DNA from: Patescibacteria group bacterium
Lineage (GTDB): Bacteria; Patescibacteriota; Microgenomatia; UBA12405
Assembly (NCBI GenBank): GCA_023380755.1
Contig: JAMCSD010000006.1
Span: 39,841-103,840 of the forward strand
Length of the DNA: 64,000 bases
Direction of reading: 5' to 3'
The translations under genes were made by a program, and so were the position numbers. How positions within the stretch are numbered: the first letter of the stretch is position 1; every line of letters starts with the position of its first letter. This document shows positions 1 to 64,000 of this stretch, one piece after another. A model generated the notes under the pieces. It was given only the letters and a program-made list of their open reading frames with translations, made no database searches and was not told the origin of the DNA.

Positions 1-279
1 TAAATCAATGTGCAGCAAATTTCCTTCCAGGGGGTCATATTGGGGATTCTTAAATAGGATCGGCCACGTTTCTCCGTCCAGCATCAAATCTACCAAGGCT
101 GATTCGCCGGAAGCGGCAAATACTTTTTCTGTTTCTTTGGCTGGTAATTGCACCGATAGGGAAGTCATTCCCTTGCCATAAATACTCGCCGGGACCAATC
201 CTTCCTTTCGTAATTGGCGGACCTTTTTTCCGGTAATTGTACGCTTTTCAGCTTTTAAGCTTTCTCTTTTGTGAACCAT
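1..279 (-). CDS. rplY: 50S ribosomal protein L25/Ctc, N-terminal part (gene continues past window start)
   Basis: Edge-truncated, so absent from the ORF track. The reverse complement from ATG (279-277) reads MVHKRESLKAEKRTITGKKVRQLRKEGLVPASIYGKGMTSLSVQL...NLLHIDL, matching the remembered L25 N-terminal pattern (R..GK..R.LR..G.vPa.iYG...HiD). Confidence 0.75.
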   Translation of the reverse strand, partial: MVHKRESLKAEKRTITGKKVRQLRKEGLVPASIYGKGMTSLSVQLPAKETEKVFAASGESALVDLMLDGETWPILFKNPQYDPLEGNLLHIDL

Positions 280-393
280 AACTTTTCCTTCGGGCCGTTA
301 CGCCCTCGGGTTGCCGTAACTCTAGTGTAGGCACCCTCAATGAGTAAACTCAAGTATCCTACCACACAAATTTTATCCCGACAATAGCCACTA

Positions 394-966
394 TTATTTC
401 ACCGGAAACCGTCTGAGGATTTCATGGTGTTGGCCTTCGCTGTTTGGCTTTTTCCCGTACAGTGCCACCTCATTGATCTCGAAATTCCATCTCACTTCTC
501 CTAACGCTTTCGTTAATTCTGGCCGCTTTTCCAGAAACTCGGTTCTGGCCTCTAATGTCCGAATCCGCCCCACGGTTAAGTGAGGGTGGAAAGGCAGGTT
601 TCTTTCTTCCGTATAATATGTCCCCAGGCCTTTAACTAATTGTGCGTTAAAACTAAGAAGTTGTGGCGGATATTGTACATCTAAAAATAACACCCGCGCC
701 TCTTGCCCTCCAAATGTGTCCGCCCCGCCCACGGTCACTGTCACCGTTCGCAATATGGGTGCCGCTTCCGCAATTATCTTCATTATTTCCGGGATCTTTT
801 CATTTTCCTGTACGTCCAAATAATATCCGGTAATATGTGGCGTTTTCGGGTACACTGTTTCCACTTTTGGGGTGATCAGCTTCACTCGCTCTACTAAGTC
901 CTCAAATGCCGCTTGGAATTCTTCTGGCAGGGGAATCCCCACAAAACATGACGTATATTTTTCCAT
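394..966 (-). CDS. thpR: 2H phosphoesterase family, RNA 2',3'-cyclic phosphodiesterase / 2'-5' RNA ligase (ThpR/LigT-like)
   Basis: 190 aa with the two H-x-T/S motifs of the 2H superfamily (TPHITGYY and HPHLTVGR) at typical spacing. Confidence 0.75.
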   Translation of the reverse strand: MEKYTSCFVGIPLPEEFQAAFEDLVERVKLITPKVETVYPKTPHITGYYLDVQENEKIPEIMKIIAEAAPILRTVTVTVGGADTFGGQEARVLFLDVQYPPQLLSFNAQLVKGLGTYYTEERNLPFHPHLTVGRIRTLEARTEFLEKRPELTKALGEVRWNFEINEVALYGKKPNSEGQHHEILRRFPVK

Positions 967-1101
967 TTTCCTATTTTAATCCTAAATATAATCAATTCCC
1001 ATTGACCCCCGTTTTCTCTTTCAGTAAAATTAATAGAAGTCCGCTATGAGATCAGAACCTTAACACAGAGATCCGGTATTTGTCCGCAGGGGGTAATCAC
1101 C

Positions 1102-1338
1102 ATGAGTCAGGCGTTCCCGGTCGCTGCTTATCACCAACTTCACCTTAGCTTAGATCAGGAGTTACAAATAACTGAAAAATATACTCTCGCTCTCGCCGCT
1201 GTTGACGATTTTCTTGATTCTGCTGGTGTGGCCACTGCCCTTGATGAGCTGGCCGCCACTCCCGGTGGAGTCGCCGCTTTAGCCCACTTGCTCCTCCAAA
1301 TCAACCCAGAAAAACCCCTCCCCTCATCTGATGTCTAA
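1102..1338 (+). CDS. hypothetical small protein (78 aa)
   Basis: ORF track only; no motif recognised. Confidence 0.3.
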   Translation: MSQAFPVAAYHQLHLSLDQELQITEKYTLALAAVDDFLDSAGVATALDELAATPGGVAALAHLLLQINPEKPLPSSDV

Positions 1339-1460
1339 CCCACCCGCTCGGCCGTGACTGGGCTCAATCCTTTTGAGCCCAGAGTTAAAAAGAAATTTAC
1401 CTTCGAGGTCGCCTCGTTGTCCATTAATTTCTTTTTTATCTCTCTCTGTGTTAAGTCAAA

Positions 1461-1524
1461 CTTGGTAGGTGCACTAGGATTCGGACCTAGGACCCCTCCG
1501 ATGTCCATCGGAGTGCTCTAACCT
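1461..1524 (-). pseudogene. tRNA 3'-half fragment: T-arm, acceptor 3' strand and CCA identical to tRNA-Ile(UAU), joined to a non-canonical hairpin
   Basis: 1461-1496 is identical (36/36) to 1681-1716, the 3' part of the complete tRNA. It continues as GGTTAGAGCACTCCGATGGACATCGGAGGGGTCC (minus strand), a 7-bp stem with a 4-nt loop. No 5' acceptor strand or 5' D-stem strand is present upstream. Confidence 0.5.
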
Positions 1525-1682
1525 ACGAGTTTACAAAAACCATCCTCAATAATTTTCTCAATGATTTCCCGCGATTTTAACCTTTTCAATTTATATTCTA
1601 TCTTTCTGGATGTTTTTAAATCAGAACATCTGTAATACTTACCCAATTACCACTCCAAAGAAAATAAATATAACCAATCACT

Positions 1683-1759
1683 TGGTAGGTGCACTAGGAT
1701 TCGGACCTAGGACCCCCGACTTATAAGATCGGTGCTCTAACCAGCTGAGCTATGCACCC
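1683..1759 (-). tRNA. tRNA-Ile, anticodon UAU, CCA encoded
   Basis: Hand-folded cloverleaf on the minus strand: GGGTGCA TA GCTC AGCTGGTTA GAGC A CCGAT CTTATAA GTCGG GGGTC CTAGG TCCGAAT CCTAG TGCACCT A CCA. The 7-nt anticodon loop CTTATAA gives anticodon TAT. Confidence 0.8.
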
Positions 1760-1790
1760 AAGTTATTAATTATCGCCTTTGGTTTGTTTA

Positions 1791-1826
1791 AGGACCCCTC
1801 CGATGTCCATCGGAGTGCTCTAACCT
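1791..1826 (-). repeat. 36-nt direct repeat of 1489-1524 (variable region, odd hairpin and D-loop fragment)
   Basis: aggacccctccgatgtccatcggagtgctctaacct occurs identically at 1489-1524 and 1791-1826, flanking the intact tRNA-Ile. Confidence 0.8.
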
Positions 1827-1932
1827 CAGCCATAGGCTGATCGGCCTTTGGCCGAAGTTTATTCCTATTACTCACGAATTATACCAATTAATCTTCAGGA
1901 TTATCGTCACCTTGCTCCGCCGTAATTGTTTG

Positions 1933-2006
1933 TAGCAGAGGCGGGGATCGAACCCGCGACCTTGGCGTTATGAATGCCACGCTCTAACCAACTGAGCTAC
2001 CCTGCC
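1933..2006 (-). tRNA. tRNA with CAU anticodon (elongator Met most likely; Ile2/lysidine type not excluded), no encoded CCA
   Basis: Minus strand reads GGCAGGG TA GCTC AGTTGGTTA GAGC G TGGCA TTCATAA CGCCA AGGTC GCGGG TTCGATC CCCGC CTCTGCT A. It lacks the initiator hallmarks (no 1:72 mismatch, no GGG/CCC in the anticodon stem). Confidence 0.75.
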
Positions 2007-2106
2007 ATAATTTAAAAACGGTCCAATTAGACTCTAGATAGCTCCCTTGGACCAACTGTGGGGTTTACCCCCATCCCGGATGGTTTTGTTTCAAAACCCA
2101 TCGGGA

Positions 2107-2118
2107 AGCTACCCTGCC
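2107..2118 (-). repeat. 12-nt copy of the 5' end of the adjacent tRNA(CAU) gene
   Basis: agctaccctgcc occurs at 1995-2006 (the tRNA 5' end, antisense) and again at 2107-2118, about 100 nt away. Confidence 0.5.
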
Positions 2119-2409
2119 GAAATCACGCTAATTATAACAAAATGCTTTTTACTAAAACCAACACTGATCTCCAGCTACTTAGAAATTGCCGGGCTATTGC
2201 GCCCAAAAACCGACCTATAATAATTGACTTTCACCCATTTTATTGGTAAACTCCTTCACTTTTGCCTCTAGGCCACTCTTTAACAACTCTTGTAGAGAGT
2301 TATTTCTTCAAAAAAGCAATTTGCTAATCGTTTGCCGGTTCGTCAAATTCTTTTGTGAAGTAATCGTCTCTCTACAAAAACTCACATCAGTCTCTTTGGG
2401 GGTAATAAA

Positions 2410-3135
2410 ATGGCTTTGCGAAATCTCTGTAATCCTCGGATCTCGGTCATAATTCCAACCAAGAATGAAAGCGAAAACCTTTGTCATGTCTTACCATTTA
2501 TTAATCCGGAATACGAAGTTATCATTGTTGACTGTTCCACCGACACTACCACCAAAACAGCCCGTATCTTACGACCAAACATCATCATCATTCCTCAACA
2601 AGGGCAGGGGAAAGGGTCAGCTCTCAAGCAAGGCTTTGCAGTTGCCACTGGCGACATCATCGTTATGATGGACGCTGACGGCAGTACTGCCCCGAACGAG
2701 ATCGATCTTTTTCTTCAAGCACTGCTCAATGGCGCGGACTTTGCCAAAGGCTCGCGCTATTTGGCCAAAGCTGGCTCTCAGGACTTCACCTTCTTTCGTT
2801 GGTTAGGCAACAGCCTCTTTACCTTATTGGTCAGAATCCTTTTTAATGTCAGCTTTACAGACTTGTGCTATGGTTACAATGCTTTTTGGGCTGACACCTT
2901 GCCGGTTTACAACTTTGCTGATAATTATGGTAATGGCTTCGAAATCGAAACCATTATCAACCTGCGGGCCCTTGTTGGGGGACTCTCGATTCAAGAGGTT
3001 CCCTCTTTGGAACTTTCTCGTCAACATGGTCGCAGTCATCTGCGCGCCATTCCCGACGGCCTCCGTGTCCTGAAAGTCATCCTTAACGAATATCTTCTCT
3101 CCCTGACAATGCGTCATTCATTAGCTTATTCGTGA
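2410..3135 (+). CDS. family 2 glycosyltransferase (dolichyl/polyprenyl-phosphate sugar transferase-like)
   Basis: 241 aa; ISVIIPTKNESENL N-terminus, IIVDCSTD, and MMDADGS (DxD) as in GT-A/GT2 enzymes. Confidence 0.8.
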   Translation: MALRNLCNPRISVIIPTKNESENLCHVLPFINPEYEVIIVDCSTDTTTKTARILRPNIIIIPQQGQGKGSALKQGFAVATGDIIVMMDADGSTAPNEIDLFLQALLNGADFAKGSRYLAKAGSQDFTFFRWLGNSLFTLLVRILFNVSFTDLCYGYNAFWADTLPVYNFADNYGNGFEIETIINLRALVGGLSIQEVPSLELSRQHGRSHLRAIPDGLRVLKVILNEYLLSLTMRHSLAYS

Positions 3136-3149
3136 GTTTTGGAGACGAT

Positions 3150-3193
3150 ACCGAGAAGTGTTTCTTAAAAAGACCTTCTCGGTTCGTTTTTTA
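3150..3193 (+). terminator. rho-independent terminator after the GT2 gene
   Basis: 9-bp stem accgagaag/cttctcggt (3150-3158 / 3175-3183) followed by tcgtttttta. Confidence 0.6.
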
Positions 3194-3383
3194 TGTGTCC
3201 AAGCCATTGGGCCCATAAAAGACGAAAAATAGTATAATTGGCTGTTACCGTCACCTACCCCCGTACTCTAAAAGGAGAAGTTTATAGGATCTCAAAATTC
3301 TGTCTAGCTAATCTTCACCCAAACCTTTAGAGGCCGAAAATTGCACTTTAATAAAAGTTGTCATCGTCAGTGATTATGTCATC

Positions 3384-4121
3384 ATGAAAACAGCCCTTAA
3401 GCCGGTTGTTGTTCGTGCTGACTATCTAGAGTTAAAGGAGACTCATATGACTAGCGTACAAAGACCCCCCGTCAGTAACCTTGGCGAGCCTTATCTTAGC
3501 GCCGGTGTTGCCGATGCGCGCACTGCCCGGGTGATCAGCACCAAGTTCACCACCCACGCCGAGGTCGCCGATCTTCCCGTAACCAAACTCCGTTGGCTTT
3601 TGGGCAATCTTCACGTTGACGCCCAAGAAGTGGCCCGCATCCACGAATATGCGATGAGTCATCGCAACGAGGCTCCGCCTCCCTTCGAGGCTCCGCCCCC
3701 GCCCCAAAAGCGTAAATATACCCAACGTCGCCCCCGCCCCAAGCCGATCAGTCGGGCTCAGGAATTGGTTAACCAGATTGTCGCCCTCCGTGGGGAAAAG
3801 ACCTTCATCAAGGTCAATGCCCTAATGGAACTGCGTCGCCTCCTGATGGACCTTCAGGCCGAAAAACCGGATTGGACCAAGCTTCAGTGGAAGGGGGTTG
3901 ATGTTGGCCTTCTCGTTGCCATCCGCTTGCTTATCGGGGAGCCGCTTCCCGAAGATCTCGCCCAGGCCATGCTCCCTACCGGCATGACCCACAAGGATCG
4001 CGCCAATGCCTTCCTCCTGCTGTGCACCACCAACAAGGGTTTACTTCAGCCGCCGCCGAAGGCCTCGATCAATTCGCTTCAGGAAGCCATCGTCTACCTC
4101 AACAATCATCCGGACGAATAG
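3384..4121 (+). CDS. hypothetical protein with a proline-rich central segment
   Basis: 245-aa ORF (an alternative start at MTSVQ, 3447, is possible); no motif recognised. Confidence 0.5.
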   Translation: MKTALKPVVVRADYLELKETHMTSVQRPPVSNLGEPYLSAGVADARTARVISTKFTTHAEVADLPVTKLRWLLGNLHVDAQEVARIHEYAMSHRNEAPPPFEAPPPPQKRKYTQRRPRPKPISRAQELVNQIVALRGEKTFIKVNALMELRRLLMDLQAEKPDWTKLQWKGVDVGLLVAIRLLIGEPLPEDLAQAMLPTGMTHKDRANAFLLLCTTNKGLLQPPPKASINSLQEAIVYLNNHPDE

Positions 4122-4136
4122 TTCCCGGAACTCCTT

Positions 4137-4172
4137 GCCGAAGCAGACATTTTGTCTGGTGTCTGCTTCGGC
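4137..4172 (+). terminator. terminator-like hairpin after 3384..4121
   Basis: 12-bp perfect stem gccgaagcagac/gtctgcttcggc. The T-tract is weak, so the assignment is tentative. Confidence 0.4.
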
Positions 4173-4205
4173 GTACCTTTGAGTAGTAGGCTCTACTATT
4201 GAAAG

Positions 4206-4236
4206 GTAATAAAAATCCCCCGCAACGGCGGGGGAT
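4206..4236 (-). terminator. rho-independent terminator downstream of the tRNA(CAU) gene
   Basis: 9-bp GC-rich stem (atcccccgc/gcgggggat, 4215-4236) followed on the minus strand by TTTTTATT; it begins 8 nt after the tRNA 3' end. Confidence 0.65.
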
Positions 4237-4243
4237 TACTATG

Positions 4244-4313
4244 TTGCGGGGCCAGGAGTTGAACCTGGCCTGTGAGATTATGAGCCTCACGTGCAGCCGT
4301 ACACTACCCCGCA
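4244..4313 (-). tRNA. tRNA with CAU anticodon (Met or Ile2 type), no encoded CCA
   Basis: Minus strand reads TGCGGGG TA GTGT ACGGCT GCAC G TGAGG CTCATAA TCTCA CAGG CCAGG TTCAACT CCTGG CCCCGCA A. The acceptor stem is perfect and the anticodon loop is CTCATAA. Confidence 0.75.
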
Positions 4314-4343
4314 TGTCGGTCTAAGGATGAATTTTACCACAAT

Positions 4344-4709
4344 TTAAGGTTTCCCCACAAAGAAGTTCCACCATTCCTTCCAATGGGGAAGGCTGTTTTC
4401 CTTTTCCGCTTGAGGGTAAACACTGGAAAGATCGCTTTGCTTTGGTAGCAATAACCAATAATCTTCTTTGTTCCCCAGTCCCAATAGTATTCGCCACGCC
4501 CGTTGTTGATATTCTCCGCTTTGCGCGTAAGCCACTTCCGCTTGCAATCTGGCCTTCTCCTTTTCCAGCTGGTCTAGCTCAGCCCCCTGCTGGCTGACGA
4601 TGTTCTGAACCCGAAATAAGGTTAGTATCTGGTTGGCACTATTGCTGACATTCGCTATAATAACAAAAATCAAAAAAATAAAGAGAAGCCATTGTTCCAC
4701 TGATTTCAT
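4344..4709 (-). CDS. septum formation initiator family protein (FtsB/DivIC-like)
   Basis: 121 aa; N-terminal TM helix followed by a coiled coil (QQGAELDQLEKEKARLQAEVAY..) and a LGLGNKED-type tail, typical of FtsB/DivIC. Confidence 0.6.
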   Translation of the reverse strand: MKSVEQWLLFIFLIFVIIANVSNSANQILTLFRVQNIVSQQGAELDQLEKEKARLQAEVAYAQSGEYQQRAWRILLGLGNKEDYWLLLPKQSDLSSVYPQAEKENSLPHWKEWWNFFVGKP

Positions 4710-4787
4710 GGCCTGCTCCTTGGAAAGTTGAAAAATATCCTACTTTGTGCTATTATAAGACTCATTAGAACTTACTAATTGTTTAAT

Positions 4788-5657
4788 ATGGCTGATTTAA
4801 GCTTTGAATCTGCTATCAACCTCTTCGTCAAAGCCCTTCAAAAGAAGGGTAAGTCGACTAACACCATTGTAGCTTACAAAGGTGACCTAAACCAATTGGC
4901 TACCTTTTTAAACCAATCGGCCGGGGTGACGGATATTACCGCCGTCCAATCAGCTCATATCGAAGATTTTAAGAAGGATCTTTTAAAGAATAACTATACT
5001 GCTAAATCTATTTCCCGCAAGCTCAACTCCATCAAAAATTTCTTTAATTTCCTCAAAACTGAAGGTGTCATTGAAAATGATCCCTCAGCTAAAGTCGCCC
5101 ATCCTAAGTACGAAAACGAGTTACCCAAAATCTTAAAGCCGATTGAGTACCGCTCTCTGCGTGATGCCTGCCGCAACGATAGCCGGGCCACCGCCATTGT
5201 CGAACTCATGCTTCAAGCCGGGCTCCGCATCAAAGAAATTGAAAACCTCAAGATGGAAAACGTCGGCGAATCCGAAGTTACCGTCGAATCTTATGAAAGC
5301 CATCCCACCCGGATCGTTCCTCTCAATAATTCCGCCAAGACTGCTCTCAAAAAATATCTTGACGAAGGCCGCTTTCAAACTAATTCCAAGAACGTTTTCG
5401 TTACCAAAACCGGCCGCCATCTTTTAGCCCGTAATATTCGCAGTTTGCTCAACCGTTATTTCCGTAAAGCCGACATTAAAGATGTAAAGGTTAATGACCT
5501 GCGCAATACCTTTATTGTTTACCAGCTTAAGTCCGGCGTTCCCATTGATGTCGTTTCCAAGATTGTCGGCCATAAACGTATTTCCACCACCGAAAAATAC
5601 CTCGAATTAATCGATACCAAAGAGGAATCCAAAGGTATCAAGCTTAAAGAGCTATAA
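4788..5657 (+). CDS. tyrosine site-specific recombinase, XerC/XerD family
   Basis: The SAM-like N-domain is followed by the catalytic residues AGLRIKE (Arg), GHKRISTTEKY (His-x-x-Arg ... Tyr). The track starts at TTG 4779; ATG 4788 is preferred. Confidence 0.85.
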   Translation: MADLSFESAINLFVKALQKKGKSTNTIVAYKGDLNQLATFLNQSAGVTDITAVQSAHIEDFKKDLLKNNYTAKSISRKLNSIKNFFNFLKTEGVIENDPSAKVAHPKYENELPKILKPIEYRSLRDACRNDSRATAIVELMLQAGLRIKEIENLKMENVGESEVTVESYESHPTRIVPLNNSAKTALKKYLDEGRFQTNSKNVFVTKTGRHLLARNIRSLLNRYFRKADIKDVKVNDLRNTFIVYQLKSGVPIDVVSKIVGHKRISTTEKYLELIDTKEESKGIKLKEL

Positions 5658-5877
5658 TTGGAAAGATTATGCCTTCGCCCGCCGAAACTGAACGTTCTTC
5701 CCAGGCCTTAATGGTTAAGCAGAACGAACGCCAAACCCTAACCCTGCTCAAAAAAGTTCTCCTGCTTTTAACTGGTCCCGTCGATGACGATACCTTAATC
5801 TTAAGTCCGCCCCCGCTGACCCCCACCACTTTGCCTGATTACCGCCCCCCAATTGAATTACCTCACGAGAATTAGAC

Positions 5878-6546
5878 CTACCTTTCCCGAATCCGATTCC
5901 TGCCCCACAATGCCCGCTCAATTGCCTTGATTAAGTTCAGCATTAATAAGGCCGCAATAATGCCTCCCAGCACATCCGTCAGCGTCCAGGTCTCCACCGC
6001 GGTCAACCGCCAGCTCGGATTGCCGGTCGCCAGGATCAGGAGGTTCATCAAAATTAGGCCGATTCTGATTTCTGTCCCCCCATATCTTTCAATGGCCAGT
6101 TCAAACACTCCGGTCACGCTGGCTTTAAGATACGAGTGGATCATCAAGAGGAGGAACAGCACCAGTACCCACACCCAAGTTGACTGGTTGGTAATATCCG
6201 AAAAATTAATTCCAAAAACTATAATCACCACCGAAATGGCATCCAGTATATGATCCAGGTAATGCCCATACAATGGCCGGTTTTCTCCTCGTAGTCGGGC
6301 CGTTCGTCCGTCCAGGCTGTCTCCAAACCAATGTATGAATATCCCCACTCCGGCGACCGTCAGCCACCATAAGCTTTGCCCGGCTAAAATGTACGCCAGA
6401 CTGGCCAAAATCGCCCCGCATAGGGCTAAAAACGATAATTGGTCGGCCGTTACCGATTGATAAAGTTTGGCTGCCAGAATATCCAGGATCTTTTTTTCTA
6501 TTCGATACGTAATCGCCTGATGTTTTCGGACCAATTCCGCTGCCAC
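5878..6546 (-). CDS. CDP-alcohol phosphatidyltransferase family membrane protein
   Basis: GDSLDGRTARLRGENRPLYGHYLDHILD matches D-G-x2-A-R-x(8+)-G-x3-D-x3-D; the protein is multi-TM. Confidence 0.8.
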   Translation of the reverse strand: MAAELVRKHQAITYRIEKKILDILAAKLYQSVTADQLSFLALCGAILASLAYILAGQSLWWLTVAGVGIFIHWFGDSLDGRTARLRGENRPLYGHYLDHILDAISVVIIVFGINFSDITNQSTWVWVLVLFLLLMIHSYLKASVTGVFELAIERYGGTEIRIGLILMNLLILATGNPSWRLTAVETWTLTDVLGGIIAALLMLNLIKAIERALWGRNRIRER

Positions 6547-6552
6547 GCTTTA

Positions 6553-7137
6553 TTATAGCCCCGGCTTACTGGGGTTATAAGTTTTGGTTATGTTCAAAAC
6601 TCCTTCCCAGCTTTCAACAGCAAACCCCCGGCTGACAAAATTCCGCACGAACCGGCTTTGTGCCGCCTGGTTGGTCGTCACCCGTCTTTGGGCGGCTACC
6701 CCTTGCTGGTCCGCATACAGCTGGCACAAAGCATCTTCGTAAGGTCCGACAATTCCCGATAAGTTGCGGATAGCCGGTTTCCCTTTTACCCCAGCCGAGG
6801 CGTTAAAGTATACCCCGGCAATCACCGCCTCTTTTCCTTTGGTCTCCGCCGGCATCACCAATCCCAGCCGGCACTCGCTGTCCACCACTTCCTGCCCGGC
6901 CCCATCGACCACCACCACATCGGTCAATAAATAACCTTCGGTATTCTTGTTCCTTATTTGTAGGTGATAAGGGCTGCCATGAAGCGGTTCCGGCCTCAAA
7001 TCCTGTATTTTCCCATCCTGAAAAATCTCGGGGTTAATCTCCGCTTTCTTTTGTTGGCCCGAATTTAGGTAATCACTGCTAATTAGGGGTTCAATTGGCT
7101 TAAAACTAGCGGTCGGTTGTGGTTCTTGGTTAATCAT
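6553..7137 (-). CDS. hypothetical protein, last gene of the ATPase operon
   Basis: 194-aa ORF that abuts the upstream ATPase gene with a 0-nt gap; no motif recognised. Confidence 0.5.
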   Translation of the reverse strand: MINQEPQPTASFKPIEPLISSDYLNSGQQKKAEINPEIFQDGKIQDLRPEPLHGSPYHLQIRNKNTEGYLLTDVVVVDGAGQEVVDSECRLGLVMPAETKGKEAVIAGVYFNASAGVKGKPAIRNLSGIVGPYEDALCQLYADQQGVAAQRRVTTNQAAQSRFVRNFVSRGFAVESWEGVLNITKTYNPSKPGL

Positions 7138-9465
7138 TTAGAGCTTAGCTCGTCGGGCAATTTCTGCCTCCACAATCGCCTTCGGCCGCCCGTATTTTAA
7201 TCCGGATAATTTCTTAATCATGGCCGCCAGTTCTGGGTTGCCCGGTTTTTTCTTTTCGGCCGCCGCCACCCGCAGCGAAAAGGGGTCTTTGGGGATGCCG
7301 TGGACCATCGTTTTCATGTACACTTCGCCGGTCCCGAGGTTCAAAAGATCGTGTTCACTAAATGTCGGTTTATATTGGTTGACCAAGAAATTGGCATCCG
7401 AAATACCCACCCGGAAGCTGCAGATTGTTCCCACGTTGCCAAACACCGCGTTCTTCACCTCGTCATCCATTTGGGAAATAAATTGGTTGGCCACACACAG
7501 GTTCAGGTGGTATTTCCGGGCCTCGCTCATGATCACGGCAAAGTCTTGGGTGGCAAAATTTTGGAATTCGTCCACGTACAGGTAAAAATCTTTCCGCTTT
7601 TCCTCGGGGACATCCTGCCGGCTCATGGCGGCAATCAGTATTTTGGGAATCAGCACCAATCCCAAAAATGACGAATTTTCCTCCCCAATCGTCCCTTTGG
7701 CTAGGTTGATAATCAGGATTTTCCCCTCATCCATTGCCTGCCGGAAATTAAATGATGACGTCGACTGGCCGATGATGTTGCGCATCATCGTGTTGGTAAT
7801 AAACCGCCCGAATTTGGAAACGATATAGTCCAGCACTTCCGATTTGTGGAAATCATTAGTTTGGGCAATCTGGTCTGTCCAGTAGCGCCGCACCATCGGG
7901 TCCGTCACCTTGGGCAATAACATTTGCACGTAAGATGGGTCAGTTAAACAGCGCACGATTTCGATAAATGTTGCTCCCGGCTCCGTCATTACGGTGAGCA
8001 TAATATTGCGGATGGCGTGTTCAAACCTGGGGCCCACGATTCCGGTTTTATACGGATCGTACAACTTGTACATCAAGTTGATAATCGAAGAGGTGACAAA
8101 ATCCTTTTGTTCTTCCCGTTCGCACTCCATCACGTTAAAGCCCATCGGCCGGTCGGTCATGCTCGGGTCAAAATAAATCACATCTTCGACTCTTTCCGGG
8201 GGAATCCGCTCCAAAATACTTTCAAAGGTGTCGTGCGGGTCCACAAAACAGACCCCCCGCCCGGCCTTAATGTCCTGCAGGGCCATATCGGCCAACAGCC
8301 ACGATTTACCCACGCCGGTTTGCCCGATAATGTAAAAATGCCGCTGCCGGTCCGACTGTGTCAGGCAGAATTTCTTGGTCACTCCCCGGTATAAATTATC
8401 CCCAATATACAACCCTTCTTGCGGGCTGTCCACCGGCTCCGGGGCTTTTTTCGATTTCAGCCAATAAATTGTTGGCGTTTCTACCGTTTTGTTGGGGATG
8501 TGGAAAATTGAGGCAATTTCGTCGGTCGCTAACACTGATTTTTGCCGCGTCCACACTAAAGGGTATTTGTAGACAAAATCATCCATAAATAAGGACTTAA
8601 TCCTCACCTTATGGTTCGACAACTTGTTCCAGGGTGATTCAAATTGGCCGAAAGCCGTCTTCACGTTGCCGATGTGCATCTTGGCTATTTCCGCCGTCGG
8701 TGCGCAGGCGACCACCCGGACCGTCGTCTCGAATCCCGGCTTGCCGCATTTATTTTCGATCGCTTCCAGCTGTCGGGCATCCACTTTGTAAGAGGCTTTT
8801 TCCGGGTTGGCTTCCGATTTCTTAGTCGCCGAGATAAACCCTTTACCGCTTTTGGCCCAACTGCCGTCGGTGGGGGAGAGGATCAGCTGGATGGTAATTG
8901 ATTCCCCGTCACCCAACTTTGACATCGTCGAGGTGATCGCCGACAGCGGGTCGGTGGGGATTTCTTTATAAGTTTTAATGGGGTAAAATGACGTCTTTTT
9001 TAGTCTTAAGCAGGTAAATTCTATCCTGCCTTCCTCGTAAAACATGCAGGGCTCATCCACCACCTGCACGTCCGCCCCGGTGTACACACTGTAAATTTGT
9101 TTCTCAATCATGTCCTGGTACTTCTTCGGGCAGGAAATATAAAAGCGGATATCCTCTTTGGTGCCCATAATTTCCAGCGACAGGCTGGGTTGGGCCACTG
9201 TCCCTTGCAGGAACTTAAACCGGGCGCTTTTATATAAGCTCCCAAAAGAGGCAATAATTGATTCCATAGCATCTATTTTGACCTCGTTATCTTGGGGTAC
9301 CGCCACCGCTAATGTCACCAATTCCAATGATTTTTCTTCCCGGTCGCGCCAACGGTACCACAAGAGCAGGCCATAGCCGAGGATGCCCAAAATTATCCCC
9401 ACGATTACCAAAAGGACTATTAAGACCACCAAATTTATTGCCTGTGCCAATAATGTCTCAAACAT
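7138..9465 (-). CDS. membrane-anchored P-loop ATPase, type IV secretion coupling-protein-like (VirD4/TraD/TraG or HerA-DUF87 class)
   Basis: 775 aa; N-terminal TM helices; Walker A GQTGVGKS; Walker B-like FYLYVDEFQNF. This architecture is as in T4SS coupling/DNA-translocating ATPases. Confidence 0.65.
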   Translation of the reverse strand: MFETLLAQAINLVVLIVLLVIVGIILGILGYGLLLWYRWRDREEKSLELVTLAVAVPQDNEVKIDAMESIIASFGSLYKSARFKFLQGTVAQPSLSLEIMGTKEDIRFYISCPKKYQDMIEKQIYSVYTGADVQVVDEPCMFYEEGRIEFTCLRLKKTSFYPIKTYKEIPTDPLSAITSTMSKLGDGESITIQLILSPTDGSWAKSGKGFISATKKSEANPEKASYKVDARQLEAIENKCGKPGFETTVRVVACAPTAEIAKMHIGNVKTAFGQFESPWNKLSNHKVRIKSLFMDDFVYKYPLVWTRQKSVLATDEIASIFHIPNKTVETPTIYWLKSKKAPEPVDSPQEGLYIGDNLYRGVTKKFCLTQSDRQRHFYIIGQTGVGKSWLLADMALQDIKAGRGVCFVDPHDTFESILERIPPERVEDVIYFDPSMTDRPMGFNVMECEREEQKDFVTSSIINLMYKLYDPYKTGIVGPRFEHAIRNIMLTVMTEPGATFIEIVRCLTDPSYVQMLLPKVTDPMVRRYWTDQIAQTNDFHKSEVLDYIVSKFGRFITNTMMRNIIGQSTSSFNFRQAMDEGKILIINLAKGTIGEENSSFLGLVLIPKILIAAMSRQDVPEEKRKDFYLYVDEFQNFATQDFAVIMSEARKYHLNLCVANQFISQMDDEVKNAVFGNVGTICSFRVGISDANFLVNQYKPTFSEHDLLNLGTGEVYMKTMVHGIPKDPFSLRVAAAEKKKPGNPELAAMIKKLSGLKYGRPKAIVEAEIARRAKL

Positions 9466-9814
9466 TTTCTTCCTTAAACTCCACGGTGCCTTTCTTCATT
9501 TTAATTACCCGAAACCAAAAAACGGAAAACCATCGGCCAGCATCACTGATTGCTTTTTTAAACCCGGCACCAAAGGTTTTTCGGGTACTAGGTATGACAA
9601 TTTTTGGATTTTGCGGGGCCGCTGGCTTTAGGACTTGTTGGGCTGGGCTGGCGCTTTGCGGTTGTTTGACTTCCTCCCGCCTAAGTTCCATCCAGCGCTT
9701 CACTTCCGGCGGCATTTCCATTTCTCCCGGCGATTTCTGAATCTCGGTTAATACCGCCCCCTTATTTTGCTCGACTTCTCGCTCTGGCCTACCTCTTTCG
9801 ATGTGTTCTGCCAT
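9458..9814 (-). CDS. hypothetical protein, first gene of the ATPase operon
   Basis: 118 aa; 8-nt overlap with the ATPase start; no motif recognised. Confidence 0.5.
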   Translation of the reverse strand: MAEHIERGRPEREVEQNKGAVLTEIQKSPGEMEMPPEVKRWMELRREEVKQPQSASPAQQVLKPAAPQNPKIVIPSTRKTFGAGFKKAISDAGRWFSVFWFRVIKMKKGTVEFKEENV

Positions 9815-9876
9815 ACTTTAAAAAAGTATATGCTATTCCGCTTTAACTAGCCAGTAGTAGACCTTATAATACGCTA

Positions 9877-10938
9877 ATGGATTTTCAAGAAGTCTTAGGC
9901 CAAAACAAAAAAAAGGTTTACCGTGAAATCCAAAAATATTTGGCTGATTTTGGCACCTTCCCTGACTTTTGTCAAATTGCCCCCAGGTTCCAACCATTGC
10001 TCGATTTTCATAATCAATTGGTCAATGACTATCCTCACCGTCAGGGCAAGTATTTGCGCCCGACCTTGTTGCTTCTGACCGCCCAAAGCTTGGGTGTTCC
10101 TTATCGCCTGGCTCTAAAAACTGCTGCCGCCATGCAGATTTCCGAGGACTGGATCTTAAACCACGATGATGTTGAGGATGACTCTCTTTACCGCCGCGGT
10201 TTGCCCGCCCTCCACCGCCTTTATTCCAAGGAATTAGCCTTTAATGCCGGTGACGCCCTCCATGTTTTAATGTGGCACATTTTGCGCGATAACAAGCGCC
10301 TCTTGGGTCCCGCCAAGACTTTGGCCGTCATCGACGAGTTTACCACCATGCTCCAGCGCACCATTTTTGGCCAAACCGTCGAAATCAAATGGTTCCAGGA
10401 AAATAATCTCCACCTGACCGACGAGGATATCTTTTTTATTTCTGAAAGCAAGACCGGTTACTACACTATTGCCGGCCCCATGCGCTTGGGGGCGATTTTA
10501 GCTGATGCCTCAAAATCCCAGCTGTCCGATCTTTATCATTTCGGCCTACTTTTGGGCTCCGCCTTTCAGATTAAGGATGATCTTTTGGATCTCACCTCCA
10601 CTTTTGGCGGTTTAAAGAATCAGCAGGGGAATGATATTTATGAGGGCAAACGGACCTTGATGCTCGCCCATCTTTTACGCTCGGTTTCCCCCGCCGATCA
10701 CGCCCGGTTAACCGCCATACTTTCCCGCCCCCGTTCGCAAAAAACCCAAGCCGAAGTCGACTGGGTGATTGCCAAAATGCAGGCCGTGGGCAGCCTGGAT
10801 TATGCCGCTTCGTTGGCCGCCGATTTAGCCGCCCGTTCCCGGGAGCTTTTTGAGACTAAATTAACCTTTCTTAAACGCCAGCCCTATCGGAATCAGCTTC
10901 AATCTGCCATAGAATTTATCGTTAACCGGACTCACTGA
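9877..10938 (+). CDS. polyprenyl (geranylgeranyl-type) diphosphate synthase
   Basis: First Asp-rich motif NHDDVEDDSLYRRG and second motif QIKDDLLD. Confidence 0.85.
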   Translation: MDFQEVLGQNKKKVYREIQKYLADFGTFPDFCQIAPRFQPLLDFHNQLVNDYPHRQGKYLRPTLLLLTAQSLGVPYRLALKTAAAMQISEDWILNHDDVEDDSLYRRGLPALHRLYSKELAFNAGDALHVLMWHILRDNKRLLGPAKTLAVIDEFTTMLQRTIFGQTVEIKWFQENNLHLTDEDIFFISESKTGYYTIAGPMRLGAILADASKSQLSDLYHFGLLLGSAFQIKDDLLDLTSTFGGLKNQQGNDIYEGKRTLMLAHLLRSVSPADHARLTAILSRPRSQKTQAEVDWVIAKMQAVGSLDYAASLAADLAARSRELFETKLTFLKRQPYRNQLQSAIEFIVNRTH

Positions 10939-10942
10939 TCCG

Positions 10943-11404
10943 CTATCTTTTATAAATCCCCAAATACCTTAAGGCCTTTTTCACCGCTCTTTTCGCCGGA
11001 TCATACAAGTCGTCAATGTCCCCCACCTCCAAATTACCCCGCCCAGAACCGACTACTCCCTGGAAATCTTCTTCTTTGTTGCTAATCAATATTCCTTTTA
11101 TATACACTCTGGCCACCACTAACTCCGCCACGACTTCCGGTTTTCTTCCCGATTGGTTAATCTCTTTTACCACTCTGGTCATTTCTTTCATCATCACGGC
11201 CATTATTTCGGGTGCTTTTTCCATCCGCACCACCGGCGTTTCCATTCCTGCTTCATGGGAAAAAGCCATGTTGTCTAATTGTTGTGCCAGGCTCACCATC
11301 CGGATCCCGGCCTCGCTGACTCCCAGTGACTTAAGCAGCTCCGCCACTTTCTGTCTTCGGGCAATCCACCAACTTGTCTCGTATGCTTCCAATAATTCGC
11401 TCAT
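10943..11404 (-). CDS. hypothetical protein
   Basis: 153-aa ORF; the overlapping + strand ORF (11016..11408) is judged antisense noise. Confidence 0.45.
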   Translation of the reverse strand: MSELLEAYETSWWIARRQKVAELLKSLGVSEAGIRMVSLAQQLDNMAFSHEAGMETPVVRMEKAPEIMAVMMKEMTRVVKEINQSGRKPEVVAELVVARVYIKGILISNKEEDFQGVVGSGRGNLEVGDIDDLYDPAKRAVKKALRYLGIYKR

Positions 11405-11548
11405 ATAAAATTATACCAACCCTGGCCTCTGTTTAAATTGATATCCGATGTTTATCTGCAGGTTTCCGGGGTTCTGCCTCTGTTAAGATTATTGGAATTA
11501 TCAGGAATTCCGCGGTAAACACTCTTGGTGTTATTGTTATAATTAATT

Positions 11549-13372
11549 GTGGATAACCAAGTCGAAGAGATCAAGCGCAAGCTGGATATCGTCAATGTCA
11601 TCGGCCGCTACATTCCTCTCAAAAAGAAGGGGCGGCACTACACCGCCAATTGCCCTTTCCACGGCGAAAAAACCCCTTCTTTCATGGTTTCTCCGGAGCT
11701 GCAGATTTATAAGTGTTTTGGCTGCGGCAAGGGTGGCGATATCTTTACCTTTGTTCAGGAGTTTGAAAAGGTTGATTTTAAAGAAGCCCTCGAAGAGTTG
11801 GCCAAACTGGCCGGCATTACCCTAGTCCGTAATGACGCCCTCACCGCCTCGGAAGCCCACCGCAAAAAACTCTTGGAAATTAATGCCGAAGTCTGCCGTT
11901 TTTACCACTACATCTTAACCAAACACCCCCTCGGCCAACCTGCCCTCAAATACCTCACCGACCGGGGGATTACCTCCGAAATTATTACCAAATTCAAAAT
12001 CGGTTTTGCCCCCCGCGACTCCCAGGTCATTTCCGCCTACCTCCTTTCTCAAAAAAAATTTGTTCTCCGCGACCTCGTCGATACCGGCACCTTTGGCGCC
12101 AACCGCTACGGCCGCCCCGGTGTTTATGACCGCTTTTCCGGGCGCCTGACCTTTCCTTTAATGGATTATCGGGACCGCATTTTGGGCTTTTCCGGCCGGA
12201 TACTTCCACCAGAATTCCAACCAGGCAAAGCCCCGTTTGACGGGGCCAAATATATTAATTCGCCCGAAACCGAGCTCTATCACAAAAGCCACCTTCTCTT
12301 TGGCCTTAATTTTGCCAAGGATGCCATCCGCACTCAGGGCTACGTCATTATTGTCGAAGGGGAGTTTGACATGATCTCTCCCTTTGCTGCCGGTGTCACC
12401 AACATTGTCGCCATTAAGGGCACCGCCTTTACCACCGAACAGCTCGAGCTCTTGCGCCGTTACACCGATACCTTAGTCTTGGGCCTCGATTCCGATTTTG
12501 CCGGCAACTCGGCGGCCCGCCGCAGTATCGAATTAGCCGATTCCATGGGCTTTGATCTTAAAGTCTTATCTTTGGCCCCCCGCTTTAAAGACCCCGATGA
12601 GGCCGTCCATGGCGACCTTCCCTTCTTTAAAAAACAACTGGAAAACCCCTTGCCCATTTGGGACTTCCTGATTAACTCGGCGGTGGCCGCCAATGACCCG
12701 AGCACTATTAAAGGCAAAAAATTAATTCTGGCCACCGTCTTGCCCTTCCTTACTAAAATTTCCAATTCCGTCATCCGTGCCGACTACATCCGCAAACTCT
12801 CTCTGGAAATTGGCAGCTCTCCGGAATCTGTTACCCAGGAACTGGGCAAATATTCTGCCGCCCCCGCCGCCAAGCTCTCCATCCCCGTGATCACCGCTCC
12901 GGTCAAGCCCGCCGCCGTGCCTACCAAAAAGCTCCGCCTCATCCAATATTTGCTCTGCCTCATCCTTTCTTCCAAAAATCCCCCGGTCGTCGCCGCCAAA
13001 GTCCTGGCCACCCTTCCCGACCTCTTTAAAGAAGTCCCCCTCTATCAAAAAATCATTGATCTTTTAACCAAAGAGCCTTTTGATGGGATCGAAAATTTTC
13101 ATCGTTCCCTCCCTGCCGAAATCCAGCCAACCTTCCAGGCCGCCTATCTTAAGGGTTTATCTTACAATTTCACTTCCGAAAACCGCCGCCGGGAAATCAA
13201 GACCACCGTTTCTTCCATCCGCATTTTTGATCTTAAAAATCAGCTCAAAAACCAAAGCCAGCAAATCGCCCTTTTGGAAAGCCGCGGTGATGAGGCTCTT
13301 TTATCTGTCGCCGAAAAGGACTATAATAAAACCCTACACCAGCTCTTAGAGCTGGAATCAGCCCGTACCTAG
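11549..13372 (+). CDS. dnaG: DNA primase
   Basis: CHC2 zinc finger [26 protein letters not shown] and TOPRIM motif [12 protein letters not shown]; GTG start. Confidence 0.9.
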
Positions 13373-13404
13373 CCAAATTTGCCACATTCATATACAATAT
13401 AACA

Positions 13405-14484
13405 ATGCCAATCAAGGTAGATTTCGGAAAAATCCGGCAGCGTCTGGTTACCGTTGCCAAGAAGCAGCATTACTTGACCTTTGATGAAGTCCTCGAGCTG
13501 ATCCCTAATCCAGAAAAATACATCGATGAAATTGACCATTTATTCGATGTCCTTTTCGAAAAGGGAATTGATGTTTTTGACAAAATTACTATTGGTGAGT
13601 CCACTCTCGAAGAAGGCGCCCAGCCCTCGGATTTAGTCGCCCTTTTAAGCCAAAAAGGCAGTATCGATTCTGTCCGGATGTACTTAAAGGAAATTGGGAA
13701 GATCGATCTTTTAACCTTCGACCAGGAAGTCAAGCTCGCCAAAGAAATTGAAAAAGGCTCCGGGGCCGCTCGCGAAGCCCTCATTAATGCCAACTTGCGT
13801 TTAGTCGTGTCTATTGCCAAAAAATATATTGGCCGTGGGCTGACTTTCCTCGACCTTGTTCAGGAGGGGAATCAGGGTTTAATGCGCGCTGTCGAAAAGT
13901 TTGATTGGAAACGCGGCTTTAAATTTTCCACTTATGCCACTTGGTGGATCCGCCAAGCTATTACCCGGGCCATTGCCGATCAGGCCAAGACCATCCGTAT
14001 TCCCGTTCACATGGTGGAAACCATCAACAAGGTTTACAAAGCCACCCGCGCCCTCACTCAAAGGTTAGGCCGCGAGCCCGAAACTCAGGAAATTGCCAAA
14101 GAAGTCGGCATTAGTGTCGATAAGGTCGAAGAAATCTACCGTATTTCCCAAGATACTACTTCCTTGGCCACTCCGGTCGGTGACGATGAAGACTCATTCC
14201 TGGGTGATTTTATTGAAGATACTACCCAGCTCTCGCCTTACGAAGAAACCTCCCGCGAGCTTTTACGGGAATCGATTGAAGAAGTCCTTTCTTCTCTGGA
14301 TGAGCGCGAAGCCAAAGTCCTTTCCCTTCGTTTCGGCCTGATGGGGGAGACCCCCAAAACTCTCGAGGAAGTCGGCAAAATCTTTAACGTTACCCGCGAA
14401 CGCATCCGCCAAATCGAGGCCAAAGCACTTAGAAAATTAAGACATCCGTCGAGAAGGAAAAAGCTCCAAGATTATTTGGAATAG
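13405..14484 (+). CDS. rpoD: RNA polymerase primary sigma factor (sigma-70 family)
   Basis: Region 2 ([14 protein letters not shown]), region 3 and region 4.2 ([29 protein letters not shown]). Confidence 0.9.
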
Positions 14485-15066
14485 CTACTTCTTTTTTCGG
14501 CCATATTCCGTCATCGAGTGTTCCCAGTATTGTTTGCCCCGCCCTTCAATTTTTACCCCGCCTTTCCGAATATTTCTGGTATCCAAAACCCGCGACGAAG
14601 CAAATGATTTATCGGGATTAACCCCATGCTTTTTAAGACGCTCCTCATTATGCTGCAATAACGCTCGCGCATCGCCCACCACCCGGACCACTTCGGCCGC
14701 CTTGCAGCGCAATTCTTGGAATTCCGGTTCCCACCTTACCCCGCCCAGCGGCTCCACTTCGTACGAGTACCATTTACCTTCCCATTCCTTTTTAAACCTG
14801 CCTATTTCCGAGAGGTATCCTTTTGTAAATTCATCCGGCAGCACCCGTTCCCGGCTGATGGTTTGGTGGGGTGCCGGGCTGTCGGCGAGTGACACCTCCG
14901 TGTCTCCCGGCCCCGGCCGGACCACCTCGCCCACTTTAAATTTATGTGGTGACACGTGGTAAAAATGGGTCGGTTCGTTTTCTTCCTGGCGCTTATTAAC
15001 CTTTTCCGTCCGCCCCTGGTTGCTGACGATAAAGCTCATTTCCGCAGCGCTGTCTCTGTTGGCCAT
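14485..15066 (-). CDS. putative Arr-like (rifampin ADP-ribosyltransferase family) protein
   Basis: HFYHVSPHKFKVGEVVRPG resembles the Arr FYHGTKA.L.iGDLL.pG motif. YSYEVEPLG...LRCKAAEVVRVVGD resembles Arr YIYIVEPTG...YRTCEPLRIVGVV. The comparison is to the remembered M. smegmatis Arr sequence only. Confidence 0.4.
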   Translation of the reverse strand: MANRDSAAEMSFIVSNQGRTEKVNKRQEENEPTHFYHVSPHKFKVGEVVRPGPGDTEVSLADSPAPHQTISRERVLPDEFTKGYLSEIGRFKKEWEGKWYSYEVEPLGGVRWEPEFQELRCKAAEVVRVVGDARALLQHNEERLKKHGVNPDKSFASSRVLDTRNIRKGGVKIEGRGKQYWEHSMTEYGRKKK

Positions 15067-15085
15067 CTTTACCTACTATACCATC

Positions 15086-15565
15086 TTATTTCAGGTGTTT
15101 TGTCTCGTTGACTACGACCTTTTTCGCTTCTTTTTTGCTGATGTCAAAAATGGTCACCGACGCTTCGTCAATCACCGCTTCTTCTTTGGTCAAATAGTAC
15201 ACAAACATCCGGATCACTAAGTTGTGGCTGATGACCACCACCGTATCCTCCTCCCCGTGTTCTAAGTATAGGTCCTCCACAAATCGGGACACCCGCTGGT
15301 TAAGTTCGCTGTATTCTTCGCTTTTGGTCTTAAGGGCGATTAGCCGCGAAAACCGGATGTCCAAGTCATCTTCCCGGTTTTTAATAATTTCCGTCAGTGT
15401 TTGTTCGCATCTGCCCACCGTCGAGCAATAAACGGCGGTAATCTTTTGGTCCGCCAAAAAATTCCCCACCTTTTGGGCCTGCACTTTGCCTTTTTCGGTC
15501 AGTAAGCCGTTTAAATCCTTTTCTCCGTGGCGGACTAGTATTAATTTCATGGGATATTGTATCAA
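15086..15565 (-). CDS. histidine phosphatase (phosphoglycerate-mutase-like) family protein
   Basis: LILVRHGEK (RHG catalytic motif) and a later ISH segment. Confidence 0.75.
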   Translation of the reverse strand: MIQYPMKLILVRHGEKDLNGLLTEKGKVQAQKVGNFLADQKITAVYCSTVGRCEQTLTEIIKNREDDLDIRFSRLIALKTKSEEYSELNQRVSRFVEDLYLEHGEEDTVVVISHNLVIRMFVYYLTKEEAVIDEASVTIFDISKKEAKKVVVNETKHLK

Positions 15566-15638
15566 ATCACTCTTTTTTTGCCTTGTTGAATTCTAAACTT
15601 CGGCCCTTTGGCCAAAATTTGAAATTTAGGCCTGGTTT

Positions 15639-15857
15639 ATGTTAGCATATCCTGTGAAAGCTTCGGGACAAATCATTGTTCTCCTGTTAATCTTTGCCGC
15701 TTTTCTTTTGTTTGAAGGTTATTTTGTCCTTTCCCAAAATCGCGCCAAAGAGATTTCCAACACCGAAAACCTGGTTACTCCCACCCCTCTTCCCACCGAA
15801 ATTCCCACCCCCACTCTCGTTCCCAGCGCCACCCCCTCGGCTGCTTTAAGCCGTTAA
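15639..15857 (+). CDS. small membrane protein with a Pro/Thr-rich tail
   Basis: 72-aa ORF with one clear TM helix. Confidence 0.35.
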   Translation: MLAYPVKASGQIIVLLLIFAAFLLFEGYFVLSQNRAKEISNTENLVTPTPLPTEIPTPTLVPSATPSAALSR

Positions 15858-15917
15858 ATCATCGGCCAAATTTGCTATAATCAACCCGCCTGCTAGCTCC
15901 TTATAAATTTGGTTTAA

Positions 15918-16106
15918 GTTATCGCCACCCTTTTGGCTCACTTAAAAAGTGGCTCAAGGAGCATAACGATCCTACGAATAATTGTCATCGGCTGGGAACT
16001 GATATATTCCGAGTCCCTCCCCACTAGATCATCTGCGTTGATAAGGGAGAAACAGCTAAAAAGTTATCAAGGTCGATTATTCGTCAAAACACACATTCCC
16101 CTGTAG
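15918..16106 (+). pseudogene. GIY-YIG nuclease family gene remnant (C-terminal half only) reading into the tRNA-Asn 5' end
   Basis: Hand translation of the frame with codons at 15918, 15921, ... gives ..GWELIYSESLPTRSSALIREKQLKSYQGRLFVKTHIPL*. This matches the C-terminal consensus of small GIY-YIG proteins (PWkLvYsE.f.trseAl.REKQlK...gr). There is no N-terminal GIY/YIG part, and a stop lies upstream at 15915. Confidence 0.5.
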
Positions 16107-16171
16107 CTCAATGGTAGAGTGCCCGCCTGTTAAGCGGTTGGTTCGTGGTTCGAATCCACGCGGGGGAGCCA
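16097..16171 (+). tRNA. tRNA-Asn (GUU), CCA encoded
   Basis: TCCCCTG TA GCTC AATGGTA GAGT G CCCGC CTGTTAA GCGGT TGGTT CGTGG TTCGAAT CCACG CGGGGGA G CCA; close to the remembered E. coli tRNA-Asn layout. Confidence 0.9.
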
Positions 16172-17752
16172 ACATGGATTTGCGGGTCGCAAATCAGGTC
16201 TTTTCTCCATAATTTCCGTATACTTTTGAGGTTCTCGCCAACTCTTGTATCTCTCTGACCAATTATCGCTATCAGCGAGAACTCCATATTCTTTTTTAAG
16301 GTCAATTTCCAATAATTTTGTTGGTTTTAGTAAGAGGTTCTTGCTGATTTTGATTAAAACCTCGTGTTTATCGTTTTTTTGTCCGGTCTTAAACTTTTGC
16401 AGGCAAGCTAACGCAAAATCCAGCGAGTTTTCTACCTCCATTCTTTTTTCGTTAGGGTCAACTTTTGATACATCAGTTTTTTCAGCGTCCTGCTTTTGTT
16501 GTTCCAAGGCTATGGCCTTTTCTTTGTATTTTGAATCATCTATTAGCCCATTCAATCTCAAATCTAAAAGGTTATTCAGTTGAGTATCGATATTTTCTAG
16601 CGATTTCATTTTAGATTGTTTTTTTTCTTCTTCAAAGCAAAGATCGTTCTCATATATCACCGAAAGCCATTTCTTGGACCAAGTAATAAATTCCTGGTCA
16701 GGTTGTACTTGATAAAGTTTTTCCTTTATCTGATCTACAACATTGGTTTCAGTTAATGGTAGCGAGTTGCACTTAACCCCCCGATTCTTTCGGGTACAGT
16801 AGTAATAAGTATATTCAGCAGTCCTCTTTGTACCTCGATAATACTTTTTCTTTTTTGTTGCCGTCATCGCACAACCACAAACCGAACACCTGAATAATCC
16901 GGTCAAGTCAAAATCCAACTTTTGTGGTCTGGCCTTATGTGTCCCCATTCTTCCTAATAATTTTTGGACCGTAATATACTGTTCCTTGGTTATCATCGGC
17001 GTGTGCTTACCCTCGTACCAAATTCCCGATCCGTCCGGCCACTCATATTCCCCGTAATAGAAAGGTTTGTTAAGCAAATTATAAAAAGTTGACCGGGACA
17101 AGACTTTTTTAAATCCGCTGGTCAACTTCCATTCGTTTGCTGCTTCTTTATAAACCTCTGACGCTTGTTTGCCGAAAAGAATTTCCTCAAATAACCTTTT
17201 AACAAACACAAATCTTTCCTCATCTATTTCAATCACTTTGAATCCCTTTTTCCGATCTGGAGTGTTTTTATAACCCAATGGAGCCGGTGCTGGATACCAT
17301 CCCATATTGGCTTTGGTAGTCATTCCTCGTTTAGCATTTATTCCCCGGTTATCATTTTCTAATTTGGCTTGACCACATAGAATGTTGAATAGAAACTTAT
17401 CGTTAGGTGTACTGCTAAATATCTGATTGGGGGTTATTACTCTCTGGAGAACTCCCAGATCCATTAAATAAATTATTTGGCCGGTATCAACCGAATTTCT
17501 CGATAAACGATCCGGATTCCAAACCACCAAAGTATCAACTCCTTGTGCCTCCATATCTTTTAGCATCTTGTTAAAAATCGGTCTGCCCGGTTTTTTAGCT
17601 GATTGGGATTCCTGGTAATAAGGTTTTATAAGATCTAATCCGTCTCTCTTAGCCAGCTTCTCCAGCTCTTCGATCTGAGAGGGAATAGACAACGCCTGTC
17701 TTTCTTCACTTTCTTGTGATTTTCTACAATAAACAAAAACTTTATTGTTCAT
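16130..17752 (-). CDS. large serine recombinase (resolvase/invertase N-domain, recombinase domain, zinc ribbon, coiled coil)
   Basis: 540 aa; VFVYCRKSQESEERQALSIPSQ (catalytic Ser context), DRLSRN, and Cys-rich CSVCGCAMT...YYCTRKNRGVKCNS. The last ~14 codons (WLPRVDSNHEPTA) are the antisense of tRNA-Asn. Confidence 0.9.
   Translation of the reverse strand: MNNKVFVYCRKSQESEERQALSIPSQIEELEKLAKRDGLDLIKPYYQESQSAKKPGRPIFNKMLKDMEAQGVDTLVVWNPDRLSRNSVDTGQIIYLMDLGVLQRVITPNQIFSSTPNDKFLFNILCGQAKLENDNRGINAKRGMTTKANMGWYPAPAPLGYKNTPDRKKGFKVIEIDEERFVFVKRLFEEILFGKQASEVYKEAANEWKLTSGFKKVLSRSTFYNLLNKPFYYGEYEWPDGSGIWYEGKHTPMITKEQYITVQKLLGRMGTHKARPQKLDFDLTGLFRCSVCGCAMTATKKKKYYRGTKRTAEYTYYYCTRKNRGVKCNSLPLTETNVVDQIKEKLYQVQPDQEFITWSKKWLSVIYENDLCFEEEKKQSKMKSLENIDTQLNNLLDLRLNGLIDDSKYKEKAIALEQQKQDAEKTDVSKVDPNEKRMEVENSLDFALACLQKFKTGQKNDKHEVLIKISKNLLLKPTKLLEIDLKKEYGVLADSDNWSERYKSWREPQKYTEIMEKRPDLRPANPCWLPRVDSNHEPTA
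16177..16206 (+). terminator. hairpin plus T-rich run immediately after tRNA-Asn
   Basis: 8-bp stem gatttgcg/cgcaaatc with a 3-nt loop, then aggtcttttctcc. It lies inside the 3' end of the recombinase ORF on the other strand. Confidence 0.4.
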
Positions 17753-17871
17753 GTTTGTATTTAAAAAATAATGCCCCCGCTAGTGCAACCAAGACTACTA
17801 GAGTCCTGTCTAACGAGGGCATTAAAAAACTCTAGTCAAATTATCTTGGTTGCAATAAAATTATAAATCAT

Positions 17872-18159
17872 TTAATTGCTGCTATCCTGGTTTAATTGGT
17901 TAGTTGGTGGTGCTGGAAAACCCATATTGTTCAGGTGCCATTTAAACTCTTCTATAGTGCCTTCGCAACTACAAAGGTAGTCTATTGCCCCAACACTCCA
18001 TCGACTTATTAAATCAAACAATTTCCGATAGTCTTCGTCATTCTCTGCTTGACCACGATGATATATTAAGAAATCAATTTTATATTTTGCAGGTAGTTTT
18101 TCAACGAACATAAAGTCAAAAGCCCTCTCGTTTAATTTATTTATATTTTCAATTATCAT
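17872..18159 (-). CDS. hypothetical protein
   Basis: 95-aa ORF in the island; no motif recognised. Confidence 0.4.
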   Translation of the reverse strand: MIIENINKLNERAFDFMFVEKLPAKYKIDFLIYHRGQAENDEDYRKLFDLISRWSVGAIDYLCSCEGTIEEFKWHLNNMGFPAPPTNQLNQDSSN

Positions 18160-18212
18160 AATTTGTTAAATTAATAATATTTTTTCCTAAGTTTTATCGT
18201 TACATATTAATA

Positions 18213-18584
18213 TCACCTCCTAAAATTTGTCTTAAGACCCCAATTTTTAAGAATTGCTATAAAATACGGAGGTTTCTTGGTTCTAATTCTTCCTTGATTC
18301 TCGGCTTCAATGACAAAACTCAACGCCTCAAATAATTTATCAATCGGATTATTTTTGGCCAAAAGCAAATAATAACGGTAGCTTCTTTCATCATCTAACT
18401 TGGTAGATAGTTCTTTTGCTGCTGCCTCTGGCTCATAAACAAACTGGGACAATAACTGATCTACGGAATCCTTCTCTTTAGAAGAAACAGTATAACTGTT
18501 TACTGTATTGTTAATATCCTTATTACTGTTAACAGTTAACTGTTCTCTTCGTTCAAGGACTTCCTTAATCATTTCAGTGGTCAT
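18213..18584 (-). CDS. putative DnaD-domain / phage replisome-organiser-like protein
   Basis: The C-terminal PPYFIAILKNWGLKT matches the Y-x3-I-x3-W signature of DnaD-like domains (compare remembered B. subtilis DnaD YIDRILFEWKKNG). Confidence 0.4.
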   Translation of the reverse strand: MTTEMIKEVLERREQLTVNSNKDINNTVNSYTVSSKEKDSVDQLLSQFVYEPEAAAKELSTKLDDERSYRYYLLLAKNNPIDKLFEALSFVIEAENQGRIRTKKPPYFIAILKNWGLKTNFRR

Positions 18585-18811
18585 ATCTCCACCTCCAAAA
18601 ACGCCTTTAACGCTTTTATCGAATCGGGCATATTTTCATAAACGCCTTTATTGGTCCACCCCTTTGCATAAGTGACACATACGTTAATTAGGCAATTTGA
18701 AAATTTATTAGCTTTTAGAAAATGATTAATTCTTCTTCTTTTGCAACTCCCGACTCTTTTTACCTTTCCGTTACTGTAAACAATTTTGATTTGAATTTTA
18801 GGTTTGTTCAT
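18581..18811 (-). CDS. hypothetical small basic protein
   Basis: 76 aa; 4-nt overlap with the downstream gene. Confidence 0.4.
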   Translation of the reverse strand: MNKPKIQIKIVYSNGKVKRVGSCKRRRINHFLKANKFSNCLINVCVTYAKGWTNKGVYENMPDSIKALKAFLEVEI

Positions 18812-18982
18812 TTTAATATTTCCAAATTTATGTTTGGCTCTACCTTTTTGGCAGTCCTGTTATCAACGCCATAAGCTCTAAAAAATTAATTGCTCTCACC
18901 TCTGCTTCTTCAAAACTAAGAACCTCTCCAAATTTCCGTTCATAAATTTCCTTAAACTGGATAACAGCTTCTTTGGGAAAGT

Positions 18983-19225
18983 TCATATCCGGCTATAAAT
19001 ACGGGTCTTGATCTCGCTAAGTTTGCGGAAGTAATCAAGTGGAGAAACCTTTAACTCTCCGCTCCAATACATTTCAATGAGTTTTTCTAGTTCAGGAGTT
19101 TTTTTAAATGTGAAATAAACTTTTCGGGGATCGCTATTGTCTAATGACTCAATTGGTTGATATAAAGATAAAGTAGCCGTTAATGATAGGTCCGAGGTAA
19201 TAAAAGCGTTTTCATTATTCTTCAT
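18983..19225 (-). CDS. DUF5659-like small protein
   Basis: 80 aa; the pattern FITSDLSLTATLSLY...KVYFTFKKT...LIEMYWSGELKVSPLDYFRKLSEIKTRIY resembles my recollection of DUF5659. Confidence 0.35.
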   Translation of the reverse strand: MKNNENAFITSDLSLTATLSLYQPIESLDNSDPRKVYFTFKKTPELEKLIEMYWSGELKVSPLDYFRKLSEIKTRIYSRI

Positions 19226-19317
19226 AACTTAATGAAGAATAAGACCATAGGATGGGCTAATCTATAGTCGTTGATTATTACCGTGTTAGTCGTTCGTTAG
19301 CTGTTCAGCTTGTGAGA

Positions 19318-20004
19318 TTATTTAGTTCTGAGATAGTATTTTTTGTCTGCCGCAAGAAATAGTTTTGATAATTCACCATCCATATTTAATTTTCGCTTTA
19401 TATTGTAAATAGCTTGTTGAACTCGAAGTTCGTCGCAATCTTTAACTTCGTCATCCAAGAACTTATTAATTATTTGTAGGTAACTTAGAACATGAGTTGG
19501 CTCTTCGAGAAATGCTTTGAAGATTCTATATAAGCCGTCATTTGTATCGAAGTCATATCTATTATCAAGACAATATGCTTCTCCTGTAAAAGTATGCAAA
19601 CAAAAAATTCCATAACTAATTATTAGTTTCTTGTCATTTATCCATTCATAGAGATGTTCGATAAAACTAGGATTCTTCACAACAACCGTAGCGATAAAAG
19701 AACCATCATCATCTTCACAATAATTAAATTCTTTTGGTCTAGCTAAGACTTGTAATCTAATGAGTTCATCAATTAATAAACAATCATCTTTTTCAAAACA
19801 CGAATCAAAACCTTCATCGTGTAAATTGGGATTCTCAGCAATCTCGTTCATTCTTTTGTTTGCTAAAGGAAGATATACCGACACTGTATTTATTTCGGTT
19901 CTTTTCTCATAGATATAGCGAACCACGTTTCCAAGCTCTTCATTTAAGATTAGTTTTCGCAATAAATACGAAATACCCTGTTTTTCATCACTCTTAATCT
20001 TCAT
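19318..20004 (-). CDS. putative DNA-binding regulator with a C-terminal winged helix (OmpR/Trans_reg_C-like)
   Basis: The C-terminus DELRVQQAIYNIKRKLNMDGELSKLFLAADKKYYLRT resembles the Trans_reg_C pattern (v.vhI..LRkKl....li.tv.g.GY.l). Confidence 0.35.
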   Translation of the reverse strand: MKIKSDEKQGISYLLRKLILNEELGNVVRYIYEKRTEINTVSVYLPLANKRMNEIAENPNLHDEGFDSCFEKDDCLLIDELIRLQVLARPKEFNYCEDDDGSFIATVVVKNPSFIEHLYEWINDKKLIISYGIFCLHTFTGEAYCLDNRYDFDTNDGLYRIFKAFLEEPTHVLSYLQIINKFLDDEVKDCDELRVQQAIYNIKRKLNMDGELSKLFLAADKKYYLRTK

Positions 20005-20178
20005 CTACTTCGCATTATATCGAAAAGCCAGCCTATAAATCACTTTTTGTGGTAACATAAAATTGTCCTCACAATCTGTTTACCTAAACCTTCAAAAAAG
20101 GCATGGTAAGAAATCCGAGTTAAGAGACGGAAGCTCTCCGTCTAGCTTTCCTTAACTCGGTCATATACCGAAAGGTGT

Positions 20179-20451
20179 ATGGGTTTGGTGCGAAAGTGCC
20201 AACCGGCTAGCGGGGAGCTTTTATTTTTCCCCGATCTTACAAAAAATATGAAAATGATATCGGTCTGGGGATTATGTTTGATAATAGTTTTTGGAAGCTT
20301 ATTCTATTGGTTTCAATTAAGACCTAGTCAGATTAGAAGTACTTGTCAAAAAGAAACGATAAGCAAAATAAAGGATGTAAACGGTGCCACCACCGACACT
20401 TATGAATTAGCCTACAAGTTTTGTTTAAGAGGAAAAGGAATAGAGAAATAG
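20179..20451 (+). CDS. small membrane protein
   Basis: 90-aa ORF with one TM helix (ISVWGLCLIIVFGSLFYWF); the start is uncertain. Confidence 0.4.
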   Translation: MGLVRKCQPASGELLFFPDLTKNMKMISVWGLCLIIVFGSLFYWFQLRPSQIRSTCQKETISKIKDVNGATTDTYELAYKFCLRGKGIEK

Positions 20452-20453
20452 TT

Positions 20454-20639
20454 ATGAATAATAAAGTTACTATACTTGGAGAGGTAATTACCAAAAAAGA
20501 TTTACCTAAGCTCTATAAATGGGCCAAAGAAAACCCCGCAACCTTAGTGGAACAACTTAAAAGCATTGCCGATAAATGGCATGAAGGCAACATTCGGTCA
20601 GCTTTAATCGCTTTTGAAATGGATTTAGAAAGAATATGA
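20454..20639 (+). CDS. hypothetical small protein
   Basis: ATG 20454 is preceded by aggaaaagga; the track ORF starts earlier at 20421. Confidence 0.4.
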   Translation: MNNKVTILGEVITKKDLPKLYKWAKENPATLVEQLKSIADKWHEGNIRSALIAFEMDLERI

Positions 20640-21148
20640 AAATAAAAAAAGATAAAGTCGATTCTAAAGAGCTTTGTCGGCTAGCTTTCAAGTTATATGA
20701 GGAGAATACTGACCCATTAAAATGGGAGATTCTAAGAAACTTTCTTAAATACGCCTACGAAGCTATTCCAGAAAAACAAAGACATTTAGTTCTTGGAAAT
20801 ATGGACCTTCATGATGGCCCTATCCGTGATATTGTCTATAACGAACATAATATCGTTAATTGGGACTATAGAAAATTTATTGCTGATAACGGAGATTTAT
20901 TCCTTCCAAGTTTTGATGGTTTCCATAAAAGGATAGAAGTTGCTAGACAATCAACAAGTAATGAACCGCTGGATTACGTCAAAGATAAAAAGATGTTTGA
21001 GGAAGCGGTTAATCTTGCTCAACAAACAGAATCAATGACTATAGTTACTCTAATGAAGCATTTCAAAATCAGCTTTGCTCGGGCAGTAGAACTAGCAAAG
21101 GAACTAAAAGCAGCTAGGGTGATTACCCACGAAGTTAAGTACTCTTAG
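20636..21148 (+). CDS. hypothetical protein with a C-terminal FtsK-gamma-like winged helix
   Basis: 170 aa; the C-terminal MTIVTLMKHFKISFARAVELAKELKAARVI weakly resembles the FtsK gamma wHTH pattern. Confidence 0.4.
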   Translation: MKIKKDKVDSKELCRLAFKLYEENTDPLKWEILRNFLKYAYEAIPEKQRHLVLGNMDLHDGPIRDIVYNEHNIVNWDYRKFIADNGDLFLPSFDGFHKRIEVARQSTSNEPLDYVKDKKMFEEAVNLAQQTESMTIVTLMKHFKISFARAVELAKELKAARVITHEVKYS

Positions 21149-21647
21149 TTTCCCTTTCTGCTTTCTGTTGGGCTTTAAATTTCATAAATGGCTCATAATC
21201 CTCACCAAAGGCCAATTTAGTCAATTCCTCGTCAGACAAATCATCAAGTCCGTCCCTCCGATTAATATCTAACTTATTTGGTGCATATTTACCTTTGAGT
21301 TTGTAATAGGTATCGATCGCCGACAGTTTGACTCGTAAATTAGAAAATTGATTTATCAAGAAAAGTAATTGCTTTTCAACAAATCCATCATCAAATCCAT
21401 ATTCCTTTAGCTTTAGATTCAGATAAGCACAAATGTTAGGTTTTGTAAGGTTTTCCGAAGCTATTGATGAAGCTAGTTTACGATTTCCATTTACTTTATA
21501 TCCGGCTCCTTCTACTGCTGATATAGAGTCACCTTTTGTTTTTAAATAGCCATCACAGAATAGCTTTTGTTTAAGGTTTAGCTCGTAGTTTTTATAATCC
21601 AAACCACGAAATTTTAATAACTGACTCATAAATAATTTTACCAGCAA
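21135..21647 (-). CDS. phage terminase small subunit-like protein (Terminase_2 type)
   Basis: LKQKLFCDGYLKTKGDSISAVEGAGYKVNGNRKLASSIASENLTKPNICAYL matches the TerS pattern (kq.lFc.eYl..gn...Aa..AGY......a...as.ll..p.v...i). The likely start is ATG 21629. Confidence 0.6.
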   Translation of the reverse strand: MLVKLFMSQLLKFRGLDYKNYELNLKQKLFCDGYLKTKGDSISAVEGAGYKVNGNRKLASSIASENLTKPNICAYLNLKLKEYGFDDGFVEKQLLFLINQFSNLRVKLSAIDTYYKLKGKYAPNKLDINRRDGLDDLSDEELTKLAFGEDYEPFMKFKAQQKAERETKST

Positions 21648-21721
21648 TTACAAACCTACAGGCTGATTCTAAGTGGTAAGATATAAGCAGTAATTAGAGA
21701 GAAAATTAATATTACAAATAC

Positions 21722-24700
21722 ATGACTTTTAATGAAAATACCAGGGTAAAAATACCCGCTTTGATTCATCTTACTCGGCTCGGTTATACGTATTTCTCCC
21801 TAAAGGATAATAGTCACCAAATTGATTCCGAAACCAGCATTATTACAGATATTTTTAATGAACAAATCCAAAAGCTAAATCCTAACGTCACAAAAGATTC
21901 TATTGCTCTAGAACTTCAAAACATAAAAGAAGAACTAAATTTCGATGATTTGGGTAGAGCGTTCTATAAACGCCTAATTGGTAAAGGAAACGGAAATCTA
22001 AGACTTATAGATTGGGATAGATTTAACAACAACCTCTTCCATATAACTACTGAATTAGCAAATAAAAATGGCGAAGATGAGTTCCGGCCAGACATTACAG
22101 TTTTTATAAATGGTCTTCCGCTATCTTTTATTGAAGTTAAGATACCAAACAACCCTGAAGGTATTAAAGCCGAACGGGACCGAATAAATTCTCGTCTAAA
22201 GAATGAGAAATTCCGTTGCTTTACAAATATAACTCAACTAATCGTATTTTCTAATAATATGGAGTACGACGACACCGACATTAATAAACTTCAGGGAGCT
22301 TTTTATACCACCACAGCCAAAGGTACTGATACCATCTTCAACAATTTTAGGGAACAAAAGAAATCGGAATTAATCGACGATGTAAAGGATATAGACGAAA
22401 CTTTACAGGACTTTATTCTAACTGATAATAACTGCCGAGTAATAAAAAATTCTCCAGAATTTTTGTCAAACAAGGATATTGATACTCCAACTAATCGGAT
22501 TATGACTTCTTTATACACTAAACACAGATTGGGAGATTTACTTAAATATGGCATTTGTTATGTTAATGAAATTGATGAAAAGACAGGCAAGGTCACCATT
22601 CAAAAACACATAATGCGTTATCCGCAATTTTTTGCCACAAAAGCCATAAGGACCAGACTCGAAGAAGGAAGTAATAAAGGTGTAATTTGGCATACTCAAG
22701 GATCTGGAAAAACTGCCTTGTCGTTTTACAACGTTAGCTCTCTTAGAGACTATTTTGCCAAAAAGGGGATTGTTCCAAAATTCTACTTTATTGTTGATCG
22801 TCTTGATTTGGCCACACAAGCGAAGGACGAGTTCAGTAAACGAGGATTAGCTGTAAAGACTATTGATAACAAACAAGCTTTGCTAGAAGACTTTAGGACC
22901 AATACCACAACAGAAGGGATAACCGTTTTGAATATCCATAAGTTTCGAGAAGATACCGTAGCTATCGACGATAGCGGTTATAATATTCACCTACGTCGTG
23001 TCTTTTTCATAGACGAGGCTCATCGAAGCTATGATCCGAAAGGATCTTTTTTGGCAAACCTTTATAACTCGGATAAAAATTCAATCAAAATCGCACTTAC
23101 CGGTACCCCCCTGATTATCTACAAAGACCACGATAAAAAGGGTAATGTTGTTGATTCCGTTCAAAAAGAAGATAAAAAAACCACACGTAATATATTCGGC
23201 GACTACATTCATAAATATTATTACAATGACTCAATTCGTGATGGTTATACTTTAAAGCTTTTGCGAGAAGAAATTGAAACTAGTTATAAAGAAAAAGTCC
23301 AGGGCATAATTAACGACATTAAAGTTCAATCGGGAATCATAAACAGACAAGAATTGTTCGCACATCCCAAATTCGTTTCTTCCATGCTGGATTATATTAT
23401 TGACGATTTCGCCAACTCCCGTATTCGTTTTGGCGAAATGTCCATCGGAGGCATGGTGGTTTGTGATAGTTCTGAACAAGCCAGAGAGATGTACGATCAA
23501 TTCAATAAATCAGCTAATAGCCACAATTTGGTAGCCGCCCTTATACTCCACGATGAAGATGATAAGGAGATTCGCAGAACTAAGATTAAAGCATTTAAAG
23601 ACGGTAAAATCGATCTTCTATTCGTCTACTCCATGCTACTCACTGGGTTTGATTCTCCAAGACTTAAAAAATTATATTTAGGTCGCAAGATTCGAGCTCA
23701 CAATTTATTACAGACTCTTACTAGAGTTAATCGCCCCTACAAAAACTTCAAGCTTGGATACGTTGTTGACTTTGCTGATATATCAGAAGAGTTTGAAGTT
23801 ACCAACCAGGCATACTTTCGAGAACTTAAAGAAGAGTACAGGGATAATCTTGACGGTGAAGATCCAAATAATATATTTGGGTCATTGTTTATGAGCAAAG
23901 CTGAGATTGACCAGCAGATTGCTCAAATCCAACTAGCGATTGCTGACTTTTCAACTGAAAATTTAGAAACTTTTAGTCGTCAAGTATCAGCCATTGATGA
24001 TCGCAAACAGATTCTTAAGCTTAAAAATGCCCTTGAATCTGCCATGGATATTTATAACGTAGCTCGACTCCTAGGTTATACCGAGATCTTAGAAAAACTA
24101 GACTTCAAACTTCTCTCGAAACTGTTGACTATGGTGGCTAATCGGCTCAAGCTTCTTAATCTCAAAGAAGCTATGGGTGACGTCAATTCAAAGGAACTAC
24201 TAAATACAGCAATCGAAGATGTAGTTTTTATTTTTACTAAAACCGGAGAAGAAGAACTGAAACTAGTTTCTGAGGACCTTCACAATATTGCTGGTAAAGT
24301 CCGTTCTGAACTTGAAAAAAACTTTAACAAAAAAGATCCAGAATGGCTAAATTTATATCAAGCATTTTTAGAATTACTACATAAACACAACATTGATCCT
24401 AATGCGGATAATCTAGATAACATGAAATTTGAATCGGAGGAATTAAAGCACATTTTTGACCAGATAAAGGAACTTAACCGGAAAAATGCCATGTTGCTAG
24501 AGAAATTTAAAGGTGATCACAAATTCGCAGTCGTCTATAAAAACATTCAGTCTTCTGGAAAAGTGAGCGACAATTTACCTCTTTATAATTTACTATGTGA
24601 CGCTAAGGGCAAAATTGATACTCGACTTAAAAACTTGAATTTACTTTCCAACGACGGTTATTTTCGTCAATGTGTCGGGGAAGATGTTTTAACAAGTTTT

Positions 24701-24793
24701 CAGGGCGGTAAGTACCAATTTGACGCTGATATACTTAAAAATCTTATTAGCTATACCTCGGATGAATATTTAGCCGAGTATCAAGGAGAATAA
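21722..24793 (+). CDS. hsdR: type I restriction enzyme, R subunit
   Basis: 1023 aa; typical HsdR N-terminus (NENTRVKIPALIHLTRLGY), Walker A TQGSGKT, DEAH-box FFIDEAHRS. Confidence 0.9.
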   Translation: MTFNENTRVKIPALIHLTRLGYTYFSLKDNSHQIDSETSIITDIFNEQIQKLNPNVTKDSIALELQNIKEELNFDDLGRAFYKRLIGKGNGNLRLIDWDRFNNNLFHITTELANKNGEDEFRPDITVFINGLPLSFIEVKIPNNPEGIKAERDRINSRLKNEKFRCFTNITQLIVFSNNMEYDDTDINKLQGAFYTTTAKGTDTIFNNFREQKKSELIDDVKDIDETLQDFILTDNNCRVIKNSPEFLSNKDIDTPTNRIMTSLYTKHRLGDLLKYGICYVNEIDEKTGKVTIQKHIMRYPQFFATKAIRTRLEEGSNKGVIWHTQGSGKTALSFYNVSSLRDYFAKKGIVPKFYFIVDRLDLATQAKDEFSKRGLAVKTIDNKQALLEDFRTNTTTEGITVLNIHKFREDTVAIDDSGYNIHLRRVFFIDEAHRSYDPKGSFLANLYNSDKNSIKIALTGTPLIIYKDHDKKGNVVDSVQKEDKKTTRNIFGDYIHKYYYNDSIRDGYTLKLLREEIETSYKEKVQGIINDIKVQSGIINRQELFAHPKFVSSMLDYIIDDFANSRIRFGEMSIGGMVVCDSSEQAREMYDQFNKSANSHNLVAALILHDEDDKEIRRTKIKAFKDGKIDLLFVYSMLLTGFDSPRLKKLYLGRKIRAHNLLQTLTRVNRPYKNFKLGYVVDFADISEEFEVTNQAYFRELKEEYRDNLDGEDPNNIFGSLFMSKAEIDQQIAQIQLAIADFSTENLETFSRQVSAIDDRKQILKLKNALESAMDIYNVARLLGYTEILEKLDFKLLSKLLTMVANRLKLLNLKEAMGDVNSKELLNTAIEDVVFIFTKTGEEELKLVSEDLHNIAGKVRSELEKNFNKKDPEWLNLYQAFLELLHKHNIDPNADNLDNMKFESEELKHIFDQIKELNRKNAMLLEKFKGDHKFAVVYKNIQSSGKVSDNLPLYNLLCDAKGKIDTRLKNLNLLSNDGYFRQCVGEDVLTSFQGGKYQFDADILKNLISYTSDEYLAEYQGE

Positions 24794-24796
24794 TAT

Positions 24797-26410
24797 ATGG
24801 TCATTACTGACTTTTCAAATAAAGCCAAACAATTAATCGATGATATTAAGGGGGTTTGTACCAGTGCTGGTCTAGGTGGTGAAGCTAATGAGTATAAAAT
24901 TGTTACCCAAAGCTTTCTATACAAGTTCCTAAACGATAAGTTTTTGTATGAAATTGGTAAGATAAATCCCAGTCTCAAGTCTTATGAAGATTTAAAAAAA
25001 CTAGATGATAATGACTATAAACTATTAATAATTAACCTCGGTACAAAAGCAGCCCATCTTAAGCCCGAGCACCTTCTTGAGTACTTATTCAGCCACCAAA
25101 ATGAGCAAAGCTTTGCTAAGACATTTGATGATACTCTCAATGATATTGCCGTGGACAATTCGGAAATTTTTTCAGTTCATACTTCTGGTAACACTGAAAT
25201 TCGCTTGTTCGAGGAAAGACTTATACAAGGTTCTGTCAACGACATCTCAAAACATGACGAAACAGCCCGCTTGCTTGTAAATAAACTGACAAATAGTAAA
25301 TTCAACTTTGAGTCTATATTTTCGGCCGGTTTTGACTTTTTCTCGACCTTATTTGAGTATATGATTAGAGACTACAATAAGGACGGTGGTAGCAAGTACG
25401 CCGAATATTTCACTCCTCACTCAGTGGCCAAGATTATGGCCGAAATACTAGTTGGCAATAGCAATCTGGCCAATGTGAATGCTTATGATCCGGCGGCAGG
25501 TTCTGGAACTCTCCTAATGAATATCGCCCATAAGATTGGCACTGACAAATGTACAATTTTCTCACAGGATATTTCTCAGAAGTCATCTAACTTACTACGA
25601 CTTAACCTTATTTTAAATAATTTAAGCCATTCTATAGACCACATTGTCCAAGGTAATACTTTAACCGAACCAAAACACATTACAAAAAAATTTGACTTTG
25701 TTGTTAGCAATCCTCCATTTAAAATCGATTTCTCTGATGATCATAGTAAAATTTCAAGTCTTCCAAATTTCAACGATCGCTTTTTTGCCGGCATTCCTAA
25801 AATTCCTAAAAAAGAAAAAGATAAAATGGCAATTTATTTGCTTTTCATCCAGCATATTCTGTTTAGTTTATCTGATGATGGCCGAGCGGCTATAGTTGTA
25901 CCAACCGGCTTTTTAACCGCGGGAAATGGAATTGAGAAAAAAATAAAAGAAACGTTAATAAACAAAAAATGGTTAAAGGGTGTAGTATCAATGCCATCCA
26001 ATATTTTTGCTACCACAAACACAAATGTCTCAGTGCTTTTCATAGACAAAAATAATTCAAATAAAGTTGTCCTTGTTGATGGCTCCAAACTTGGAACAAA
26101 AGTTAAAGATGGTAAAAAACAAAAAACTCTTCTAAGTCCTGAAGAGGAACAAAAAATAATAAACGCATTTGAGGCAGGAAAGGCGATAGACGGTTTCTCA
26201 GTTATGCTTGACTATGAAGACATAACAGCTAAAAACTACAGCTTTAGTGCAGGCCAATATTTTGATATTAAAATTGAGTACATCGATATTACATCCGAGC
26301 AGTTTGAAACAAAAATCTTAGAATATAAAGAAAATCTGTCCAAGTTGTTTAATGATACTAATGCGTTAGACTCTGAGATTTTGACGAATTTAGACAAGTT
26401 GAAGTTATGA
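24797..26410 (+). CDS. hsdM: type I R-M N6-adenine DNA methyltransferase, M subunit
   Basis: AdoMet motif DPAAGSGTLLM and catalytic VVSNPPF. Confidence 0.9.
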   Translation: MVITDFSNKAKQLIDDIKGVCTSAGLGGEANEYKIVTQSFLYKFLNDKFLYEIGKINPSLKSYEDLKKLDDNDYKLLIINLGTKAAHLKPEHLLEYLFSHQNEQSFAKTFDDTLNDIAVDNSEIFSVHTSGNTEIRLFEERLIQGSVNDISKHDETARLLVNKLTNSKFNFESIFSAGFDFFSTLFEYMIRDYNKDGGSKYAEYFTPHSVAKIMAEILVGNSNLANVNAYDPAAGSGTLLMNIAHKIGTDKCTIFSQDISQKSSNLLRLNLILNNLSHSIDHIVQGNTLTEPKHITKKFDFVVSNPPFKIDFSDDHSKISSLPNFNDRFFAGIPKIPKKEKDKMAIYLLFIQHILFSLSDDGRAAIVVPTGFLTAGNGIEKKIKETLINKKWLKGVVSMPSNIFATTNTNVSVLFIDKNNSNKVVLVDGSKLGTKVKDGKKQKTLLSPEEEQKIINAFEAGKAIDGFSVMLDYEDITAKNYSFSAGQYFDIKIEYIDITSEQFETKILEYKENLSKLFNDTNALDSEILTNLDKLKL

Positions 26411-27642
26411 CTATTAACCTAAAGCAAACTAGAATTGGTGAAGTAATGTCTTTTCAGAGAGGATATGACTTAACTCATAATCAAATGTTGGGTGGAAATG
26501 TACCTGTTGTGGGGTCTAGTGACATTATTGGTTATCATAATAAAGTAAAAAAAACTGCACCCGTTCTACTCATAGGTAGAAGCGGAACTGTTGGTAGACC
26601 TCAATATTATAATCAGAACATTTGGCCGCATAACACCACATTATTTGTAACCGATTTTCATGGTAATGTACCAAAATATTGCTATTACCTTCTGAAGGTA
26701 TTGAATTTAGAGGATTATGCTAATTCTACTGGTGTTCCGACACTAAACAGAAATTTCATTCACCCGTTGAAGGTTAATATTCATGAAGTACCTCAGCAAG
26801 TTGCTATAGCTAATATTCTTTCAAGTTTGGACCACAAAATCGATACAAACAATAAAATCAGTAACGAACTGGAGAAGATGGCAAAAACGATTTATGATTA
26901 TTGGTTTGTCCAATTCGACTTCCCTTGCGAAAACGGCAAACCATATAAATCTAGTGGTGGGAAAATGATTTGGAACGAAGTTTTAAAAAGAAATATTCCA
27001 GAAGGTTGGGAATCAGATAAATTAAAAGGCCTTATAAATTTTGATAGAGGTATTTCATATACAAGTAAGGATATTGAAAGTCAAAGCGGTATTCCAATGA
27101 TTAATCTCGCTTCGATAGATATATGTAGAAATTATCGGCCTAATGAACTTAAGTTTTTTTCTGGGAAATATAACCCAACATCATTAATAAAACATGGAGA
27201 TATGTTGATCGCTTGTACTGATTTGACAAGAAACGCTGATATTATTGGATCTCCGATAATTGTGCCCATGGAATACAAGGAATATTTGTTTTCAATGGAT
27301 TTAGCAAAACTAAATATCATCACAAATAGACTTTTAGAAAATTATCTTTACATGACACTTAGAACTAGTTTTTATCATAATTACATAAAATATTTTGCTT
27401 CGGGTACAAACGTGCTTCACTTAAATCTCGACGGAATTTTATGGTATCCGATTGTTGTTCCACCAATCCCCATACAACAAAAGTTTTCACTTATTTTTAA
27501 GGAACTAATTGATAAACAAGCGTTAATTTTAAACGAAACGGAAACTTTGTCTTCATTGCGTGACTGGCTCCTGCCAATGCTTATGAATGGTCAAGTGACA
27601 GTAAGAGAAGTTGGTGGGGAAATTGAATCGAGATTCCAATAA
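26407..27642 (+). CDS. hsdS: type I R-M specificity subunit
   Basis: 411 aa; two TRD-like halves separated by conserved helical spacers; ATGA overlap with hsdM. Confidence 0.85.
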   Translation: MTINLKQTRIGEVMSFQRGYDLTHNQMLGGNVPVVGSSDIIGYHNKVKKTAPVLLIGRSGTVGRPQYYNQNIWPHNTTLFVTDFHGNVPKYCYYLLKVLNLEDYANSTGVPTLNRNFIHPLKVNIHEVPQQVAIANILSSLDHKIDTNNKISNELEKMAKTIYDYWFVQFDFPCENGKPYKSSGGKMIWNEVLKRNIPEGWESDKLKGLINFDRGISYTSKDIESQSGIPMINLASIDICRNYRPNELKFFSGKYNPTSLIKHGDMLIACTDLTRNADIIGSPIIVPMEYKEYLFSMDLAKLNIITNRLLENYLYMTLRTSFYHNYIKYFASGTNVLHLNLDGILWYPIVVPPIPIQQKFSLIFKELIDKQALILNETETLSSLRDWLLPMLMNGQVTVREVGGEIESRFQ

Positions 27643-27647
27643 AAAAT

Positions 27648-28193
27648 ATGGGGATATTACGAAACCTAATTAGAAATGTTGAACCAATTACTAGAGCCAC
27701 GGTACTTCTAAAAAACTATCAAACCAAACAGGATCAACTAATCCCTTTGGTGCTTCCAGTCTTAAATGATTACGATAAAGAGAAAAGGGCATTTCTGACA
27801 ACAATATCAATCGTGTCTGCTGCCGTTGGAGCATTTTCCTTTTTGTTATACAATAGCCCCTATGTTAAAAACCCCGATTTATTAAAACTTGGAGACATCT
27901 TAATTTTGCTGACTATTATTCTCTCGATAGTGGGTTGGCTTGTTGTTTTACACAGTAACCAGAAAAAACTTCACGATACATTCTGCGATCTTATAGATAG
28001 TCTTCACTCCGCCTCTGAAAATCTAGATAATTATATTCAGCAGAAAATTAGTCAAGAAGATTTTGAAAAGAAGTTGCAGAGCTTTAACAAAGAATATAAA
28101 AGACCGAATTTCCCAGATTACTATTGGCAAATTGGATGCTGTATCTTGTTTGTTACTTCATTAGTTTTTATTGCATTAAGTTTTTTTACTTAG
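27648..28193 (+). CDS. hypothetical membrane protein (about 3 TM segments), first gene of the R-M-appended cassette
   Basis: 181 aa; hydrophobic stretches TTISIVSAAVGAFSFLLY, ILILLTIILSIVGWLVVL and IGCCILFVTSLVFIALSFF; starts 5 nt after the hsdS stop. Confidence 0.55.
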   Translation: MGILRNLIRNVEPITRATVLLKNYQTKQDQLIPLVLPVLNDYDKEKRAFLTTISIVSAAVGAFSFLLYNSPYVKNPDLLKLGDILILLTIILSIVGWLVVLHSNQKKLHDTFCDLIDSLHSASENLDNYIQQKISQEDFEKKLQSFNKEYKRPNFPDYYWQIGCCILFVTSLVFIALSFFT

Positions 28194-28222
28194 AAGTATG
28201 GAGGTCATTCTAAAGGAAGATT

Positions 28223-29743
28223 ATGGTATGTTGGTGTGGAAGTGAAAAACCGATCAAAGAGTGTCATTTTACCGATACATGGACTATTCCTTCTGTGAAT
28301 GGATTTAAGATTTCACAACCTCCCGATATTACAGACGAGGTTAAAAATAATTTAATCACACATATCAAAAAAACAACTTCAATAGATATGGTGGATACAA
28401 ATCATACTTTTGAGATATGTATTCCCGAACAGAAAATCGAATTTCTTAAACAGTCGCTAATTTATTCTGAAAAAATAACAGGTTCTAACACTTTGTCGGT
28501 ACCGCCAGATTTTGTTAATTGGGGAACTCAGCCATCTTTATCATCGAATTTTGTTACTGATAACTTGAAGTTATTATCTGAAATTAAAGACATAACTGAA
28601 ATTAACAATTTCGTTAACTTTAAAAAATATATTGGTCACATCTTTTTCGCTTCACCCGCCTCAGATTTATCAAAGAATTTAAGACTTGTAACAAAAAAGT
28701 TTAAAGAATTCTATCCTGACGGTTATATCGATTTTATTAGCGTAGATAGTAGAAACTTCGTTTTACCTGTAATATTTAGAAGTTTTGCTAAACAAGATAT
28801 ATTAGGTATCGATTTAACTAAAAAATTAATAAACTCTTCGTGGAAAGAAAAGGTTCCATTAGAGACTGGGTCAGTTTACTTTGATATTATGTTTAATTTG
28901 TTTGGAGACGGTAGTTACGGTTTTGTGAATGCGTGGCTCGATAGATGTTTGCTTCTTACTTTTGGCCAAAGAATTTCATTTAAATATTTAAGTTATGCAT
29001 CTGCTTACTCGAAAGGTTCCGACATTGGTTTTTACGAAGGAGGTGTTGACCCCGGAATGCAAGTATTTGGAGTATCACCAAATGATTTTAGGCAGTTTAC
29101 TGCATGGTATATAAGGAAACTAAACCGGCTTCTATCCTATTTAAATCATTTCGCTACATTTGCCAACAGAGTTACTTCATTCATTGATCCTGTAGCACAT
29201 TACAAATATTACTTAACTTGGGAACAAATTCTTATTCTTGTTGCAAAAATATTAGGTACAGATGACCGCACAGTTAAAAAACAGTTAACTTTCGTCTTCC
29301 TCGACATAATGGCCCACCTTAAAGGAGGACTGATAGATCATCTTTTTAAACCTAGAATACTCAGCGATATATTGAATTCATTTAATGATTTACCTAATTC
29401 TCTTAGTAGTAAATATCGAACTCATGCAGAAATAGTATTTAATAACTTAATAGATGAGGTATATTCGGGAGTCATTCCCCAGTTTGCAGTAAATGATAAA
29501 GTTGTTCTTCCCTCAGGTAAAGAGTTCGATAAATTTTCTTATGTTGGAGCTTACCTTTCTGCTTTAAGAAATACGATACATGGTTATTCTGGTAGTACTG
29601 ATGAAGAATATAAGGAAGTTATGTTTATAAACAAAGGAGAAATACCAACAAGATTGGCAGAAATTGTACCCATACTTTTTATGTATTTATTAATAAAACC
29701 AGATGTCTTTTTTAAATCCAACATATTCTCCGACATTTTTTGA
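28223..29743 (+). CDS. hypothetical protein with an N-terminal SEC-C-like metal-binding motif
   Basis: 506 aa; MVCWCGSEKPIKECH resembles the SEC-C knuckle CPCGSGKKYKKCC; aaggaag RBS upstream; the remainder is unrecognised. Confidence 0.55.
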   Translation: MVCWCGSEKPIKECHFTDTWTIPSVNGFKISQPPDITDEVKNNLITHIKKTTSIDMVDTNHTFEICIPEQKIEFLKQSLIYSEKITGSNTLSVPPDFVNWGTQPSLSSNFVTDNLKLLSEIKDITEINNFVNFKKYIGHIFFASPASDLSKNLRLVTKKFKEFYPDGYIDFISVDSRNFVLPVIFRSFAKQDILGIDLTKKLINSSWKEKVPLETGSVYFDIMFNLFGDGSYGFVNAWLDRCLLLTFGQRISFKYLSYASAYSKGSDIGFYEGGVDPGMQVFGVSPNDFRQFTAWYIRKLNRLLSYLNHFATFANRVTSFIDPVAHYKYYLTWEQILILVAKILGTDDRTVKKQLTFVFLDIMAHLKGGLIDHLFKPRILSDILNSFNDLPNSLSSKYRTHAEIVFNNLIDEVYSGVIPQFAVNDKVVLPSGKEFDKFSYVGAYLSALRNTIHGYSGSTDEEYKEVMFINKGEIPTRLAEIVPILFMYLLIKPDVFFKSNIFSDIF

Positions 29744-31541
29744 TCCACCCAATCTATTTAAAGGCATCGTCTGTATAAGTAATAACTATTTGTATTCCGC
29801 CCAAATATCGAGTTGTTTCAATAAAGGAAAGTCGTATTTTGTTGTTCTGGAGCCACCAAGGACATTACATAAATATTGGGCAAACGAGTTCCCTATGCTA
29901 AATAATATAATCGCTAGAATAAGGCCGAGAACAATAATATTTTCCAAAGTTGACCAAAAAATAATTGACCAATTCAAAGAGCACTTAAAATTACCAGAAG
30001 GTAGATACCTCTACATTAACAACAAAGATCAGCTAAATCTATTTTTAAGAACATTTAAATCATCAACTAATGGCAGTCTGAAATGTCCTCCATCAAGAAT
30101 TAAGGTCACTTATGCATTACTAGAAGCAAAAAGACGTAATCTTCAGTTAGTTATTGACTCAAAGTCAACATACAAAATTAATAAGAACCAATCAAGCAAA
30201 CACATTATTGTATCTGATACTTTGGTAAATGTACTACCATGCCTTTTAGCAAATTACGCTTTTTCAATAGATGCAGATATTCGCGTAAGTAAAGTAGATT
30301 TAAAATACGAACCACAAGAAATAATTAGTATATTAGATGGCTCAAGAATAAAAGACAAAAGAGGAAGGGCTGCTCGAGAAATCACGAAAAGCATTGTTGC
30401 TGAAATTCAAAGCAAGTTAAGTTTCCTGAAAATATACGACTTTGTTTCTTTCTTCATAGATGATTTTCCTTACGGATATTTTTTTCCCGACAAACCGTCA
30501 ACTCATATTTACAACAAATCGTTACCAAGTCATTTCTTGGCAAAGTCAATTTCGGCAAAAGGTATTCATTTGCAATCTGCTCTATTAGTGGATACAGGCT
30601 TTTTCGAAAATTCGGAGACAGAGATTATCAATTTACAATTGCAAAGAAAAAATGTGGTTACTAAAGTCTTGGAAGGTAACAAATTTACAAATTTAGAACT
30701 AAGTAAGAATGTACAATTTTTACCATATGACTTTTTGTCCATCTGTAGTCATGGAGGTTTTCCTGAGGGTGTTCGTTTTAAAGTCAAATTCAAAGATAAA
30801 AATTGTTGTGATCATGTAATTGTCATAGATACTATTGACTCATTTTTCCCAACTAATAGAGGAGAAGGGGATAACAGAATAATCGATGTTCAAACATTTT
30901 ATGAATTTGTTGAACTTGACGGAAAACCCTGGTTTGAAAAGGAGTATAAACCGGGATCGTCTAAGACCTTGGTGGAAGATTTCTTGGCAATTGGGAGAGA
31001 TCATTGGCAGGTTGTCGAAAAACAAAAAGTATTTATGAGACATTGTAATGTAATTGAAACACAGGACAAACTCGGACCTTATGTTCCTATGATTCACAGT
31101 ATTTCCGATGTCTTTTCCACTCCTTTTATCTTTAACAATTCGTGTAGTTCAACTTATACACTTTCAAGTAATTTTTTATTTGCTGGCTCTATCGCTTATA
31201 TAGGTACAGTAAATTCTGTAGGAACTATAAGTGCTGTAAAAGTTGCGGAAATGTTTGCACAAAAAGCCATTTGCGAAGAGAAACCTATCGCACTATCGTT
31301 GTGGGAGTCTGTAAGTGAATTAAATATAGTGCCAAAATATAGAGTCTATGTTTGCTTTGGATGTCATTTTAATAAATTTTTCTTTTCCATTACTGATAAC
31401 AAATTAAATCTAAAAAAAAGGATAAGGATAGAAGCTTATATGAGAAAACAAAGAATTAACGATCAAAATATGGAAGATAGTGTAAAAATAAGACACTCAG
31501 AAGCAATAGACTTTCTATTTGATGAATATCAACGAATCTAA
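29703..31541 (+). CDS. hypothetical protein with a tentative C-terminal CHAT/caspase-fold-like region
   Basis: 612 aa; DFLSICSHGG (His350, nt 30750-30752) and PFIFNNSCSS (Cys481, nt 31143-31145), followed by NFLFAGSIAYIGTVNSV. This parallels the CHAT pattern HfagHG ... lvvLsaC.s ... afl.aGa..vigtlw.v. The His-Cys spacing (131 aa) is longer than is usual. Confidence 0.45.
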   Translation: MSFLNPTYSPTFFDPPNLFKGIVCISNNYLYSAQISSCFNKGKSYFVVLEPPRTLHKYWANEFPMLNNIIARIRPRTIIFSKVDQKIIDQFKEHLKLPEGRYLYINNKDQLNLFLRTFKSSTNGSLKCPPSRIKVTYALLEAKRRNLQLVIDSKSTYKINKNQSSKHIIVSDTLVNVLPCLLANYAFSIDADIRVSKVDLKYEPQEIISILDGSRIKDKRGRAAREITKSIVAEIQSKLSFLKIYDFVSFFIDDFPYGYFFPDKPSTHIYNKSLPSHFLAKSISAKGIHLQSALLVDTGFFENSETEIINLQLQRKNVVTKVLEGNKFTNLELSKNVQFLPYDFLSICSHGGFPEGVRFKVKFKDKNCCDHVIVIDTIDSFFPTNRGEGDNRIIDVQTFYEFVELDGKPWFEKEYKPGSSKTLVEDFLAIGRDHWQVVEKQKVFMRHCNVIETQDKLGPYVPMIHSISDVFSTPFIFNNSCSSTYTLSSNFLFAGSIAYIGTVNSVGTISAVKVAEMFAQKAICEEKPIALSLWESVSELNIVPKYRVYVCFGCHFNKFFFSITDNKLNLKKRIRIEAYMRKQRINDQNMEDSVKIRHSEAIDFLFDEYQRI

Positions 31542-32491
31542 TTAGAAGTTACTTCTCTCTTCAGCTTTTGAACATATTCCTTAAAAACATCATGCATTCT
31601 TGAACTAGATTCAATTAAGAAGGAAATCATTTTTGGCCAATCAGACTCATTGAAAATATCTACTCCGGTCAATTCTGCTTTTATTCTGGAAGTTACACGA
31701 TCCTCCATTCTTTCCCAAATCAAAGGTTTACCGAATTTCAATTCAATATCTTCCTTTGATTTCACAAAAAAATCAAAAATCTCTTTGTTCTTAGTAACTT
31801 CTCCCTTGTTTATATATATTTCTGAACGAGCATAGGTACTAGTTGCAACAAGATTCAAACTTACACCAGAATAACCTAACGCTATACCGAGCCAAGCATC
31901 ATTAGTCGGATTCAGATTTTGGCACAATCTATTGTTTTTATTCATAGCTTCAATCAATTTTGTCCAGAATTCTCGTCTGACAGTAAATCTTCTTGCTGAA
32001 TCTTTTTTTTCAGCTCCGACTTTCTTCATTTCTACAGTAGGTCTCTCAACTACAGTAAAAAGGGGAGCAACTGACTCTTGCCCCTCAATTTTAATTCCTT
32101 CTACTTTAACCAAATAAAAATACATATTATCTGGCGTCGTCTCATTAAGCCATTCGACAACCTGTCGATGTTCTTCAGTGGGTTTTGCTGTTACCCAGAT
32201 AGCTATATTTGCGTCAAGGTTTACTAAATACGTGATAATTTGACCCAAATGAGTATGGTCAGTTTTTTCAAGTTGATTCTCAATAATTACTTTATTTCCA
32301 AATCCATCCTCCCCGTAAATATCTACTCGATATGGACCAACGTTTTCTTCAACCGCCTGGACAGAAATATCTAGGTCAATAATTTCATTCAGGTAGTCAA
32401 TGTTATTCGCCAACCACTTAGTAAAATCAGCAGCTTCATTTTTCCAAATATTTCGCAGGTCAACTTTTTGAATTTTATTAATTACGGGCAT
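31538..32491 (-). CDS. PD-(D/E)xK-like nuclease N-domain plus DUF4268-like C-domain protein
   Basis: 317 aa; YRVDIYGEDGFGNKVIIENQLEKTDHTHLGQIITY...IAIWV...EHRQVVEWLN matches my recollection of the DUF4268-containing family often found beside R-M genes. Confidence 0.55.
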   Translation of the reverse strand: MPVINKIQKVDLRNIWKNEAADFTKWLANNIDYLNEIIDLDISVQAVEENVGPYRVDIYGEDGFGNKVIIENQLEKTDHTHLGQIITYLVNLDANIAIWVTAKPTEEHRQVVEWLNETTPDNMYFYLVKVEGIKIEGQESVAPLFTVVERPTVEMKKVGAEKKDSARRFTVRREFWTKLIEAMNKNNRLCQNLNPTNDAWLGIALGYSGVSLNLVATSTYARSEIYINKGEVTKNKEIFDFFVKSKEDIELKFGKPLIWERMEDRVTSRIKAELTGVDIFNESDWPKMISFLIESSSRMHDVFKEYVQKLKREVTSN

Positions 32492-32556
32492 TACTGAATC
32501 GTAATTGTTTTAACAATATCCAATGATACCACTAAAATCCAATATAGGGCGAAAAT

Positions 32557-33060
32557 CTACGGCATAAACATATATCCGTATTCATCGCTTGGTCCAAAGT
32601 AGTGAGATTTGTTCAGAAGAGTATCTGCTAATTCCCAAGCAGTCATATCCTCCGAAATCCTATAACTCGCTACAACATCTATCGAACCATTTGTCCCGAC
32701 TGCTAAAGCTCCCGGATTGCCTTGGGTTGTATCTTTGGTATGCTCCAAAGCATACATAAATGCCTTTTCACTTCTAATGAAACCGTAGTATTCGAGATTG
32801 CTTATTATCGCTTCCAAAGTTGAACCGCTACCCGGTCTGAAATCCACTGTTTCGCTTTGCTTCTGTCGTTCCAAATCGCTTTGAGTAAATCGTAATTTCT
32901 CCACAAAGTAATCTTCAACTTTTTTGGGCGACTGCCAACTTTTACCTGGGGCTTTAAAATCGTCTTCCGGTATTTTGGGAGCCTGTTTTTGCCATAACAC
33001 CGCACCCAATCCTACTACCATCATCACTACCAAAATCGGAAATACTATTTTCATATTCAT
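32557..33060 (-). CDS. hypothetical membrane-anchored/secreted protein
   Basis: The likely start is MNMKIVFPILVVMMVVGLGAV (signal anchor); the track ORF extends to 33117. Confidence 0.45.
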   Translation of the reverse strand: MNMKIVFPILVVMMVVGLGAVLWQKQAPKIPEDDFKAPGKSWQSPKKVEDYFVEKLRFTQSDLERQKQSETVDFRPGSGSTLEAIISNLEYYGFIRSEKAFMYALEHTKDTTQGNPGALAVGTNGSIDVVASYRISEDMTAWELADTLLNKSHYFGPSDEYGYMFMP

Positions 33061-33134
33061 GACTAATTCTACTGCATATAAGAGAGTTATTGTCTTAGTA
33101 TGCCTGCAAACACACAAAATGGTACTATCTTTGT

Positions 33135-33902
33135 ATGAAACAAATCATTATCAATGAAGATGAGTATGACGAATTATTTAGTAAGGCAGCGAAAATTGTT
33201 CAAGAAACCCAAAAAGCCAGTGCTTCCTTAATCCAGAGAAAATTTAATATCGGTTATGCTCGTTCTGCTAGATTACTGGATGAACTTGAACACGCCGGTC
33301 TAGTTGGACCTTCAAGAGGAGCCAAACCACGAAAAATACTTATTCCCAAAGAAGAAGAAATTAAAGTTAAAAAAATTAGGTCCAAGGCAAATGACACGGT
33401 ATCAGCTAATGTTGTCGCTGAGAAATACAAAGAGAAACATGGTAATTATGTCAGGAAAATTGCTGCCGTTATTGAGCAGACTTTGAGTAGTTTCGGTATT
33501 ACTGCTCGTGTAGCTGAAGTAAACAACCGGCCCAATGATATTGAGTACTGCATAGAAATTGCCCTTGGTACTCGAACAGCAGATATTTTAGCTTTAGAAA
33601 ACGATATTGCTTTGGCACTAGCTTGCCCACCTGAGTTTTTAGTTATCGAAGCACCTATTCCGGGTCGATCCTTAATTGCTATCCGAACCCCATATCCTAA
33701 CTATGAGAATATAGAACCGACAAAATTATTACCGCCCCCCGAAGATAAGAAAGATGAGTTCCCCGATATAAAAAGAGATGATTTTGAAAATACTTGGATG
33801 AAAATAAGAGCTTACCTTAGTTTTGTGTTTTATCTTATCGCCCGATTATTTAACGTCATTGCTAATTTTATTTATCCCGAACGAAAACAAGATATTTCCT
33901 GA
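33135..33902 (+). CDS. FtsK-related protein lacking the motor: gamma (wHTH) domain, then alpha-like domain, then a C-terminal TM helix
   Basis: SASLIQRKFNIGYARSARLLDELEHAGLVGP is the FtsK gamma pattern. IEQTLSSFGITARVAEVNNRPNDIEYCIEIALGTRTADILALENDIALALA...IEAPIPGRSLIAIRTP is the FtsK_alpha pattern. No Walker A is present, and the hydrophobic tail is YLSFVFYLIARLFNVIANFIY. Confidence 0.6.
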   Translation: MKQIIINEDEYDELFSKAAKIVQETQKASASLIQRKFNIGYARSARLLDELEHAGLVGPSRGAKPRKILIPKEEEIKVKKIRSKANDTVSANVVAEKYKEKHGNYVRKIAAVIEQTLSSFGITARVAEVNNRPNDIEYCIEIALGTRTADILALENDIALALACPPEFLVIEAPIPGRSLIAIRTPYPNYENIEPTKLLPPPEDKKDEFPDIKRDDFENTWMKIRAYLSFVFYLIARLFNVIANFIYPERKQDIS

Positions 33903-34027
33903 TAGAAAATTAAGTTTTTCATAGCACAAACTTTACATTTCTCCCACTACGTTCCATATCTCCATGATGGCGGGGAGCCATCTTTCGCTAAAGCTTCAGA
34001 TGGCTTCGCCTATCGAAGCCGTCAACA

Positions 34028-34303
34028 ATGATGTTTTATACCTATATTCTCCAAAGTTCAAAATCTCACCATTTTTATTACGGTCACACCAAAGACTTAA
34101 AATCACGTTTTACGCTTCATAATTCCGGACAAGTACCATCAACTAAACCATATTTGCCATGGAAACTCGTTTGGTACTGTGCCTTTGAAACATTAAACCA
34201 AGCAAAAGATTTTGAACTTTATCTAAAAAGTGGTTCCGGCAAAGCCTTTGCCTTCAAAAGGTTAATTTCTGTAGCTTTGGCGAAAAATGCTAAACTCAAG
34301 TAA
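34028..34303 (+). CDS. GIY-YIG nuclease superfamily small protein
   Basis: 91 aa; FYTYILQS...FYYGHTKDLKSRFTLHNSG...PWKLVWY..F (GIY ... YIG ... R ... N pattern). Confidence 0.75.
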   Translation: MMFYTYILQSSKSHHFYYGHTKDLKSRFTLHNSGQVPSTKPYLPWKLVWYCAFETLNQAKDFELYLKSGSGKAFAFKRLISVALAKNAKLK

Positions 34304-34336
34304 TCCCAGGTGATCCGTAGCCGAAGGCGAAGGACA

Positions 34337-34351
34337 CCACGCAGGGGAGCA
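34337..34351 (+). repeat. degenerate copy of the tRNA-Asn 3' end (candidate attR-side scar)
   Basis: ccacgcAggggagc-a versus the tRNA ccacgcGggggagcCa (16157-16171). Confidence 0.4.
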
Positions 34352-34378
34352 TATTAAAAATAGGAGAAACAGAGACTT

Positions 34379-35095
34379 TTAAAACCTCCAAGGTTCCATC
34401 ACTTTTTCTTTATCAAAGCCTAGATCCAACATTATTTTCTGGCAATCGTTTTGAATTTCCAAAAGTAAGGTAATTATCTCATCAGATGACGTTTTCAGGT
34501 TTAATAGGGCAAGCTCATTAATCTTTTCTACGTCAAATAGCTTCTCTTTTTCAATCATATACCATCTCCATTTTTGTGGTGGTATGGTCTTGTTTTGATA
34601 TAAGTAAATAAACTTACTTAATGAATCTAAAATATTTGACAAAACAATATGTCCACCGATAATTTGCTTTCTTTTCAAACACTTTTCTAGATCGTAATGT
34701 AAATACAATTTTGAATAATTATTCCAAAGTAAACCAGTCTTATCGATTCCTTCTAAATTATTTCTTGCCTTTTCTAATAACTTCCTGCATTCATTTTTCG
34801 GATCGTAAATGATGATTGCTTTCTCAATAATCCAAGCTTGTTCCGAGTCTAATGTTAGGTTATTAAACAACCAATCCGACATCATTTCATCAACCTCTAT
34901 CTTCAAATTTGAAACCTTATACTGTTTCATAGGTTGGCTTTTGTGGTCTTTGTCAACAAGGATTCGGATATCAATATCTGTAAATCCATCTTTAATTCCA
35001 AAGCTCGAAGAACCAATCCATAGTATTCCAACTAAATCCGGATAATTGCAGTATTTAACCGACTCATTTCTGGCAATTTCTTCATATGTATACAT
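34379..35095 (-). CDS. nucleotidyltransferase-domain protein (Pol-beta/KNTase-like fold)
   Basis: 238 aa; VGILWIGSSSFGIKDGFTDIDIRILV (G-S ... D-x-D NTase signature); AT-rich. Confidence 0.55.
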   Translation of the reverse strand: MYTYEEIARNESVKYCNYPDLVGILWIGSSSFGIKDGFTDIDIRILVDKDHKSQPMKQYKVSNLKIEVDEMMSDWLFNNLTLDSEQAWIIEKAIIIYDPKNECRKLLEKARNNLEGIDKTGLLWNNYSKLYLHYDLEKCLKRKQIIGGHIVLSNILDSLSKFIYLYQNKTIPPQKWRWYMIEKEKLFDVEKINELALLNLKTSSDEIITLLLEIQNDCQKIMLDLGFDKEKVMEPWRF

Positions 35096-35274
35096 ACCTA
35101 GGATAATACAGCGTTTTAATTTCTTTGGAAGTTAACAGTATAAACCATAGAAAAAACCTTATTATATTTTTTCCTGATGTTTTCCATCTCCGAGTGCAAA
35201 AATATTGATCCCCAAAATTTTCTTTATGATCCATTACGCCGGTACGAATCCCTCTTTTGCTATAATTCCTTTCA

Positions 35275-35955
35275 ATGATTGATCAGGAATTACAGGAGTT
35301 TAAGCAAAAACTAGTAAAGCAAAATAAGCCAGGTTTAGTCTTGGATATTGATGAAACTTTATCGTGGACCGTCTCTTATTGGGTAGAACAATTACAACAA
35401 CGCTTTGGCAATCCCGAGAATTTGTCGATTATCGAAATCATCGCCAAGTACAAATACGCCCAGAATGTGCCTTATTGGCAGTCAAAAGAAGCCCAAGATT
35501 GGATGGAAGCGGCTCGGGAAAGTAATGCTTTCCAGGAGAATCTACCCCTTATTGAAAATTCAAATAATATTGTTGAACGTATTAATAAAATTGTTCCCAT
35601 TGTTGGTTACTTAACCATTCGGCCTCGCAAGGTTATCCCCGGAACACAACGATGGTTACAAAAACACCGCTTTCCTCAAGTTGATATTTTAGCCCGACCC
35701 AACACCATCCCCAGCGCTGATGGCAACAAATGGAAAGCCGCAGTCCTTAATTTCCTTTACCCGCAAATAATCGGCATCATCGACGACAACCCCGCCGTTG
35801 TCAGCCTCTTGCCCCCGGATTACGCCGGCCGAATTTATCTTTACGACAGCGATGTTGCCCCCGCAGGGAAAATAACAGTTTTCCCCTGCAAAACCTGGTC
35901 CGACGTTTACACCCAAGTTAAACAGTCTTTCCTGGCGAAACAACAGAACCCTTAA
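35275..35955 (+). CDS. HAD-superfamily hydrolase-like protein
   Basis: LVLDIDETLSW (DxDxT motif I) and a late GIIDDNP (motif IV-like). Confidence 0.5.
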   Translation: MIDQELQEFKQKLVKQNKPGLVLDIDETLSWTVSYWVEQLQQRFGNPENLSIIEIIAKYKYAQNVPYWQSKEAQDWMEAARESNAFQENLPLIENSNNIVERINKIVPIVGYLTIRPRKVIPGTQRWLQKHRFPQVDILARPNTIPSADGNKWKAAVLNFLYPQIIGIIDDNPAVVSLLPPDYAGRIYLYDSDVAPAGKITVFPCKTWSDVYTQVKQSFLAKQQNP

Positions 35956-36246
35956 GTCTAAAATCTTTCCACTCTTCGAGCAAAACGGAACTAGAGTGTG
36001 TGTATTTCATACCTCGCAGAATTAGATTGATCGTGAATTCCGGGTCTCCAAACTCCCAGAACACCCGAAGCTAAAATGGAAAAGACGGTGAGCATCAAGA
36101 CAGATAATATGACCTTAGAACGAGGCATGGGCGAGAAAGGGGCAGTTGTTATTTTTGACCTGAATAAATATTGGAATATCCGAACGAAAGAGCTGGTTGT
36201 TCCTCTCCCTTTGCAATAAGACGAGATCAACAATATCAAACGCACC

Positions 36247-37122
36247 ATGATAGCATTAAATATGGATAAAAATAAATTTGCGTTTTTATTGTTAACCGTT
36301 TTTTTCTTGGCCTCTCCAAACATCTCTTTTGCTTATAACTTAAGCTTGGATGTCAACCAACTCGGAAAAGTAACTTATTCCTACCCCACCGTTTTGGGTG
36401 ATGAAGACAAACCGGAAGATCTTAAGCCGGAAAATAACACAGAACAACAAAAACCGGAAAGAAAAGAAACTCCCCAGATCGAGAAACCGGAAACAGTAGA
36501 GATTAAAGAAGCAGAAAATAAAATCAAGGTTGAACTAAGAGATCAGAACCATGTCGAACAACAGTTAAGTCCGGAAAATATTAATTTACAATTTTCTTCT
36601 GTTCCCAATACCGCCCCAACCCAGGAACTGGAAGTGAAAGATATTGGTAATAGTCGGGTTGGTGATACCAAGGAAGTCCTTCAAGAGCGGACCCTACGTA
36701 AAGACGAGAAAGTCAAAATTCAAAGCGAAACCCACAATGATGGCACCATTGAAACACAATTAGAATCAAGGGATGTTAATGCAAAAATTAAAAATAATGA
36801 AATTGAATTAAATATAAAAAACAACAACATCGGTATTACTGATAACCAGGGTAAAGAGATCAATTTAGTCCATCTTCCTGACCAGGCTGTTCAAAAATTT
36901 AGTGACTTAGGCGTCACTACCAACCCGGATACGTTGGAAGTTGGCCTGTCCGGCAATAATTTTGAATATACTGTTACGGCTACCAAAATGCAAAAACTTT
37001 TCGGGATCTTCCCTCGGTTGATAAATTTACAGTTGAGCCTCAATGATAGTAATGGTAATATCGTGCAGCAAAAAGTGGCTAAAAACCTAGAAGAACAAAT
37101 ATTAAATATATTTTCTTTTTAA
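36247..37122 (+). CDS. secreted hypothetical protein with a Glu/Lys-rich low-complexity N-region
   Basis: Signal-like FAFLLLTVFFLASPNISFA; the start may be at 36262. Confidence 0.5.
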   Translation: MIALNMDKNKFAFLLLTVFFLASPNISFAYNLSLDVNQLGKVTYSYPTVLGDEDKPEDLKPENNTEQQKPERKETPQIEKPETVEIKEAENKIKVELRDQNHVEQQLSPENINLQFSSVPNTAPTQELEVKDIGNSRVGDTKEVLQERTLRKDEKVKIQSETHNDGTIETQLESRDVNAKIKNNEIELNIKNNNIGITDNQGKEINLVHLPDQAVQKFSDLGVTTNPDTLEVGLSGNNFEYTVTATKMQKLFGIFPRLINLQLSLNDSNGNIVQQKVAKNLEEQILNIFSF

Positions 37123-37242
37123 TGTCCTCTAATTTTATATATAAACCTTAAAAATATCACCCAAAAAAAGGCATAAAGATTTTTGACATCTCTCCTCAGG
37201 TTAACTATCCTTAAACTAGCACGGTTAGTTGTTAATTTGCAG

Positions 37243-38535
37243 ATGAAAAAAATATTACCCGTCTTGCTTCTTCCTTTATTGGCGTTAGTTATTCGGTTTC
37301 CGGTTTTAGCCGATTCCCTGTCAGTTAATTTTGAGCCACCGACATATACAACCGGTTCAGTTAATGGTCAAGATGGTTGGACCAGTTTAGGTTCCGTCGG
37401 CTCCGGGTGTGCTGTTTATGATCATGCGGTCGATAGTAGTTTGAGTACTGTCGGTTTTCAGACCCAATCCTTACGGATTTCTAATGCCGTTACCAGTGGC
37501 TGCTTTGGCGATCAAACCTTTGCTAAACCATTATTAAATGCTGTGGGAGAGTCATCCGCAACGGCTGGTAGTTTTTCCGTGGGTACCCTCCAAAATCATT
37601 TTGAAATGGCATTTGATTTAGCCTCCGCGGTTCCCGATGCCCAGCAAACCGGTCTCCATGCTTCGTTATCTCCCGACCGTGGTGACGGCTCCCGTATGAG
37701 CTACCTGCGGTTTGAAGACAATGCCGGAGGTATTGATGTTTTCTTCGATGATGTACAAGGTACCGCTAATCCCGCTAATTTTGTCGAAACAAATATCGCT
37801 ACCCTCGATCGTTCGGTCCCTCACCATTTTCAATTAACTATGGACACACTGGACGGCCCGTCCAATGATGTGGTTAAGGTGTGGATTGACGGTATACTCA
37901 AAATTACTGGTACAAGTTGGGAAAATTATTATCGATACGACAGTGAAGCTGCTTCTGAACAGTCACCACGGATTGTCAAAACTGTACTTTTTCGAACTAG
38001 TGGCGATGCTGCTCCAGCAACCTCTGGTCACGGATTTCTGTTCGACAATCTGAGTCTTACCTCGGAAACGCCCACGCCTGTTTCTGTTCCGATAATAACT
38101 TTTCCGGTTAACGGTACAACGCTCACCACTGCTGCCTTAACCAAAGTTGATTGGACTGATTCGACCGGTACCTTTTCACCGTTTACTTATCAGTATGAAG
38201 CTTATTCCGATTCAACTTATACCAATCTCGTTTATCAAAGTGGTTGGCTAACCAGCTCGGAAATTCCTACACCCGGTACTCCCGAAGGTACCTATTATGT
38301 CCGGGTCAGAGCTCAGGATGCTGAAAACAACTTCAGTGACTGGAGTAACGGTTCTGGCAGTCCTTATTATTTTGTCGTCAGCAATATTGCTCCTCCGGTC
38401 GGTCCACCCACCGGTATGGATCAGTGCAAAAACAGTGGCTGGCAAAGCTTTAATAACCCGACCTTCAAAAACCAGGGTGACTGTGTTAGCTATGTCCAAA
38501 GCAGCCCCAAGGCTTCAGGTAATAAGAATAAGTAA
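37243..38535 (+). CDS. secreted protein with a C-terminal fibronectin-III-like domain
   Basis: Signal peptide MKKILPVLLLPLLALVIRFPVLA at internal ATG 37243. The C-terminal ...TYYVRVRAQDAENNFSDWSN is an FN3-like strand pattern. Confidence 0.6.
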   Translation: MKKILPVLLLPLLALVIRFPVLADSLSVNFEPPTYTTGSVNGQDGWTSLGSVGSGCAVYDHAVDSSLSTVGFQTQSLRISNAVTSGCFGDQTFAKPLLNAVGESSATAGSFSVGTLQNHFEMAFDLASAVPDAQQTGLHASLSPDRGDGSRMSYLRFEDNAGGIDVFFDDVQGTANPANFVETNIATLDRSVPHHFQLTMDTLDGPSNDVVKVWIDGILKITGTSWENYYRYDSEAASEQSPRIVKTVLFRTSGDAAPATSGHGFLFDNLSLTSETPTPVSVPIITFPVNGTTLTTAALTKVDWTDSTGTFSPFTYQYEAYSDSTYTNLVYQSGWLTSSEIPTPGTPEGTYYVRVRAQDAENNFSDWSNGSGSPYYFVVSNIAPPVGPPTGMDQCKNSGWQSFNNPTFKNQGDCVSYVQSSPKASGNKNK

Positions 38536-38555
38536 TTTTTGTTCGAGGAGTTATC

Positions 38556-38587
38556 ACAGCCCATCGCCATTGATGGGCTGTTTGGTT
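38556..38587 (+). terminator. rho-independent terminator
   Basis: 10-bp stem acagcccatc/gatgggctgt with a 6-nt loop, followed by tttggtt. Confidence 0.55.
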
Positions 38588-38683
38588 AACAAGCTGCTTA
38601 TCAAAAGCCCCCTACTGTTGACTCTTTATCCCAAAGGTTCTACAATTCCATCAATCAGTGTAAGTTACCGAGAATATTTATCT

Positions 38684-39493
38684 ATGAGAGAAATACTTCG
38701 GTCTTTTGATAACGCTCTAGTTGACTTTCGGTGGACCTGGCTCCGGCCTCTTCAGGAATACAGCCTCAGAAAAAAATGTGTCGCTGAAATCTTAACTGCG
38801 GCCAAAAACGCCGATATCCATTTAAACAGTACCTGCCTCTCCGCCAGCCGGCGTCCCCGGACTAAGACAGATAATTCTGCGGTCTGGATGTTGGCCCAAT
38901 TAAAAGAGAGGGGAGGTGACTACACCCCCACCTTTTTTGTTGATAACGGTTCACAACCCACCCCGGCTGATTTTTATAACTGGAATTATGCCCGTATTGG
39001 CGGCATTACCAATGAACAGTACCCCCGTGAATCCGGCGACTATCAACAGATCCGAAGGGGAATTGAACATACTATCCATCCGGAATTCGAAGAGGCTTAT
39101 CGTGACTGTCAACGGCGCTATCAGGAAGACCTGGCCCAATGGCACCATGATTATCAGGCCTGGGCAGAAAAGCCCAGCGCCTATTGGGAAGCTCTCGCTC
39201 GATCACAAACCCACGAATGTCCCACCTGTTACGGTCAGGGTACCCATGGTACCGGCCAGTCAGGCATTGGTGACGTTTATTGTGAAGAGTGCGGTGGCGG
39301 CGGCTTCAGTGGCCCCAGTCCCGAAAAAATTAGAGGTTCTGCCGAACCTTCCCAACCCGCCGACTGCGCTCCAAGTATCCGCCGCCGGGAGGAGGAACGG
39401 ATAAATCAGGAGCTGAAACGGCGTGGCCTTCGTCCTCCGCGCCCGGAATTTCCTGCTTATGTTCGTTTTGCCTCGGGAGAGGGGATTAAATAA
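38684..39493 (+). CDS. hypothetical protein with a DnaJ-type CxxCxGxG zinc-finger pair
   Basis: The start is chosen at ATG 38684 (MREILRSF), because the track ORF (38297) overlaps the upstream gene and the terminator. Motifs are CPTCYGQGTHG and CEECGGGGF. Confidence 0.5.
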   Translation: MREILRSFDNALVDFRWTWLRPLQEYSLRKKCVAEILTAAKNADIHLNSTCLSASRRPRTKTDNSAVWMLAQLKERGGDYTPTFFVDNGSQPTPADFYNWNYARIGGITNEQYPRESGDYQQIRRGIEHTIHPEFEEAYRDCQRRYQEDLAQWHHDYQAWAEKPSAYWEALARSQTHECPTCYGQGTHGTGQSGIGDVYCEECGGGGFSGPSPEKIRGSAEPSQPADCAPSIRRREEERINQELKRRGLRPPRPEFPAYVRFASGEGIK

Positions 39494-39542
39494 ATCTACC
39501 CAATATATTTATAAAGATCCGATAGTAAGGTAAATAAAAAAT

Positions 39543-39571
39543 TTGACAACCACCACTGCTCTACCTATAAA
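39543..39571 (+). promoter_or_regulatory. sigma-70-like promoter upstream of the P-type ATPase
   Basis: TTGACA (39543-39548), 17-nt spacer, TATAAA (39566-39571); this would give a leader of about 140 nt. Confidence 0.4.
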
Positions 39572-39715
39572 GTATTTATCAGAGTTATCACTTTAAGTAT
39601 AAATAAGTCTTCTCCTAACTGTGGTTGTCATGGGCGTTGGCATCGGTTTCCGCTTTGATCTTTAGTAAAAAGAATAATACTACTTCAATTAATCCGTGTT
39701 TATAATTAGAAGTAA

Positions 39716-42067
39716 ATGGTTCCCGGTTTATCTTCAACTCAAGCCCAATTACTGCTCCAAAAAAATGGCCGGAATGAAATTCCCGAGAAACAACCGAGTT
39801 TATTTCAAAAAGTAACCAAAAATCTACTTTCTCCGATTGCCCTGATGCTCTTTTTGGCTTCTATTTTGTCCTTTATTCTGGGCAAAAATTTTGATGGTTA
39901 CTTTATCCTTTTCCTTCTGATCATCAATATCGCCATTACCCTGTGGCAGGAAAATAAAGCCGATAACGCCATTAAAAAACTAAATCAGCGTCTAGAACAA
40001 AAGATTAAGGTTTGGCGTGACCAAAAATGGCAATACCTTAATGCCCGTTCCCTCGTAGTCGGCGACGTTATCCAGCTGGCCTCCGGCGAGATTATCCCTG
40101 CTGACGGCCAAATTCTTGAAGCCCACCACCTCTCTGTTAACGAATCAGCTCTGACAGGGGAGTCGCTCCCTAAAGATAAGAAAGAAAATGATGATTTGTT
40201 TTCCGGCGCCTACATTGCCAGCGGTGTTGGCCTTATCAAAATTACGGCTACCGGTGTTCACACCCGTTTTGGCCAAACTCTTTTTTCCGTTGACAAGGTT
40301 AGTAAACAATCCCTTTTGGAGAAGGACATTATTAACATTTCCCAATTCTTAACCCTCTTAAGTTTATTAGCCGTTGTTCTCCTTACTACTGTCTTTATTA
40401 TTAAAAAAGCCTCGATCCTGGAACTACTTACGTTGGATCTTAGTCTGATTATCGCCGGCGTTCCCGTCAGTCTTCCGACGGTAATGACTCTGATCATTGA
40501 ATTTGGTGTCATTAACTTGTCACAAAAAAATGTTATTGTACGCCGGCTCTCCGCTTTGCAGGATTTAGCTAATGTCAACTTTCTTCTTACCGATAAAACT
40601 GGTACTTTAACCAAAAATCAAATTAGCATTCAAGATATCTATGCTTATGATGGCTTTACCCACAACGATGTTATTGCCTATGCCGCGATCTTGGCTTCAT
40701 TTGAAAGCGATAACCCCATTGACATGGCAATTTCCGAAAAAGCCCAAGAATTGCACCTTAACCCGCCCCGCTTTACCAAAATTGATTTTATCCCTGCCGA
40801 TTCCCTCCGCAAGCGCGGCACTATTATTATTAATAAAAATCACCGGAACTTGGTTATTTCTATCGGTGCGCCTCAGGTTATCGCATCCCGCTGTCGATTA
40901 GATCAGGCCACTAGAGAAAAATTTATTCGGGAGATTGAAACTTTAGCCAAAGATGGTTATCGGACCATTGCTGTGGCTACTGTAAATGGTACCGAGGAGA
41001 AAAAAATGAAGATGGTTGGCCTTATTGCCCTCTCCGACACTCTGCGGCCCGAGGCTAAATCAGTCATCCAGTTCCTAAAAGAAAACGGTGTTGGGGTCAG
41101 TTTGGTAACTGGCGACAATAGTGCTATCGCTAAAAACGTGACCCAACAGTTGATCCTCGACGAGGGCAGCGTCATTACTAAAAACACCCTGGAAAGAATC
41201 AACTGGTCGTCAATAGATGCTCAATTTTTTTATCATACTGGAGCCTTCGCCGAAATTTTGCCCGAAGACAAGTTTAAATTAATCCAAAAGGCTAAACAAT
41301 TTTTCGTGGTTGCTGCCAATGGGGATGGCATTAATGATCTCCCGGCGGTTAAAGCTGCCAACGTCGGGATGGCTGTCAATAATGCTGTTACTGTCCTTAA
41401 ATCTACTGCCGACATCGTCCTTCTCTCCGAAGGCATCAGTGTTATTAAAGACGCCATTATCGAGAGCCGAAAAATTTTTGAAAGAATTTATATCTACTCT
41501 CTATACCGTATTTCTGAAAGTTTCCGTTTGATTATTACTATCGCTATTTTGGGAATTATATATGGTTCGTACCCTCTGACGGCATTACAAATCATTCTGA
41601 TTGCTTTATTGAACGATATTCCGATCATTTCCTTAGCTTTTGACATAGTAAAGACCACAAACCGTCCTGCCAAGATTAATGTTAAAAGCCGGTTTGTTCT
41701 TAGTTCTTTGTATGGTCTGGTTGGCGTGGCCAACAGTCTCTTGCTATTTTTTATTGCTAATAAAATTTGGCATCTCGATTGGAAAATTATTCAAACCTTG
41801 TATTTTCTAAAACTTACCGTCTCTGGTCATATGTTAATTTATGTAGCCCACACTAAGCAGCGTTGGTGGCAATTCTTCCCCAGCCGGGAAGTAGTTTGGT
41901 CGACCGTGCTGACTCAAATTGCTGCCACCATTCTTGCTTTCACCGGTTTTCTAATGCCAAGCCGGTTGTTGCTTTGGCAAATTGCTTTTGTCTGGATTTG
42001 GGCCTTCTTCTGGATGCAAATCAGTGAAATTACCAAATCATTTTCTCCCGCTCAGTCACCAAACTAA
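39716..42067 (+). CDS. cation-transporting P-type ATPase (P3/H+- or Mg2+-type by overall look)
   Basis: LTGESLP, phosphorylation site DKTGTLT and hinge GDGINDLPA; the C-terminal half is multi-TM. Confidence 0.9.
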   Translation: MVPGLSSTQAQLLLQKNGRNEIPEKQPSLFQKVTKNLLSPIALMLFLASILSFILGKNFDGYFILFLLIINIAITLWQENKADNAIKKLNQRLEQKIKVWRDQKWQYLNARSLVVGDVIQLASGEIIPADGQILEAHHLSVNESALTGESLPKDKKENDDLFSGAYIASGVGLIKITATGVHTRFGQTLFSVDKVSKQSLLEKDIINISQFLTLLSLLAVVLLTTVFIIKKASILELLTLDLSLIIAGVPVSLPTVMTLIIEFGVINLSQKNVIVRRLSALQDLANVNFLLTDKTGTLTKNQISIQDIYAYDGFTHNDVIAYAAILASFESDNPIDMAISEKAQELHLNPPRFTKIDFIPADSLRKRGTIIINKNHRNLVISIGAPQVIASRCRLDQATREKFIREIETLAKDGYRTIAVATVNGTEEKKMKMVGLIALSDTLRPEAKSVIQFLKENGVGVSLVTGDNSAIAKNVTQQLILDEGSVITKNTLERINWSSIDAQFFYHTGAFAEILPEDKFKLIQKAKQFFVVAANGDGINDLPAVKAANVGMAVNNAVTVLKSTADIVLLSEGISVIKDAIIESRKIFERIYIYSLYRISESFRLIITIAILGIIYGSYPLTALQIILIALLNDIPIISLAFDIVKTTNRPAKINVKSRFVLSSLYGLVGVANSLLLFFIANKIWHLDWKIIQTLYFLKLTVSGHMLIYVAHTKQRWWQFFPSREVVWSTVLTQIAATILAFTGFLMPSRLLLWQIAFVWIWAFFWMQISEITKSFSPAQSPN

Positions 42068-42077
42068 TCTTTCCTGA

Positions 42078-43136
42078 TTATTTCGTAAATAGTGCCTCCG
42101 CGTTTTGATAGGCATATTTTTCCTGCAAATCTTTAGGTAGTCGGCCGGTAAAAGCCCGGGCAAACTCTTCAAAGAGCCGGGAAATTTGTTCGCTGTAATG
42201 CCATCCCACAAACCGGTCAGTTCCCCACATAAATCGTGTTGGGTACTTTTCGACCAGGGGTTTCCAGATGGCTAGCTGCTCGTTGAGATTTTTATTAAAA
42301 TCCCGCTTAAAATCACTGACAAACTGCTCTTCGGTATCCGTCACCAACCCGCCCCGGTCCGCATAAAGGGTCGCCGAATCAATGGAATAATAGATGTTGG
42401 GATTATCTCCCATCAGCTTATCGAGGCCGGCCATATCACTCGCCAATTGATAGCCGTGAACCATCATTTTTACATTGGGGAACGCCTTGGCTGCCCTAGC
42501 TGTGTTTTGCAGCTCATCCATATCGGGGTGGAACATCACCGGGAGATGGTATTTATCCGCGACCTTAAAGATGGCCATCAGCTTTGGACTATCAGGTTTG
42601 TCATGAGTCGCATAAAGTGCTAGCTCGCCGAGGCCGTCAAAAATACCCGGGTTGGCTGCTAACAGGGCATCAATTTTGGCGGCATCAAAAGGTACCGGGG
42701 AGAAAAAGAGATGCATCCGGTTGCCGACCTGCTGCTTAAGGTTAGCGGCATTAACCATTTTTTTATTGTTATAAAAAAAATCCGGAAAGAACGGAAAAGT
42801 AGCCGGGCTATAAAAGGCAACCGCGCTCTCGGTTTGTTCTTCGTCGAAATGGCAAAGTATCTGCTCAATCGTCACGTCTTTTTCCATCTGAGGCATGGCC
42901 ACCCCCATCATCTTTGGTTCCGGTACATTAGGGGGGCTAGGCAGATGAAAATGATCGTCAAAGAATGGCCCCTGGTAATATGGCCCATCGTTAAACTCCG
43001 GACTAAATACCCGGCTGCATGTTTTTCGGTTTTGGAGATTTTCCGTTATCACCTTTGGAGTTTTAGAAAACACGCTAAATGCCAATCCAGCTAACAAAAC
43101 CACCGCTACCGGTATGATTACCAAAATTTTTGCCAT
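42078..43136 (-). CDS. metal-dependent amidohydrolase-like (TIM-barrel, Amidohydro_2-like) protein with an N-terminal anchor
   Basis: DDHFHLP (HxH), MFHPD, MVHGY and WGTDR motifs in the order expected for the amidohydrolase superfamily; the family assignment is soft. Confidence 0.5.
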   Translation of the reverse strand: MAKILVIIPVAVVLLAGLAFSVFSKTPKVITENLQNRKTCSRVFSPEFNDGPYYQGPFFDDHFHLPSPPNVPEPKMMGVAMPQMEKDVTIEQILCHFDEEQTESAVAFYSPATFPFFPDFFYNNKKMVNAANLKQQVGNRMHLFFSPVPFDAAKIDALLAANPGIFDGLGELALYATHDKPDSPKLMAIFKVADKYHLPVMFHPDMDELQNTARAAKAFPNVKMMVHGYQLASDMAGLDKLMGDNPNIYYSIDSATLYADRGGLVTDTEEQFVSDFKRDFNKNLNEQLAIWKPLVEKYPTRFMWGTDRFVGWHYSEQISRLFEEFARAFTGRLPKDLQEKYAYQNAEALFTK

Positions 43137-43185
43137 AATTAAGATATCCCTCTTTTATATTTCCCGTCAATATTTTCTTGAAGAT

Positions 43186-43323
43186 TCACCCCCGCCCGAA
43201 TAGTGTCATCAGTAGGTTATAAAGCCGGACGACAACCGCAAAAAAGATCCTGATAAGCCAGTCCAAAACCACCAAGATAATTTGTTCCAGTTGGGCTAAC
43301 GCCGCCAGGAATGTTGATTCCAT
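43186..43323 (-). CDS. possible small hydrophobic protein (45 aa), below the ORF-track cutoff
   Basis: Hand translation gives MESTFLAALAQLEQIILVVLDWLIRIFFAVVVRLYNLLMTLFGRG*; it lies 50 nt upstream of the amidohydrolase gene on the same strand. Confidence 0.25.
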   Translation of the reverse strand: MESTFLAALAQLEQIILVVLDWLIRIFFAVVVRLYNLLMTLFGRG

Positions 43324-43436
43324 AGATTAATTATAGTCCTAAATTTAAACTCCAATGGTAAGTTGCACAAAAATTAATGCTTAACTTATAACTCAGTAAA
43401 ATATCGTAAAATAAAAAATTATCTGTTTTTAAATTT

Positions 43437-43997
43437 ATGCCCCCCAAAACCTTATCCGCCGAACAGCACCAAAAATTACTTGCTACCTTAAAAGCCCGTT
43501 TTGAGAAAAACAAAGGCCGTCATCCGGGTCTTGATTGGTCCAAAGTTCAAGCTCGGCTGGAAAAGAATCCTAATAAACTCTGGTCTCTTTCCGAAATGGA
43601 GCGCACCGGTGGTGAGCCCGATGTGGTCGGTCTCGATAAAAAAACTGGCGCCTATCTTTTTTACGACTGTAGCCGGGAAACCCCCGCTGGTCGTTGCAAT
43701 GCCTGTTATGACGAGGCCGCCTTAAAAGCCCGAAAAAAATTTCCCCCTAAGACTAGTGCTCAGAATTTGGCCACGGCCATGGGCGTTGACCTCTTAACTG
43801 AAGAACAATATCGGGAACTGCAAAAACTTGGCGAGTTCGATACCAAGTCCTCGAGCTGGATTAGTACTCCTGACCGGATCCGCCAACTCGGCGGCGCCCT
43901 CTTTTGCGACCGCCGCTTTGACACCGTCTTTGTCTATCACAATGGCGCTGATTCTTACTATGCCGGCCGGGGTTTTCGTAGCTCGCTTTGGGTCTAA
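43437..43997 (+). CDS. DUF4256-like protein
   Basis: 186 aa; LSEMERTGGEPDVVG and the FYDCS...R context match my recollection of DUF4256. Confidence 0.55.
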   Translation: MPPKTLSAEQHQKLLATLKARFEKNKGRHPGLDWSKVQARLEKNPNKLWSLSEMERTGGEPDVVGLDKKTGAYLFYDCSRETPAGRCNACYDEAALKARKKFPPKTSAQNLATAMGVDLLTEEQYRELQKLGEFDTKSSSWISTPDRIRQLGGALFCDRRFDTVFVYHNGADSYYAGRGFRSSLWV

Positions 43998-44083
43998 AAA
44001 ATATTTTTACGTCTGCCTTTTTTGGCTCTTTAATTTGACACTCCCGTTTTACCGGCCAGGGGAGTAGATACCGGAAACTGCCC

Positions 44084-45898
44084 TTAAACCACCAACACTT
44101 CGGTAAATCTTTTGTCCTCACTTAATCCTTTCCTGATCATCTCTTCTTCTTCCGGACTTAAGTCCTTAATTAAAATTCTGAGCTCAAAGTCCTCTTTATC
44201 GTTATCTTGGGCAATATGGATAATATTTTTATTCGTATTGCTGATCAACTGGACGACGTCAACCAATATTTTAGGCCGGTCTTTTCCTTTTAGTTTAATG
44301 CTGGTTAACCCGAGAGCCTCCTTCGTTATTCCCGCTTCATCCAGTTCTTTTTCGATCAGTGATTGCTTAATAAAGCCGTTTCCCACCATAAAATACAAGT
44401 CATCTGCCCCCTGGCAGCCTAATTTATACAACACCGGATTTATAGAATCCCCCAAGTCGGTCAGCACCAGCAAACCCCGCGGCCGCAGTACCCCCTCGAT
44501 TACTGCCTGCCCGTTTTTAATTAAAATATCTTTCCTTTGTAATCTTCTTTGTTCCAGAATTACTTTTCTGGTTTGCGGCAAACAATAATCTTCAGTCTCG
44601 GCCAACGGTGCCCGGCGGACCTCGCCTAAATTTACCCGCACCGTACTGGCATTGGGGATGACATATGTTAACGGTTTTTCCTGGCCGTCGACCGAAATTG
44701 AATTTGCTTCGGCTAAAACTCTTAAGTTGATCATCAACGCAAAATCAACCCCCGTCGCATTTTTGGGCAAAAACCTAATACTGCCGGTGGGGGTAAACAC
44801 AAATTTCAACACGTAATCTCTTAAATCCACATTGCCCTTTTTGATTAAACTGATCACTCCCCATCGGTTAAATCTTTCCATCTCGTCAGTCACTAACACT
44901 ATTTCTACCGGGCCTTGGGAAAAGTTAATTGTGGTTTGCAATGCTTCATAGCCGTTCATTCTTTTATTGGCGCCGATAAACTCATCAAAACGCTCGTAAT
45001 CCACCATCTCTCCAAAACTCTCATGGATTACCCTCAACATTTTGTAACAATCATCCGGTGAGCCTAATTGCACCCGAAAACTCACCAAATCGTTAATATC
45101 ATTAAAATTGTCCGGATTGCCTTTTCCCCGGATGGATAACTTTTCTTGCTTTTCCCTAAGTGTCCAGTAACCGTTTTTTCTCACTTCTACCTTTCCTCCG
45201 TCGATGTTGTTTTCCCCCAATAATTGTTCCAGCCGGCTTTGGACGTTACAGCTAAAAAAGGGGTTTAATCTGGGATCCGAATCAGCCAATTGTTTTGTCC
45301 TTTTGTAGCCATCGAGGTCTAAATACTGGAAACACCAATCCTCCAACTCGGTTTTTACCTGCCACATCCCCAATGATTCGGCCAGACGGGTATACACATC
45401 CAAAGTTTCTGAGGCTTTTTCCACCTGTTTTTCCGGGCTGACAAATCCTAAGGTCCTCATATTGTGCAGCCGGTCTGCCAGTTTGATGATCGCCACCCCG
45501 GGGTTTAAGTATGTTTTGCTTAAGACCTTTTTCAGTGTTTCCAGGTCATTGCTGGTTTGCAGTTTGGTTACTCCGTCGACCAGCTCCACCACCCCCTCTC
45601 CGAACTCCGCCTGAATTTGCTTTAAGGTTACTTTGGTGTCTTCCACAGTGTCATGCAGCAGGGCAGCCGCCAGATAATCGTCGTTGGTGATTCCCCATTC
45701 GTTGACTAATATTTTTAGGACTTCAACACAGTGGCTAAAATAGGGTTCCCCGGATTTCCTTTTAATACCGTCATGTGATTTTGATGCCAGATTATAAGCC
45801 GCCACCAGTTTCTCGGAATTAAATTCGATGTCTCCAATACTTCCACCAAAACTTATCACTTCCGGGAGCATTTGCAGTGATTTTACACCATTTTTCAA
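44084..45898 (-). CDS. RelA/SpoT homologue ((p)ppGpp hydrolase HD domain plus synthetase-like, TGS-like and ACT-like regions)
   Basis: HD domain SGEPYFSHCVEV...LLHDTVEDT...ADRLHNMRTL. The synthetase-like region has diverged motifs (NGYEALQT, VEIVLVT instead of GYqSlH, vEvQIRT). Confidence 0.8.
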   Translation of the reverse strand: MKNGVKSLQMLPEVISFGGSIGDIEFNSEKLVAAYNLASKSHDGIKRKSGEPYFSHCVEVLKILVNEWGITNDDYLAAALLHDTVEDTKVTLKQIQAEFGEGVVELVDGVTKLQTSNDLETLKKVLSKTYLNPGVAIIKLADRLHNMRTLGFVSPEKQVEKASETLDVYTRLAESLGMWQVKTELEDWCFQYLDLDGYKRTKQLADSDPRLNPFFSCNVQSRLEQLLGENNIDGGKVEVRKNGYWTLREKQEKLSIRGKGNPDNFNDINDLVSFRVQLGSPDDCYKMLRVIHESFGEMVDYERFDEFIGANKRMNGYEALQTTINFSQGPVEIVLVTDEMERFNRWGVISLIKKGNVDLRDYVLKFVFTPTGSIRFLPKNATGVDFALMINLRVLAEANSISVDGQEKPLTYVIPNASTVRVNLGEVRRAPLAETEDYCLPQTRKVILEQRRLQRKDILIKNGQAVIEGVLRPRGLLVLTDLGDSINPVLYKLGCQGADDLYFMVGNGFIKQSLIEKELDEAGITKEALGLTSIKLKGKDRPKILVDVVQLISNTNKNIIHIAQDNDKEDFELRILIKDLSPEEEEMIRKGLSEDKRFTEVLVV

Positions 45899-45988
45899 CT
45901 AATGCAATAACAACGACTGTCCCGCTTCCAACTTAGCTTCGTTTGATCCCTCCGCCAAAATTAGGTATCATTAATCAGAGGAGAATTT

Positions 45989-46444
45989 ATGGCTTTAAAG
46001 GAATTAGTTGGCAGTGGGGAGAAAATCATGCTCGTTACCCTACCCTTACTGGTCATCGGCTTAATCTTAAATTATTTATATCCTTCAGTCTTTGCCGTCG
46101 GTGGTTCGCCCGCAGTGGTCAACACCGTAGCTGTCCTCTTTTTGATTCCTGGTTTAATCATTTGGTTTTGGTCAGTGGCCCTGGTTTTAATTCATGTTCC
46201 TCACCAAAGATTAATCACTACTGGCCCCTATGTCTTAGTCCGCCATCCTTTATATACCGGTTTTGGCTTGCTGGTATTGCCCGCCGTCGGCCTGCTTCTA
46301 AATTCCTGGTTAGGCCTTCTTTTGGGGCTCATCGTTTATGGCGCCTCTCGGCTCTTTTCCCCGGAAGAGGAAAAGCATTTATCCCGCCTTTTTGGTACCC
46401 GTTGGGATGATTACCGCCGCGGGGTCAAAATTCCTTGGTTATAA
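45989..46444 (+). CDS. isoprenylcysteine carboxyl / phospholipid methyltransferase family membrane protein
   Basis: LITTGPYVLVRHPLYTG and EEEKHLSRLFGTRWDDYRRGV are ICMT/PEMT family signatures. Confidence 0.7.
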   Translation: MALKELVGSGEKIMLVTLPLLVIGLILNYLYPSVFAVGGSPAVVNTVAVLFLIPGLIIWFWSVALVLIHVPHQRLITTGPYVLVRHPLYTGFGLLVLPAVGLLLNSWLGLLLGLIVYGASRLFSPEEEKHLSRLFGTRWDDYRRGVKIPWL

Positions 46445-46484
46445 ATTTACGCCAGAAATCTTAGCTGTCCGCTATACTTCTCTC

Positions 46485-46913
46485 ATGGACCACCCCCATC
46501 CTCGTATTGGTGTCGGTGTCTTCGTTTTTAAAAATGGCCGATTCCTCATGGGTTGCCGTCGGGGTTCCCATGGCTCGGGCAGTTGGTCTGTTCCTGGTGG
46601 CCACCTGGAGTTTGGCGAAACCATTGAAACGGCTGCCAAAAGGGAAGTCAAAGAAGAAACCAACCTGGAAATCTCCCGCCTAAAAATTGCCGGTGTCACC
46701 AACGACATCTTTGAAAGTGAAGGTAAACACTACCTTACCATTTGGGTCACTAGCTTTTGGCAGAGCGGTACTCCCCGCATTATGGAGCCCGACAAATTCA
46801 TTGATTTGGACTGGTACAATTTTGATACCTTGTCCTCCAATCTCTTTTTACCCTGGCGCCAACTTTTCGAATCTGATTTTCTTTTGACCATTAAAAATTT
46901 GTTGGCTAGCTAG
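46485..46913 (+). CDS. NUDIX hydrolase
   Basis: Nudix box GGHLEFGETIETAAKREVKEETNL; the start is moved to ATG 46485 (the track ORF overlaps the upstream gene). Confidence 0.8.
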   Translation: MDHPHPRIGVGVFVFKNGRFLMGCRRGSHGSGSWSVPGGHLEFGETIETAAKREVKEETNLEISRLKIAGVTNDIFESEGKHYLTIWVTSFWQSGTPRIMEPDKFIDLDWYNFDTLSSNLFLPWRQLFESDFLLTIKNLLAS

Positions 46914-46923
46914 CCCCCCTTTC

Positions 46924-47733
46924 TTAATCGCTCTTAATTTCCGGCAGTAATACTTCCACCATTTTATTGATCTCGTTGCTGCTAAAACTTGATTTTTTGA
47001 TCTCCACTCGCTGCCCGTCCTGCAGCAGTTTCAAAAAATCACCAAACATTTTCCGGTCGGGGAAATCTCGGTAATCAATCAATGACAGGGGATTGCTGTC
47101 CACATCACTCGGCACTACTAAAGTTTGTTTAAAATCCTTGGCCACCTTAAATTCCCCTTCGGTTTTTGCCAAAGCTTCCAATCCTAATTCTTCTAATTTT
47201 CCTCGGTGCCGGTTAAGCCAGGCCACTGTCCGTTCTAACGTTTTTCGAATTCCCGTACCCGCCAGTTGGGAAAAACAGCGCCGGTCCAAATGCTTTCCCG
47301 ATTTAACTTCCCCCACCCCCTTTATCGTGATTCCTTCCTCGTCGACTTCCACGAAAGCTAAATCCGGATTCCGGCCGATAACCAATTCCCGGTTCCGATC
47401 ATAATCTTCCGGATTGTGTAATAGCTGCAACAATTCGGCTGCTTGTGCCGAATCCTCCTCCTGCATTTCGGCCCGGGCCAGCATTTCAAAAAACCGTCCT
47501 TTAACTGTCCTTCTTTTATCAATCTGGTGTTGGGGCAGACCCTTTCTTTGCGAATATTCATCTTCTTCCTGTTGGACTTTCCTGACGTAATTACCTAATT
47601 GTTCCGGTAAATTTGCTGGCAGTCGGTTTAAAATATTTTGCTTTCCTGACTCCTGAGGGGTTAGTGGCAGTTGATTTTCGACTGTACTGACTGTATCCGG
47701 AATCTTGTCGATCACCACACCATAGAATAGCAA
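46924..47733 (-). CDS. hypothetical protein, possible PD-(D/E)xK-fold nuclease
   Basis: NPDLAFVEV ... GVGEVKSG gives a D ... E-x-K arrangement; this is weak motif-level evidence only. Confidence 0.4.
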   Translation of the reverse strand: MLFYGVVIDKIPDTVSTVENQLPLTPQESGKQNILNRLPANLPEQLGNYVRKVQQEEDEYSQRKGLPQHQIDKRRTVKGRFFEMLARAEMQEEDSAQAAELLQLLHNPEDYDRNRELVIGRNPDLAFVEVDEEGITIKGVGEVKSGKHLDRRCFSQLAGTGIRKTLERTVAWLNRHRGKLEELGLEALAKTEGEFKVAKDFKQTLVVPSDVDSNPLSLIDYRDFPDRKMFGDFLKLLQDGQRVEIKKSSFSSNEINKMVEVLLPEIKSD

Positions 47734-47740
47734 ACTCTTA

Positions 47741-48364
47741 TCAGTTTGGGATATTTTTTCCTGAAGCGTTTTTACAGCGGTTATTTACGTTACCGCATTC
47801 CAAGTTACAGGTTGAATCCCGACCATATAACTTTGGGCATTGGCTCATACTTGGGTCATTGAAAAGTTCGCAATCTCCCAGTTTTCCTCCACCGGGAGCA
47901 CACACATACGAACAACGGACCAGTCCGGCATTGGTACTCGAAATCCCATAATTATAAATACAATCCGGGCCGCACCCGCCCTCGCAGCCCACCAGTTTAA
48001 TTGATTCATCCTGGTCATAAGTTAGCAGGGTATACACTTGAAACGATTGTGGCTCTCCACCCTTAGTATGATACACATAAGGTTCATTGCTGACCGGATC
48101 ACACGGTATGATGGGGGAAACTACTTTTTGATTAAACTCCAATGGTTGGCCGCAATTGGGTAGTTCTCTCGGATAAGTTCCCGCGTCGGAATAATAACTC
48201 TCCAAATAAGTTTTAATTTTCTGCAAGTCAGCCTTCCGCCGGGCATCATAGGCCCGATTGATCAGCGAAGGCATTACCATATACGAAACCACCATTAACA
48301 TTGCTAATATTGCTACCGATATCATTATTTCCACCAAAGAAAACCCCGACTGTTTCATTCCCAC
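47741..48364 (-). CDS. type IV pilin / pseudopilin-like protein with a Cys-rich C-terminal domain
   Basis: Prepilin signal KQSGFSLVEIMISVAILAMLMVV (G|FSLVE cleavage/methylation motif); 12 Cys in the C-terminal part. Confidence 0.75.
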   Translation of the reverse strand: MGMKQSGFSLVEIMISVAILAMLMVVSYMVMPSLINRAYDARRKADLQKIKTYLESYYSDAGTYPRELPNCGQPLEFNQKVVSPIIPCDPVSNEPYVYHTKGGEPQSFQVYTLLTYDQDESIKLVGCEGGCGPDCIYNYGISSTNAGLVRCSYVCAPGGGKLGDCELFNDPSMSQCPKLYGRDSTCNLECGNVNNRCKNASGKNIPN

Positions 48365-48474
48365 TTGTTTTCATTATAGCTTAGGGTTAATTTTAATGCT
48401 AATTTGCCCGTGCTATACTCCCGGTGTTCTTTAATAATCCTTAAGCTTAACGCTCAACCGGAGGTATTTGTCAG

Positions 48475-48858
48475 ATGAACAAGACCTGGCTTCGACTCAC
48501 CACCATTCGCCTTACCCGTCCCGACGGCAGTTCGGAAATTGTTGATCTCTTTCGGATCGGTCATCTTAAGCCTGGTAACGAAGAGTGTGTTGTTTGCGGT
48601 ATGCCGGTTAGTACTAACCACCCGGCTTATGTTTTTCGTTTCCGTAACCGAAACTATGGCTCTATTTATATTCCCGCCCACCCCCAGCATTTCCCGGTAG
48701 CCGAGGAAAGGATGGCCCGTCTTCAGGAACGGCTTCGAACCGCCTATCGTTTGGCTCCTCTGCAAGACCTCAACGATCCCTTTACCCAACTCTTAGACAA
48801 ATTCAAATTACGCTGGTATCCTGTCACCCAAGACACCGAAGTCTTAGTGAGCGTTTAA
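48475..48858 (+). CDS. hypothetical protein
   Basis: 127-aa ORF, preferred over the overlapping antisense ORF 48454..48789. Confidence 0.4.
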   Translation: MNKTWLRLTTIRLTRPDGSSEIVDLFRIGHLKPGNEECVVCGMPVSTNHPAYVFRFRNRNYGSIYIPAHPQHFPVAEERMARLQERLRTAYRLAPLQDLNDPFTQLLDKFKLRWYPVTQDTEVLVSV

Positions 48859-49096
48859 GCTTAAACACCCGTATTCATGGAAACCTCAAATTAATCCCAA
48901 AGCGGATCTAATTATAAAAATTTTCATGATACGGGTGTTTCGGATTGTCTAATCCTGACTCCTTTTTGGGATAATAAATCATGGCCTGGTCAAATTCCTG
49001 GATCATCATTAATTCTAAAAGCAGTCATGGAAAAATACCCAGAGTCATTATTCGCACTTTATACCGGCCGTCTGGTGCTACAATCGTTATTACTGT

Positions 49097-50056
49097 ATGG
49101 CTCGAGTAAATCCGGAAAATTCCCCTGACTATTTGTCAAATATTTATTCTCAAATTTTTGAGGAAAGGCTTCGCCAGCAAGCTGCCTTAGATAAAATTTT
49201 TGATGATATTCTGGTTCGCCAAGGTGGTTGGGATAAATTTTTACTTTACACCCAGCCGGGGAATTTAAAAGTTTGGGCCTATCGCAATACTGACGCCGAA
49301 TTAGATCATATCGGTATCGGTGCTATTCATGGTGGTTCTGAAGAAATTGGCTATGTTGCCTGGGCCGATTACGCCTCAAAATTAATCGAGATCGATCGAA
49401 GGTTCCTTCTCATTCCTTGCGCCAACAAATGGGGGCACGCCCACTTAGAGCGTTATAGCCCTAACGGCCAAAGTGTTGGCGACGCCGGCGAGTTTTTTGG
49501 CGCCAGCCTTACCTGTCCCACCCCCGAGTCCGAGCACCTTCTCCGATTTTTCGCCGCCCAAAAAATCAAACCCGAACTGCCGCTCGCCCGAGTCACCGAT
49601 CGTACACGGGTCCTCGACATTCATGAAGACACTTCCTGGGATGATAGCCTGGAGGGTTTGATTGGTCCTGCTCGCCTTCGCGCTTTGGTCCAAATATATC
49701 GTGGTTACGCCTATCACAACGGTAAAACTCGGAACAGTCCCGATGCTAATTATACTTACCTCTATTTCAATAGTCGGGGCAGCGAAGATCACCCTCTGGT
49801 CCACCGGGTCACGGCCACCGTCCGGGCCAATGGCAACCACCTTCCCCGTTATGCCTCGACCCGCTTTTCAGGGGAAACCGTCAGCGAGGGTGTGGTCTGG
49901 AACTCTCAGGATCTTTCCCTGGGTCATGCCCTGGCCTTTATGGGTGCCTCCGTAATTACTGCCGAGACTCTCCGCCGCACCCCTCTGGACCCCACCCTTC
50001 AGTTTCGCCGCCATCAGCAGCGGCTGATTATTGATACCTTCCTCGGACTCCGTTAA
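49097..50056 (+). CDS. hypothetical protein
   Basis: 319-aa ORF; no motif recognised. Confidence 0.5.
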   Translation: MARVNPENSPDYLSNIYSQIFEERLRQQAALDKIFDDILVRQGGWDKFLLYTQPGNLKVWAYRNTDAELDHIGIGAIHGGSEEIGYVAWADYASKLIEIDRRFLLIPCANKWGHAHLERYSPNGQSVGDAGEFFGASLTCPTPESEHLLRFFAAQKIKPELPLARVTDRTRVLDIHEDTSWDDSLEGLIGPARLRALVQIYRGYAYHNGKTRNSPDANYTYLYFNSRGSEDHPLVHRVTATVRANGNHLPRYASTRFSGETVSEGVVWNSQDLSLGHALAFMGASVITAETLRRTPLDPTLQFRRHQQRLIIDTFLGLR

Positions 50057-50256
50057 AAATCTTCCTCCGAATAATTTATCTTTTGGATCTTGACGGTTAA
50101 TTTCTCCCGATGGTAAAATTTCCGGCTGGTTAAATCAACACGGATTTTTGCGTCTGTTCAGGTTTAATAAAAAAGCACCTTAAAATCGGAAGAAAAACTC
50201 GTCTCTTCAAGCTTTCCATTTCTGGATTAGCTTTAACTTTTTAAAGGAGAATCGTT

Positions 50257-50565
50257 ATGTGTGGTCCAATGGTCCCCATGGGTATACCCATCACTGATGA
50301 TATTCATAAGCGTTATTCGCCGGAGCTTCAAGCCGCCTGGGAGACTTTTCATAGCTGGCTGGTCCAACAACCCGACTGGTTCATCTCTGAAAACGACATG
50401 TCCCCCGAAGTCGCTCAAGCTCGTCAACTCATTCTGGCTGCCCCCATTCCGGGTTTCGAGTCAGAGGGACTCACTGGCGCTGATAGTTGCTATATGCACG
50501 GGGTGTCCGAACGTTTAGGCCAAACCTTTCCTGTCTCCACAGAGCTCTTAGTCAACCTTAACTAA
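50257..50565 (+). CDS. hypothetical protein
   Basis: 102 aa; strong RBS aaaggaga 7 nt upstream of the ATG. Confidence 0.5.
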   Translation: MCGPMVPMGIPITDDIHKRYSPELQAAWETFHSWLVQQPDWFISENDMSPEVAQARQLILAAPIPGFESEGLTGADSCYMHGVSERLGQTFPVSTELLVNLN

Positions 50566-50661
50566 TCATTTCTTCCGTTGCCCCCAATTTGGGTTCTAAA
50601 AATATCCATGTTGGGGGTTTAATTTTCTACTTTCTCACTTTTATGCTACCCTGTAGGTAAT

Positions 50662-51459
50662 ATGACACTTACACCCCTTTCCCAAATTTTTAATCTTTCC
50701 TCTAAAACCGCCATTGTTACCGGTGGCGCCATGGGGATCGGTCTGGGCATTGTTATTCGTTTGGCCGAAGCCGGGGCCAATGTAGTTATCGCCGATGTTA
50801 ACGACACTGCCGGTAATGCGGCCGTTACTGATTTACAAAACCAGGGCTTTAAAGTCGCATTTATCAAAACTGATGTTAGTTCCGAAACCGATGTGGCTGC
50901 CGCCGTTAATTTTGCCGTCACTACCTTTGGTGGACTGGATATTGTGGTCAACAATGCCGGTATTTACCCCACTATTCCGGTAATGCAGCTCGATTTGGCC
51001 ACCTTTGATAAGGTCCTGGCCATCAACCTCAAAAGCGTTTTCCTTTTTACCAAAGCTGCCGCTGCCAAAATGATTGAGCAGGGGAGAGGTGGCAAGATTA
51101 TCAATGTCTCTTCCATTGATGCTCTTCACCCTTCATCTGTCGGCTTAGCGGTTTACGATGCTTCTAAACATGGCGTCTGGGGTTTTACCAAAAATTCTGC
51201 CCTGGAACTTGCTCCTCATAACATTACCGTTAATGCCATTGCTCCCGGTGGTATTGCTACCCCTGGTACTGGCATGGGTACCGGCAATGTCTCTCCCGAC
51301 ATGAAAGCCATTATCGACAAGTTCGTCGCCCGGATTCCCTTAAAGCGGATGGGTGAGGCTGATGATATCGGCAAAGTGGCTCTCTTTTTAGCCTCCGACC
51401 TGGCGGGTTATATGACTGGTTCCCAAGTGGTCGTCGACGGCGGAGTGCTCCTTTCCTAA
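50662..51459 (+). CDS. short-chain dehydrogenase/reductase (FabG-like)
   Basis: TGGAMGIGLG cofactor motif, NNAG, and catalytic YDASKHG. Confidence 0.85.
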   Translation: MTLTPLSQIFNLSSKTAIVTGGAMGIGLGIVIRLAEAGANVVIADVNDTAGNAAVTDLQNQGFKVAFIKTDVSSETDVAAAVNFAVTTFGGLDIVVNNAGIYPTIPVMQLDLATFDKVLAINLKSVFLFTKAAAAKMIEQGRGGKIINVSSIDALHPSSVGLAVYDASKHGVWGFTKNSALELAPHNITVNAIAPGGIATPGTGMGTGNVSPDMKAIIDKFVARIPLKRMGEADDIGKVALFLASDLAGYMTGSQVVVDGGVLLS

Positions 51460-51504
51460 TCACTGAGTCCTATAATACGCATTTCGTGATAAAATATATC
51501 CGAA

Positions 51505-53337
51505 ATGTCCAAGGAAAAAGCTACACTTTTCCATACCGAAAAATTAACGTTACTGCCCGGTATTACTGTTCAGGGTCCCCTAGGCCTAGATTTCTTTCAG
51601 GCTGATTCTGCCTCTCACCCTAAACTGGCCCGCGAAGCTGCCGCCCGCCGCCATCTTTATGATCTAACCAAAGCCGTCTTAGATGACAGCCAACCTTTTA
51701 ATAACCCCACCCTTTTAACCGAATTGTATCAACATCTGACCACTTTCTTGGCCGCCGATGATCTTCACGGTCGCCTTCTGCTTTATCTACCCGAAAAACT
51801 ATTGCCCGACACCCACCAGCCCGCCAAAACCACTGCCCTCCGTCAATCGGAAATGGCTTTTGTGGCTCAATATCAACAGAGTTGGCTCCGCCTCCTTTTT
51901 GAAAGTAACTCCCGAGCTGCCTTTGTTGACGGCGATGTTCTGGAGCCAGGCTTGGGTGAACCGCCCACTGTCCGCAAGGCCGCCCACCTCCTTCCCGATA
52001 TTTTGGCTCATGGCCTTGTCCCGCTTGGTGACATTGCCGACCTTTACCGCTTTTGTGATGATCCGGAATTGGTCCAGTCTTTATCCGAGGGCCTGATTGT
52101 GGCTGCCGACCACGGCCTGGTTAGTCCCGACTTTCTTCATCATCTGGGCATCGAAATCCCACCAGTAACCACCGCCGATAACACCCCTAATTCTCCAGAT
52201 CCCCTCGATTATCTTCGCCAATCCTTAATCCAAATTGATCTCCGCTATTCTCCCGGTTCACCTTTCATTTCTCATTGGAGCCCGGCCCGGATTAAATGGG
52301 ATCAGCAGGTCCAGCGCGATGCGGCTATCAACCGAACCGCCGAAATCCTCTCCCAACGTCTGATTTTGACCCCTCATTCCACGGCGGCTATTGATACTTT
52401 ATTTACCCAGCGTGGTTATGACCATGCTTATACCCTCGTCGCTTTAAAAGGCCTCTTTCTTGCCGGCCAAAATGTTTCCGCCATTGTCGATACCTACTTA
52501 CCGCTTATCACCAATCTTTGGTCGGCGGCTCCCCCCACGGAAATCAAAAATTCGATTGCCAGTGGTCTAAACCATTGGGCCCGGCTCGGTTTAGTTTCTC
52601 CTAACTTGCTTCATCATTTAAATATCCCTTATCCTGATTTGGCTTCCCCTCTGCCGGTTAGCCCCCGGGAACTGTTTACTGGTGAATTCCGGTATTTAAC
52701 TGATGTCGTCCAGACCATACACCGGGATCCCCAATTATCCACTCTCTTTTACCCGGCCATTTTGGTATTCGGCTCTCGCGTCAAAGGTATTGCTGATTTG
52801 GCCGCCGATCACGATTTAGCCGTATTTTTAAAGCCCGACACCCCTTGGAGTCAGCGTCAGCCGGCCTTGGCTCTTCTCAAAGAAAAAAATCCCTCTTTAA
52901 ATCGCCTCGACAAAATCCTGGAATATTGGGTCTCTCAAAAAGATGGTCAGCTTGGCCTAAAACCCGTCCCCGAGGGCACTACCACTGTCGCTGGTCCCGG
53001 AGAAATCCATTTCTTAATAGACGGTTTTTGGATTGGCGCCCAGGGGGGCTACGAAACTCTTTACGCCCATCTCGCCCAAAAGTATTTAGATCTCAGCCGC
53101 TTTGGTGATCAAAAATCCGCCGTCCGTTCCCAGCTTTTGCACAAACTCGAGCTTGACCTGCTGCAGTTCCGCTTAATGCACAAAGGCTATCGCCGCTTTT
53201 ACCCCACCGCCCGGCCGGTCAATGCTCCTCATGCCGCCCTGATTGATGGCGATAGTGATTTTTGGGACCCCGGGTACCGCCGCATTGCCACTCTCCTCTT
53301 TCTTAGCCGGGTCTTTTTACCGGATATCTCGGCATAA
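51505..53337 (+). CDS. large hypothetical protein with a C-terminal minimal nucleotidyltransferase domain
   Basis: 610 aa; ILVFGSRVKGIADLAADHDLAVFL (GS-x9-11-D-x-D Pol-beta-type NTase signature); the N-terminal ~400 aa are unrecognised. Confidence 0.55.
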   Translation: MSKEKATLFHTEKLTLLPGITVQGPLGLDFFQADSASHPKLAREAAARRHLYDLTKAVLDDSQPFNNPTLLTELYQHLTTFLAADDLHGRLLLYLPEKLLPDTHQPAKTTALRQSEMAFVAQYQQSWLRLLFESNSRAAFVDGDVLEPGLGEPPTVRKAAHLLPDILAHGLVPLGDIADLYRFCDDPELVQSLSEGLIVAADHGLVSPDFLHHLGIEIPPVTTADNTPNSPDPLDYLRQSLIQIDLRYSPGSPFISHWSPARIKWDQQVQRDAAINRTAEILSQRLILTPHSTAAIDTLFTQRGYDHAYTLVALKGLFLAGQNVSAIVDTYLPLITNLWSAAPPTEIKNSIASGLNHWARLGLVSPNLLHHLNIPYPDLASPLPVSPRELFTGEFRYLTDVVQTIHRDPQLSTLFYPAILVFGSRVKGIADLAADHDLAVFLKPDTPWSQRQPALALLKEKNPSLNRLDKILEYWVSQKDGQLGLKPVPEGTTTVAGPGEIHFLIDGFWIGAQGGYETLYAHLAQKYLDLSRFGDQKSAVRSQLLHKLELDLLQFRLMHKGYRRFYPTARPVNAPHAALIDGDSDFWDPGYRRIATLLFLSRVFLPDISA

Positions 53338-54756
53338 CATTTTTTCCCAACTTTCCCGAAAGCTTCGGTCCGAGGCCAATGGCCCCCGGGCCACCGCCAC
53401 CACCGGCAGTCCTAATTTCTCCTCCACGTAACCCAAAAAGACCTCTTCCAGCGTTTTCCCCTTTTCTGGTATTAGTACTTTTAGTATCGGCTCACATTGC
53501 TTTAGTAATTGGGTTAATTCTAACTGGTGCTGATATCTAGCCTTTTCGTCTTTGCTCGGATTAAATTTAATTCCTATAATAAGGCCATTTTGTATTTCAA
53601 AATAATCTTCCAGATTCTTCTGGTTTCCCTTATATTGATAAGATTCGCATACCGGCCATTCGCTTTTATCAGCTAACTTGTCTAAGTAGCTAATCATTAA
53701 ACCATTGACCGGTTGCTGCCGCCCGCTTACTTTGAGGGAATAATTTAACGCCACACTGTCATAAAATCCGTTCTGAAACTCCCCATACCAATCACTACTG
53801 GCACTATTGTGCGTCTCCCCAATTGACCGGGTTAATTCCGGTGAGTAACTGACAAAAGGTGCCTTCCCTCCGTGCCGGGTTAGGTAGCAGCGGCTCACGC
53901 CGAGGTGCACTCTTTCCCCTTGGTAAAGATGGCGATCCAGCAGTGTAGCTACCGGCCCGGGGGTCGGGTCAACCTGAGTTCCGTACGGAGCATAGCCCCA
54001 GCGGGCATCTAATAATGTCCCGTGTGAGGACTCACAAACCATCACCCCCCGCCGTTGTAATAATTCACTCAAATAACGCTCATCAGTTATTTCCACCAAA
54101 TCAGCCAAATACTTAAACGATTGTACTACTAGTGGTCCGATTTCCTTGTCGCCTAATACCGCCAATTCTGCTTCGGCTTCTGTTGTCACTTGGCCTTTAC
54201 CTATTTGGCTTACAATTTCTTGCGCCTGTTCGAGTTTCCGTAAGCGGATGGCTTCTACTTTAGCCAGCAACGCCCTTTCTTCCTCCCGAAATTCCCGTAC
54301 CCGAATACTAATCGTGGGGTCATCGGCATCCCGCAGGGCATCTCCGACCCCTTTTCCCACTGTCCCTTTCTTATCGTCACCCCGCATAATTTCCCGAAAC
54401 CGGCTAATTGCCCCATGATAAGGCGTCGTCACTAAACATGATTCATCAAGGGTAATCAGCGAGAGAGGATTCGCCACTCCTTTACCTTCGATCTGCATTG
54501 CTTCCTCAAACAAATCGGCCGGGCTTATCACCATTTGGTTGAGATACGTCGGCACGCGGTTAAAAGTCCCGCTGCTAAAATGGCTAAACATTTGCTCCCG
54601 ACCATCCCCGGTGACAATAAAATGCCCCGCCTGCCAACCGCCTTTCCGCCAAATCGTATGGGCGTTTAGCTGGTTAGCCAACCACTCCACACAGGCGCCT
54701 TTTGTTTCTTCGCCGGTGGCCAATCCGGTCACAAAAACAAATTCTTTTTTATTCAT
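53317..54756 (-). CDS. divergent adenylosuccinate synthetase (PurA)-like protein
   Basis: It aligns by eye to remembered E. coli PurA. TGEETKGA corresponds to GDEGKGK, KGGWQAGHF to QGGHNAGHT, GTVGKGVGDA to GTTGRGIGPA, and ESSHGTLLDARWGYAPY to EGAQGTLLDIDHGTYPY. The Arg-rich GATTGRRRR segment has no counterpart. The start is taken at MNKKEF (54756); the track starts at 54801. Confidence 0.55.
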   Translation of the reverse strand: MNKKEFVFVTGLATGEETKGACVEWLANQLNAHTIWRKGGWQAGHFIVTGDGREQMFSHFSSGTFNRVPTYLNQMVISPADLFEEAMQIEGKGVANPLSLITLDESCLVTTPYHGAISRFREIMRGDDKKGTVGKGVGDALRDADDPTISIRVREFREEERALLAKVEAIRLRKLEQAQEIVSQIGKGQVTTEAEAELAVLGDKEIGPLVVQSFKYLADLVEITDERYLSELLQRRGVMVCESSHGTLLDARWGYAPYGTQVDPTPGPVATLLDRHLYQGERVHLGVSRCYLTRHGGKAPFVSYSPELTRSIGETHNSASSDWYGEFQNGFYDSVALNYSLKVSGRQQPVNGLMISYLDKLADKSEWPVCESYQYKGNQKNLEDYFEIQNGLIIGIKFNPSKDEKARYQHQLELTQLLKQCEPILKVLIPEKGKTLEEVFLGYVEEKLGLPVVAVARGPLASDRSFRESWEKMLCRDIR

Positions 54757-54925
54757 AATTCCTTTCGTCCTTAAACTACCCGCCAATTGCGGGGGACTCA
54801 TCAGACTCGATTATATCGAGTGAGGAATCGCAGCCCGGCGAAGACTTTAGAAGGGAAACCTTCTTGAATCTTCGCCGGTGTTAAGCTGCCGCTTAAACTA
54901 CTGCTTTTGCAAGAGAGTAGTTATT

Positions 54926-56092
54926 CTAAAACTTACCCCAGTCCATGCCGCCTTTCTTGGTCTTTGGCGTTACCGCCTTACCGGGTGTCAACCGCGCTGT
55001 GGTCGGTTTATCCGGTACGGGGTTTTCCGCTGACCTTGGGTGGCCAATAGGCCATGGGTTACGCAGATCTGAAAACACATCACCTGGCTTGGGGATCGAC
55101 TTATAGCCGGGCAGTTTTACCTGGGCCCCAAAGTGCTCTCGCGCCTCCTGCAGCCATCCCCAAACTTGACTCACCCCAGCCTTGGTGATCCGCTTGTTCG
55201 CTCCTTCGACCGTCAGGAATTCGACCAGACCTTCCAGAGTTGGTTGTAACGTTTCCGTGACGTAAATCAAGCCGGCCTGCACCTCTGCCAGGTACTCTGG
55301 ATCGGTGACCTTCACCACTCGGCCGGTTCCTAGCACCTCGGTCCACCATTTTGTGGTGTGGGAGTGGAGCTCTCCGCCGTAAGCGACTTGCACATAAAAG
55401 ATGTGCCACTGAGTTAGGAGCTGGGCACATATCGCCTTCGTCGTCATTCGCTTTTGCCACTCCTGCCCCAGGTGCTCCTGGACATCTGCCTGGGTCACTT
55501 CACCGCGGCCAATTTCATCAGCTACGATCGACACGTATCCCTTTAGGCCGTAAAACGGGAAAATATCAGTATCCACACCCACCATCAGGTAAGCTAAGCC
55601 TAAGTCGTAGTCTTCTGTAGCATCACCGCCGCCGTGGTCAGGAACCAACAATCGGATCTGTTCGGCAATCCGTACATCAGACTCGAATTGGGTCATTTGG
55701 ACCACCGGGTGCGGGTCGCAAACGTCCTGCCAGACAGCACTTGCTACTTGGGTGTTGTACCGCCGCCGCAGCACATCAAACATCTTATCCATCGCCGGAA
55801 TTGCTTCAAAAGCCTTGCCCACCAGGGAGCCCATCGAACCGGTCCCATCGAAAGCGCCGACAATTGGCAGGGCAATTCCATTCTTCAGCACAAATCGTTC
55901 ACCGTCGCGCTCCATACTGTTATGCGACACCCGGCGTTTCCCTTTGATGTCCGCGTTCGGATCTAGTTTTCCCGTCTCCCGGAAAATCCTTTCGCCTTTG
56001 TCATGGACGGATTCTCGTGCCTCTCGCATCCGGCGAACCGTCTCGTCGTATTTGGCGCTGTTAAAAGTTGATGTATCTCCCTTTCTGCCCAT
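54926..56092 (-). CDS. von Willebrand factor A (vWA) domain protein
   Basis: 388 aa; MIDAS-like VGAFDGTGSMGS (DxTGS variant of DxSxS) after an N-terminal extension of about 80 aa. Confidence 0.55.
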   Translation of the reverse strand: MGRKGDTSTFNSAKYDETVRRMREARESVHDKGERIFRETGKLDPNADIKGKRRVSHNSMERDGERFVLKNGIALPIVGAFDGTGSMGSLVGKAFEAIPAMDKMFDVLRRRYNTQVASAVWQDVCDPHPVVQMTQFESDVRIAEQIRLLVPDHGGGDATEDYDLGLAYLMVGVDTDIFPFYGLKGYVSIVADEIGRGEVTQADVQEHLGQEWQKRMTTKAICAQLLTQWHIFYVQVAYGGELHSHTTKWWTEVLGTGRVVKVTDPEYLAEVQAGLIYVTETLQPTLEGLVEFLTVEGANKRITKAGVSQVWGWLQEAREHFGAQVKLPGYKSIPKPGDVFSDLRNPWPIGHPRSAENPVPDKPTTARLTPGKAVTPKTKKGGMDWGKF

Positions 56093-56096
56093 GATT

Positions 56097-57056
56097 TCAC
56101 CTCACAAATGGATAGCTGACGAACACATGGAATGGCCGTTTCGTCTGCCGTTTGCCGTTGAAGACAAACGACTCTTTTGGCCAGATCCGGTTAGCCATTT
56201 CATAAATGGCTTCAAACTCATCACTGGCCCCGGTTGTCTTTCCTGTCATAATCCTGGCCAGAAAATTGACGTACTCCTCATAACCACTCCGTGGCATTAC
56301 CCCGGCATCAAAAGGTGGCTTTTTTACATTAGTTCCTCCCGCCGCATACCAGGCTAAGCCGGCTGCTCGCTTGACCTCCTCACGCTTCTCTTCGTCACCC
56401 GGCTCTTCCATCGCCGCCGAAAAATCCAGTAAAAATACCCCATGGACTTCGGTTTCCAGCAACAAGTTGCCCGGCTCGATATTCCCTTGGGAATAACCCA
56501 CAGCGTGGACAAAATCCAACACCTTTAAGAGTTTGCCCAAAATCCACTGGACGGTCGCCAAATCGACTCGCTTGCCCTCGGTCACAATCGGTAGTGGCAC
56601 CAACTGCTTATAAGTCCGAATGCTCGGATGGTACCCTAAAAACATGGCTACTTGCTTGTCGTTGGGTTCGACTACCTCGACTACCCTGGGGAAAAAAGCT
56701 CCGTAATGCGGTGGTATTTGGTCATCGGCGACAGCATCCTCATCGGTCTGCTCGGCAATCTGCTGTAATTTTTCCAGTATCGCCACTTCGCGCCTGATCA
56801 CCTCCTGAAACCCAGGGGTATTAATTTTCATCAATCCCACCTGGTCATCCGGCATCTTGGTGACATAGAACCGGAAGGTTTCCGTTTCTACTAATGGACC
56901 CGGCGCTCCGGTGGCCCGGTCGAGGACCCCAAAAACCTCATAAGTGCCTTTCTTTCCTTCAAAACTGGACATGCTAATTAGGATAGGGTCATCCTCCTCA
57001 TCTCCCGCTACCAAGGCCCCGCCAGTCAGTGGAACCACGCTTAAACACTTTTCCAT
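56097..57056 (-). CDS. protein-kinase-fold protein with a degenerate catalytic loop (possible pseudokinase)
   Basis: Order of elements: glycine-rich EGKKGTYEV, GLMKI (Lys), REVAILEKL (Glu), GYSQGNIEPGNLLL in place of H-R-D-x-K-x-x-N, and LLDFS (DFG-like). Confidence 0.5.
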   Translation of the reverse strand: MEKCLSVVPLTGGALVAGDEEDDPILISMSSFEGKKGTYEVFGVLDRATGAPGPLVETETFRFYVTKMPDDQVGLMKINTPGFQEVIRREVAILEKLQQIAEQTDEDAVADDQIPPHYGAFFPRVVEVVEPNDKQVAMFLGYHPSIRTYKQLVPLPIVTEGKRVDLATVQWILGKLLKVLDFVHAVGYSQGNIEPGNLLLETEVHGVFLLDFSAAMEEPGDEEKREEVKRAAGLAWYAAGGTNVKKPPFDAGVMPRSGYEEYVNFLARIMTGKTTGASDEFEAIYEMANRIWPKESFVFNGKRQTKRPFHVFVSYPFVR

Positions 57057-57201
57057 TGCTTTTCGCTCCTTAATAAATACTCTCTGCGTATTTCACTACT
57101 CTTCTTTTTTAAAGAACGCCCTATCTTACTATTAGATAAGCAAAATTGCAAAAGCTTTCGGCCAAACTTGCATTTTTTTTCGCTCCTTTGTATTATCGGC
57201 C

Positions 57202-58173
57202 ATGGCTGAAATTGAGTTTTGGTCACCGCTTCAACAAAAATCTTTGTCATTGCCGGCAGGCGAACAACAGAAATACCTCCGCTTACTGGATACGGCCCGC
57301 ACTTCTACTTCGGTGGCTGATCAGTCTGGTCATCATGTCCGTGTTGCCCTCCTGACTGGCGCTGGCCAGACCTTCACCGGCGGTAATTATGAATATGCTC
57401 TTAGCGATTCCTTTGTTCATGCCGAGTCCTCCGCCTTAAATAATGTCTTAACTCAGTTTGGTCGGGTTCAGCTCGAAGCCTTGGCTTATGATGTGCCGCC
57501 TCCTATTACTCCAACCACTTTTTGTATCCCTTGTGGCCGCTGTCTTGATATTCTCTCTGCTTACGCTTCTCCAGATTTAGCCATTGTCGTTGGTGATTCC
57601 CGTCGTGTTTCTCTTACCTATTTAAAAGATTATTTATTTGCTGATTTTGCTAATGTTCCTCTTGACCGAGTTTCCCCGCGGGGCCAAGATGAGGCTGTCC
57701 TAGCCCTGAAAAGGGGAATCGATGCTTACTTGCCCGAAACCCATAAAGATCAAGTTTATGGCGTCGCCCTGGTCGGCAAAGACCAAATTTGGCGCGGCAG
57801 TCTTTACACCAACGCCTCTTATGATGCCGTGACCCCCATCTTATCGGCCATCCAAACCTGGCGTAATACTCTACCTCTTGAGCCTTATGATTACTCCCAT
57901 TTTCACCTCACCAAAGCCGTTGTGGCCAGTTTCCAACGCCCTCATATCTTTTACCGGGACCGCCAGGCTCTGACCGATCTTGATGAACTTATAAGGCTGA
58001 AATTTCCCTCACTCGGCCCCCTCCCTGTAGACATGTTACAAGTCGACTCCAAAACCCTTCGCCCCCTGCAGGCTTGGCGGACTAATGCCGCCGAGTGGCT
58101 GCCTTTTCCTTATACTCCCTCATCTTTCGGGATGCACGATACTTTGCATCAACTTCTGACGCAGCTAACTTAA
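57202..58173 (+). CDS. cytidine/deoxycytidylate deaminase-fold protein, two-domain (E. coli Cdd-like length)
   Basis: Zinc/catalytic motifs VHAESSAL (H-A-E) and CIPCGRCLDIL (PCxxC); 323 aa suggests a second, non-catalytic repeat. Confidence 0.6.
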   Translation: MAEIEFWSPLQQKSLSLPAGEQQKYLRLLDTARTSTSVADQSGHHVRVALLTGAGQTFTGGNYEYALSDSFVHAESSALNNVLTQFGRVQLEALAYDVPPPITPTTFCIPCGRCLDILSAYASPDLAIVVGDSRRVSLTYLKDYLFADFANVPLDRVSPRGQDEAVLALKRGIDAYLPETHKDQVYGVALVGKDQIWRGSLYTNASYDAVTPILSAIQTWRNTLPLEPYDYSHFHLTKAVVASFQRPHIFYRDRQALTDLDELIRLKFPSLGPLPVDMLQVDSKTLRPLQAWRTNAAEWLPFPYTPSSFGMHDTLHQLLTQLT

Positions 58174-58191
58174 AATAGATTATTAAATCCT

Positions 58192-58410
58192 ATGAAAGTC
58201 TCGGTCATCACTCATCCTCATGCCAAACAGCCCAGAATCGAAACCGATTTATTAGGCCAGCTTCATGTTTATGTTCTGGAGCCACCACTCGAGGGTCGGG
58301 CCAATGAAGCGGTAATTGAGGCCTTAGCGGCTCATTTTCATACCAAAAAAAATCGCATTTTTCTTTTATCCGGAGCCTCTGCTAAGCGCAAGATTTTTGA
58401 AATTACTTAA
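58192..58410 (+). CDS. DUF167 (YggU-like) protein
   Basis: 72 aa; the pattern V...P.AK...I......L.V.V..PP.EGRAN.A.I..LA is typical of YggU. Confidence 0.65.
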   Translation: MKVSVITHPHAKQPRIETDLLGQLHVYVLEPPLEGRANEAVIEALAAHFHTKKNRIFLLSGASAKRKIFEIT

Positions 58411-58429
58411 TTTCCCCTAAAATTAAGTC

Positions 58430-58804
58430 ATGATTCTTATTAAACGCATCTACGATCCTTATAGTCCCGATGATGGCTATCGCGTCTTGGTCGATCGTCT
58501 TTGGCCCCGGGGGATTGCCAAAGCCACCTCTCATCTCGACTTATGGCTCAAAGATATTGCTCCCAGCACTACTTTGCGCCACTGGTTTAACCATGACCCC
58601 GCCAAATGGCCTGGTTTCCAAAAGAAATATCAACAGGAATTAGCCCGTAAACCTGGTTTGGTCGCCCAACTAAAATCATTTGAAGCCCAGCACCATCGCT
58701 TGACCCTGCTTTATGCTGCCAAAGATACCGATCGCAATGAAGCTGTGGTTCTCCAACAATGGCTTCAAAAAAAATCTACTGTTGCTCCTGTGAAAAAAAG
58801 CTAG
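58430..58804 (+). CDS. DUF488 (YeaO-like) protein
   Basis: IKRIYDP...DGYRVLVDRLWPRGI...W.K.IAPS..LR.WF.HDP.KW..F ... LLYAAKD matches my recollection of DUF488. Confidence 0.7.
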   Translation: MILIKRIYDPYSPDDGYRVLVDRLWPRGIAKATSHLDLWLKDIAPSTTLRHWFNHDPAKWPGFQKKYQQELARKPGLVAQLKSFEAQHHRLTLLYAAKDTDRNEAVVLQQWLQKKSTVAPVKKS

Positions 58805-58890
58805 GGATCCTGTGAAAATGTCTCTGGGGAATTCTGATCTAGCTTTAATTTTTGTTTGACTCGTGAGATTGCTGCTTTGTATGATTATCC

Positions 58891-60093
58891 ATGAAACACT
58901 TAACCTTTTTCCTTCTTGGCTTCTTTGTCTTTGTTCTCGGTTTTTGTTTAGTTAAATTGACTCCCTCTGTCCAGGCTCAGTCCCATGGCAAAAGACACGC
59001 GGCTGTTTGCGGTTCTTCGGCTCGAGATTCGGCCCGCTGCCATGCCCGGGTTATTGTTGACGATAAAGGCAATCCCCAAACCTCCAGAAGCCCTAGTGGC
59101 TATGGGCCGACCCAATTTACCAAGGCATACAACCTCTCTGGTACTGTTTCCGCCGCCCAAACCATTGCCATTGTTGATGCTTACGATCACCCCAATATTC
59201 TTTCCGACTTAAACACTTATAGCCGCCAATATGGCTTGCCTCCAATGGCCAGTTGCCCGGTTTCTGGCGGTACGGCCGCGAATCCTTGTTTTCAAAAAGT
59301 TAACCAGAATGGTGGCACCAATTACCCTTCTGCCAACTCGAGTTGGGCTCTTGAAATTTCTCTGGATGTCGAAGCCGCCCACGCCGTCTGTCATAACTGC
59401 AATCTTTTATTAGTTGAAGCCAATTCTGCCAGTTATACCGACTTAATGACGGCCGTTGATCGCGCTCGTTTAATGGGGGCCACTGTTATCTCTAATTCTT
59501 ATGGTTCCAGTGAATTCTCCGGTGAAACAACTTTTGATACCCACTTTAATCATCCGGGGATCGCCTTTATTTTTAGTTCTGGTGACAATGGTTATGGCCC
59601 ACAGTACCCGGCTGCTTCTCCTTATGTCACGGCTACCGGTGGGACTACCCTTTTAGTTAATTCCGATAATACTTATAACTCCGAAACTGCTTGGAGTGGT
59701 GCCGGCAGCGGTTGTAGCGTCTATGAACCGAAACCTTCCTGGCAAAAAGATACCCAGTGCAGTCTGCGAACCATCGCCGATGTCTCTGCCGATGCTGATC
59801 CCGGTACTGGTGCTGCTGTCTACGACAGCATCCGTTATCAGGGTCGTAAGGGTTGGTTCCAGGTCGGCGGCACTAGTTTATCGGCCCCGCTGATTGCAGC
59901 CACCTATGCCCTGGCTGGCAATGCTGCTTCTGCTACCAATGCCAACGCCTTGCCTTATCAAAACCCAAGTGCTCTCCATGATGTCGTTTCGGGCTCTAAT
60001 GGCACTTGCAATGGCAGTTATTTATGCACTGCTACCACCGGCTACGATGGCCCCACCGGTTTAGGCAGCCCCAATGGGACCCCAGCCTTTTAG
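58891..60093 (+). CDS. secreted S8/S53-clan serine peptidase (sedolisin-like)
   Basis: Signal peptide; IAIVDAYDHPN, EISLDVEAAH, SSGDNGY and GGTSLSAPLIAA (Ser nucleophile context). Confidence 0.7.
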   Translation: MKHLTFFLLGFFVFVLGFCLVKLTPSVQAQSHGKRHAAVCGSSARDSARCHARVIVDDKGNPQTSRSPSGYGPTQFTKAYNLSGTVSAAQTIAIVDAYDHPNILSDLNTYSRQYGLPPMASCPVSGGTAANPCFQKVNQNGGTNYPSANSSWALEISLDVEAAHAVCHNCNLLLVEANSASYTDLMTAVDRARLMGATVISNSYGSSEFSGETTFDTHFNHPGIAFIFSSGDNGYGPQYPAASPYVTATGGTTLLVNSDNTYNSETAWSGAGSGCSVYEPKPSWQKDTQCSLRTIADVSADADPGTGAAVYDSIRYQGRKGWFQVGGTSLSAPLIAATYALAGNAASATNANALPYQNPSALHDVVSGSNGTCNGSYLCTATTGYDGPTGLGSPNGTPAF

Positions 60094-60152
60094 TCTCTTG
60101 ACAATCTTTCTCTAAAATGCTCAACTGTATGCATACAGTTGAGCATTAAAAA

Positions 60153-63100
60153 GTGAAGTACTTAAAGTCCTGTCTAGCTGTTCTTTTAGTTGCTGTCAGT
60201 TTACTTCTGCCCGCGAAAGCTCAAGCTGTCGGTAATTTAACTGCCGTCTCCTCCACTCTTTCCTCCTCTAGTTTAGGTGCCTCCGGTGTTGATGCTACTT
60301 TCTCTCTCACCCTAGGGTCTTCACTCCCGGTTGGTGGTTACATTGAAGTTCAACTTCCCGGTAGCCTTTATTCCTATCAGGCCAATAGTGTCACCTTAAC
60401 TCTGGTGAGTACCAACCCTTCCGTCGGTTCCTTGGTTTTTGTTAGCAAAGGGACTAACCCGGACACTAATTCTTTCGTTAGCCAAAGCATTTACTTAAAA
60501 ACCTCCGGTGCAGTTGTCCCCGCCGGTACCGCCCTTATTTTTAAGATCGGCGGTTTAACCAATGGCAACACTGCCCAAACTGCCACTGCTAACCTCCAAA
60601 CCACTGCCACCTACCACGGCACCGTTCTTGACGGCGATAGCAGCAACAGTAGTGGTAATTATTACTTCCAACACTTAATGTCTGTTGGTACGGTCGCTTT
60701 CCAGGGTACCGTCACTAATCCTTCCAGCAACCCCGTTAATCAGGCCTGGGTTAATATTTTCCCTGCCAGCGTTTCCGGTGGGGGAGCTATGCCGCAGGGA
60801 AGTCTCACCGATTCTGCCGGGAAATACCTCATCGTCACCACCAATGTTAACGTTGGTACCTCTTATTCTCTTCAGGTCTTTGCTCCTTTTAATGGTGGCG
60901 GCAACTTGGTTACCCCCGATACCTATACCGCGCTTTATAACAATTCACCGATTACCAAAAATTTCCAATTTACTACCGCCACCAAAACCATTACCGGTAC
61001 CGTTTCTTACAATGGCACTGCCATTGGGGTTACTGGCGCTCAAGTTAGCGCCTTCAAAATGAATGGTTCCGGTTTTGCTCAAACTACCACTGATTCTTCC
61101 GGTCACTTCACTTTTACTGTCGGCGGTGGCGATTGGGGAGTTTCCCCCCAGGCCGGCAATAATTCTGATTGGTCCTACGGTCAGCCACCAGTTACCGTCA
61201 AATTTGCCACCGACAACAGTACCGAAAGCCAAACTGCTGATTTCACTGTTTATAAAGCTTCCGCCCACGTTACTGGTCGCTTGCTAAAACCCAATGGTTC
61301 CCCCGTTACGTCTCTGGACGGTCTGGGTATTGGTGTTTTTAGCCAGGAAGGTAAAGGCGGCGGCGGTCAAATCAATAATGATCTCGGCACTTTTTCCGTG
61401 GCCGTCCCCCCGGGAACTTATATGATTAATGTCTGGGCACCACCCATTAGTACTTACGGTACTCCGTCCGTTGATCCGGTGACTGTCGTTGATGGCCAAA
61501 CCAAAGATGTCGGAGATATTACCTTAATCAACAAAGACTCCACAATTACTGGTTCCGTTAAAAACAGTCAGGGTGTTGGTGTTTCTGGGGTGAATATTAA
61601 TGCCTTTGTCCGCGATGGCGGTGGCTTTTCCCAAGCTACGACTGACAACAGCGGTAACTTTACCTTAAGCGTTACTGCCGGCCATTGGACCGTCCAGCCA
61701 TTCCTTAATATGTCTTCCTCCTATGCCCTTGATACCCCTCCCCAGGATGTGACAGTTACCTCGTCAGCTTCCGCCACCGTTAACTTCACTGTTAAAAGCG
61801 CTTCGGTGACTATTAGTGGTGTTGTTCAGGATACTAACGGTAACCCACTCTCCATCTATGGTTATGCCTTTGCCGAAAACCCCAATGGGGGCATGATGGG
61901 CCCCGGCGGCTTAGGTGGCCCCATTGAACGTGGTTCCTTCTCCTTCAAAGTGCCGGCTGGCACCTACACCATTAATGCCGGTATCGCTCCTGGTTCTGGC
62001 TACACTCCCAGTTCCGGTACTACCGTTACCGTGAATGATGGCGATACCAAAAATGTGGTCGTCACTCTCGCTTCCAACGATTCCACCATTACCGGCTCTA
62101 TCGTTAACAGTCAGGGAACTGCTATTAGCGGTACTGGAATCCAGGTATTTGCGGTTTCTCACGGTGGTGGTCACGAAGCCTTCCAGCAAGGAATTGTTAG
62201 TGGCAGCACTTATACCATTAGTGTTGCTGCTGGTGATTGGTCCTTAGGCTTTTTCGTCGACCCCAGCTCCGGCTACATGTCTTCGCCTCCGGGTTCCGCT
62301 GATAAATTTACTATTACCAGTGGCGAAACTTTTACTAAAAATATTAGCCTCCTATCCGCTAACTCCACTATCACTGGTAAGATTACCAAGCCTGATGGCT
62401 CAGCGGCCGCTGGTGTTTTTGTCTCGGTTGATAATCGTGAAACTCAAAATAAAGACTACTTTAATGGCGCTCCCACCGATAGTAACGGCAATTATACTGT
62501 CAAAATTACTGCCGGTACTTACAAAGTCCGCGTTAATGTTGCTCCCGGTCAGGGTTATCTTTCTCCGGCGGAACAAAATATTACTGTTGCTGATAGCCAA
62601 ACTCAGACAGCCAACTTTTCTCTTCGGCAATCCGATGCCACTATTTCCGGTACTGTTACTCTTAACGGTTCCGGAACCCCCGCCTATGTCTATGCCTGGT
62701 CGGATGACGGCGGCTTTGCCCAATCTAACGCTATTTCCGATGGTACCTATAGTCTCTCTGTTTCCCAAGGTACTACCTGGCATGTTGGTGCCCGCTATGA
62801 AAATGGTACCAATCCCTATCAGTCGAATGAAACCATCATTTCCCTTAATTCAGCTACGGCGACGGCCGATTTAACTTTATCTGCCCCTTCTTATTCTCTG
62901 CCCCAAGCTTTGACCACTACCTTTGATGCTACCAAGCCTAAAATTATTAACCTAACTGATGGCGCTGAAATCAATATTCCGGCTAATGCCTTAGCCTCTT
63001 CCGGCAGCGTTACTCTGACCATTAGCCCCAAAGCCTCTTTGCCGGTCAAGAAAGGAGATAAACCGGTCTGGTATGGCTATCAATTTACGGCCACCGACAG

Positions 63101-63917
63101 CAATGGCCAATCGATCACCAGTTTCAATAGTGCCATCACCATTACCTTTCCTTATACCGATGCTCAGTTAACTGCCCAAGGTATCACTGCCGATGATCTT
63201 ATCCCCTCATATTTTGATGACACCTCCGGTACTTGGAAAAAGGTGAGCAATGTAACCGTTGACACCACCAACAAGACCGTTACTATCTCCACTGACCATT
63301 TTACCGATTACGCCCTAACTGCCAATATTACCAACTCCGGTAACAGCCAAAACTCATCACCTTCCGTTTCCACCACCTCCTCTACGCCAGGCTGTGGCGA
63401 TCTTTCGCCCGCTTCTGCCCCTCAGATTTTTCAGATTAATCGTACCCGGACTAGCGCCAAGATCTACTTTGTCCCGGCCATGAATCCGGTAACCTATTAC
63501 TACCTTTCTTACGGTCTTAAACCTGGTGATGACCGTTACGGCGTTAGTTTTAACCAAGGGGCTTCATCCGGCGCTTTAACTTTTACTGTTGATCATCTTT
63601 CTCCTCGCGCGACCTATTACTTCCGGATTCGCGCTGGCAATGGCTGTACTCCTGGTCCCTGGTCGGACTGGTTTCCCAAAGGCAAATATAAAGTAACATA
63701 TTCCACCACTAGTACCGCCTCCACCCCAACTACTCTGAAAAGGACTGCTTCCAAAGTCGCTGCTCCGGCTCTCGATACTCAGCCCGAGCCCACTACCGCT
63801 CCCGCTGCCCCCCAACCTCAAACGGCTGCCCCTCCCGTCGTTACCACTCCCGCTAAGCCCACTCCGGCTCCACCCTCCCTTTGGCAGCGAATCAAACAAT
63901 TCTTTAGCTGGCTATAA
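60153..63917 (+). CDS. giant secreted surface protein with about 8 tandem CarboxypepD_reg/Ig-like beta-sandwich repeats, an FN3-like domain and a Pro/Thr-rich tail
   Basis: Signal peptide. A recurring unit of about 95 aa carries (T/S)G.V....G.......V.........TDS.G.(F/Y)...V (for example TGSVKNSQGVGVSGVNINAF...TTDNSGNFTLSV). The FN3-like segment is ...ATYYFRIRAGNGCTPGPWSDW, and the tail is PTTAPAAPQPQTAAPPVVTTPAKPTPAPP. Confidence 0.7.
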   Translation: MKYLKSCLAVLLVAVSLLLPAKAQAVGNLTAVSSTLSSSSLGASGVDATFSLTLGSSLPVGGYIEVQLPGSLYSYQANSVTLTLVSTNPSVGSLVFVSKGTNPDTNSFVSQSIYLKTSGAVVPAGTALIFKIGGLTNGNTAQTATANLQTTATYHGTVLDGDSSNSSGNYYFQHLMSVGTVAFQGTVTNPSSNPVNQAWVNIFPASVSGGGAMPQGSLTDSAGKYLIVTTNVNVGTSYSLQVFAPFNGGGNLVTPDTYTALYNNSPITKNFQFTTATKTITGTVSYNGTAIGVTGAQVSAFKMNGSGFAQTTTDSSGHFTFTVGGGDWGVSPQAGNNSDWSYGQPPVTVKFATDNSTESQTADFTVYKASAHVTGRLLKPNGSPVTSLDGLGIGVFSQEGKGGGGQINNDLGTFSVAVPPGTYMINVWAPPISTYGTPSVDPVTVVDGQTKDVGDITLINKDSTITGSVKNSQGVGVSGVNINAFVRDGGGFSQATTDNSGNFTLSVTAGHWTVQPFLNMSSSYALDTPPQDVTVTSSASATVNFTVKSASVTISGVVQDTNGNPLSIYGYAFAENPNGGMMGPGGLGGPIERGSFSFKVPAGTYTINAGIAPGSGYTPSSGTTVTVNDGDTKNVVVTLASNDSTITGSIVNSQGTAISGTGIQVFAVSHGGGHEAFQQGIVSGSTYTISVAAGDWSLGFFVDPSSGYMSSPPGSADKFTITSGETFTKNISLLSANSTITGKITKPDGSAAAGVFVSVDNRETQNKDYFNGAPTDSNGNYTVKITAGTYKVRVNVAPGQGYLSPAEQNITVADSQTQTANFSLRQSDATISGTVTLNGSGTPAYVYAWSDDGGFAQSNAISDGTYSLSVSQGTTWHVGARYENGTNPYQSNETIISLNSATATADLTLSAPSYSLPQALTTTFDATKPKIINLTDGAEINIPANALASSGSVTLTISPKASLPVKKGDKPVWYGYQFTATDSNGQSITSFNSAITITFPYTDAQLTAQGITADDLIPSYFDDTSGTWKKVSNVTVDTTNKTVTISTDHFTDYALTANITNSGNSQNSSPSVSTTSSTPGCGDLSPASAPQIFQINRTRTSAKIYFVPAMNPVTYYYLSYGLKPGDDRYGVSFNQGASSGALTFTVDHLSPRATYYFRIRAGNGCTPGPWSDWFPKGKYKVTYSTTSTASTPTTLKRTASKVAAPALDTQPEPTTAPAAPQPQTAAPPVVTTPAKPTPAPPSLWQRIKQFFSWL

Positions 63918-64000
63918 GTACCTAAAAATCTGATACCAAAAGTTTACTGTCCAAGCATCCACCTCTTCTAACTGGTGAGCTAACCAATTCATCATTTTAG

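Follow-up and report, generated by a model that had tools for sequence, protein, structure and literature searches.

The window analysed here is a stretch of 64,000 nucleotides of DNA from a Patescibacteria group bacterium. It contains a cluster of five adjacent genes, here called A to E, and a hairpin (Table 1). All five open reading frames of an initial annotation were verified at the positions it had given. It was also right that A and B are convergent with a 21-nt overlap (53317-53337), that only 4 nt (56093-56096) separate C and D, and that E is transcribed divergently from D. The initial annotation placed the PurA-like gene ahead of the vWA and kinase genes in the operon. This is reversed: on the minus strand the order is D, C, B, and B comes last. 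The composition is host-like, as had been stated, with a GC content of 0.48-0.52, the same as in the flanks and unlike the island at 16-36 kb (0.32-0.38).

Table 1 Position, strand and basis of the features of the cluster
Feature	Position	Strand	Basis
A, 610-aa helical protein with Pol-beta/MNT-type NTase core	51505..53337	+	motifs, weak HMM matches, AF2
B, PurA-like GTP-dependent ligase, 494 aa	53317..54801	-	PF00709, alignment to E. coli PurA 1ade
G+C-rich hairpin in the gap between C and B	54835..54878	-	direct reading of sequence
C, 388-aa vWA-fold protein	54926..56092	-	AF2 model and Foldseek, PHROG, conservation
D, 319-aa protein with a protein-kinase-like fold, at the head of the operon	56097..57056	-	PADLOC, PHROG, PDB profile matches
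E, two-domain cytidine-deaminase-like protein	57202..58173	+	dCMP_cyt_deam_1, NCBIfam, PDB matches

The gap between C and B measures 124-169 nt, depending on the start of B. NCBI starts B at M16 (54756), which gives a protein of 479 aa and the longer gap. The hairpin is followed by a TATAAT-like box, and an Rfam search with the hairpin gave no family match. Going by the letters, this may be an attenuator or internal promoter region.

Protein B is PurA-like, as had been proposed. It matches Pfam PF00709 at 4e-39, the PurA fold spans residues 24-395, and NCBI and JGI label B and its homologues adenylosuccinate synthetase. Like PurA (EC 6.3.4.4), B has a P-loop (GEETKG) with its Lys, K16 in PurA. 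It also retains R272, D333 (D374 in B) and the GP motif (GP473-474), while H41 (H60 in the window) is found in 16 of the 20 members of its clade. This makes it plausible that B performs a GTP-dependent phosphoryl transfer. Given that H41 is replaced in the other 4 members and that the D13 position is Glu in this clade, PurA-type chemistry may be altered or lost in some of them.

Unlike PurA, B scores only 113 bits against the NCBIfam PurA model, where the equivalog cut-off is 402. It is also always encoded beside a vWA gene. Every clade of vWA-linked PurA-like proteins retains the GTP site, and residue tables show that all of them have lost the L-aspartate ligands (T300, T301, R303, R305) and the IMP 5'-phosphate ligands (T129, R143). 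The changes found in all these clades are N38Q, T129V/I/C, R143E/D/G, V273H, deletion of T300, T301W/Y/F, R303G, R305F/V/L and K331Y/W/C/H. Newly conserved in the family of B are H273, W301 and Q/L302. In a neighbour-joining tree the vWA-linked proteins did not come out as a single clade. With the GTP site kept and the aspartate and IMP-phosphate ligands lost, B is neither a housekeeping PurA nor PurZ. The loss of the aspartate-binding site means that it probably catalyses a non-standard nucleotide reaction, other than ordinary AMP synthesis.

PurZ, of the 2-aminoadenine pathway in Z-genome phages, is likewise a repurposed PurA fold found in phages. Aspartate is still its co-substrate, the residue in place of D13 is Ser, and ATP/dATP is used (bioRxiv 10.1101/2025.10.22.683976). 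The family of B, by contrast, has Glu or Asp at that position (Glu in the window), retains the Asp specific for guanine and no longer has the aspartate site. DatZ, MazZ and DpoZ are not among its neighbours. Window B does not match the PurZ model NF038379, and two distant relatives reach 24-28 bits where the cut-off is 300. B as PurZ is thus ruled out. The earlier idea of a PurZ-type repurposing survives in part: B has been repurposed, but not in the manner of PurZ.

Protein C is correctly called a vWA protein. The AF2 model has a pLDDT of 90.8 and its best Foldseek matches are all vWA domains, in the PDB integrin beta I-like domains, NorD, vWF-A3 and Ku80, with matches in BFVD too. C also matches PHROG 2971 (4e-16). 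Pfam reports no domain in C, nor in any of the roughly 114 homologues found. The MIDAS motif D82-x-T84-x-S86 is invariant across all clades, and D123, E137, E160 and D192 are likewise invariant. After a disordered linker comes the C-terminal tail, DWxKF. This docking-type tail is conserved, but differs from clade to clade.

A MIDAS vWA protein is also the obligate partner of an adjacently encoded P-loop NTPase in MoxR-vWA, NorQ-NorD and chelatase-type pairs, and C has NorD among its closest structural matches. The NTPase of the module is however a PurA-fold (SIMIBI-class) GTP-dependent ligase and not an AAA+ ATPase, and the module has no MoxR-like gene.

The kinase-fold call for D also holds, the resemblance being limited to the catalytic loop and the DFG region. 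D matches the PD-T4-6 kinase models of PADLOC (down to 6e-6), the mad6 kinase model, and PHROG 3043, 'kinase' (1e-4). A profile search of the PDB returns CK2 and VRK1 at E ~0.1. Alignments show the beta3 Lys (K78) and the DFS Asp retained, with Gly at the HRD catalytic Asp. An exhaustive search found 235 relatives; in every clade the catalytic Asp is missing, and the Lys and DFG-type Asp are mostly retained. D is likely to be either a pseudokinase or a nucleotide-binding protein of an atypical kind.

The initial annotation was reminded of TerY by the vWA and kinase-fold genes. The TerY-P triad consists of a vWA protein, a PP2C phosphatase and a Ser/Thr kinase (PMC11090510). What is shared is a MIDAS vWA gene beside a kinase-fold gene, in an operon with other enzymes and in mobile contexts (phages). 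Beyond this the analogy breaks down on the features that define the triad. As the annotation itself noted, there is no phosphatase here, and PP2C was found in none of about 130 loci. The kinase fold lacks its catalytic Asp, zinc ribbon and OB fusions are absent from the window protein, and the constant trio is completed by a PurA-like ligase. The TerY-P models of PADLOC find no match in the module.

Residues 1-400 of A are all-alpha and contain the conserved motif RAxFVDGDVLEPGLGEPxRVRKAAHL. The NTase core lies at about 415-485, with the motifs G423 S424, D435xD437 and E473; this GS...DxD...E pattern is invariant. A was said to end in a minimal NTase domain. The Pol-beta NTase core is there, but a conserved helical region of about 125 residues comes after it. 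A matches Pfam Polbeta (0.005) and NCBIfam MntA (0.0015), both below cut-off, and its homologues bear PF18765 and PF01909. The AF2 model has a pLDDT of 86.7, and a full-length Foldseek search gave no match below E 0.009. A shares the hG[GS]...DxD...E core with MntA of the MntA-HepT pair. Unlike MntA, it has 610 residues, with the long helical N-terminal region and the C-terminal helical domain, and it has no HEPN partner. Among the loci examined here, A is seen only in those of candidate-phyla-radiation (CPR) bacteria.

Protein E is a two-domain cytidine-deaminase-like protein, as described before. Its N-terminal domain has the HAE and PCGRC (PCxxC) motifs, it matches Pfam dCMP_cyt_deam_1 at 3e-7, and its NCBIfam and PDB matches are cytidine deaminases. 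No related locus has a homologue, including the closest one, where B is 58% identical, and E was rejected as a member of the module. An SDR gene and a DUF488 gene are never conserved neighbours across the related loci either. The proposed grouping of five genes thus stands for D, C, B and A, which are linked by synteny, and not for E.

Besides the window, ten Microgenomates loci have D, C and B in this order with A alongside. In three of these A is co-directional instead of convergent; the genes thus stay linked whatever the orientation. The module is also found in about 35 Parcubacteria-type metagenome loci, there with a fifth gene, X. The arrangement D2>C>B>X<A is present in at least 31 of 80 metagenome loci, the others being mostly short or cut off, and in two further loci beyond these 80. 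One of these loci was assigned to Moranbacteria/Parcubacteria by a DnaJ neighbour in the same 90%-identity cluster. Gene X is co-conserved in 36 loci, with a conserved C-terminal GIG motif; the window lacks it, as do several Microgenomates loci. At loci of distant lineages a SecA gene lies near the module, a sign of vertical descent more than of a defence island. With their synteny preserved in two CPR superphyla, D, C, B and A are not chance neighbours, and the earlier alternative of simply neighbouring salvage genes is not borne out. No published description of the module itself was found.

Phage copies of the core and its NAD/ADP-ribose context go beyond what the initial annotation contained. 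The kinase-like, vWA and PurA-like core is found on 27 IMG/VR large-phage contigs. It is also present in cultured phages: Bxz1-like mycobacteriophages (gp265-268), Rhizobium phage RHph_TM30 and Vibrio phage Va1. In the copy of the core in phage Pleione, an 88-aa gene lies between the vWA and PurA-like genes. For each of B, C and D, the window protein matches the PHROG to which its Pleione counterpart belongs.

Directly upstream of the module, 18 CPR loci have a gene with Nudix and NrtR_WHD domains, an NrtR-type, ADP-ribose-sensing regulator, and so does one locus (L112) of the viral collection. In 17 loci a palindrome, TAGTGTA-N5-7-TACACTA, is found upstream of D or D2 and downstream of the NrtR-type gene. 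In the window, no NrtR gene adjoins the module and the palindrome is missing. Of 31 phage loci, 7 have NadV and/or NadM-Nudix genes within 8 kb of the core. Taken together, regulator, palindrome and NadV/NadM genes hint at a link to NAD/ADP-ribose. Given the NrtR-type regulator in CPR and NadV/NadM in phages, the pathway is probably tied to NAD/ADP-ribose or adenylate homeostasis. The NadV/NadM proximity could also reflect a general clustering of auxiliary metabolic genes in phages.

Our tentative preference, held at somewhat less than even confidence, is that D, C, B and A form one functional unit of several proteins that transforms a nucleotide, and are not adjacent salvage genes. From the conserved synteny, the folds and the kept or replaced residues, a chemistry and a set of partners can be proposed. 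B would be the catalytic heart, binding GTP and phosphorylating a lactam/oxo group of a purine-type nucleotide. A nucleophile other than L-aspartate would then displace the phosphate, with the substrate held unlike IMP. C, judging by its gene linkage, would be an obligate, metal-loaded (MIDAS) partner that docks on B or the substrate. It may take the place of the second subunit of PurA, the one whose Arg143 is missing. D would bind ATP without a catalytic base, as a regulator or a non-canonical transferase. A would be an addition seen here only in CPR, an MNT-type nucleotidyltransferase whose target for nucleotidylation is either a partner protein or the product.

It is also conceivable, if rather unlikely, that these genes make up a vWA-kinase type of signalling or conflict module. 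C and D would sense a signal (a metal, a peptide, an infection) and switch B, plus A in CPR, as effectors that alter or deplete the nucleotide pool; phages would carry a counter-defence device and CPR a domesticated version. The TerY-P-like gene pair (PMC11090510), the many large phages with the core and the matches of D to defence-system kinase models all fit this. Phage copies moreover adjoin NadV/NadM, NAD-reconstitution genes that phages use against NADase immunity (PMC9503650). The missing PP2C and catalytic Asp speak against it, as do the backbone-like composition of the CPR cluster and the SecA neighbour. PADLOC has no match for A, B or C.

Less likely still is a protein-modification machine, in which B (phosphoryl transfer from GTP), D (pseudokinase-type adenylylation) and A (MNT-type AMPylation) are three activating enzymes. 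Their protein substrate, recruited by the peptide-binding vWA domain, would be X in most CPR loci and possibly a small gp267-like protein in phages. MNT-type NTases such as MntA do AMPylate proteins, and A has a weak MntA match. The co-conservation of X with its GIG motif, the clade-specific tail of C and the 88-aa Pleione gene would also fit. It is established that vWA MIDAS domains bind acidic peptide ligands (PMC9503650). Conversely, B is homologous to PurA from end to end, with most of the nucleotide pocket (T239, R272) preserved, and X is missing from the window and several Microgenomates loci. We know of no precedent for a PurA-fold enzyme acting on proteins.

That B is a very divergent CPR housekeeping adenylosuccinate synthetase, beside unrelated lineage-specific genes C, D and A, is very improbable. 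The NCBI and JGI labels would fit such an enzyme, and CPR proteins are often very divergent. The low NCBIfam score and the replacement of the aspartate and IMP-phosphate ligands in all clades argue otherwise, as do the four-gene synteny in two CPR superphyla and the conserved core in phages. One locus (L007) even has two paralogous vWA/PurA-like sets adjacent to each other.

Four of the five adjacent genes in this cluster travel together in related bacteria. They encode the helical protein A with its Pol-beta NTase core, the divergent PurA-like protein B, the vWA protein C and the kinase-fold protein D. The fifth gene encodes the two-domain cytidine-deaminase-like protein E. The initial annotation gave coordinates for these five open reading frames that match exactly, and these coordinates bear out both the 21-nt overlap of the convergent genes A and B and the 4-nt gap between C and D. 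It had also placed the PurA-like gene first in its operon. On the minus strand transcription runs D, C, B, so B comes last. The composition is indeed that of the host backbone: the GC content of the cluster is 0.48-0.52, as in its flanks, and an island at 16-36 kb has 0.32-0.38.

Between C and B, a strong hairpin rich in G+C (CCGGCGAAGA...TCTTCGCCGG) precedes a TATAAT-like box. An Rfam search of the cluster returned no RNA family. In other Microgenomates loci this gap measures 64-205 nt; in Parcubacteria-type and phage loci, C and B abut or overlap.

Positions of features in the window and in numbered related loci (L)
Feature	Location	Strand	Remarks
A, helical protein with NTase core	window 51505-53337	+	610 aa
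B, PurA-like protein	window 53317-54801	-	494 aa; 479 aa from M16 per NCBI annotation
C, vWA protein	window 54926-56092	-	388 aa
D, kinase-fold protein	window 56097-57056	-	319 aa
E, cytidine-deaminase-like protein	window 57202-58173	+	323 aa
C-terminal motif of C	window 54926-54970		
Hairpin	window 54835-54878	-	C-B gap
RelA/SpoT-type (p)ppGpp synthetase/hydrolase	window 44084-45898	-	with Nudix ORF, 5-7 kb from module
Nudix ORF	window 46338-46913	+	
Low-GC island	window 16000-36000		
tRNA gene	window 16097-16168		beside start of island
LOOT RNA	window 20081-20200		Rfam RF03000, 69.7 bits; inside island
Two paralogous sets in tandem	L007 1-11210		
D', kinase-like	L007 23-466		cut by locus end
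C', vWA	L007 490-2037		extra C-terminal beta-rich domain
B', PurA-like	L007 2039-3385		
Distant module version	L006 4881-9464		
secA	L001 13164-15866		
secA	L133 11207-13906		
secA	L099 115-2760		

The order D, C, B with A beside B recurs in Woesebacteria, Shapirobacteria, Daviesbacteria, Collierbacteria and other Patescibacteria genomes. It is also present in the closest relative, with 58% identity in B, on one 955-kb contig and on one ENA contig. A is convergent in most Microgenomates loci and co-directional in L009, L010 and L014; given that both orientations occur, its linkage is independent of orientation. Gene E never recurs in the related Microgenomates loci examined, and neither do an SDR gene and a DUF488 gene. 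This means that what had been described as a five-gene cluster is a four-gene module plus one unrelated neighbour, and that the idea of a non-standard nucleotide-related system stands for D, C, B and A and falls for E.

An exhaustive search for D-like proteins led to a second clade of about 275 aa, here called D2, with which 80 metagenome loci were fetched. At least 31 of these have the order D2>C>B>X<A, where X is a fifth conserved protein, and most of the others are short or cut-off contigs. X is also found in some Microgenomates loci (L003, L007, L011 and L016) and was not found in the 64-kb window. One D2-type locus is from Moranbacteria/Parcubacteria, as its DnaJ neighbour shares a 90%-identity cluster with Moranbacteria proteins. 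With both Microgenomates and Parcubacteria-type loci, the module spans the two largest groups among candidate-phyla-radiation (CPR) bacteria.

Some loci show further arrangements. One CPR contig (L007) carries two paralogous sets in tandem, with a phage-like triad (D', C', B') directly upstream of the main module; after B' come X, a small ORF and then the main D-C-B-A genes. In L006 a distant version comprises a C-like protein, a PurA-like protein and a kinase-like protein whose N-terminus resembles a J-domain. A pyruvate-kinase-like fragment of 304 aa (PF00224) belongs to this set as well, and a cNMP-binding protein and a Nudix gene are found close by. Downstream of A, secA is found near the module in Woesebacteria, in another Microgenomates genome and on a Moranbacteria contig, which suggests an old, vertically inherited chromosomal position.

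The module is far more widespread than the sequence of the window alone could reveal. In viral sequences, the B alignment picked up 27 contigs, which range over 18-437 kb and mostly exceed 100 kb. A C-like vWA gene sits directly upstream of the B-like gene in almost all of them, and 17 also encode a D-like protein. In an annotated phage collection, a B-like gene is present in 238 records, and 201 of these are Mycobacterium phages. Phage Pleione (Bxz1 species) is an example: gp265 is annotated as 'serine/threonine kinase', gp266 as hypothetical and gp268 as 'PurA-like adenylosuccinate synthetase', with gp267 (88 aa) in between. Its gp266 matches vWA profiles at 1e-35 to 1e-92, and B, C and D of the window share PHROGs with gp268, gp266 and gp265 respectively. 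The vWA and PurA-like pair is also found in Rhizobium phage RHph_TM30 and Vibrio phage Va1. Phage records name these genes by similarity only.

B has the PurA fold (PF00709, 4e-39, residues 24-395) but falls far below the curated PurA equivalog thresholds, at 112.9 bits for NF002223 (cut-off 402) and 98 bits for TIGR00184 (cut-off 395.55). The B family was aligned to E. coli PurA by HMMER against PDB chain 1ade; the residue comparison below uses an E. coli sequence that is consistent with these alignments. In the clades whose PurA-like gene adjoins a vWA gene (vWA-linked clades), the P-loop lysine K16, R272, T239, D333 and the GP motif are retained, and so is H41 in most members. The guanine-specific (T/S)KLD motif with Asp333 is present, with D374 invariant in B and the motif reading SYLD.

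In the GDEGKG P-loop of PurA, we take Asp13 to be the catalytic base, and His41 the catalytic acid. The P-loop of the window's B is GEETKG. Its E31 stands at the D13 position, where 19 of the 20 members of the window's clade have Glu; H60 stands at the H41 position, where just 16 of the 20 have His. Q224 has become His in this clade. The Parcubacteria-type, paralogous (B') and viral clades retain both D13 and H41.

Elsewhere the changes are shared by every vWA-linked clade. N38 is replaced by Q, T129 by V, I or C, R143 by E, D or G, and V273 by H. T300 is deleted, T301 is W, Y or F, G302 is Q or L, R303 is G, R305 is F, V or L, and K331 is Y, W, C, H or F. In the region of the L-aspartate site, the window's B reads DWYGEFQNG. 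In the published structures of E. coli PurA, L-aspartate is bound by T300, T301, R303 and R305, and the 5'-phosphate of IMP by N38, T129 and the second subunit's R143. With both sets of ligands replaced, B would keep the GTP site and not the aspartate site, and would hold its nucleotide differently. Judged by these residues, the vWA-linked PurA-like enzyme is a repurposed PurA fold. In a midpoint-rooted neighbour-joining tree of the PurA-like proteins, the vWA-linked clades were not separated from canonical PurA; because the tree does not resolve this point, the shared substitutions are used as evidence instead.

The second PurA-like gene of L007 was considered as a canonical PurA and rejected, since it has vWA and kinase-like partners of its own and the same substitutions. 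A 700-aa homologue of B from a JGI metagenome (P0038) has a fused C-terminal region of about 210 residues with kinase-like sequence features and no match in Pfam. Either a Rosetta-stone fusion or an overlooked stop codon may account for it.

Searches of C against Pfam, NCBIfam and PADLOC returned no match, and neither did a profile search against PDB sequences. It took structure prediction to reveal the fold and so to confirm the vWA call made for this protein. The model, built from 38 homologues, has a pLDDT of 90.8, and every one of its top structural matches is a vWA domain (integrin beta I-like, NorD, vWF-A3, Ku80 and RGLG1). Viral vWA proteins are also matched in the structural search. 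In the homologue alignments the MIDAS residues D82-x-T84-x-S86, E160 and D192 are invariant. After a disordered linker, the extreme C-terminus of C has a short clade-specific motif that looks like a docking peptide: Microgenomates have DWxKF, the Parcubacteria type has xxWL, and phages have either xRF or xRL.

The resemblance of D to kinases is confined to the catalytic loop and the DFG region. It matches PADLOC PD-T4-6 models down to 6e-6 and PHROG 3043 'kinase' at 1e-4, and a profile search against PDB gives many kinases at E ~0.1. None of the clades examined has the HRD Asp, whose place is taken by Gly, Ala or Asn; the beta3 Lys and DFG-type Asp have largely been retained. This would make D a pseudokinase or an atypical nucleotide-binding enzyme. 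It has no fused domain; an N-terminal zinc ribbon occurs in one distant relative only (P0246).

In A, the Pol-beta NTase signature is invariant (G423-S424, D435-x-D437 and E473). HMM support for A itself is weak, at 18.4 bits against the MNT model NF047752 (cut-off 60), but PF18765 and PF01909 are present in some homologues. The model (pLDDT 86.7) has an all-helical N-terminal part of about 400 residues, a small alpha/beta NTase core and a helical C-terminus. A Foldseek search with full-length A gave no significant match, only weak helical-repeat ones with E above 0.009. X measures 330-460 aa, with a helical domain at its N-terminus, a body that is all alpha and a GIG motif at its C-terminus. 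It matches nothing in Pfam or PHROGs, and profile searches against PDB yielded no more than a marginal likeness (E 0.13) between its N-terminal domain and the C-terminal domain of RNA polymerase alpha. As for the unrelated neighbour, the call of E as a two-domain cytidine deaminase was right, with HAE and PCGRC in domain 1 and a degenerate second domain. PF00383 matches at 3e-7, PF08211 weakly, and PRK09027 aligns over residues 24-247; because E scores below the equivalog cut-offs, its exact substrate is uncertain.

Gene context gives the module a moderate link to NAD and ADP-ribose. In 18 CPR loci and in L112, a gene combining Nudix and an NrtR winged helix is the immediate upstream neighbour of D or D2 and has their orientation. 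L112 has the order NrtR>NadV>C>B>D. The stretch from the Nudix-NrtR gene to D2 contains a palindrome, TAGTGTA-N5-7-TACACTA, which is found within 600 bp upstream of D or D2 in 17 loci (L001, L022, L040, L057, L066, L069, L073, L076, L085 and L097 among them). This 600-bp zone makes up about 6% of the sequence searched and holds 18 of the 49 palindrome matches, a roughly 6-fold enrichment. The palindrome often precedes TTGACA-type promoter boxes and could serve the NrtR-like regulator as its operator. Regulators of the NrtR type govern NAD metabolism and are responsive to ADP-ribose (PMC2330246). In 7 of 31 phage loci, NadV (NAMPT) and/or NadM-Nudix lies at most 8 kb from the core of D, C and B.

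Near the window's own cluster there is no NrtR-type palindrome and no adjacent NrtR gene. Its Nudix ORF has a NUDIX domain only by Pfam and matches the profile of the NrtR-type neighbours weakly (E 3.7e-5). This plain Nudix gene and the RelA/SpoT-type gene are not conserved neighbours in other loci.

Modules with some of these parts have been described before. PurZ carries Ser in place of D13, has ATP-binding aromatic residues, works with ATP and retains aspartate (bioRxiv 10.1101/2025.10.22.683976), whereas B has Glu at the D13 position in the window's clade. B does not match the PurZ model NF038379, and distant relatives in L006 and L016 reach 24-28 bits (cut-off 300). DatZ, MazZ and DpoZ are absent from the Pfam-annotated neighbours in the window and the related loci. 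The suggestion of a PurZ-type repurposing thus survives in that a PurA fold appears to have been repurposed, its substrate ligands having been replaced, but not as PurZ: the PurZ signature, model match and Z-cluster neighbours are all missing. Bxz1-like PurA-like genes (NC_023737.1 gene 268; phrog_1211) carry the label '2-aminooxy adenylosuccinate synthetase', a PurZ-type name. Without a PurZ signature, and with the aspartate site lost, this label is probably wrong.

A MoxR-vWA pair requires an AAA+ ATPase, and neighbour clustering found none conserved beside C in any locus. MntA-HepT requires a HEPN partner; there is no HEPN neighbour here, and A is below the MNT cut-off. Literature searches, which took in surveys of jumbo phages and of NAD-ADPr by comparative-genomics groups, yielded no description of a vWA/PurA-like/kinase-like module, which appears to be undescribed.

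The reading preferred here, put forward tentatively, is a multi-protein nucleotide-transforming unit tied to adenylate/NAD homeostasis, whose chemistry we infer. B would use GTP to activate an oxo group as PurA does, after which a nucleophile that is not aspartate would attack. C would be its obligate metal-bearing partner, D a nucleotide-binding regulator or non-canonical transferase, and A an NTase, among the loci here found only in CPR. A more specific version is rather doubtful: the vWA and PurA-like proteins might form an obligate two-protein enzyme of a new kind, for the aspartate-free, GTP-driven amination or ligation of a purine- or NAD-related nucleotide, with the pseudokinase as nucleotide-sensing regulator. 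Such an enzyme could directly re-aminate a 6-oxopurine nucleotide, bypassing PurB, or it could repair or rebuild an adenylate- or NAD-derived metabolite under ADP-ribose (NrtR) control. If real, CPR bacteria would have it in common with large phages, the classic Bxz1-like mycobacteriophages among them.

Other explanations fare less well. The vWA and kinase genes had been compared to TerY-type modules, and a TerY-P-like signalling or counter-defence switch would share with them a vWA protein with an invariant MIDAS. The triad requires a PP2C phosphatase and an active kinase (PMC11090510). The window has no PP2C phosphatase, the precomputed Pfam annotations show none in related loci, and neighbour clustering shows no recurrent phosphatase family. 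The TerY-P kinase also has an active HRD Asp and a fused zinc ribbon or OB fold, whereas D has neither. The analogy fails with the missing phosphatase and the HRD Asp replaced in all clades, and a switch of this sort is unlikely. That the genes form a protein-modification machine with X as its substrate is less probable again. Least of all would B be a plain housekeeping PurA among chance neighbours: the conserved synteny and the lost substrate ligands both contradict this, and it is very improbable.

Much of bacterial diversity belongs to the CPR. To our knowledge these bacteria have no de novo nucleotide synthesis, and most of the lineage-specific genes that they conserve have no role that we know of. 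A unit of four to five genes in Microgenomates and Parcubacteria, with its core in many large phages, would therefore point to an unrecognised nucleotide/NAD step needed by both of these host-dependent entities. Since phages of Mycobacterium smegmatis that can be cultivated carry the core (Pleione/Bxz1 gp265-268), this is directly testable by genetics and biochemistry. In metabolic reconstructions, CPR 'adenylosuccinate synthetase' annotations should not count as AMP-synthesis or PurZ capacity. Likewise, phage 'PurA-like' or '2-aminooxy adenylosuccinate synthetase' annotations should not count as AMP-synthesis or PurZ capacity.

The window also contains a low-GC stretch (0.32-0.38, with 0.46-0.50 elsewhere), which has a series of large plus-strand ORFs of 1023, 537, 411, 506 and 612 aa and looks like an integrated element or island. 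Finally, GC skew on the plus strand is negative in nearly all 2-kb bins of the window, regardless of gene orientation. Outside the island it is about -0.1 to -0.23, and the AT skew is mostly negative too.

Follow-up and report, generated by a model that had tools for sequence, protein, structure and literature searches.

The question raised by this locus is whether a gene that both NCBI and JGI annotate as an adenylosuccinate synthetase encodes that enzyme or a different one. The gene lies in a window (the whole 64-kb stretch of DNA that was analysed) with the following features:

51505..53337, forward strand: solenoid-nucleotidyltransferase protein of 610 aa, the Patescibacteria-specific fourth gene of the module
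53317..54756, reverse strand: PurA-like protein of 479 aa (PF00709), in a vWA-linked branch and, within it, in the Patescibacteria clade with E13/H224
54757..54829, reverse strand: predicted type III hammerhead ribozyme, between the vWA gene and the PurA-like gene
54926..56092, reverse strand: vWA-domain partner of 388 aa (phrog_2971), with an invariant MIDAS-type D82-x-T84-x-S86 motif and D192
56097..57056, reverse strand: kinase-fold protein of 319 aa, a predicted pseudokinase in which the HRD Asp is replaced (QGN)

Fold and active site of the PurA-like protein

The initial annotation had placed an open reading frame of 494 codons at 53317-54801 on the reverse strand. The reading frame is real but the start at 54801 is wrong; the true start is the ATG at 54756, giving a protein of 479 aa in agreement with the NCBI record and all homologues. 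The 15 surplus codons upstream of this ATG overlap the hammerhead ribozyme, and what was taken as a start at 54801 is the AUG within its CUGAUGA core. The protein matched Pfam PF00709 (E=4e-39, profile positions 2-348 of 416), and its best PDB matches were adenylosuccinate synthetases (E about 1e-20). Scores against the NCBIfam purA equivalogs TIGR00184 and NF002223 were 98 and 113 bits, below the cutoffs of 395.6 and 402 bits, respectively. The fold is the same as that of PurA (EC 6.3.4.4; E. coli b4177, PDB 1ADE/1CG0) over about 370 residues at about 25% identity, and the two proteins have in common Lys16, His41, Thr239, Arg272, Asp333, Gly416-Pro417, the helical subdomain and the C-terminal domain.

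Residues were numbered according to the E. coli PurA literature using a MAFFT alignment with that protein, and clade counts refer to 57 Patescibacteria homologues. The alignment confirmed most of the motif changes previously read by eye; four of the five observations hold. The P-loop GDEGKGK is GEETKGA (D13E, G15T and K18A, with K16 kept), QGGHNAGHT is KGGWQAGHF (N38Q and T42F, with H41 kept), GAQG is SSHG (Q224H), and the Arg-rich segment GATTGRRRRTG has given way to SSDWYGEFQNG (T300D, T301W, R303G, R305F). The exception was a supposed insertion of about 60 aa: the REEERALLAKVEAIRLRKLEQAQE segment mostly aligns with PurA's own helical subdomain, and the true insertions relative to PurA are about 17 aa (residues 185-201) and about 29 aa (residues 389-417 of the 479-aa protein). 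Further departures from PurA are T129V, V273H, K331Y, the loss of R143 and the coupling of D13E to Q224H. Since the altered motifs are common to the 57-member clade, they lie far beyond chance or sequencing error.

In PurA, L-aspartate is bound by Thr300, Thr301, Arg303 and Arg305. The ligands of the IMP 5'-phosphate are Asn38, Thr129 and Thr239, plus Arg143 from the partner subunit; the GTP site is made of the P-loop Lys16, the guanine-specifying Asp333 and Gly416-Pro417, and His41 is the catalytic acid. At the four aspartate positions the query has D, W, G and F, and the loss extends across the clade (W301 and G303 in 57/57, F305 in 55/57), whereas the canonical PurA proteins aligned alongside have T, T, R and R. 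The pocket is replaced by a conserved H-N-x5-W-x-G-x-F-R-x-G motif, and His273 has been gained; position 306 is Gln in the query and Arg in most members. Only Thr239 of the IMP-phosphate site is kept, with T129 changed to V or I, R143 to E, D, N or T, and N38 to Gln in 54 of 57. Counted together, the substitutions of the aspartate ligands, T129 and R143 occur in 55-57 of the 57 clade members. The GTP site is preserved (K16, D333 and G416 in 57/57, P417 in 53/57), with K331 replaced by Y, F or H, and from its sequence the protein probably uses GTP as PurA does.

Positions 13 and 224 covaried perfectly, the pair being E/H in 55 clade members and D/Q in the other two. Outside the clade the pair was D/Q in 9/9 non-clade and 78/78 viral sequences having a residue at position 13. 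Read from these alignments, the Asp13/Gln224 pair is swapped together to Glu13/His224 in Patescibacteria. Histidine was also frequent elsewhere in the active-site region (H42 in 44/57 and H273 in 50/57, next to H224 in 55/57), and three of the 57 members have no His at or beside position 41.

A vWA-linked branch of PF00709 in Patescibacteria and phages

On the evidence of its residues, the PurA-like protein is a member of a distinct PF00709 branch that is neither PurA nor PurZ. The check by alignment and phylogeny suggested in the initial annotation was run; PurA catalytic and substrate residues are not all conserved, and an NJ tree (no bootstrap; one PurZ sequence) split the whole vWA-linked group from canonical PurA. 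The branch is recognised by Q38, H273 (F/Y in a minority), an aromatic residue at 301, G303, F/L305 and the absence of R143. The query carries Q, H, W, G and F at these positions and T at 143, and the pattern was found in 80/80 viral members.

Members of the branch include the genes called 'PurA-like' in Bxz1-type mycobacteriophages and sequences on at least 533 IMG/VR contigs; Mycobacterium, Vibrio and Rhizobium phages, whose hosts have their own PurA, are among the carriers. The query is 31% identical over its full length to gp104 of phage Tonenili (E=2e-49), with shared synteny. Bixzunavirus (cluster C) PurA-like proteins (Bxz1 gp250, Tonenili gp104; phrog_1211) likewise have Q38, H273, W301, G303 and F305 and have lost R143, and their genes follow the order found here, kinase, vWA and PurA-like, with neighbours phrog_2971 and phrog_3043. 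Unlike the Patescibacteria clade they keep D13 and Q224, their kinase has an N-terminal J-domain, and their loci contain neither the solenoid-nucleotidyltransferase gene nor the hammerhead. Their label, 'PurA-like adenylosuccinate synthetase', is an annotation by similarity only.

The vWA gene lies on the same strand, 169 nt upstream of the true start of the PurA-like gene, and it adjoined that gene in all 98 testable loci (12/12 Patescibacteria, 8/8 other and 78/78 viral). No paper describing this pairing was found in the literature. The vWA partner is homologous to Tonenili gp105 and phrog_2971, and its family comprises 1210 clusters at E<=1e-10. Its AF2 model (pLDDT 89.5) matched vWA domains in PDB and BFVD by Foldseek with a probability of 1.0, the NorD vWA being among the top structural matches. 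One Patescibacteria genome carries two paralogous modules, in which the PurA-like copies lie 4.5 kb apart, each in a kinase-vWA triad.

These data bear on the possibility that the gene encodes a bona fide but highly divergent adenylosuccinate synthetase, its motif changes reflecting Patescibacteria-specific drift. The full-length PF00709 fold, the retained GTP site, H41 and T239, and the NCBI and JGI label all agree with this reading, as do its conservation, its chromosomal location and its occurrence as one copy in the 64-kb window, where no canonical purA was seen in the annotated parts. We nevertheless regard it as improbable: four aspartate ligands, R143 and T129, all kept by canonical PurA, are lost clade-wide, the score is 113 bits against a 402-bit equivalog cutoff, the branch is carried by phages whose hosts have PurA, its linkage to vWA is obligate, and the two paralogues of one genome both sit in kinase-vWA triads.

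Phage-carried PF00709 paralogues with changed specificity are already known as PurZ/PurZ0, the 2-aminoadenylosuccinate synthetases found in Z-genome phages (PDB 6FM1, 7ODX, 7VF6), an analogy that the initial annotation had raised. An enzyme of this type would produce N6-succino-2-amino-2'-deoxyadenylate from dGMP and Asp for 2-aminoadenine (Z) DNA, and the phage relatives are entered in both PHROG and RefSeq as '2-aminooxy adenylosuccinate synthetase'. The analogy fails at position 13, where Asp is 99% conserved in PurA and the change to Ser, present in 100% of phage PurZ, defines PurZ (PMC12884076), whereas the residue is Glu here and Asp in the phage relatives. In PurZ the ligands of aspartate and of the nucleotide phosphate are also kept, and the linked genes are datZ/mazZ/dpoZ or dutZ/dmtZ, whereas the present branch has lost the Asp pocket, is about 20-22% identical to PurZ and is linked to vWA; none of those genes was found beside the PurA-like gene, either in the window or at related loci. 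The PurZ used as a control (L003) had Ser13, kept N38, T129, T239, V273 and R305, and had N at 333, in a locus with DatZ/MazZ-type genes and no vWA neighbour. A PurZ-type activity is thus very improbable.

Partner genes and proposed function of the module

The initial annotation had passed over the partner genes, in which the main interest of this locus lies. A kinase-fold protein often accompanies the dyad; the one encoded here gave weak kinase matches in NCBIfam, PHROG and PADLOC and matched the catalytic region of the Tonenili kinase. The HRD Asp was replaced in 7/7 orthologues, six of them aligned and the seventh being the paralogue K302 of locus L027 (HCN), and the beta3 Lys was missing from most Patescibacteria orthologues. 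Kinase profile matches were obtained at 12 Patescibacteria loci, in Tonenili, at locus L009 and at about 21 viral loci; the kinases of the phage and of L009 contain a J-domain with an HPD motif.

The gene for the 610-aa protein is convergent with the PurA-like gene, which it overlaps by 21 nt, and adjoined it, in either orientation, in 14/14 Patescibacteria loci with downstream sequence. The protein consists of an alpha-helical solenoid (about residues 1-410) followed by a C-terminal minimal nucleotidyltransferase domain. Residues 418-451 gave weak matches to Pfam Polbeta and NCBIfam MntA, and a profile match to HI0073 MNT was found at E=2e-4. Foldseek with the AF2 model (pLDDT 86) gave only weak HEAT/ARM matches. 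A search for a phage homologue of this protein found none. We infer that the Patescibacteria module is chromosomal and vertically conserved.

A vWA protein and a kinase are also combined in the TerY-P triad, made of a TerY-like vWA, a Ser/Thr kinase and a PP2C phosphatase; that triad has been connected to phage-host conflict and to the biosynthesis of nucleoside-like metabolites linked to Ter (PMC11090510). The present module resembles TerY-P in that a MIDAS vWA and a kinase-fold protein share a compact cassette, mobile or duplicating; its third component, an NTP-dependent enzyme of PurA fold, sets it apart. The kinase-fold protein lacks the HRD Asp expected of an active TerY-P-type kinase and gave no match to the zinc ribbon or OB fold to which that kinase is fused, and no PP2C domain was found in the module genes or their immediate neighbours.

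The initial annotation had proposed that the PurA-like protein probably does not perform the standard reaction between IMP and aspartate. The lost ligands, the score of 113 against 402 bits and the separate branch support this proposal, as do the phage dyads, the two-module genome and a synteny with vWA, pseudokinase and nucleotidyltransferase genes instead of purine genes. The gene for PurA stands alone, whereas the PurA-like gene sits with these partners, and a scan of 20 of the 53 window ORFs that reach 150 aa, the four module genes aside, found no purine genes. We put at roughly 0.6 the probability that the product is the nucleotide-dependent catalytic subunit in a conserved module of several proteins and not an adenylosuccinate synthetase.

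Such a subunit would still use GTP, phosphorylating and thereby activating a lactam or carbonyl oxygen of its acceptor by PurA chemistry, and both the acceptor handle and the attacking nucleophile would differ from IMP and aspartate. Because T239 is kept and residue 38 still carries an amide, the acceptor may yet be a nucleoside monophosphate. The vWA partner might recruit or present the substrate, or might supply what the active site lost with the homodimer Arg143, and the pseudokinase could be a scaffold or a regulator. Viral neighbours of the dyad included NAD-salvage, RNA-repair HAD, R2K ATP-grasp, ligase, Pnk, TROVE and NADAR genes. These neighbours suggest a counter-defence role acting on nucleotides, RNA or the translation apparatus, although they may be no more than a generic 'nucleotide metabolism' region of viral genomes.

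A more specific version of this reading, which we advance tentatively, is that the dyad forms a new GTP-dependent modification system. It would phosphorylate and thereby activate the oxo group on a purine-like moiety and join that moiety to an amine of a macromolecule or of a small protein presented by the vWA MIDAS, or it would aminate an RNA base; phages would use it for counter-defence, and Patescibacteria would have domesticated it for a core function under hammerhead control. The product would then be a nucleotide-protein or nucleotide-RNA adduct, and phages would be countering host defences that target nucleotides, NAD or the translation apparatus.

vWA proteins are classically paired with NTPase chaperones, and the module could instead be a switch or chaperone without ligase activity, in which a SIMIBI-class GTPase and a vWA adaptor remodel a client or insert a metal. 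The models for such a function would be MoxR-vWA, CobS-CobT, NorQ-NorD and the G3E metallochaperones, with the pseudokinase and the J-domain (Hsp70 recruitment) as co-factors. Like the first three of these systems, the present one obligately pairs a P-loop NTPase with a MIDAS vWA adaptor, and the match to the NorD vWA, the catalytically degenerate kinases, the HPD-containing J-domain in phage and L009, and the loss of the Arg143 that completes the homodimer all agree with this idea. The His-rich active-site region (H41, H42, H224, H273 and the HN motif) could form a metal site, and pseudokinase and J-domain hint at protein-level regulation in which ligase chemistry is perhaps unneeded. However, the NTPase here has the PurA (SIMIBI-class) fold with ligase-type catalytic residues and is not an AAA+ ring ATPase, and the module has neither a Cys-rich metal motif nor an AAA+ partner. 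The phage copies are poorer in His (Q224, N42), and the kept H41 and strict 13/224 covariation are as expected if PurA proton-transfer and oxyanion chemistry persists. On balance our analysis makes a chaperone unlikely.

A predicted hammerhead ribozyme before the start codon

The spacer upstream of the PurA-like gene contains the core elements of a type III hammerhead, namely CUGAUGA, GAA and a cleavage triplet CUC|A that agrees with the N-U-H rule. Helix III is open and pairs 54827-54823 with 54763-54759; helix I spans 54821-54805, the CUGAUGA box 54804-54798 and helix II with its insert 54797-54767. C17 is at 54822, and cleavage is predicted between 54822 and 54821. The 3' strand of helix III, AGGAA, is also a Shine-Dalgarno-like sequence, 2 nt before the ATG.

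The Rfam model RF00008 scored 30.3 bits (E=1.5e-4), under its gathering score of 48.5; the low score is attributable to the long insert in helix II and to the short helices. Among related loci, the score was 17.8 bits for L004, and L005 gave no reported match at E<=1. The MFE fold gave the same three-helix junction (z=-2.6). The element resembles RF00008 members in its CUGAUGA/GAA cores, C17 in a CUC triplet, three covarying helices and open helix III, and departs from the usual ones by lying inside an operon with helix III over the ribosome-binding site of the downstream PurA-like gene. As read from the sequence, the predicted hammerhead would cleave the operon transcript shortly before the PurA-like ORF, and helix III, by sequestering the ribosome-binding site, would probably uncouple or tune expression of the enzyme relative to its partners.

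In total, 11 hammerhead instances were found in nine Patescibacteria loci, with the box CUGAUGA in eight, CCGAUGA in two and CUGACGA in one. Across these instances 95.5% of cells were paired, compared with 25-53% in slid alignment controls. Compensatory changes were present in 9 of 16 pairs, and 0/500 shuffles came out as high.

Identity and active-site residues of the PurA-like protein

An ORF of 494 codons on the minus strand of the window (53317-54801) encodes a product that matched Pfam PF00709 (adenylosuccinate synthetase, AdSS) with E=4e-39 over profile positions 2-348 of 416, and its top PDB matches were PurA structures (E about 1e-20 to 1e-21). The NCBIfam purA equivalog models gave only 98-113 bits, against cutoffs of 395-402 bits. 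The 5' end placed at 54801 by the initial annotation was wrong; homologues and the NCBI record begin with MNKKEF at the ATG at 54756, which gives a protein of 479 aa. The ATG at 54801 is the AUG within the CUGAUGA box of a hammerhead ribozyme (see below), so the first 15 codons are spurious.

The query was aligned with E. coli purA, whose literature numbering is used here, 72 database homologues, one mycobacteriophage relative and a real PurZ. Alignment with E. coli PurA bore out the motif changes that had been read by eye: the P-loop GDEGKGK is GEETKGA (D13E, G15T and K18A, with K16 retained), QGGHNAGHT is KGGWQAGHF (N38Q, with H41 retained), GAQG is SSHG (Q224H) and GATTGRRRRTG is SSDWYGEFQNG (T300D, T301W, R303G, R305F). 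The proposed coiled-coil insertion of about 60 aa mostly disappeared; its REEERALL... segment aligned with a helical subdomain of PurA itself, and the genuine insertions are of about 17 aa and about 29 aa.

Among the 5.8 billion proteins searched were 56 homologues with 41-58% identity, below which identity fell abruptly to 30% or less; all those with a name belong to Patescibacteria (Woesebacteria, Shapirobacteria and others). G12, K16, W301, G303, D333 and G416 are invariant in the resulting 57-member clade. Glu occupies position 13 in 55 members, Gln position 38 in 54 and His position 224 in 55. H41 is retained in 49 members, with a His one residue off in 5 others, and T239 in 56. Val, Ile or Leu replaces Thr129 in 53/57, His is found at position 273 in 50/57 and F305 is present in 55/57. 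The aspartate pocket is lost, together with two to three of the four IMP 5'-phosphate ligands. These include Arg143, found in none of the 57 members; in the PurA homodimer this residue is supplied by the partner subunit.

In E. coli PurA, Asp13 and Gln224 act jointly on the N1-H/6-oxo edge of IMP. These two positions covary perfectly in the clade (E/H, n=55; D/Q, n=2), and the coupled swap argues for a live rather than a decayed catalytic centre. Collectively, the alignments showed a PurA fold in which the GTP site is intact, as is the co-evolving equivalent of the catalytic triad, next to a remodelled nucleophile pocket and the loss of the homodimer Arg. T239 is retained and position 38 still carries an amide, so a purine-like acceptor may still be used; it probably lacks the canonical 5'-phosphate handle.

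Phage relatives and separation from PurA and PurZ

Distant matches fell into two clean classes by their diagnostic residues. Canonical PurA sequences have N38, T129, R143, V273, T300, T301, R303 and R305; the PurA-like class has Q38, C or V at 129, no R143, H273, an aromatic residue at 301, G303, F or L at 305, and R306. About 200 Bixzunavirus (cluster C) mycobacteriophage proteins annotated as 'PurA-like adenylosuccinate synthetase' matched the query over 96-97% of its length (E=7e-33), and the pairwise match (31% identity, E=2e-49) exceeded that of the query to E. coli PurA. Genes of Vibrio and Rhizobium jumbo phages were also matched. At least 533 viral relatives were found in IMG/VR, and all 80 that were retrieved show the diagnostic PurA-like pattern. 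Positions 13/224 are D/Q in 9/9 non-Patescibacteria relatives and in 78 of the 80 viral ones, namely those with a residue aligned at position 13. A rough neighbour-joining tree without bootstraps (369 columns, 58 sequences, PurZ as outgroup) recovered canonical PurA and the entire PurA-like group each as monophyletic, with the Patescibacteria E13/H224 clade inside the D13/Q224 type. A suspected canonical purA at the edge of one Patescibacteria locus (L015) proved to be a second PurA-like paralogue within another kinase-vWA triad.

The initial annotation had drawn an analogy with PurZ. A 2026 NAR study (PMC12884076) defines PurZ by Asp13->Ser, present in 100% of phage members; subtracting its counts leaves about 365 of its 767 PF00709 sequences as neither PurA nor PurZ, and the section consulted does not discuss them. 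On this definition the query, aligned alongside a real PurZ, falls outside PurZ at position 13, and PurZ membership was rejected. The PurZ control has Ser13, retains N38, T129, V273 and R305, and is adjoined by DatZ/MazZ-type genes. RefSeq and PHROG (phrog_1211) give the Bixzunavirus PurA-like genes (e.g. NC_031080.1 gp104, NC_008207.1 and NC_011271.1) the PurZ-type name '2-aminooxy adenylosuccinate synthetase'. As the phage proteins keep Asp13 and are devoid of the Asp pocket, this label is probably a propagated misannotation. We judge both 'adenylosuccinate synthetase' and '2-aminooxy adenylosuccinate synthetase' to be wrong for hundreds of phage genes and the entire Patescibacteria clade; the mislabelling affects which phages are predicted to have Z genomes, and the capacity for purine salvage in metabolic reconstructions of CPR bacteria.

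Partner genes and gene neighbourhoods

The genes of the module in the window are the following.

51505-53337, plus strand, solenoid-nucleotidyltransferase gene
53317-54756, minus strand, PurA-like protein, 479 aa
54926-56092, minus strand, vWA partner protein, 388 aa
56097-57056, minus strand, kinase-fold protein, 319 aa

Phage Tonenili carries a kinase, a 340-aa hypothetical protein and the PurA-like protein in the same order as the 319-aa kinase-like, 388-aa and PurA-like proteins on the minus strand of the window. The middle proteins are homologous (E=4e-14) and both matched phrog_2971. A sequence-profile search of the PDB returned no match for this partner, so structure prediction was needed; the AlphaFold2 model of the 388-aa protein (pLDDT 89.5) matched vWA domains with probability 1.0, including integrin beta-I, NorD, vWF-A3, Ku80 and viral vWA proteins. 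D82-x-T84-x-S86 and D192 are invariant and are predicted to form a MIDAS-type metal site. An exhaustive profile search put the size of the vWA family at 1210 clusters (50% identity) at E<=1e-10.

Profile searches of six-frame ORFs found the vWA gene next to the PurA-like gene in 12/12 testable Patescibacteria loci, in 8/8 other loci (Tonenili, L009-L014 and the second triad of the Patescibacteria locus L027) and in 78/78 testable viral loci; in the two apparent viral exceptions the PurA-like gene lies at the contig edge. The same searches found no vWA gene at the PurZ locus. The PurA-like gene is obligately linked to the gene of the MIDAS-type vWA protein. The PurA-like group is read here as a third functional branch of the superfamily, beside PurA and PurZ, and as one that depends on a partner.

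The kinase-fold protein was found in Patescibacteria, Tonenili, L009 (a metagenomic locus) and L027, and roughly one viral locus in four has it. None of the seven orthologues examined has kept the catalytic Asp of the HRD motif (QGN, VGF, INW, IGA, HGN, HGA and HCN instead), and the proteins of L009 and Tonenili carry an N-terminal J-domain with an HPD motif; for these reasons we read it as a putative pseudokinase scaffold or regulator. The fourth gene adjoins the PurA-like gene, in varying orientation, in 14/14 Patescibacteria loci with downstream sequence. In its 610-aa product, an alpha-helical solenoid (about 410 aa) precedes a minimal nucleotidyltransferase domain. HI0073 MNT was its sole match in the PDB profile search, Foldseek was uninformative for the N-terminal part, and no phage homologue was found. 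PADLOC returned no defence-system model for the PurA-like or vWA protein, and only generic kinase matches.

Contig WARW01000001.1 (L027, Patescibacteria AMAZON02) holds two paralogous triads 4.5 kb apart, one of the D/Q and one of the E/H type. In the second triad (1597-5424), upstream of the E13/H224 module, the pseudokinase is 302 aa long, the vWA protein has 515 aa and contains a beta-rich domain as an insertion, and the PurA-like protein, of 448 aa, is of the D13/Q224 'phage type'. At L009, a 304-aa pyruvate-kinase-type TIM-barrel protein (6957-7871; PF00224, E=2.6e-8) lies between the vWA and PurA-like genes, a hint that some forms of the module involve a small-molecule step of the PEP/pyruvate type.

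The PurA-like enzyme would carry out GTP-dependent phosphoryl activation of an oxo group, which a nucleophile other than free aspartate would then attack; the vWA partner would supply or position the substrate, or complete the active site. That the query is neither AdSS nor PurZ and belongs to a vWA-linked module is highly probable. Ligase-type chemistry, as opposed to a role as a switch or chaperone, is an even call. In the combined reading our confidence is 0.6.

Among known systems, PurA and PurZ share the fold of the query but have defining residues that it lacks. The TerY-P triad has a vWA protein and a kinase in common with the module, whereas the module has no PP2C and its kinase is predicted to be dead. 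MoxR-vWA pairs likewise join an NTPase to a vWA protein, but the NTPase fold differs. The literature searched, with partial coverage, contained no description of a PF00709 homologue linked with a vWA protein, nor of an architecture in which the PurA fold has a strict vWA partner and frequent pseudokinase/J-domain accessories.

The Patescibacteria modules lie in ordinary chromosomal neighbourhoods: RarA/MgsA, a spermine-synthase-like methyltransferase and SecA in L004 and L005 (both Patescibacteria), and RelA/SpoT, an SDR, a P-type ATPase and a subtilase in the window, where the module is outside the mobile low-GC island. The phage dyad is surrounded by NAD-salvage genes (NAMPT, NadE, a nicotinamidase-like protein, NMNAT/Nudix), NADAR, TROVE/DUF7788, a GuaC/IMPDH-like gene, PRTase-like genes, 'Swiss-army-knife' RNA-repair HAD phosphatases, R2K ATP-grasp ligases, ATP-dependent ligases, polynucleotide kinase, PTH2 and tRNAs. 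An Aravind-group survey of jumbo phages (PMC7824862) assigned such genes to counter-defence centred on NAD, nucleotides and RNA repair, and mentions no PurA homologue. Its occurrence in reduced-genome episymbionts and in jumbo/large phages, near NAD-salvage and RNA-repair genes, marks the module as a candidate system for phage-host conflict or for a nucleotide-derived metabolite. In 48/80 viral loci the dyad is joined by a helical protein of about 115 aa, mostly encoded directly upstream of the vWA gene (e.g. 4731-5114 in the viral locus L093 and 8876-9217 in L010); this protein has a conserved ...MLDLSP...LASDFDS... motif, matched no family in Pfam or PHROG and is a candidate substrate or regulator. 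Divergent from the module in the window, the gene at 57202-58173 (plus strand) has a 323-aa product that contains a zinc-binding domain of the cytidine/deoxycytidylate-deaminase kind (PF00383, E=3e-7); this gene is not conserved beside the module in the loci L004, L005 and L007.

The hammerhead ribozyme in the spacer and other features of the window

The 169 nt that separate the vWA gene from the true PurA-like start hold a type III hammerhead.

54757-54829, minus strand, type III hammerhead ribozyme (Rfam RF00008, hand parsing and covariation)

At gathering thresholds, Rfam matched nothing within the module, either in the window or in 10 loci; the ribozyme was detected only by applying an E-value threshold to the spacer, where RF00008 scored 30.3 bits (E=1.5e-4), under the gathering score. 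Hand parsing placed the CUGAUGA box at 54804-54798 and C17 at 54822, and the predicted cut follows CUC. Helix I has 7 bp, helix II is GUCC...GGAC with an insert and is followed by GAA, and helix III pairs UUCCU with AGGAA. The MFE fold gave exactly this structure (z=-2.6).

A hammerhead lies upstream of the PurA-like gene in nine of 13 Patescibacteria loci, and in L015 and L022 the kinase gene, too, is preceded by a copy. No second copy was found upstream of the kinase gene in the window, and the element is absent from all phage loci. The other Patescibacteria sites are as follows.

L004, about 7945-8000, hammerhead
L005, about 7943-8000, hammerhead
L015, about 2348-2400 and 4910-4960, hammerheads
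L017, L018, L019 and L021, one hammerhead each; L022, two copies

Rfam scores for the L004 and L005 copies were poor, so manual parsing and covariation were relied upon. The alignment of 11 instances had 95.5% of cells paired and compensatory changes in 9/16 pairs, values reached by none of 500 shuffles; sliding the pairing reduced it to 25-53%. The core reads CCGAUGA (U4->C) in two copies and CUGACGA in one; activity may therefore differ between copies.

Among PurA-proximal copies, the five closest have the 3' strand of helix III (AGGR) at the Shine-Dalgarno position, 2-6 nt upstream of the ATG; in L005, L017 and L021 it lies farther away (9-25 nt). From this placement we infer that folding and predicted cleavage could gate translation of the PurA-like enzyme, or uncouple its expression from that of its partners. 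An intra-operon hammerhead with helix III over the ribosome-binding site offers a compact test case as a candidate for ribozyme control of a bacterial gene. Two hairpins, AACUACU...AGUAGUU and CCGGCGAAGA...UCUUCGCCGG, lie between the vWA stop and the hammerhead in the window (54830-54925, minus strand), and a different strong hairpin, GUGUACCCAC...GUGGGUACAC, occupies the equivalent place in L004 and L005. Such spacer hairpins could be a terminator/attenuator or a tertiary element of the ribozyme.

Elsewhere in the window, a low-GC island at about 16000-36000 (GC 0.32-0.38 against 0.46-0.50 elsewhere) probably represents a mobile or defence element that has integrated.

16097-16171, tRNA-Asn, at the start of the island
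16130-17752, minus strand, large serine recombinase, at the start of the island
21722-24793, hsdR; 24797-26410, hsdM; 26407-27642, hsdS (type I restriction-modification)

The island also contains three ORFs of unknown function, a DUF4268 protein and a LOOT RNA (Rfam RF03000; 20081-20200, plus strand; 69.7 bits, over the gathering score), which has a Trans_reg_C protein on one side and a DUF7639/FtsK-gamma protein on the other. In a tRNA cluster at 1683-4313, tRNA-Ile (anticodon UAU) is accompanied by two tRNA-Met(CAU) genes; either an initiator tRNA or an Ile tRNA carrying lysidine could be the product of one of these two.
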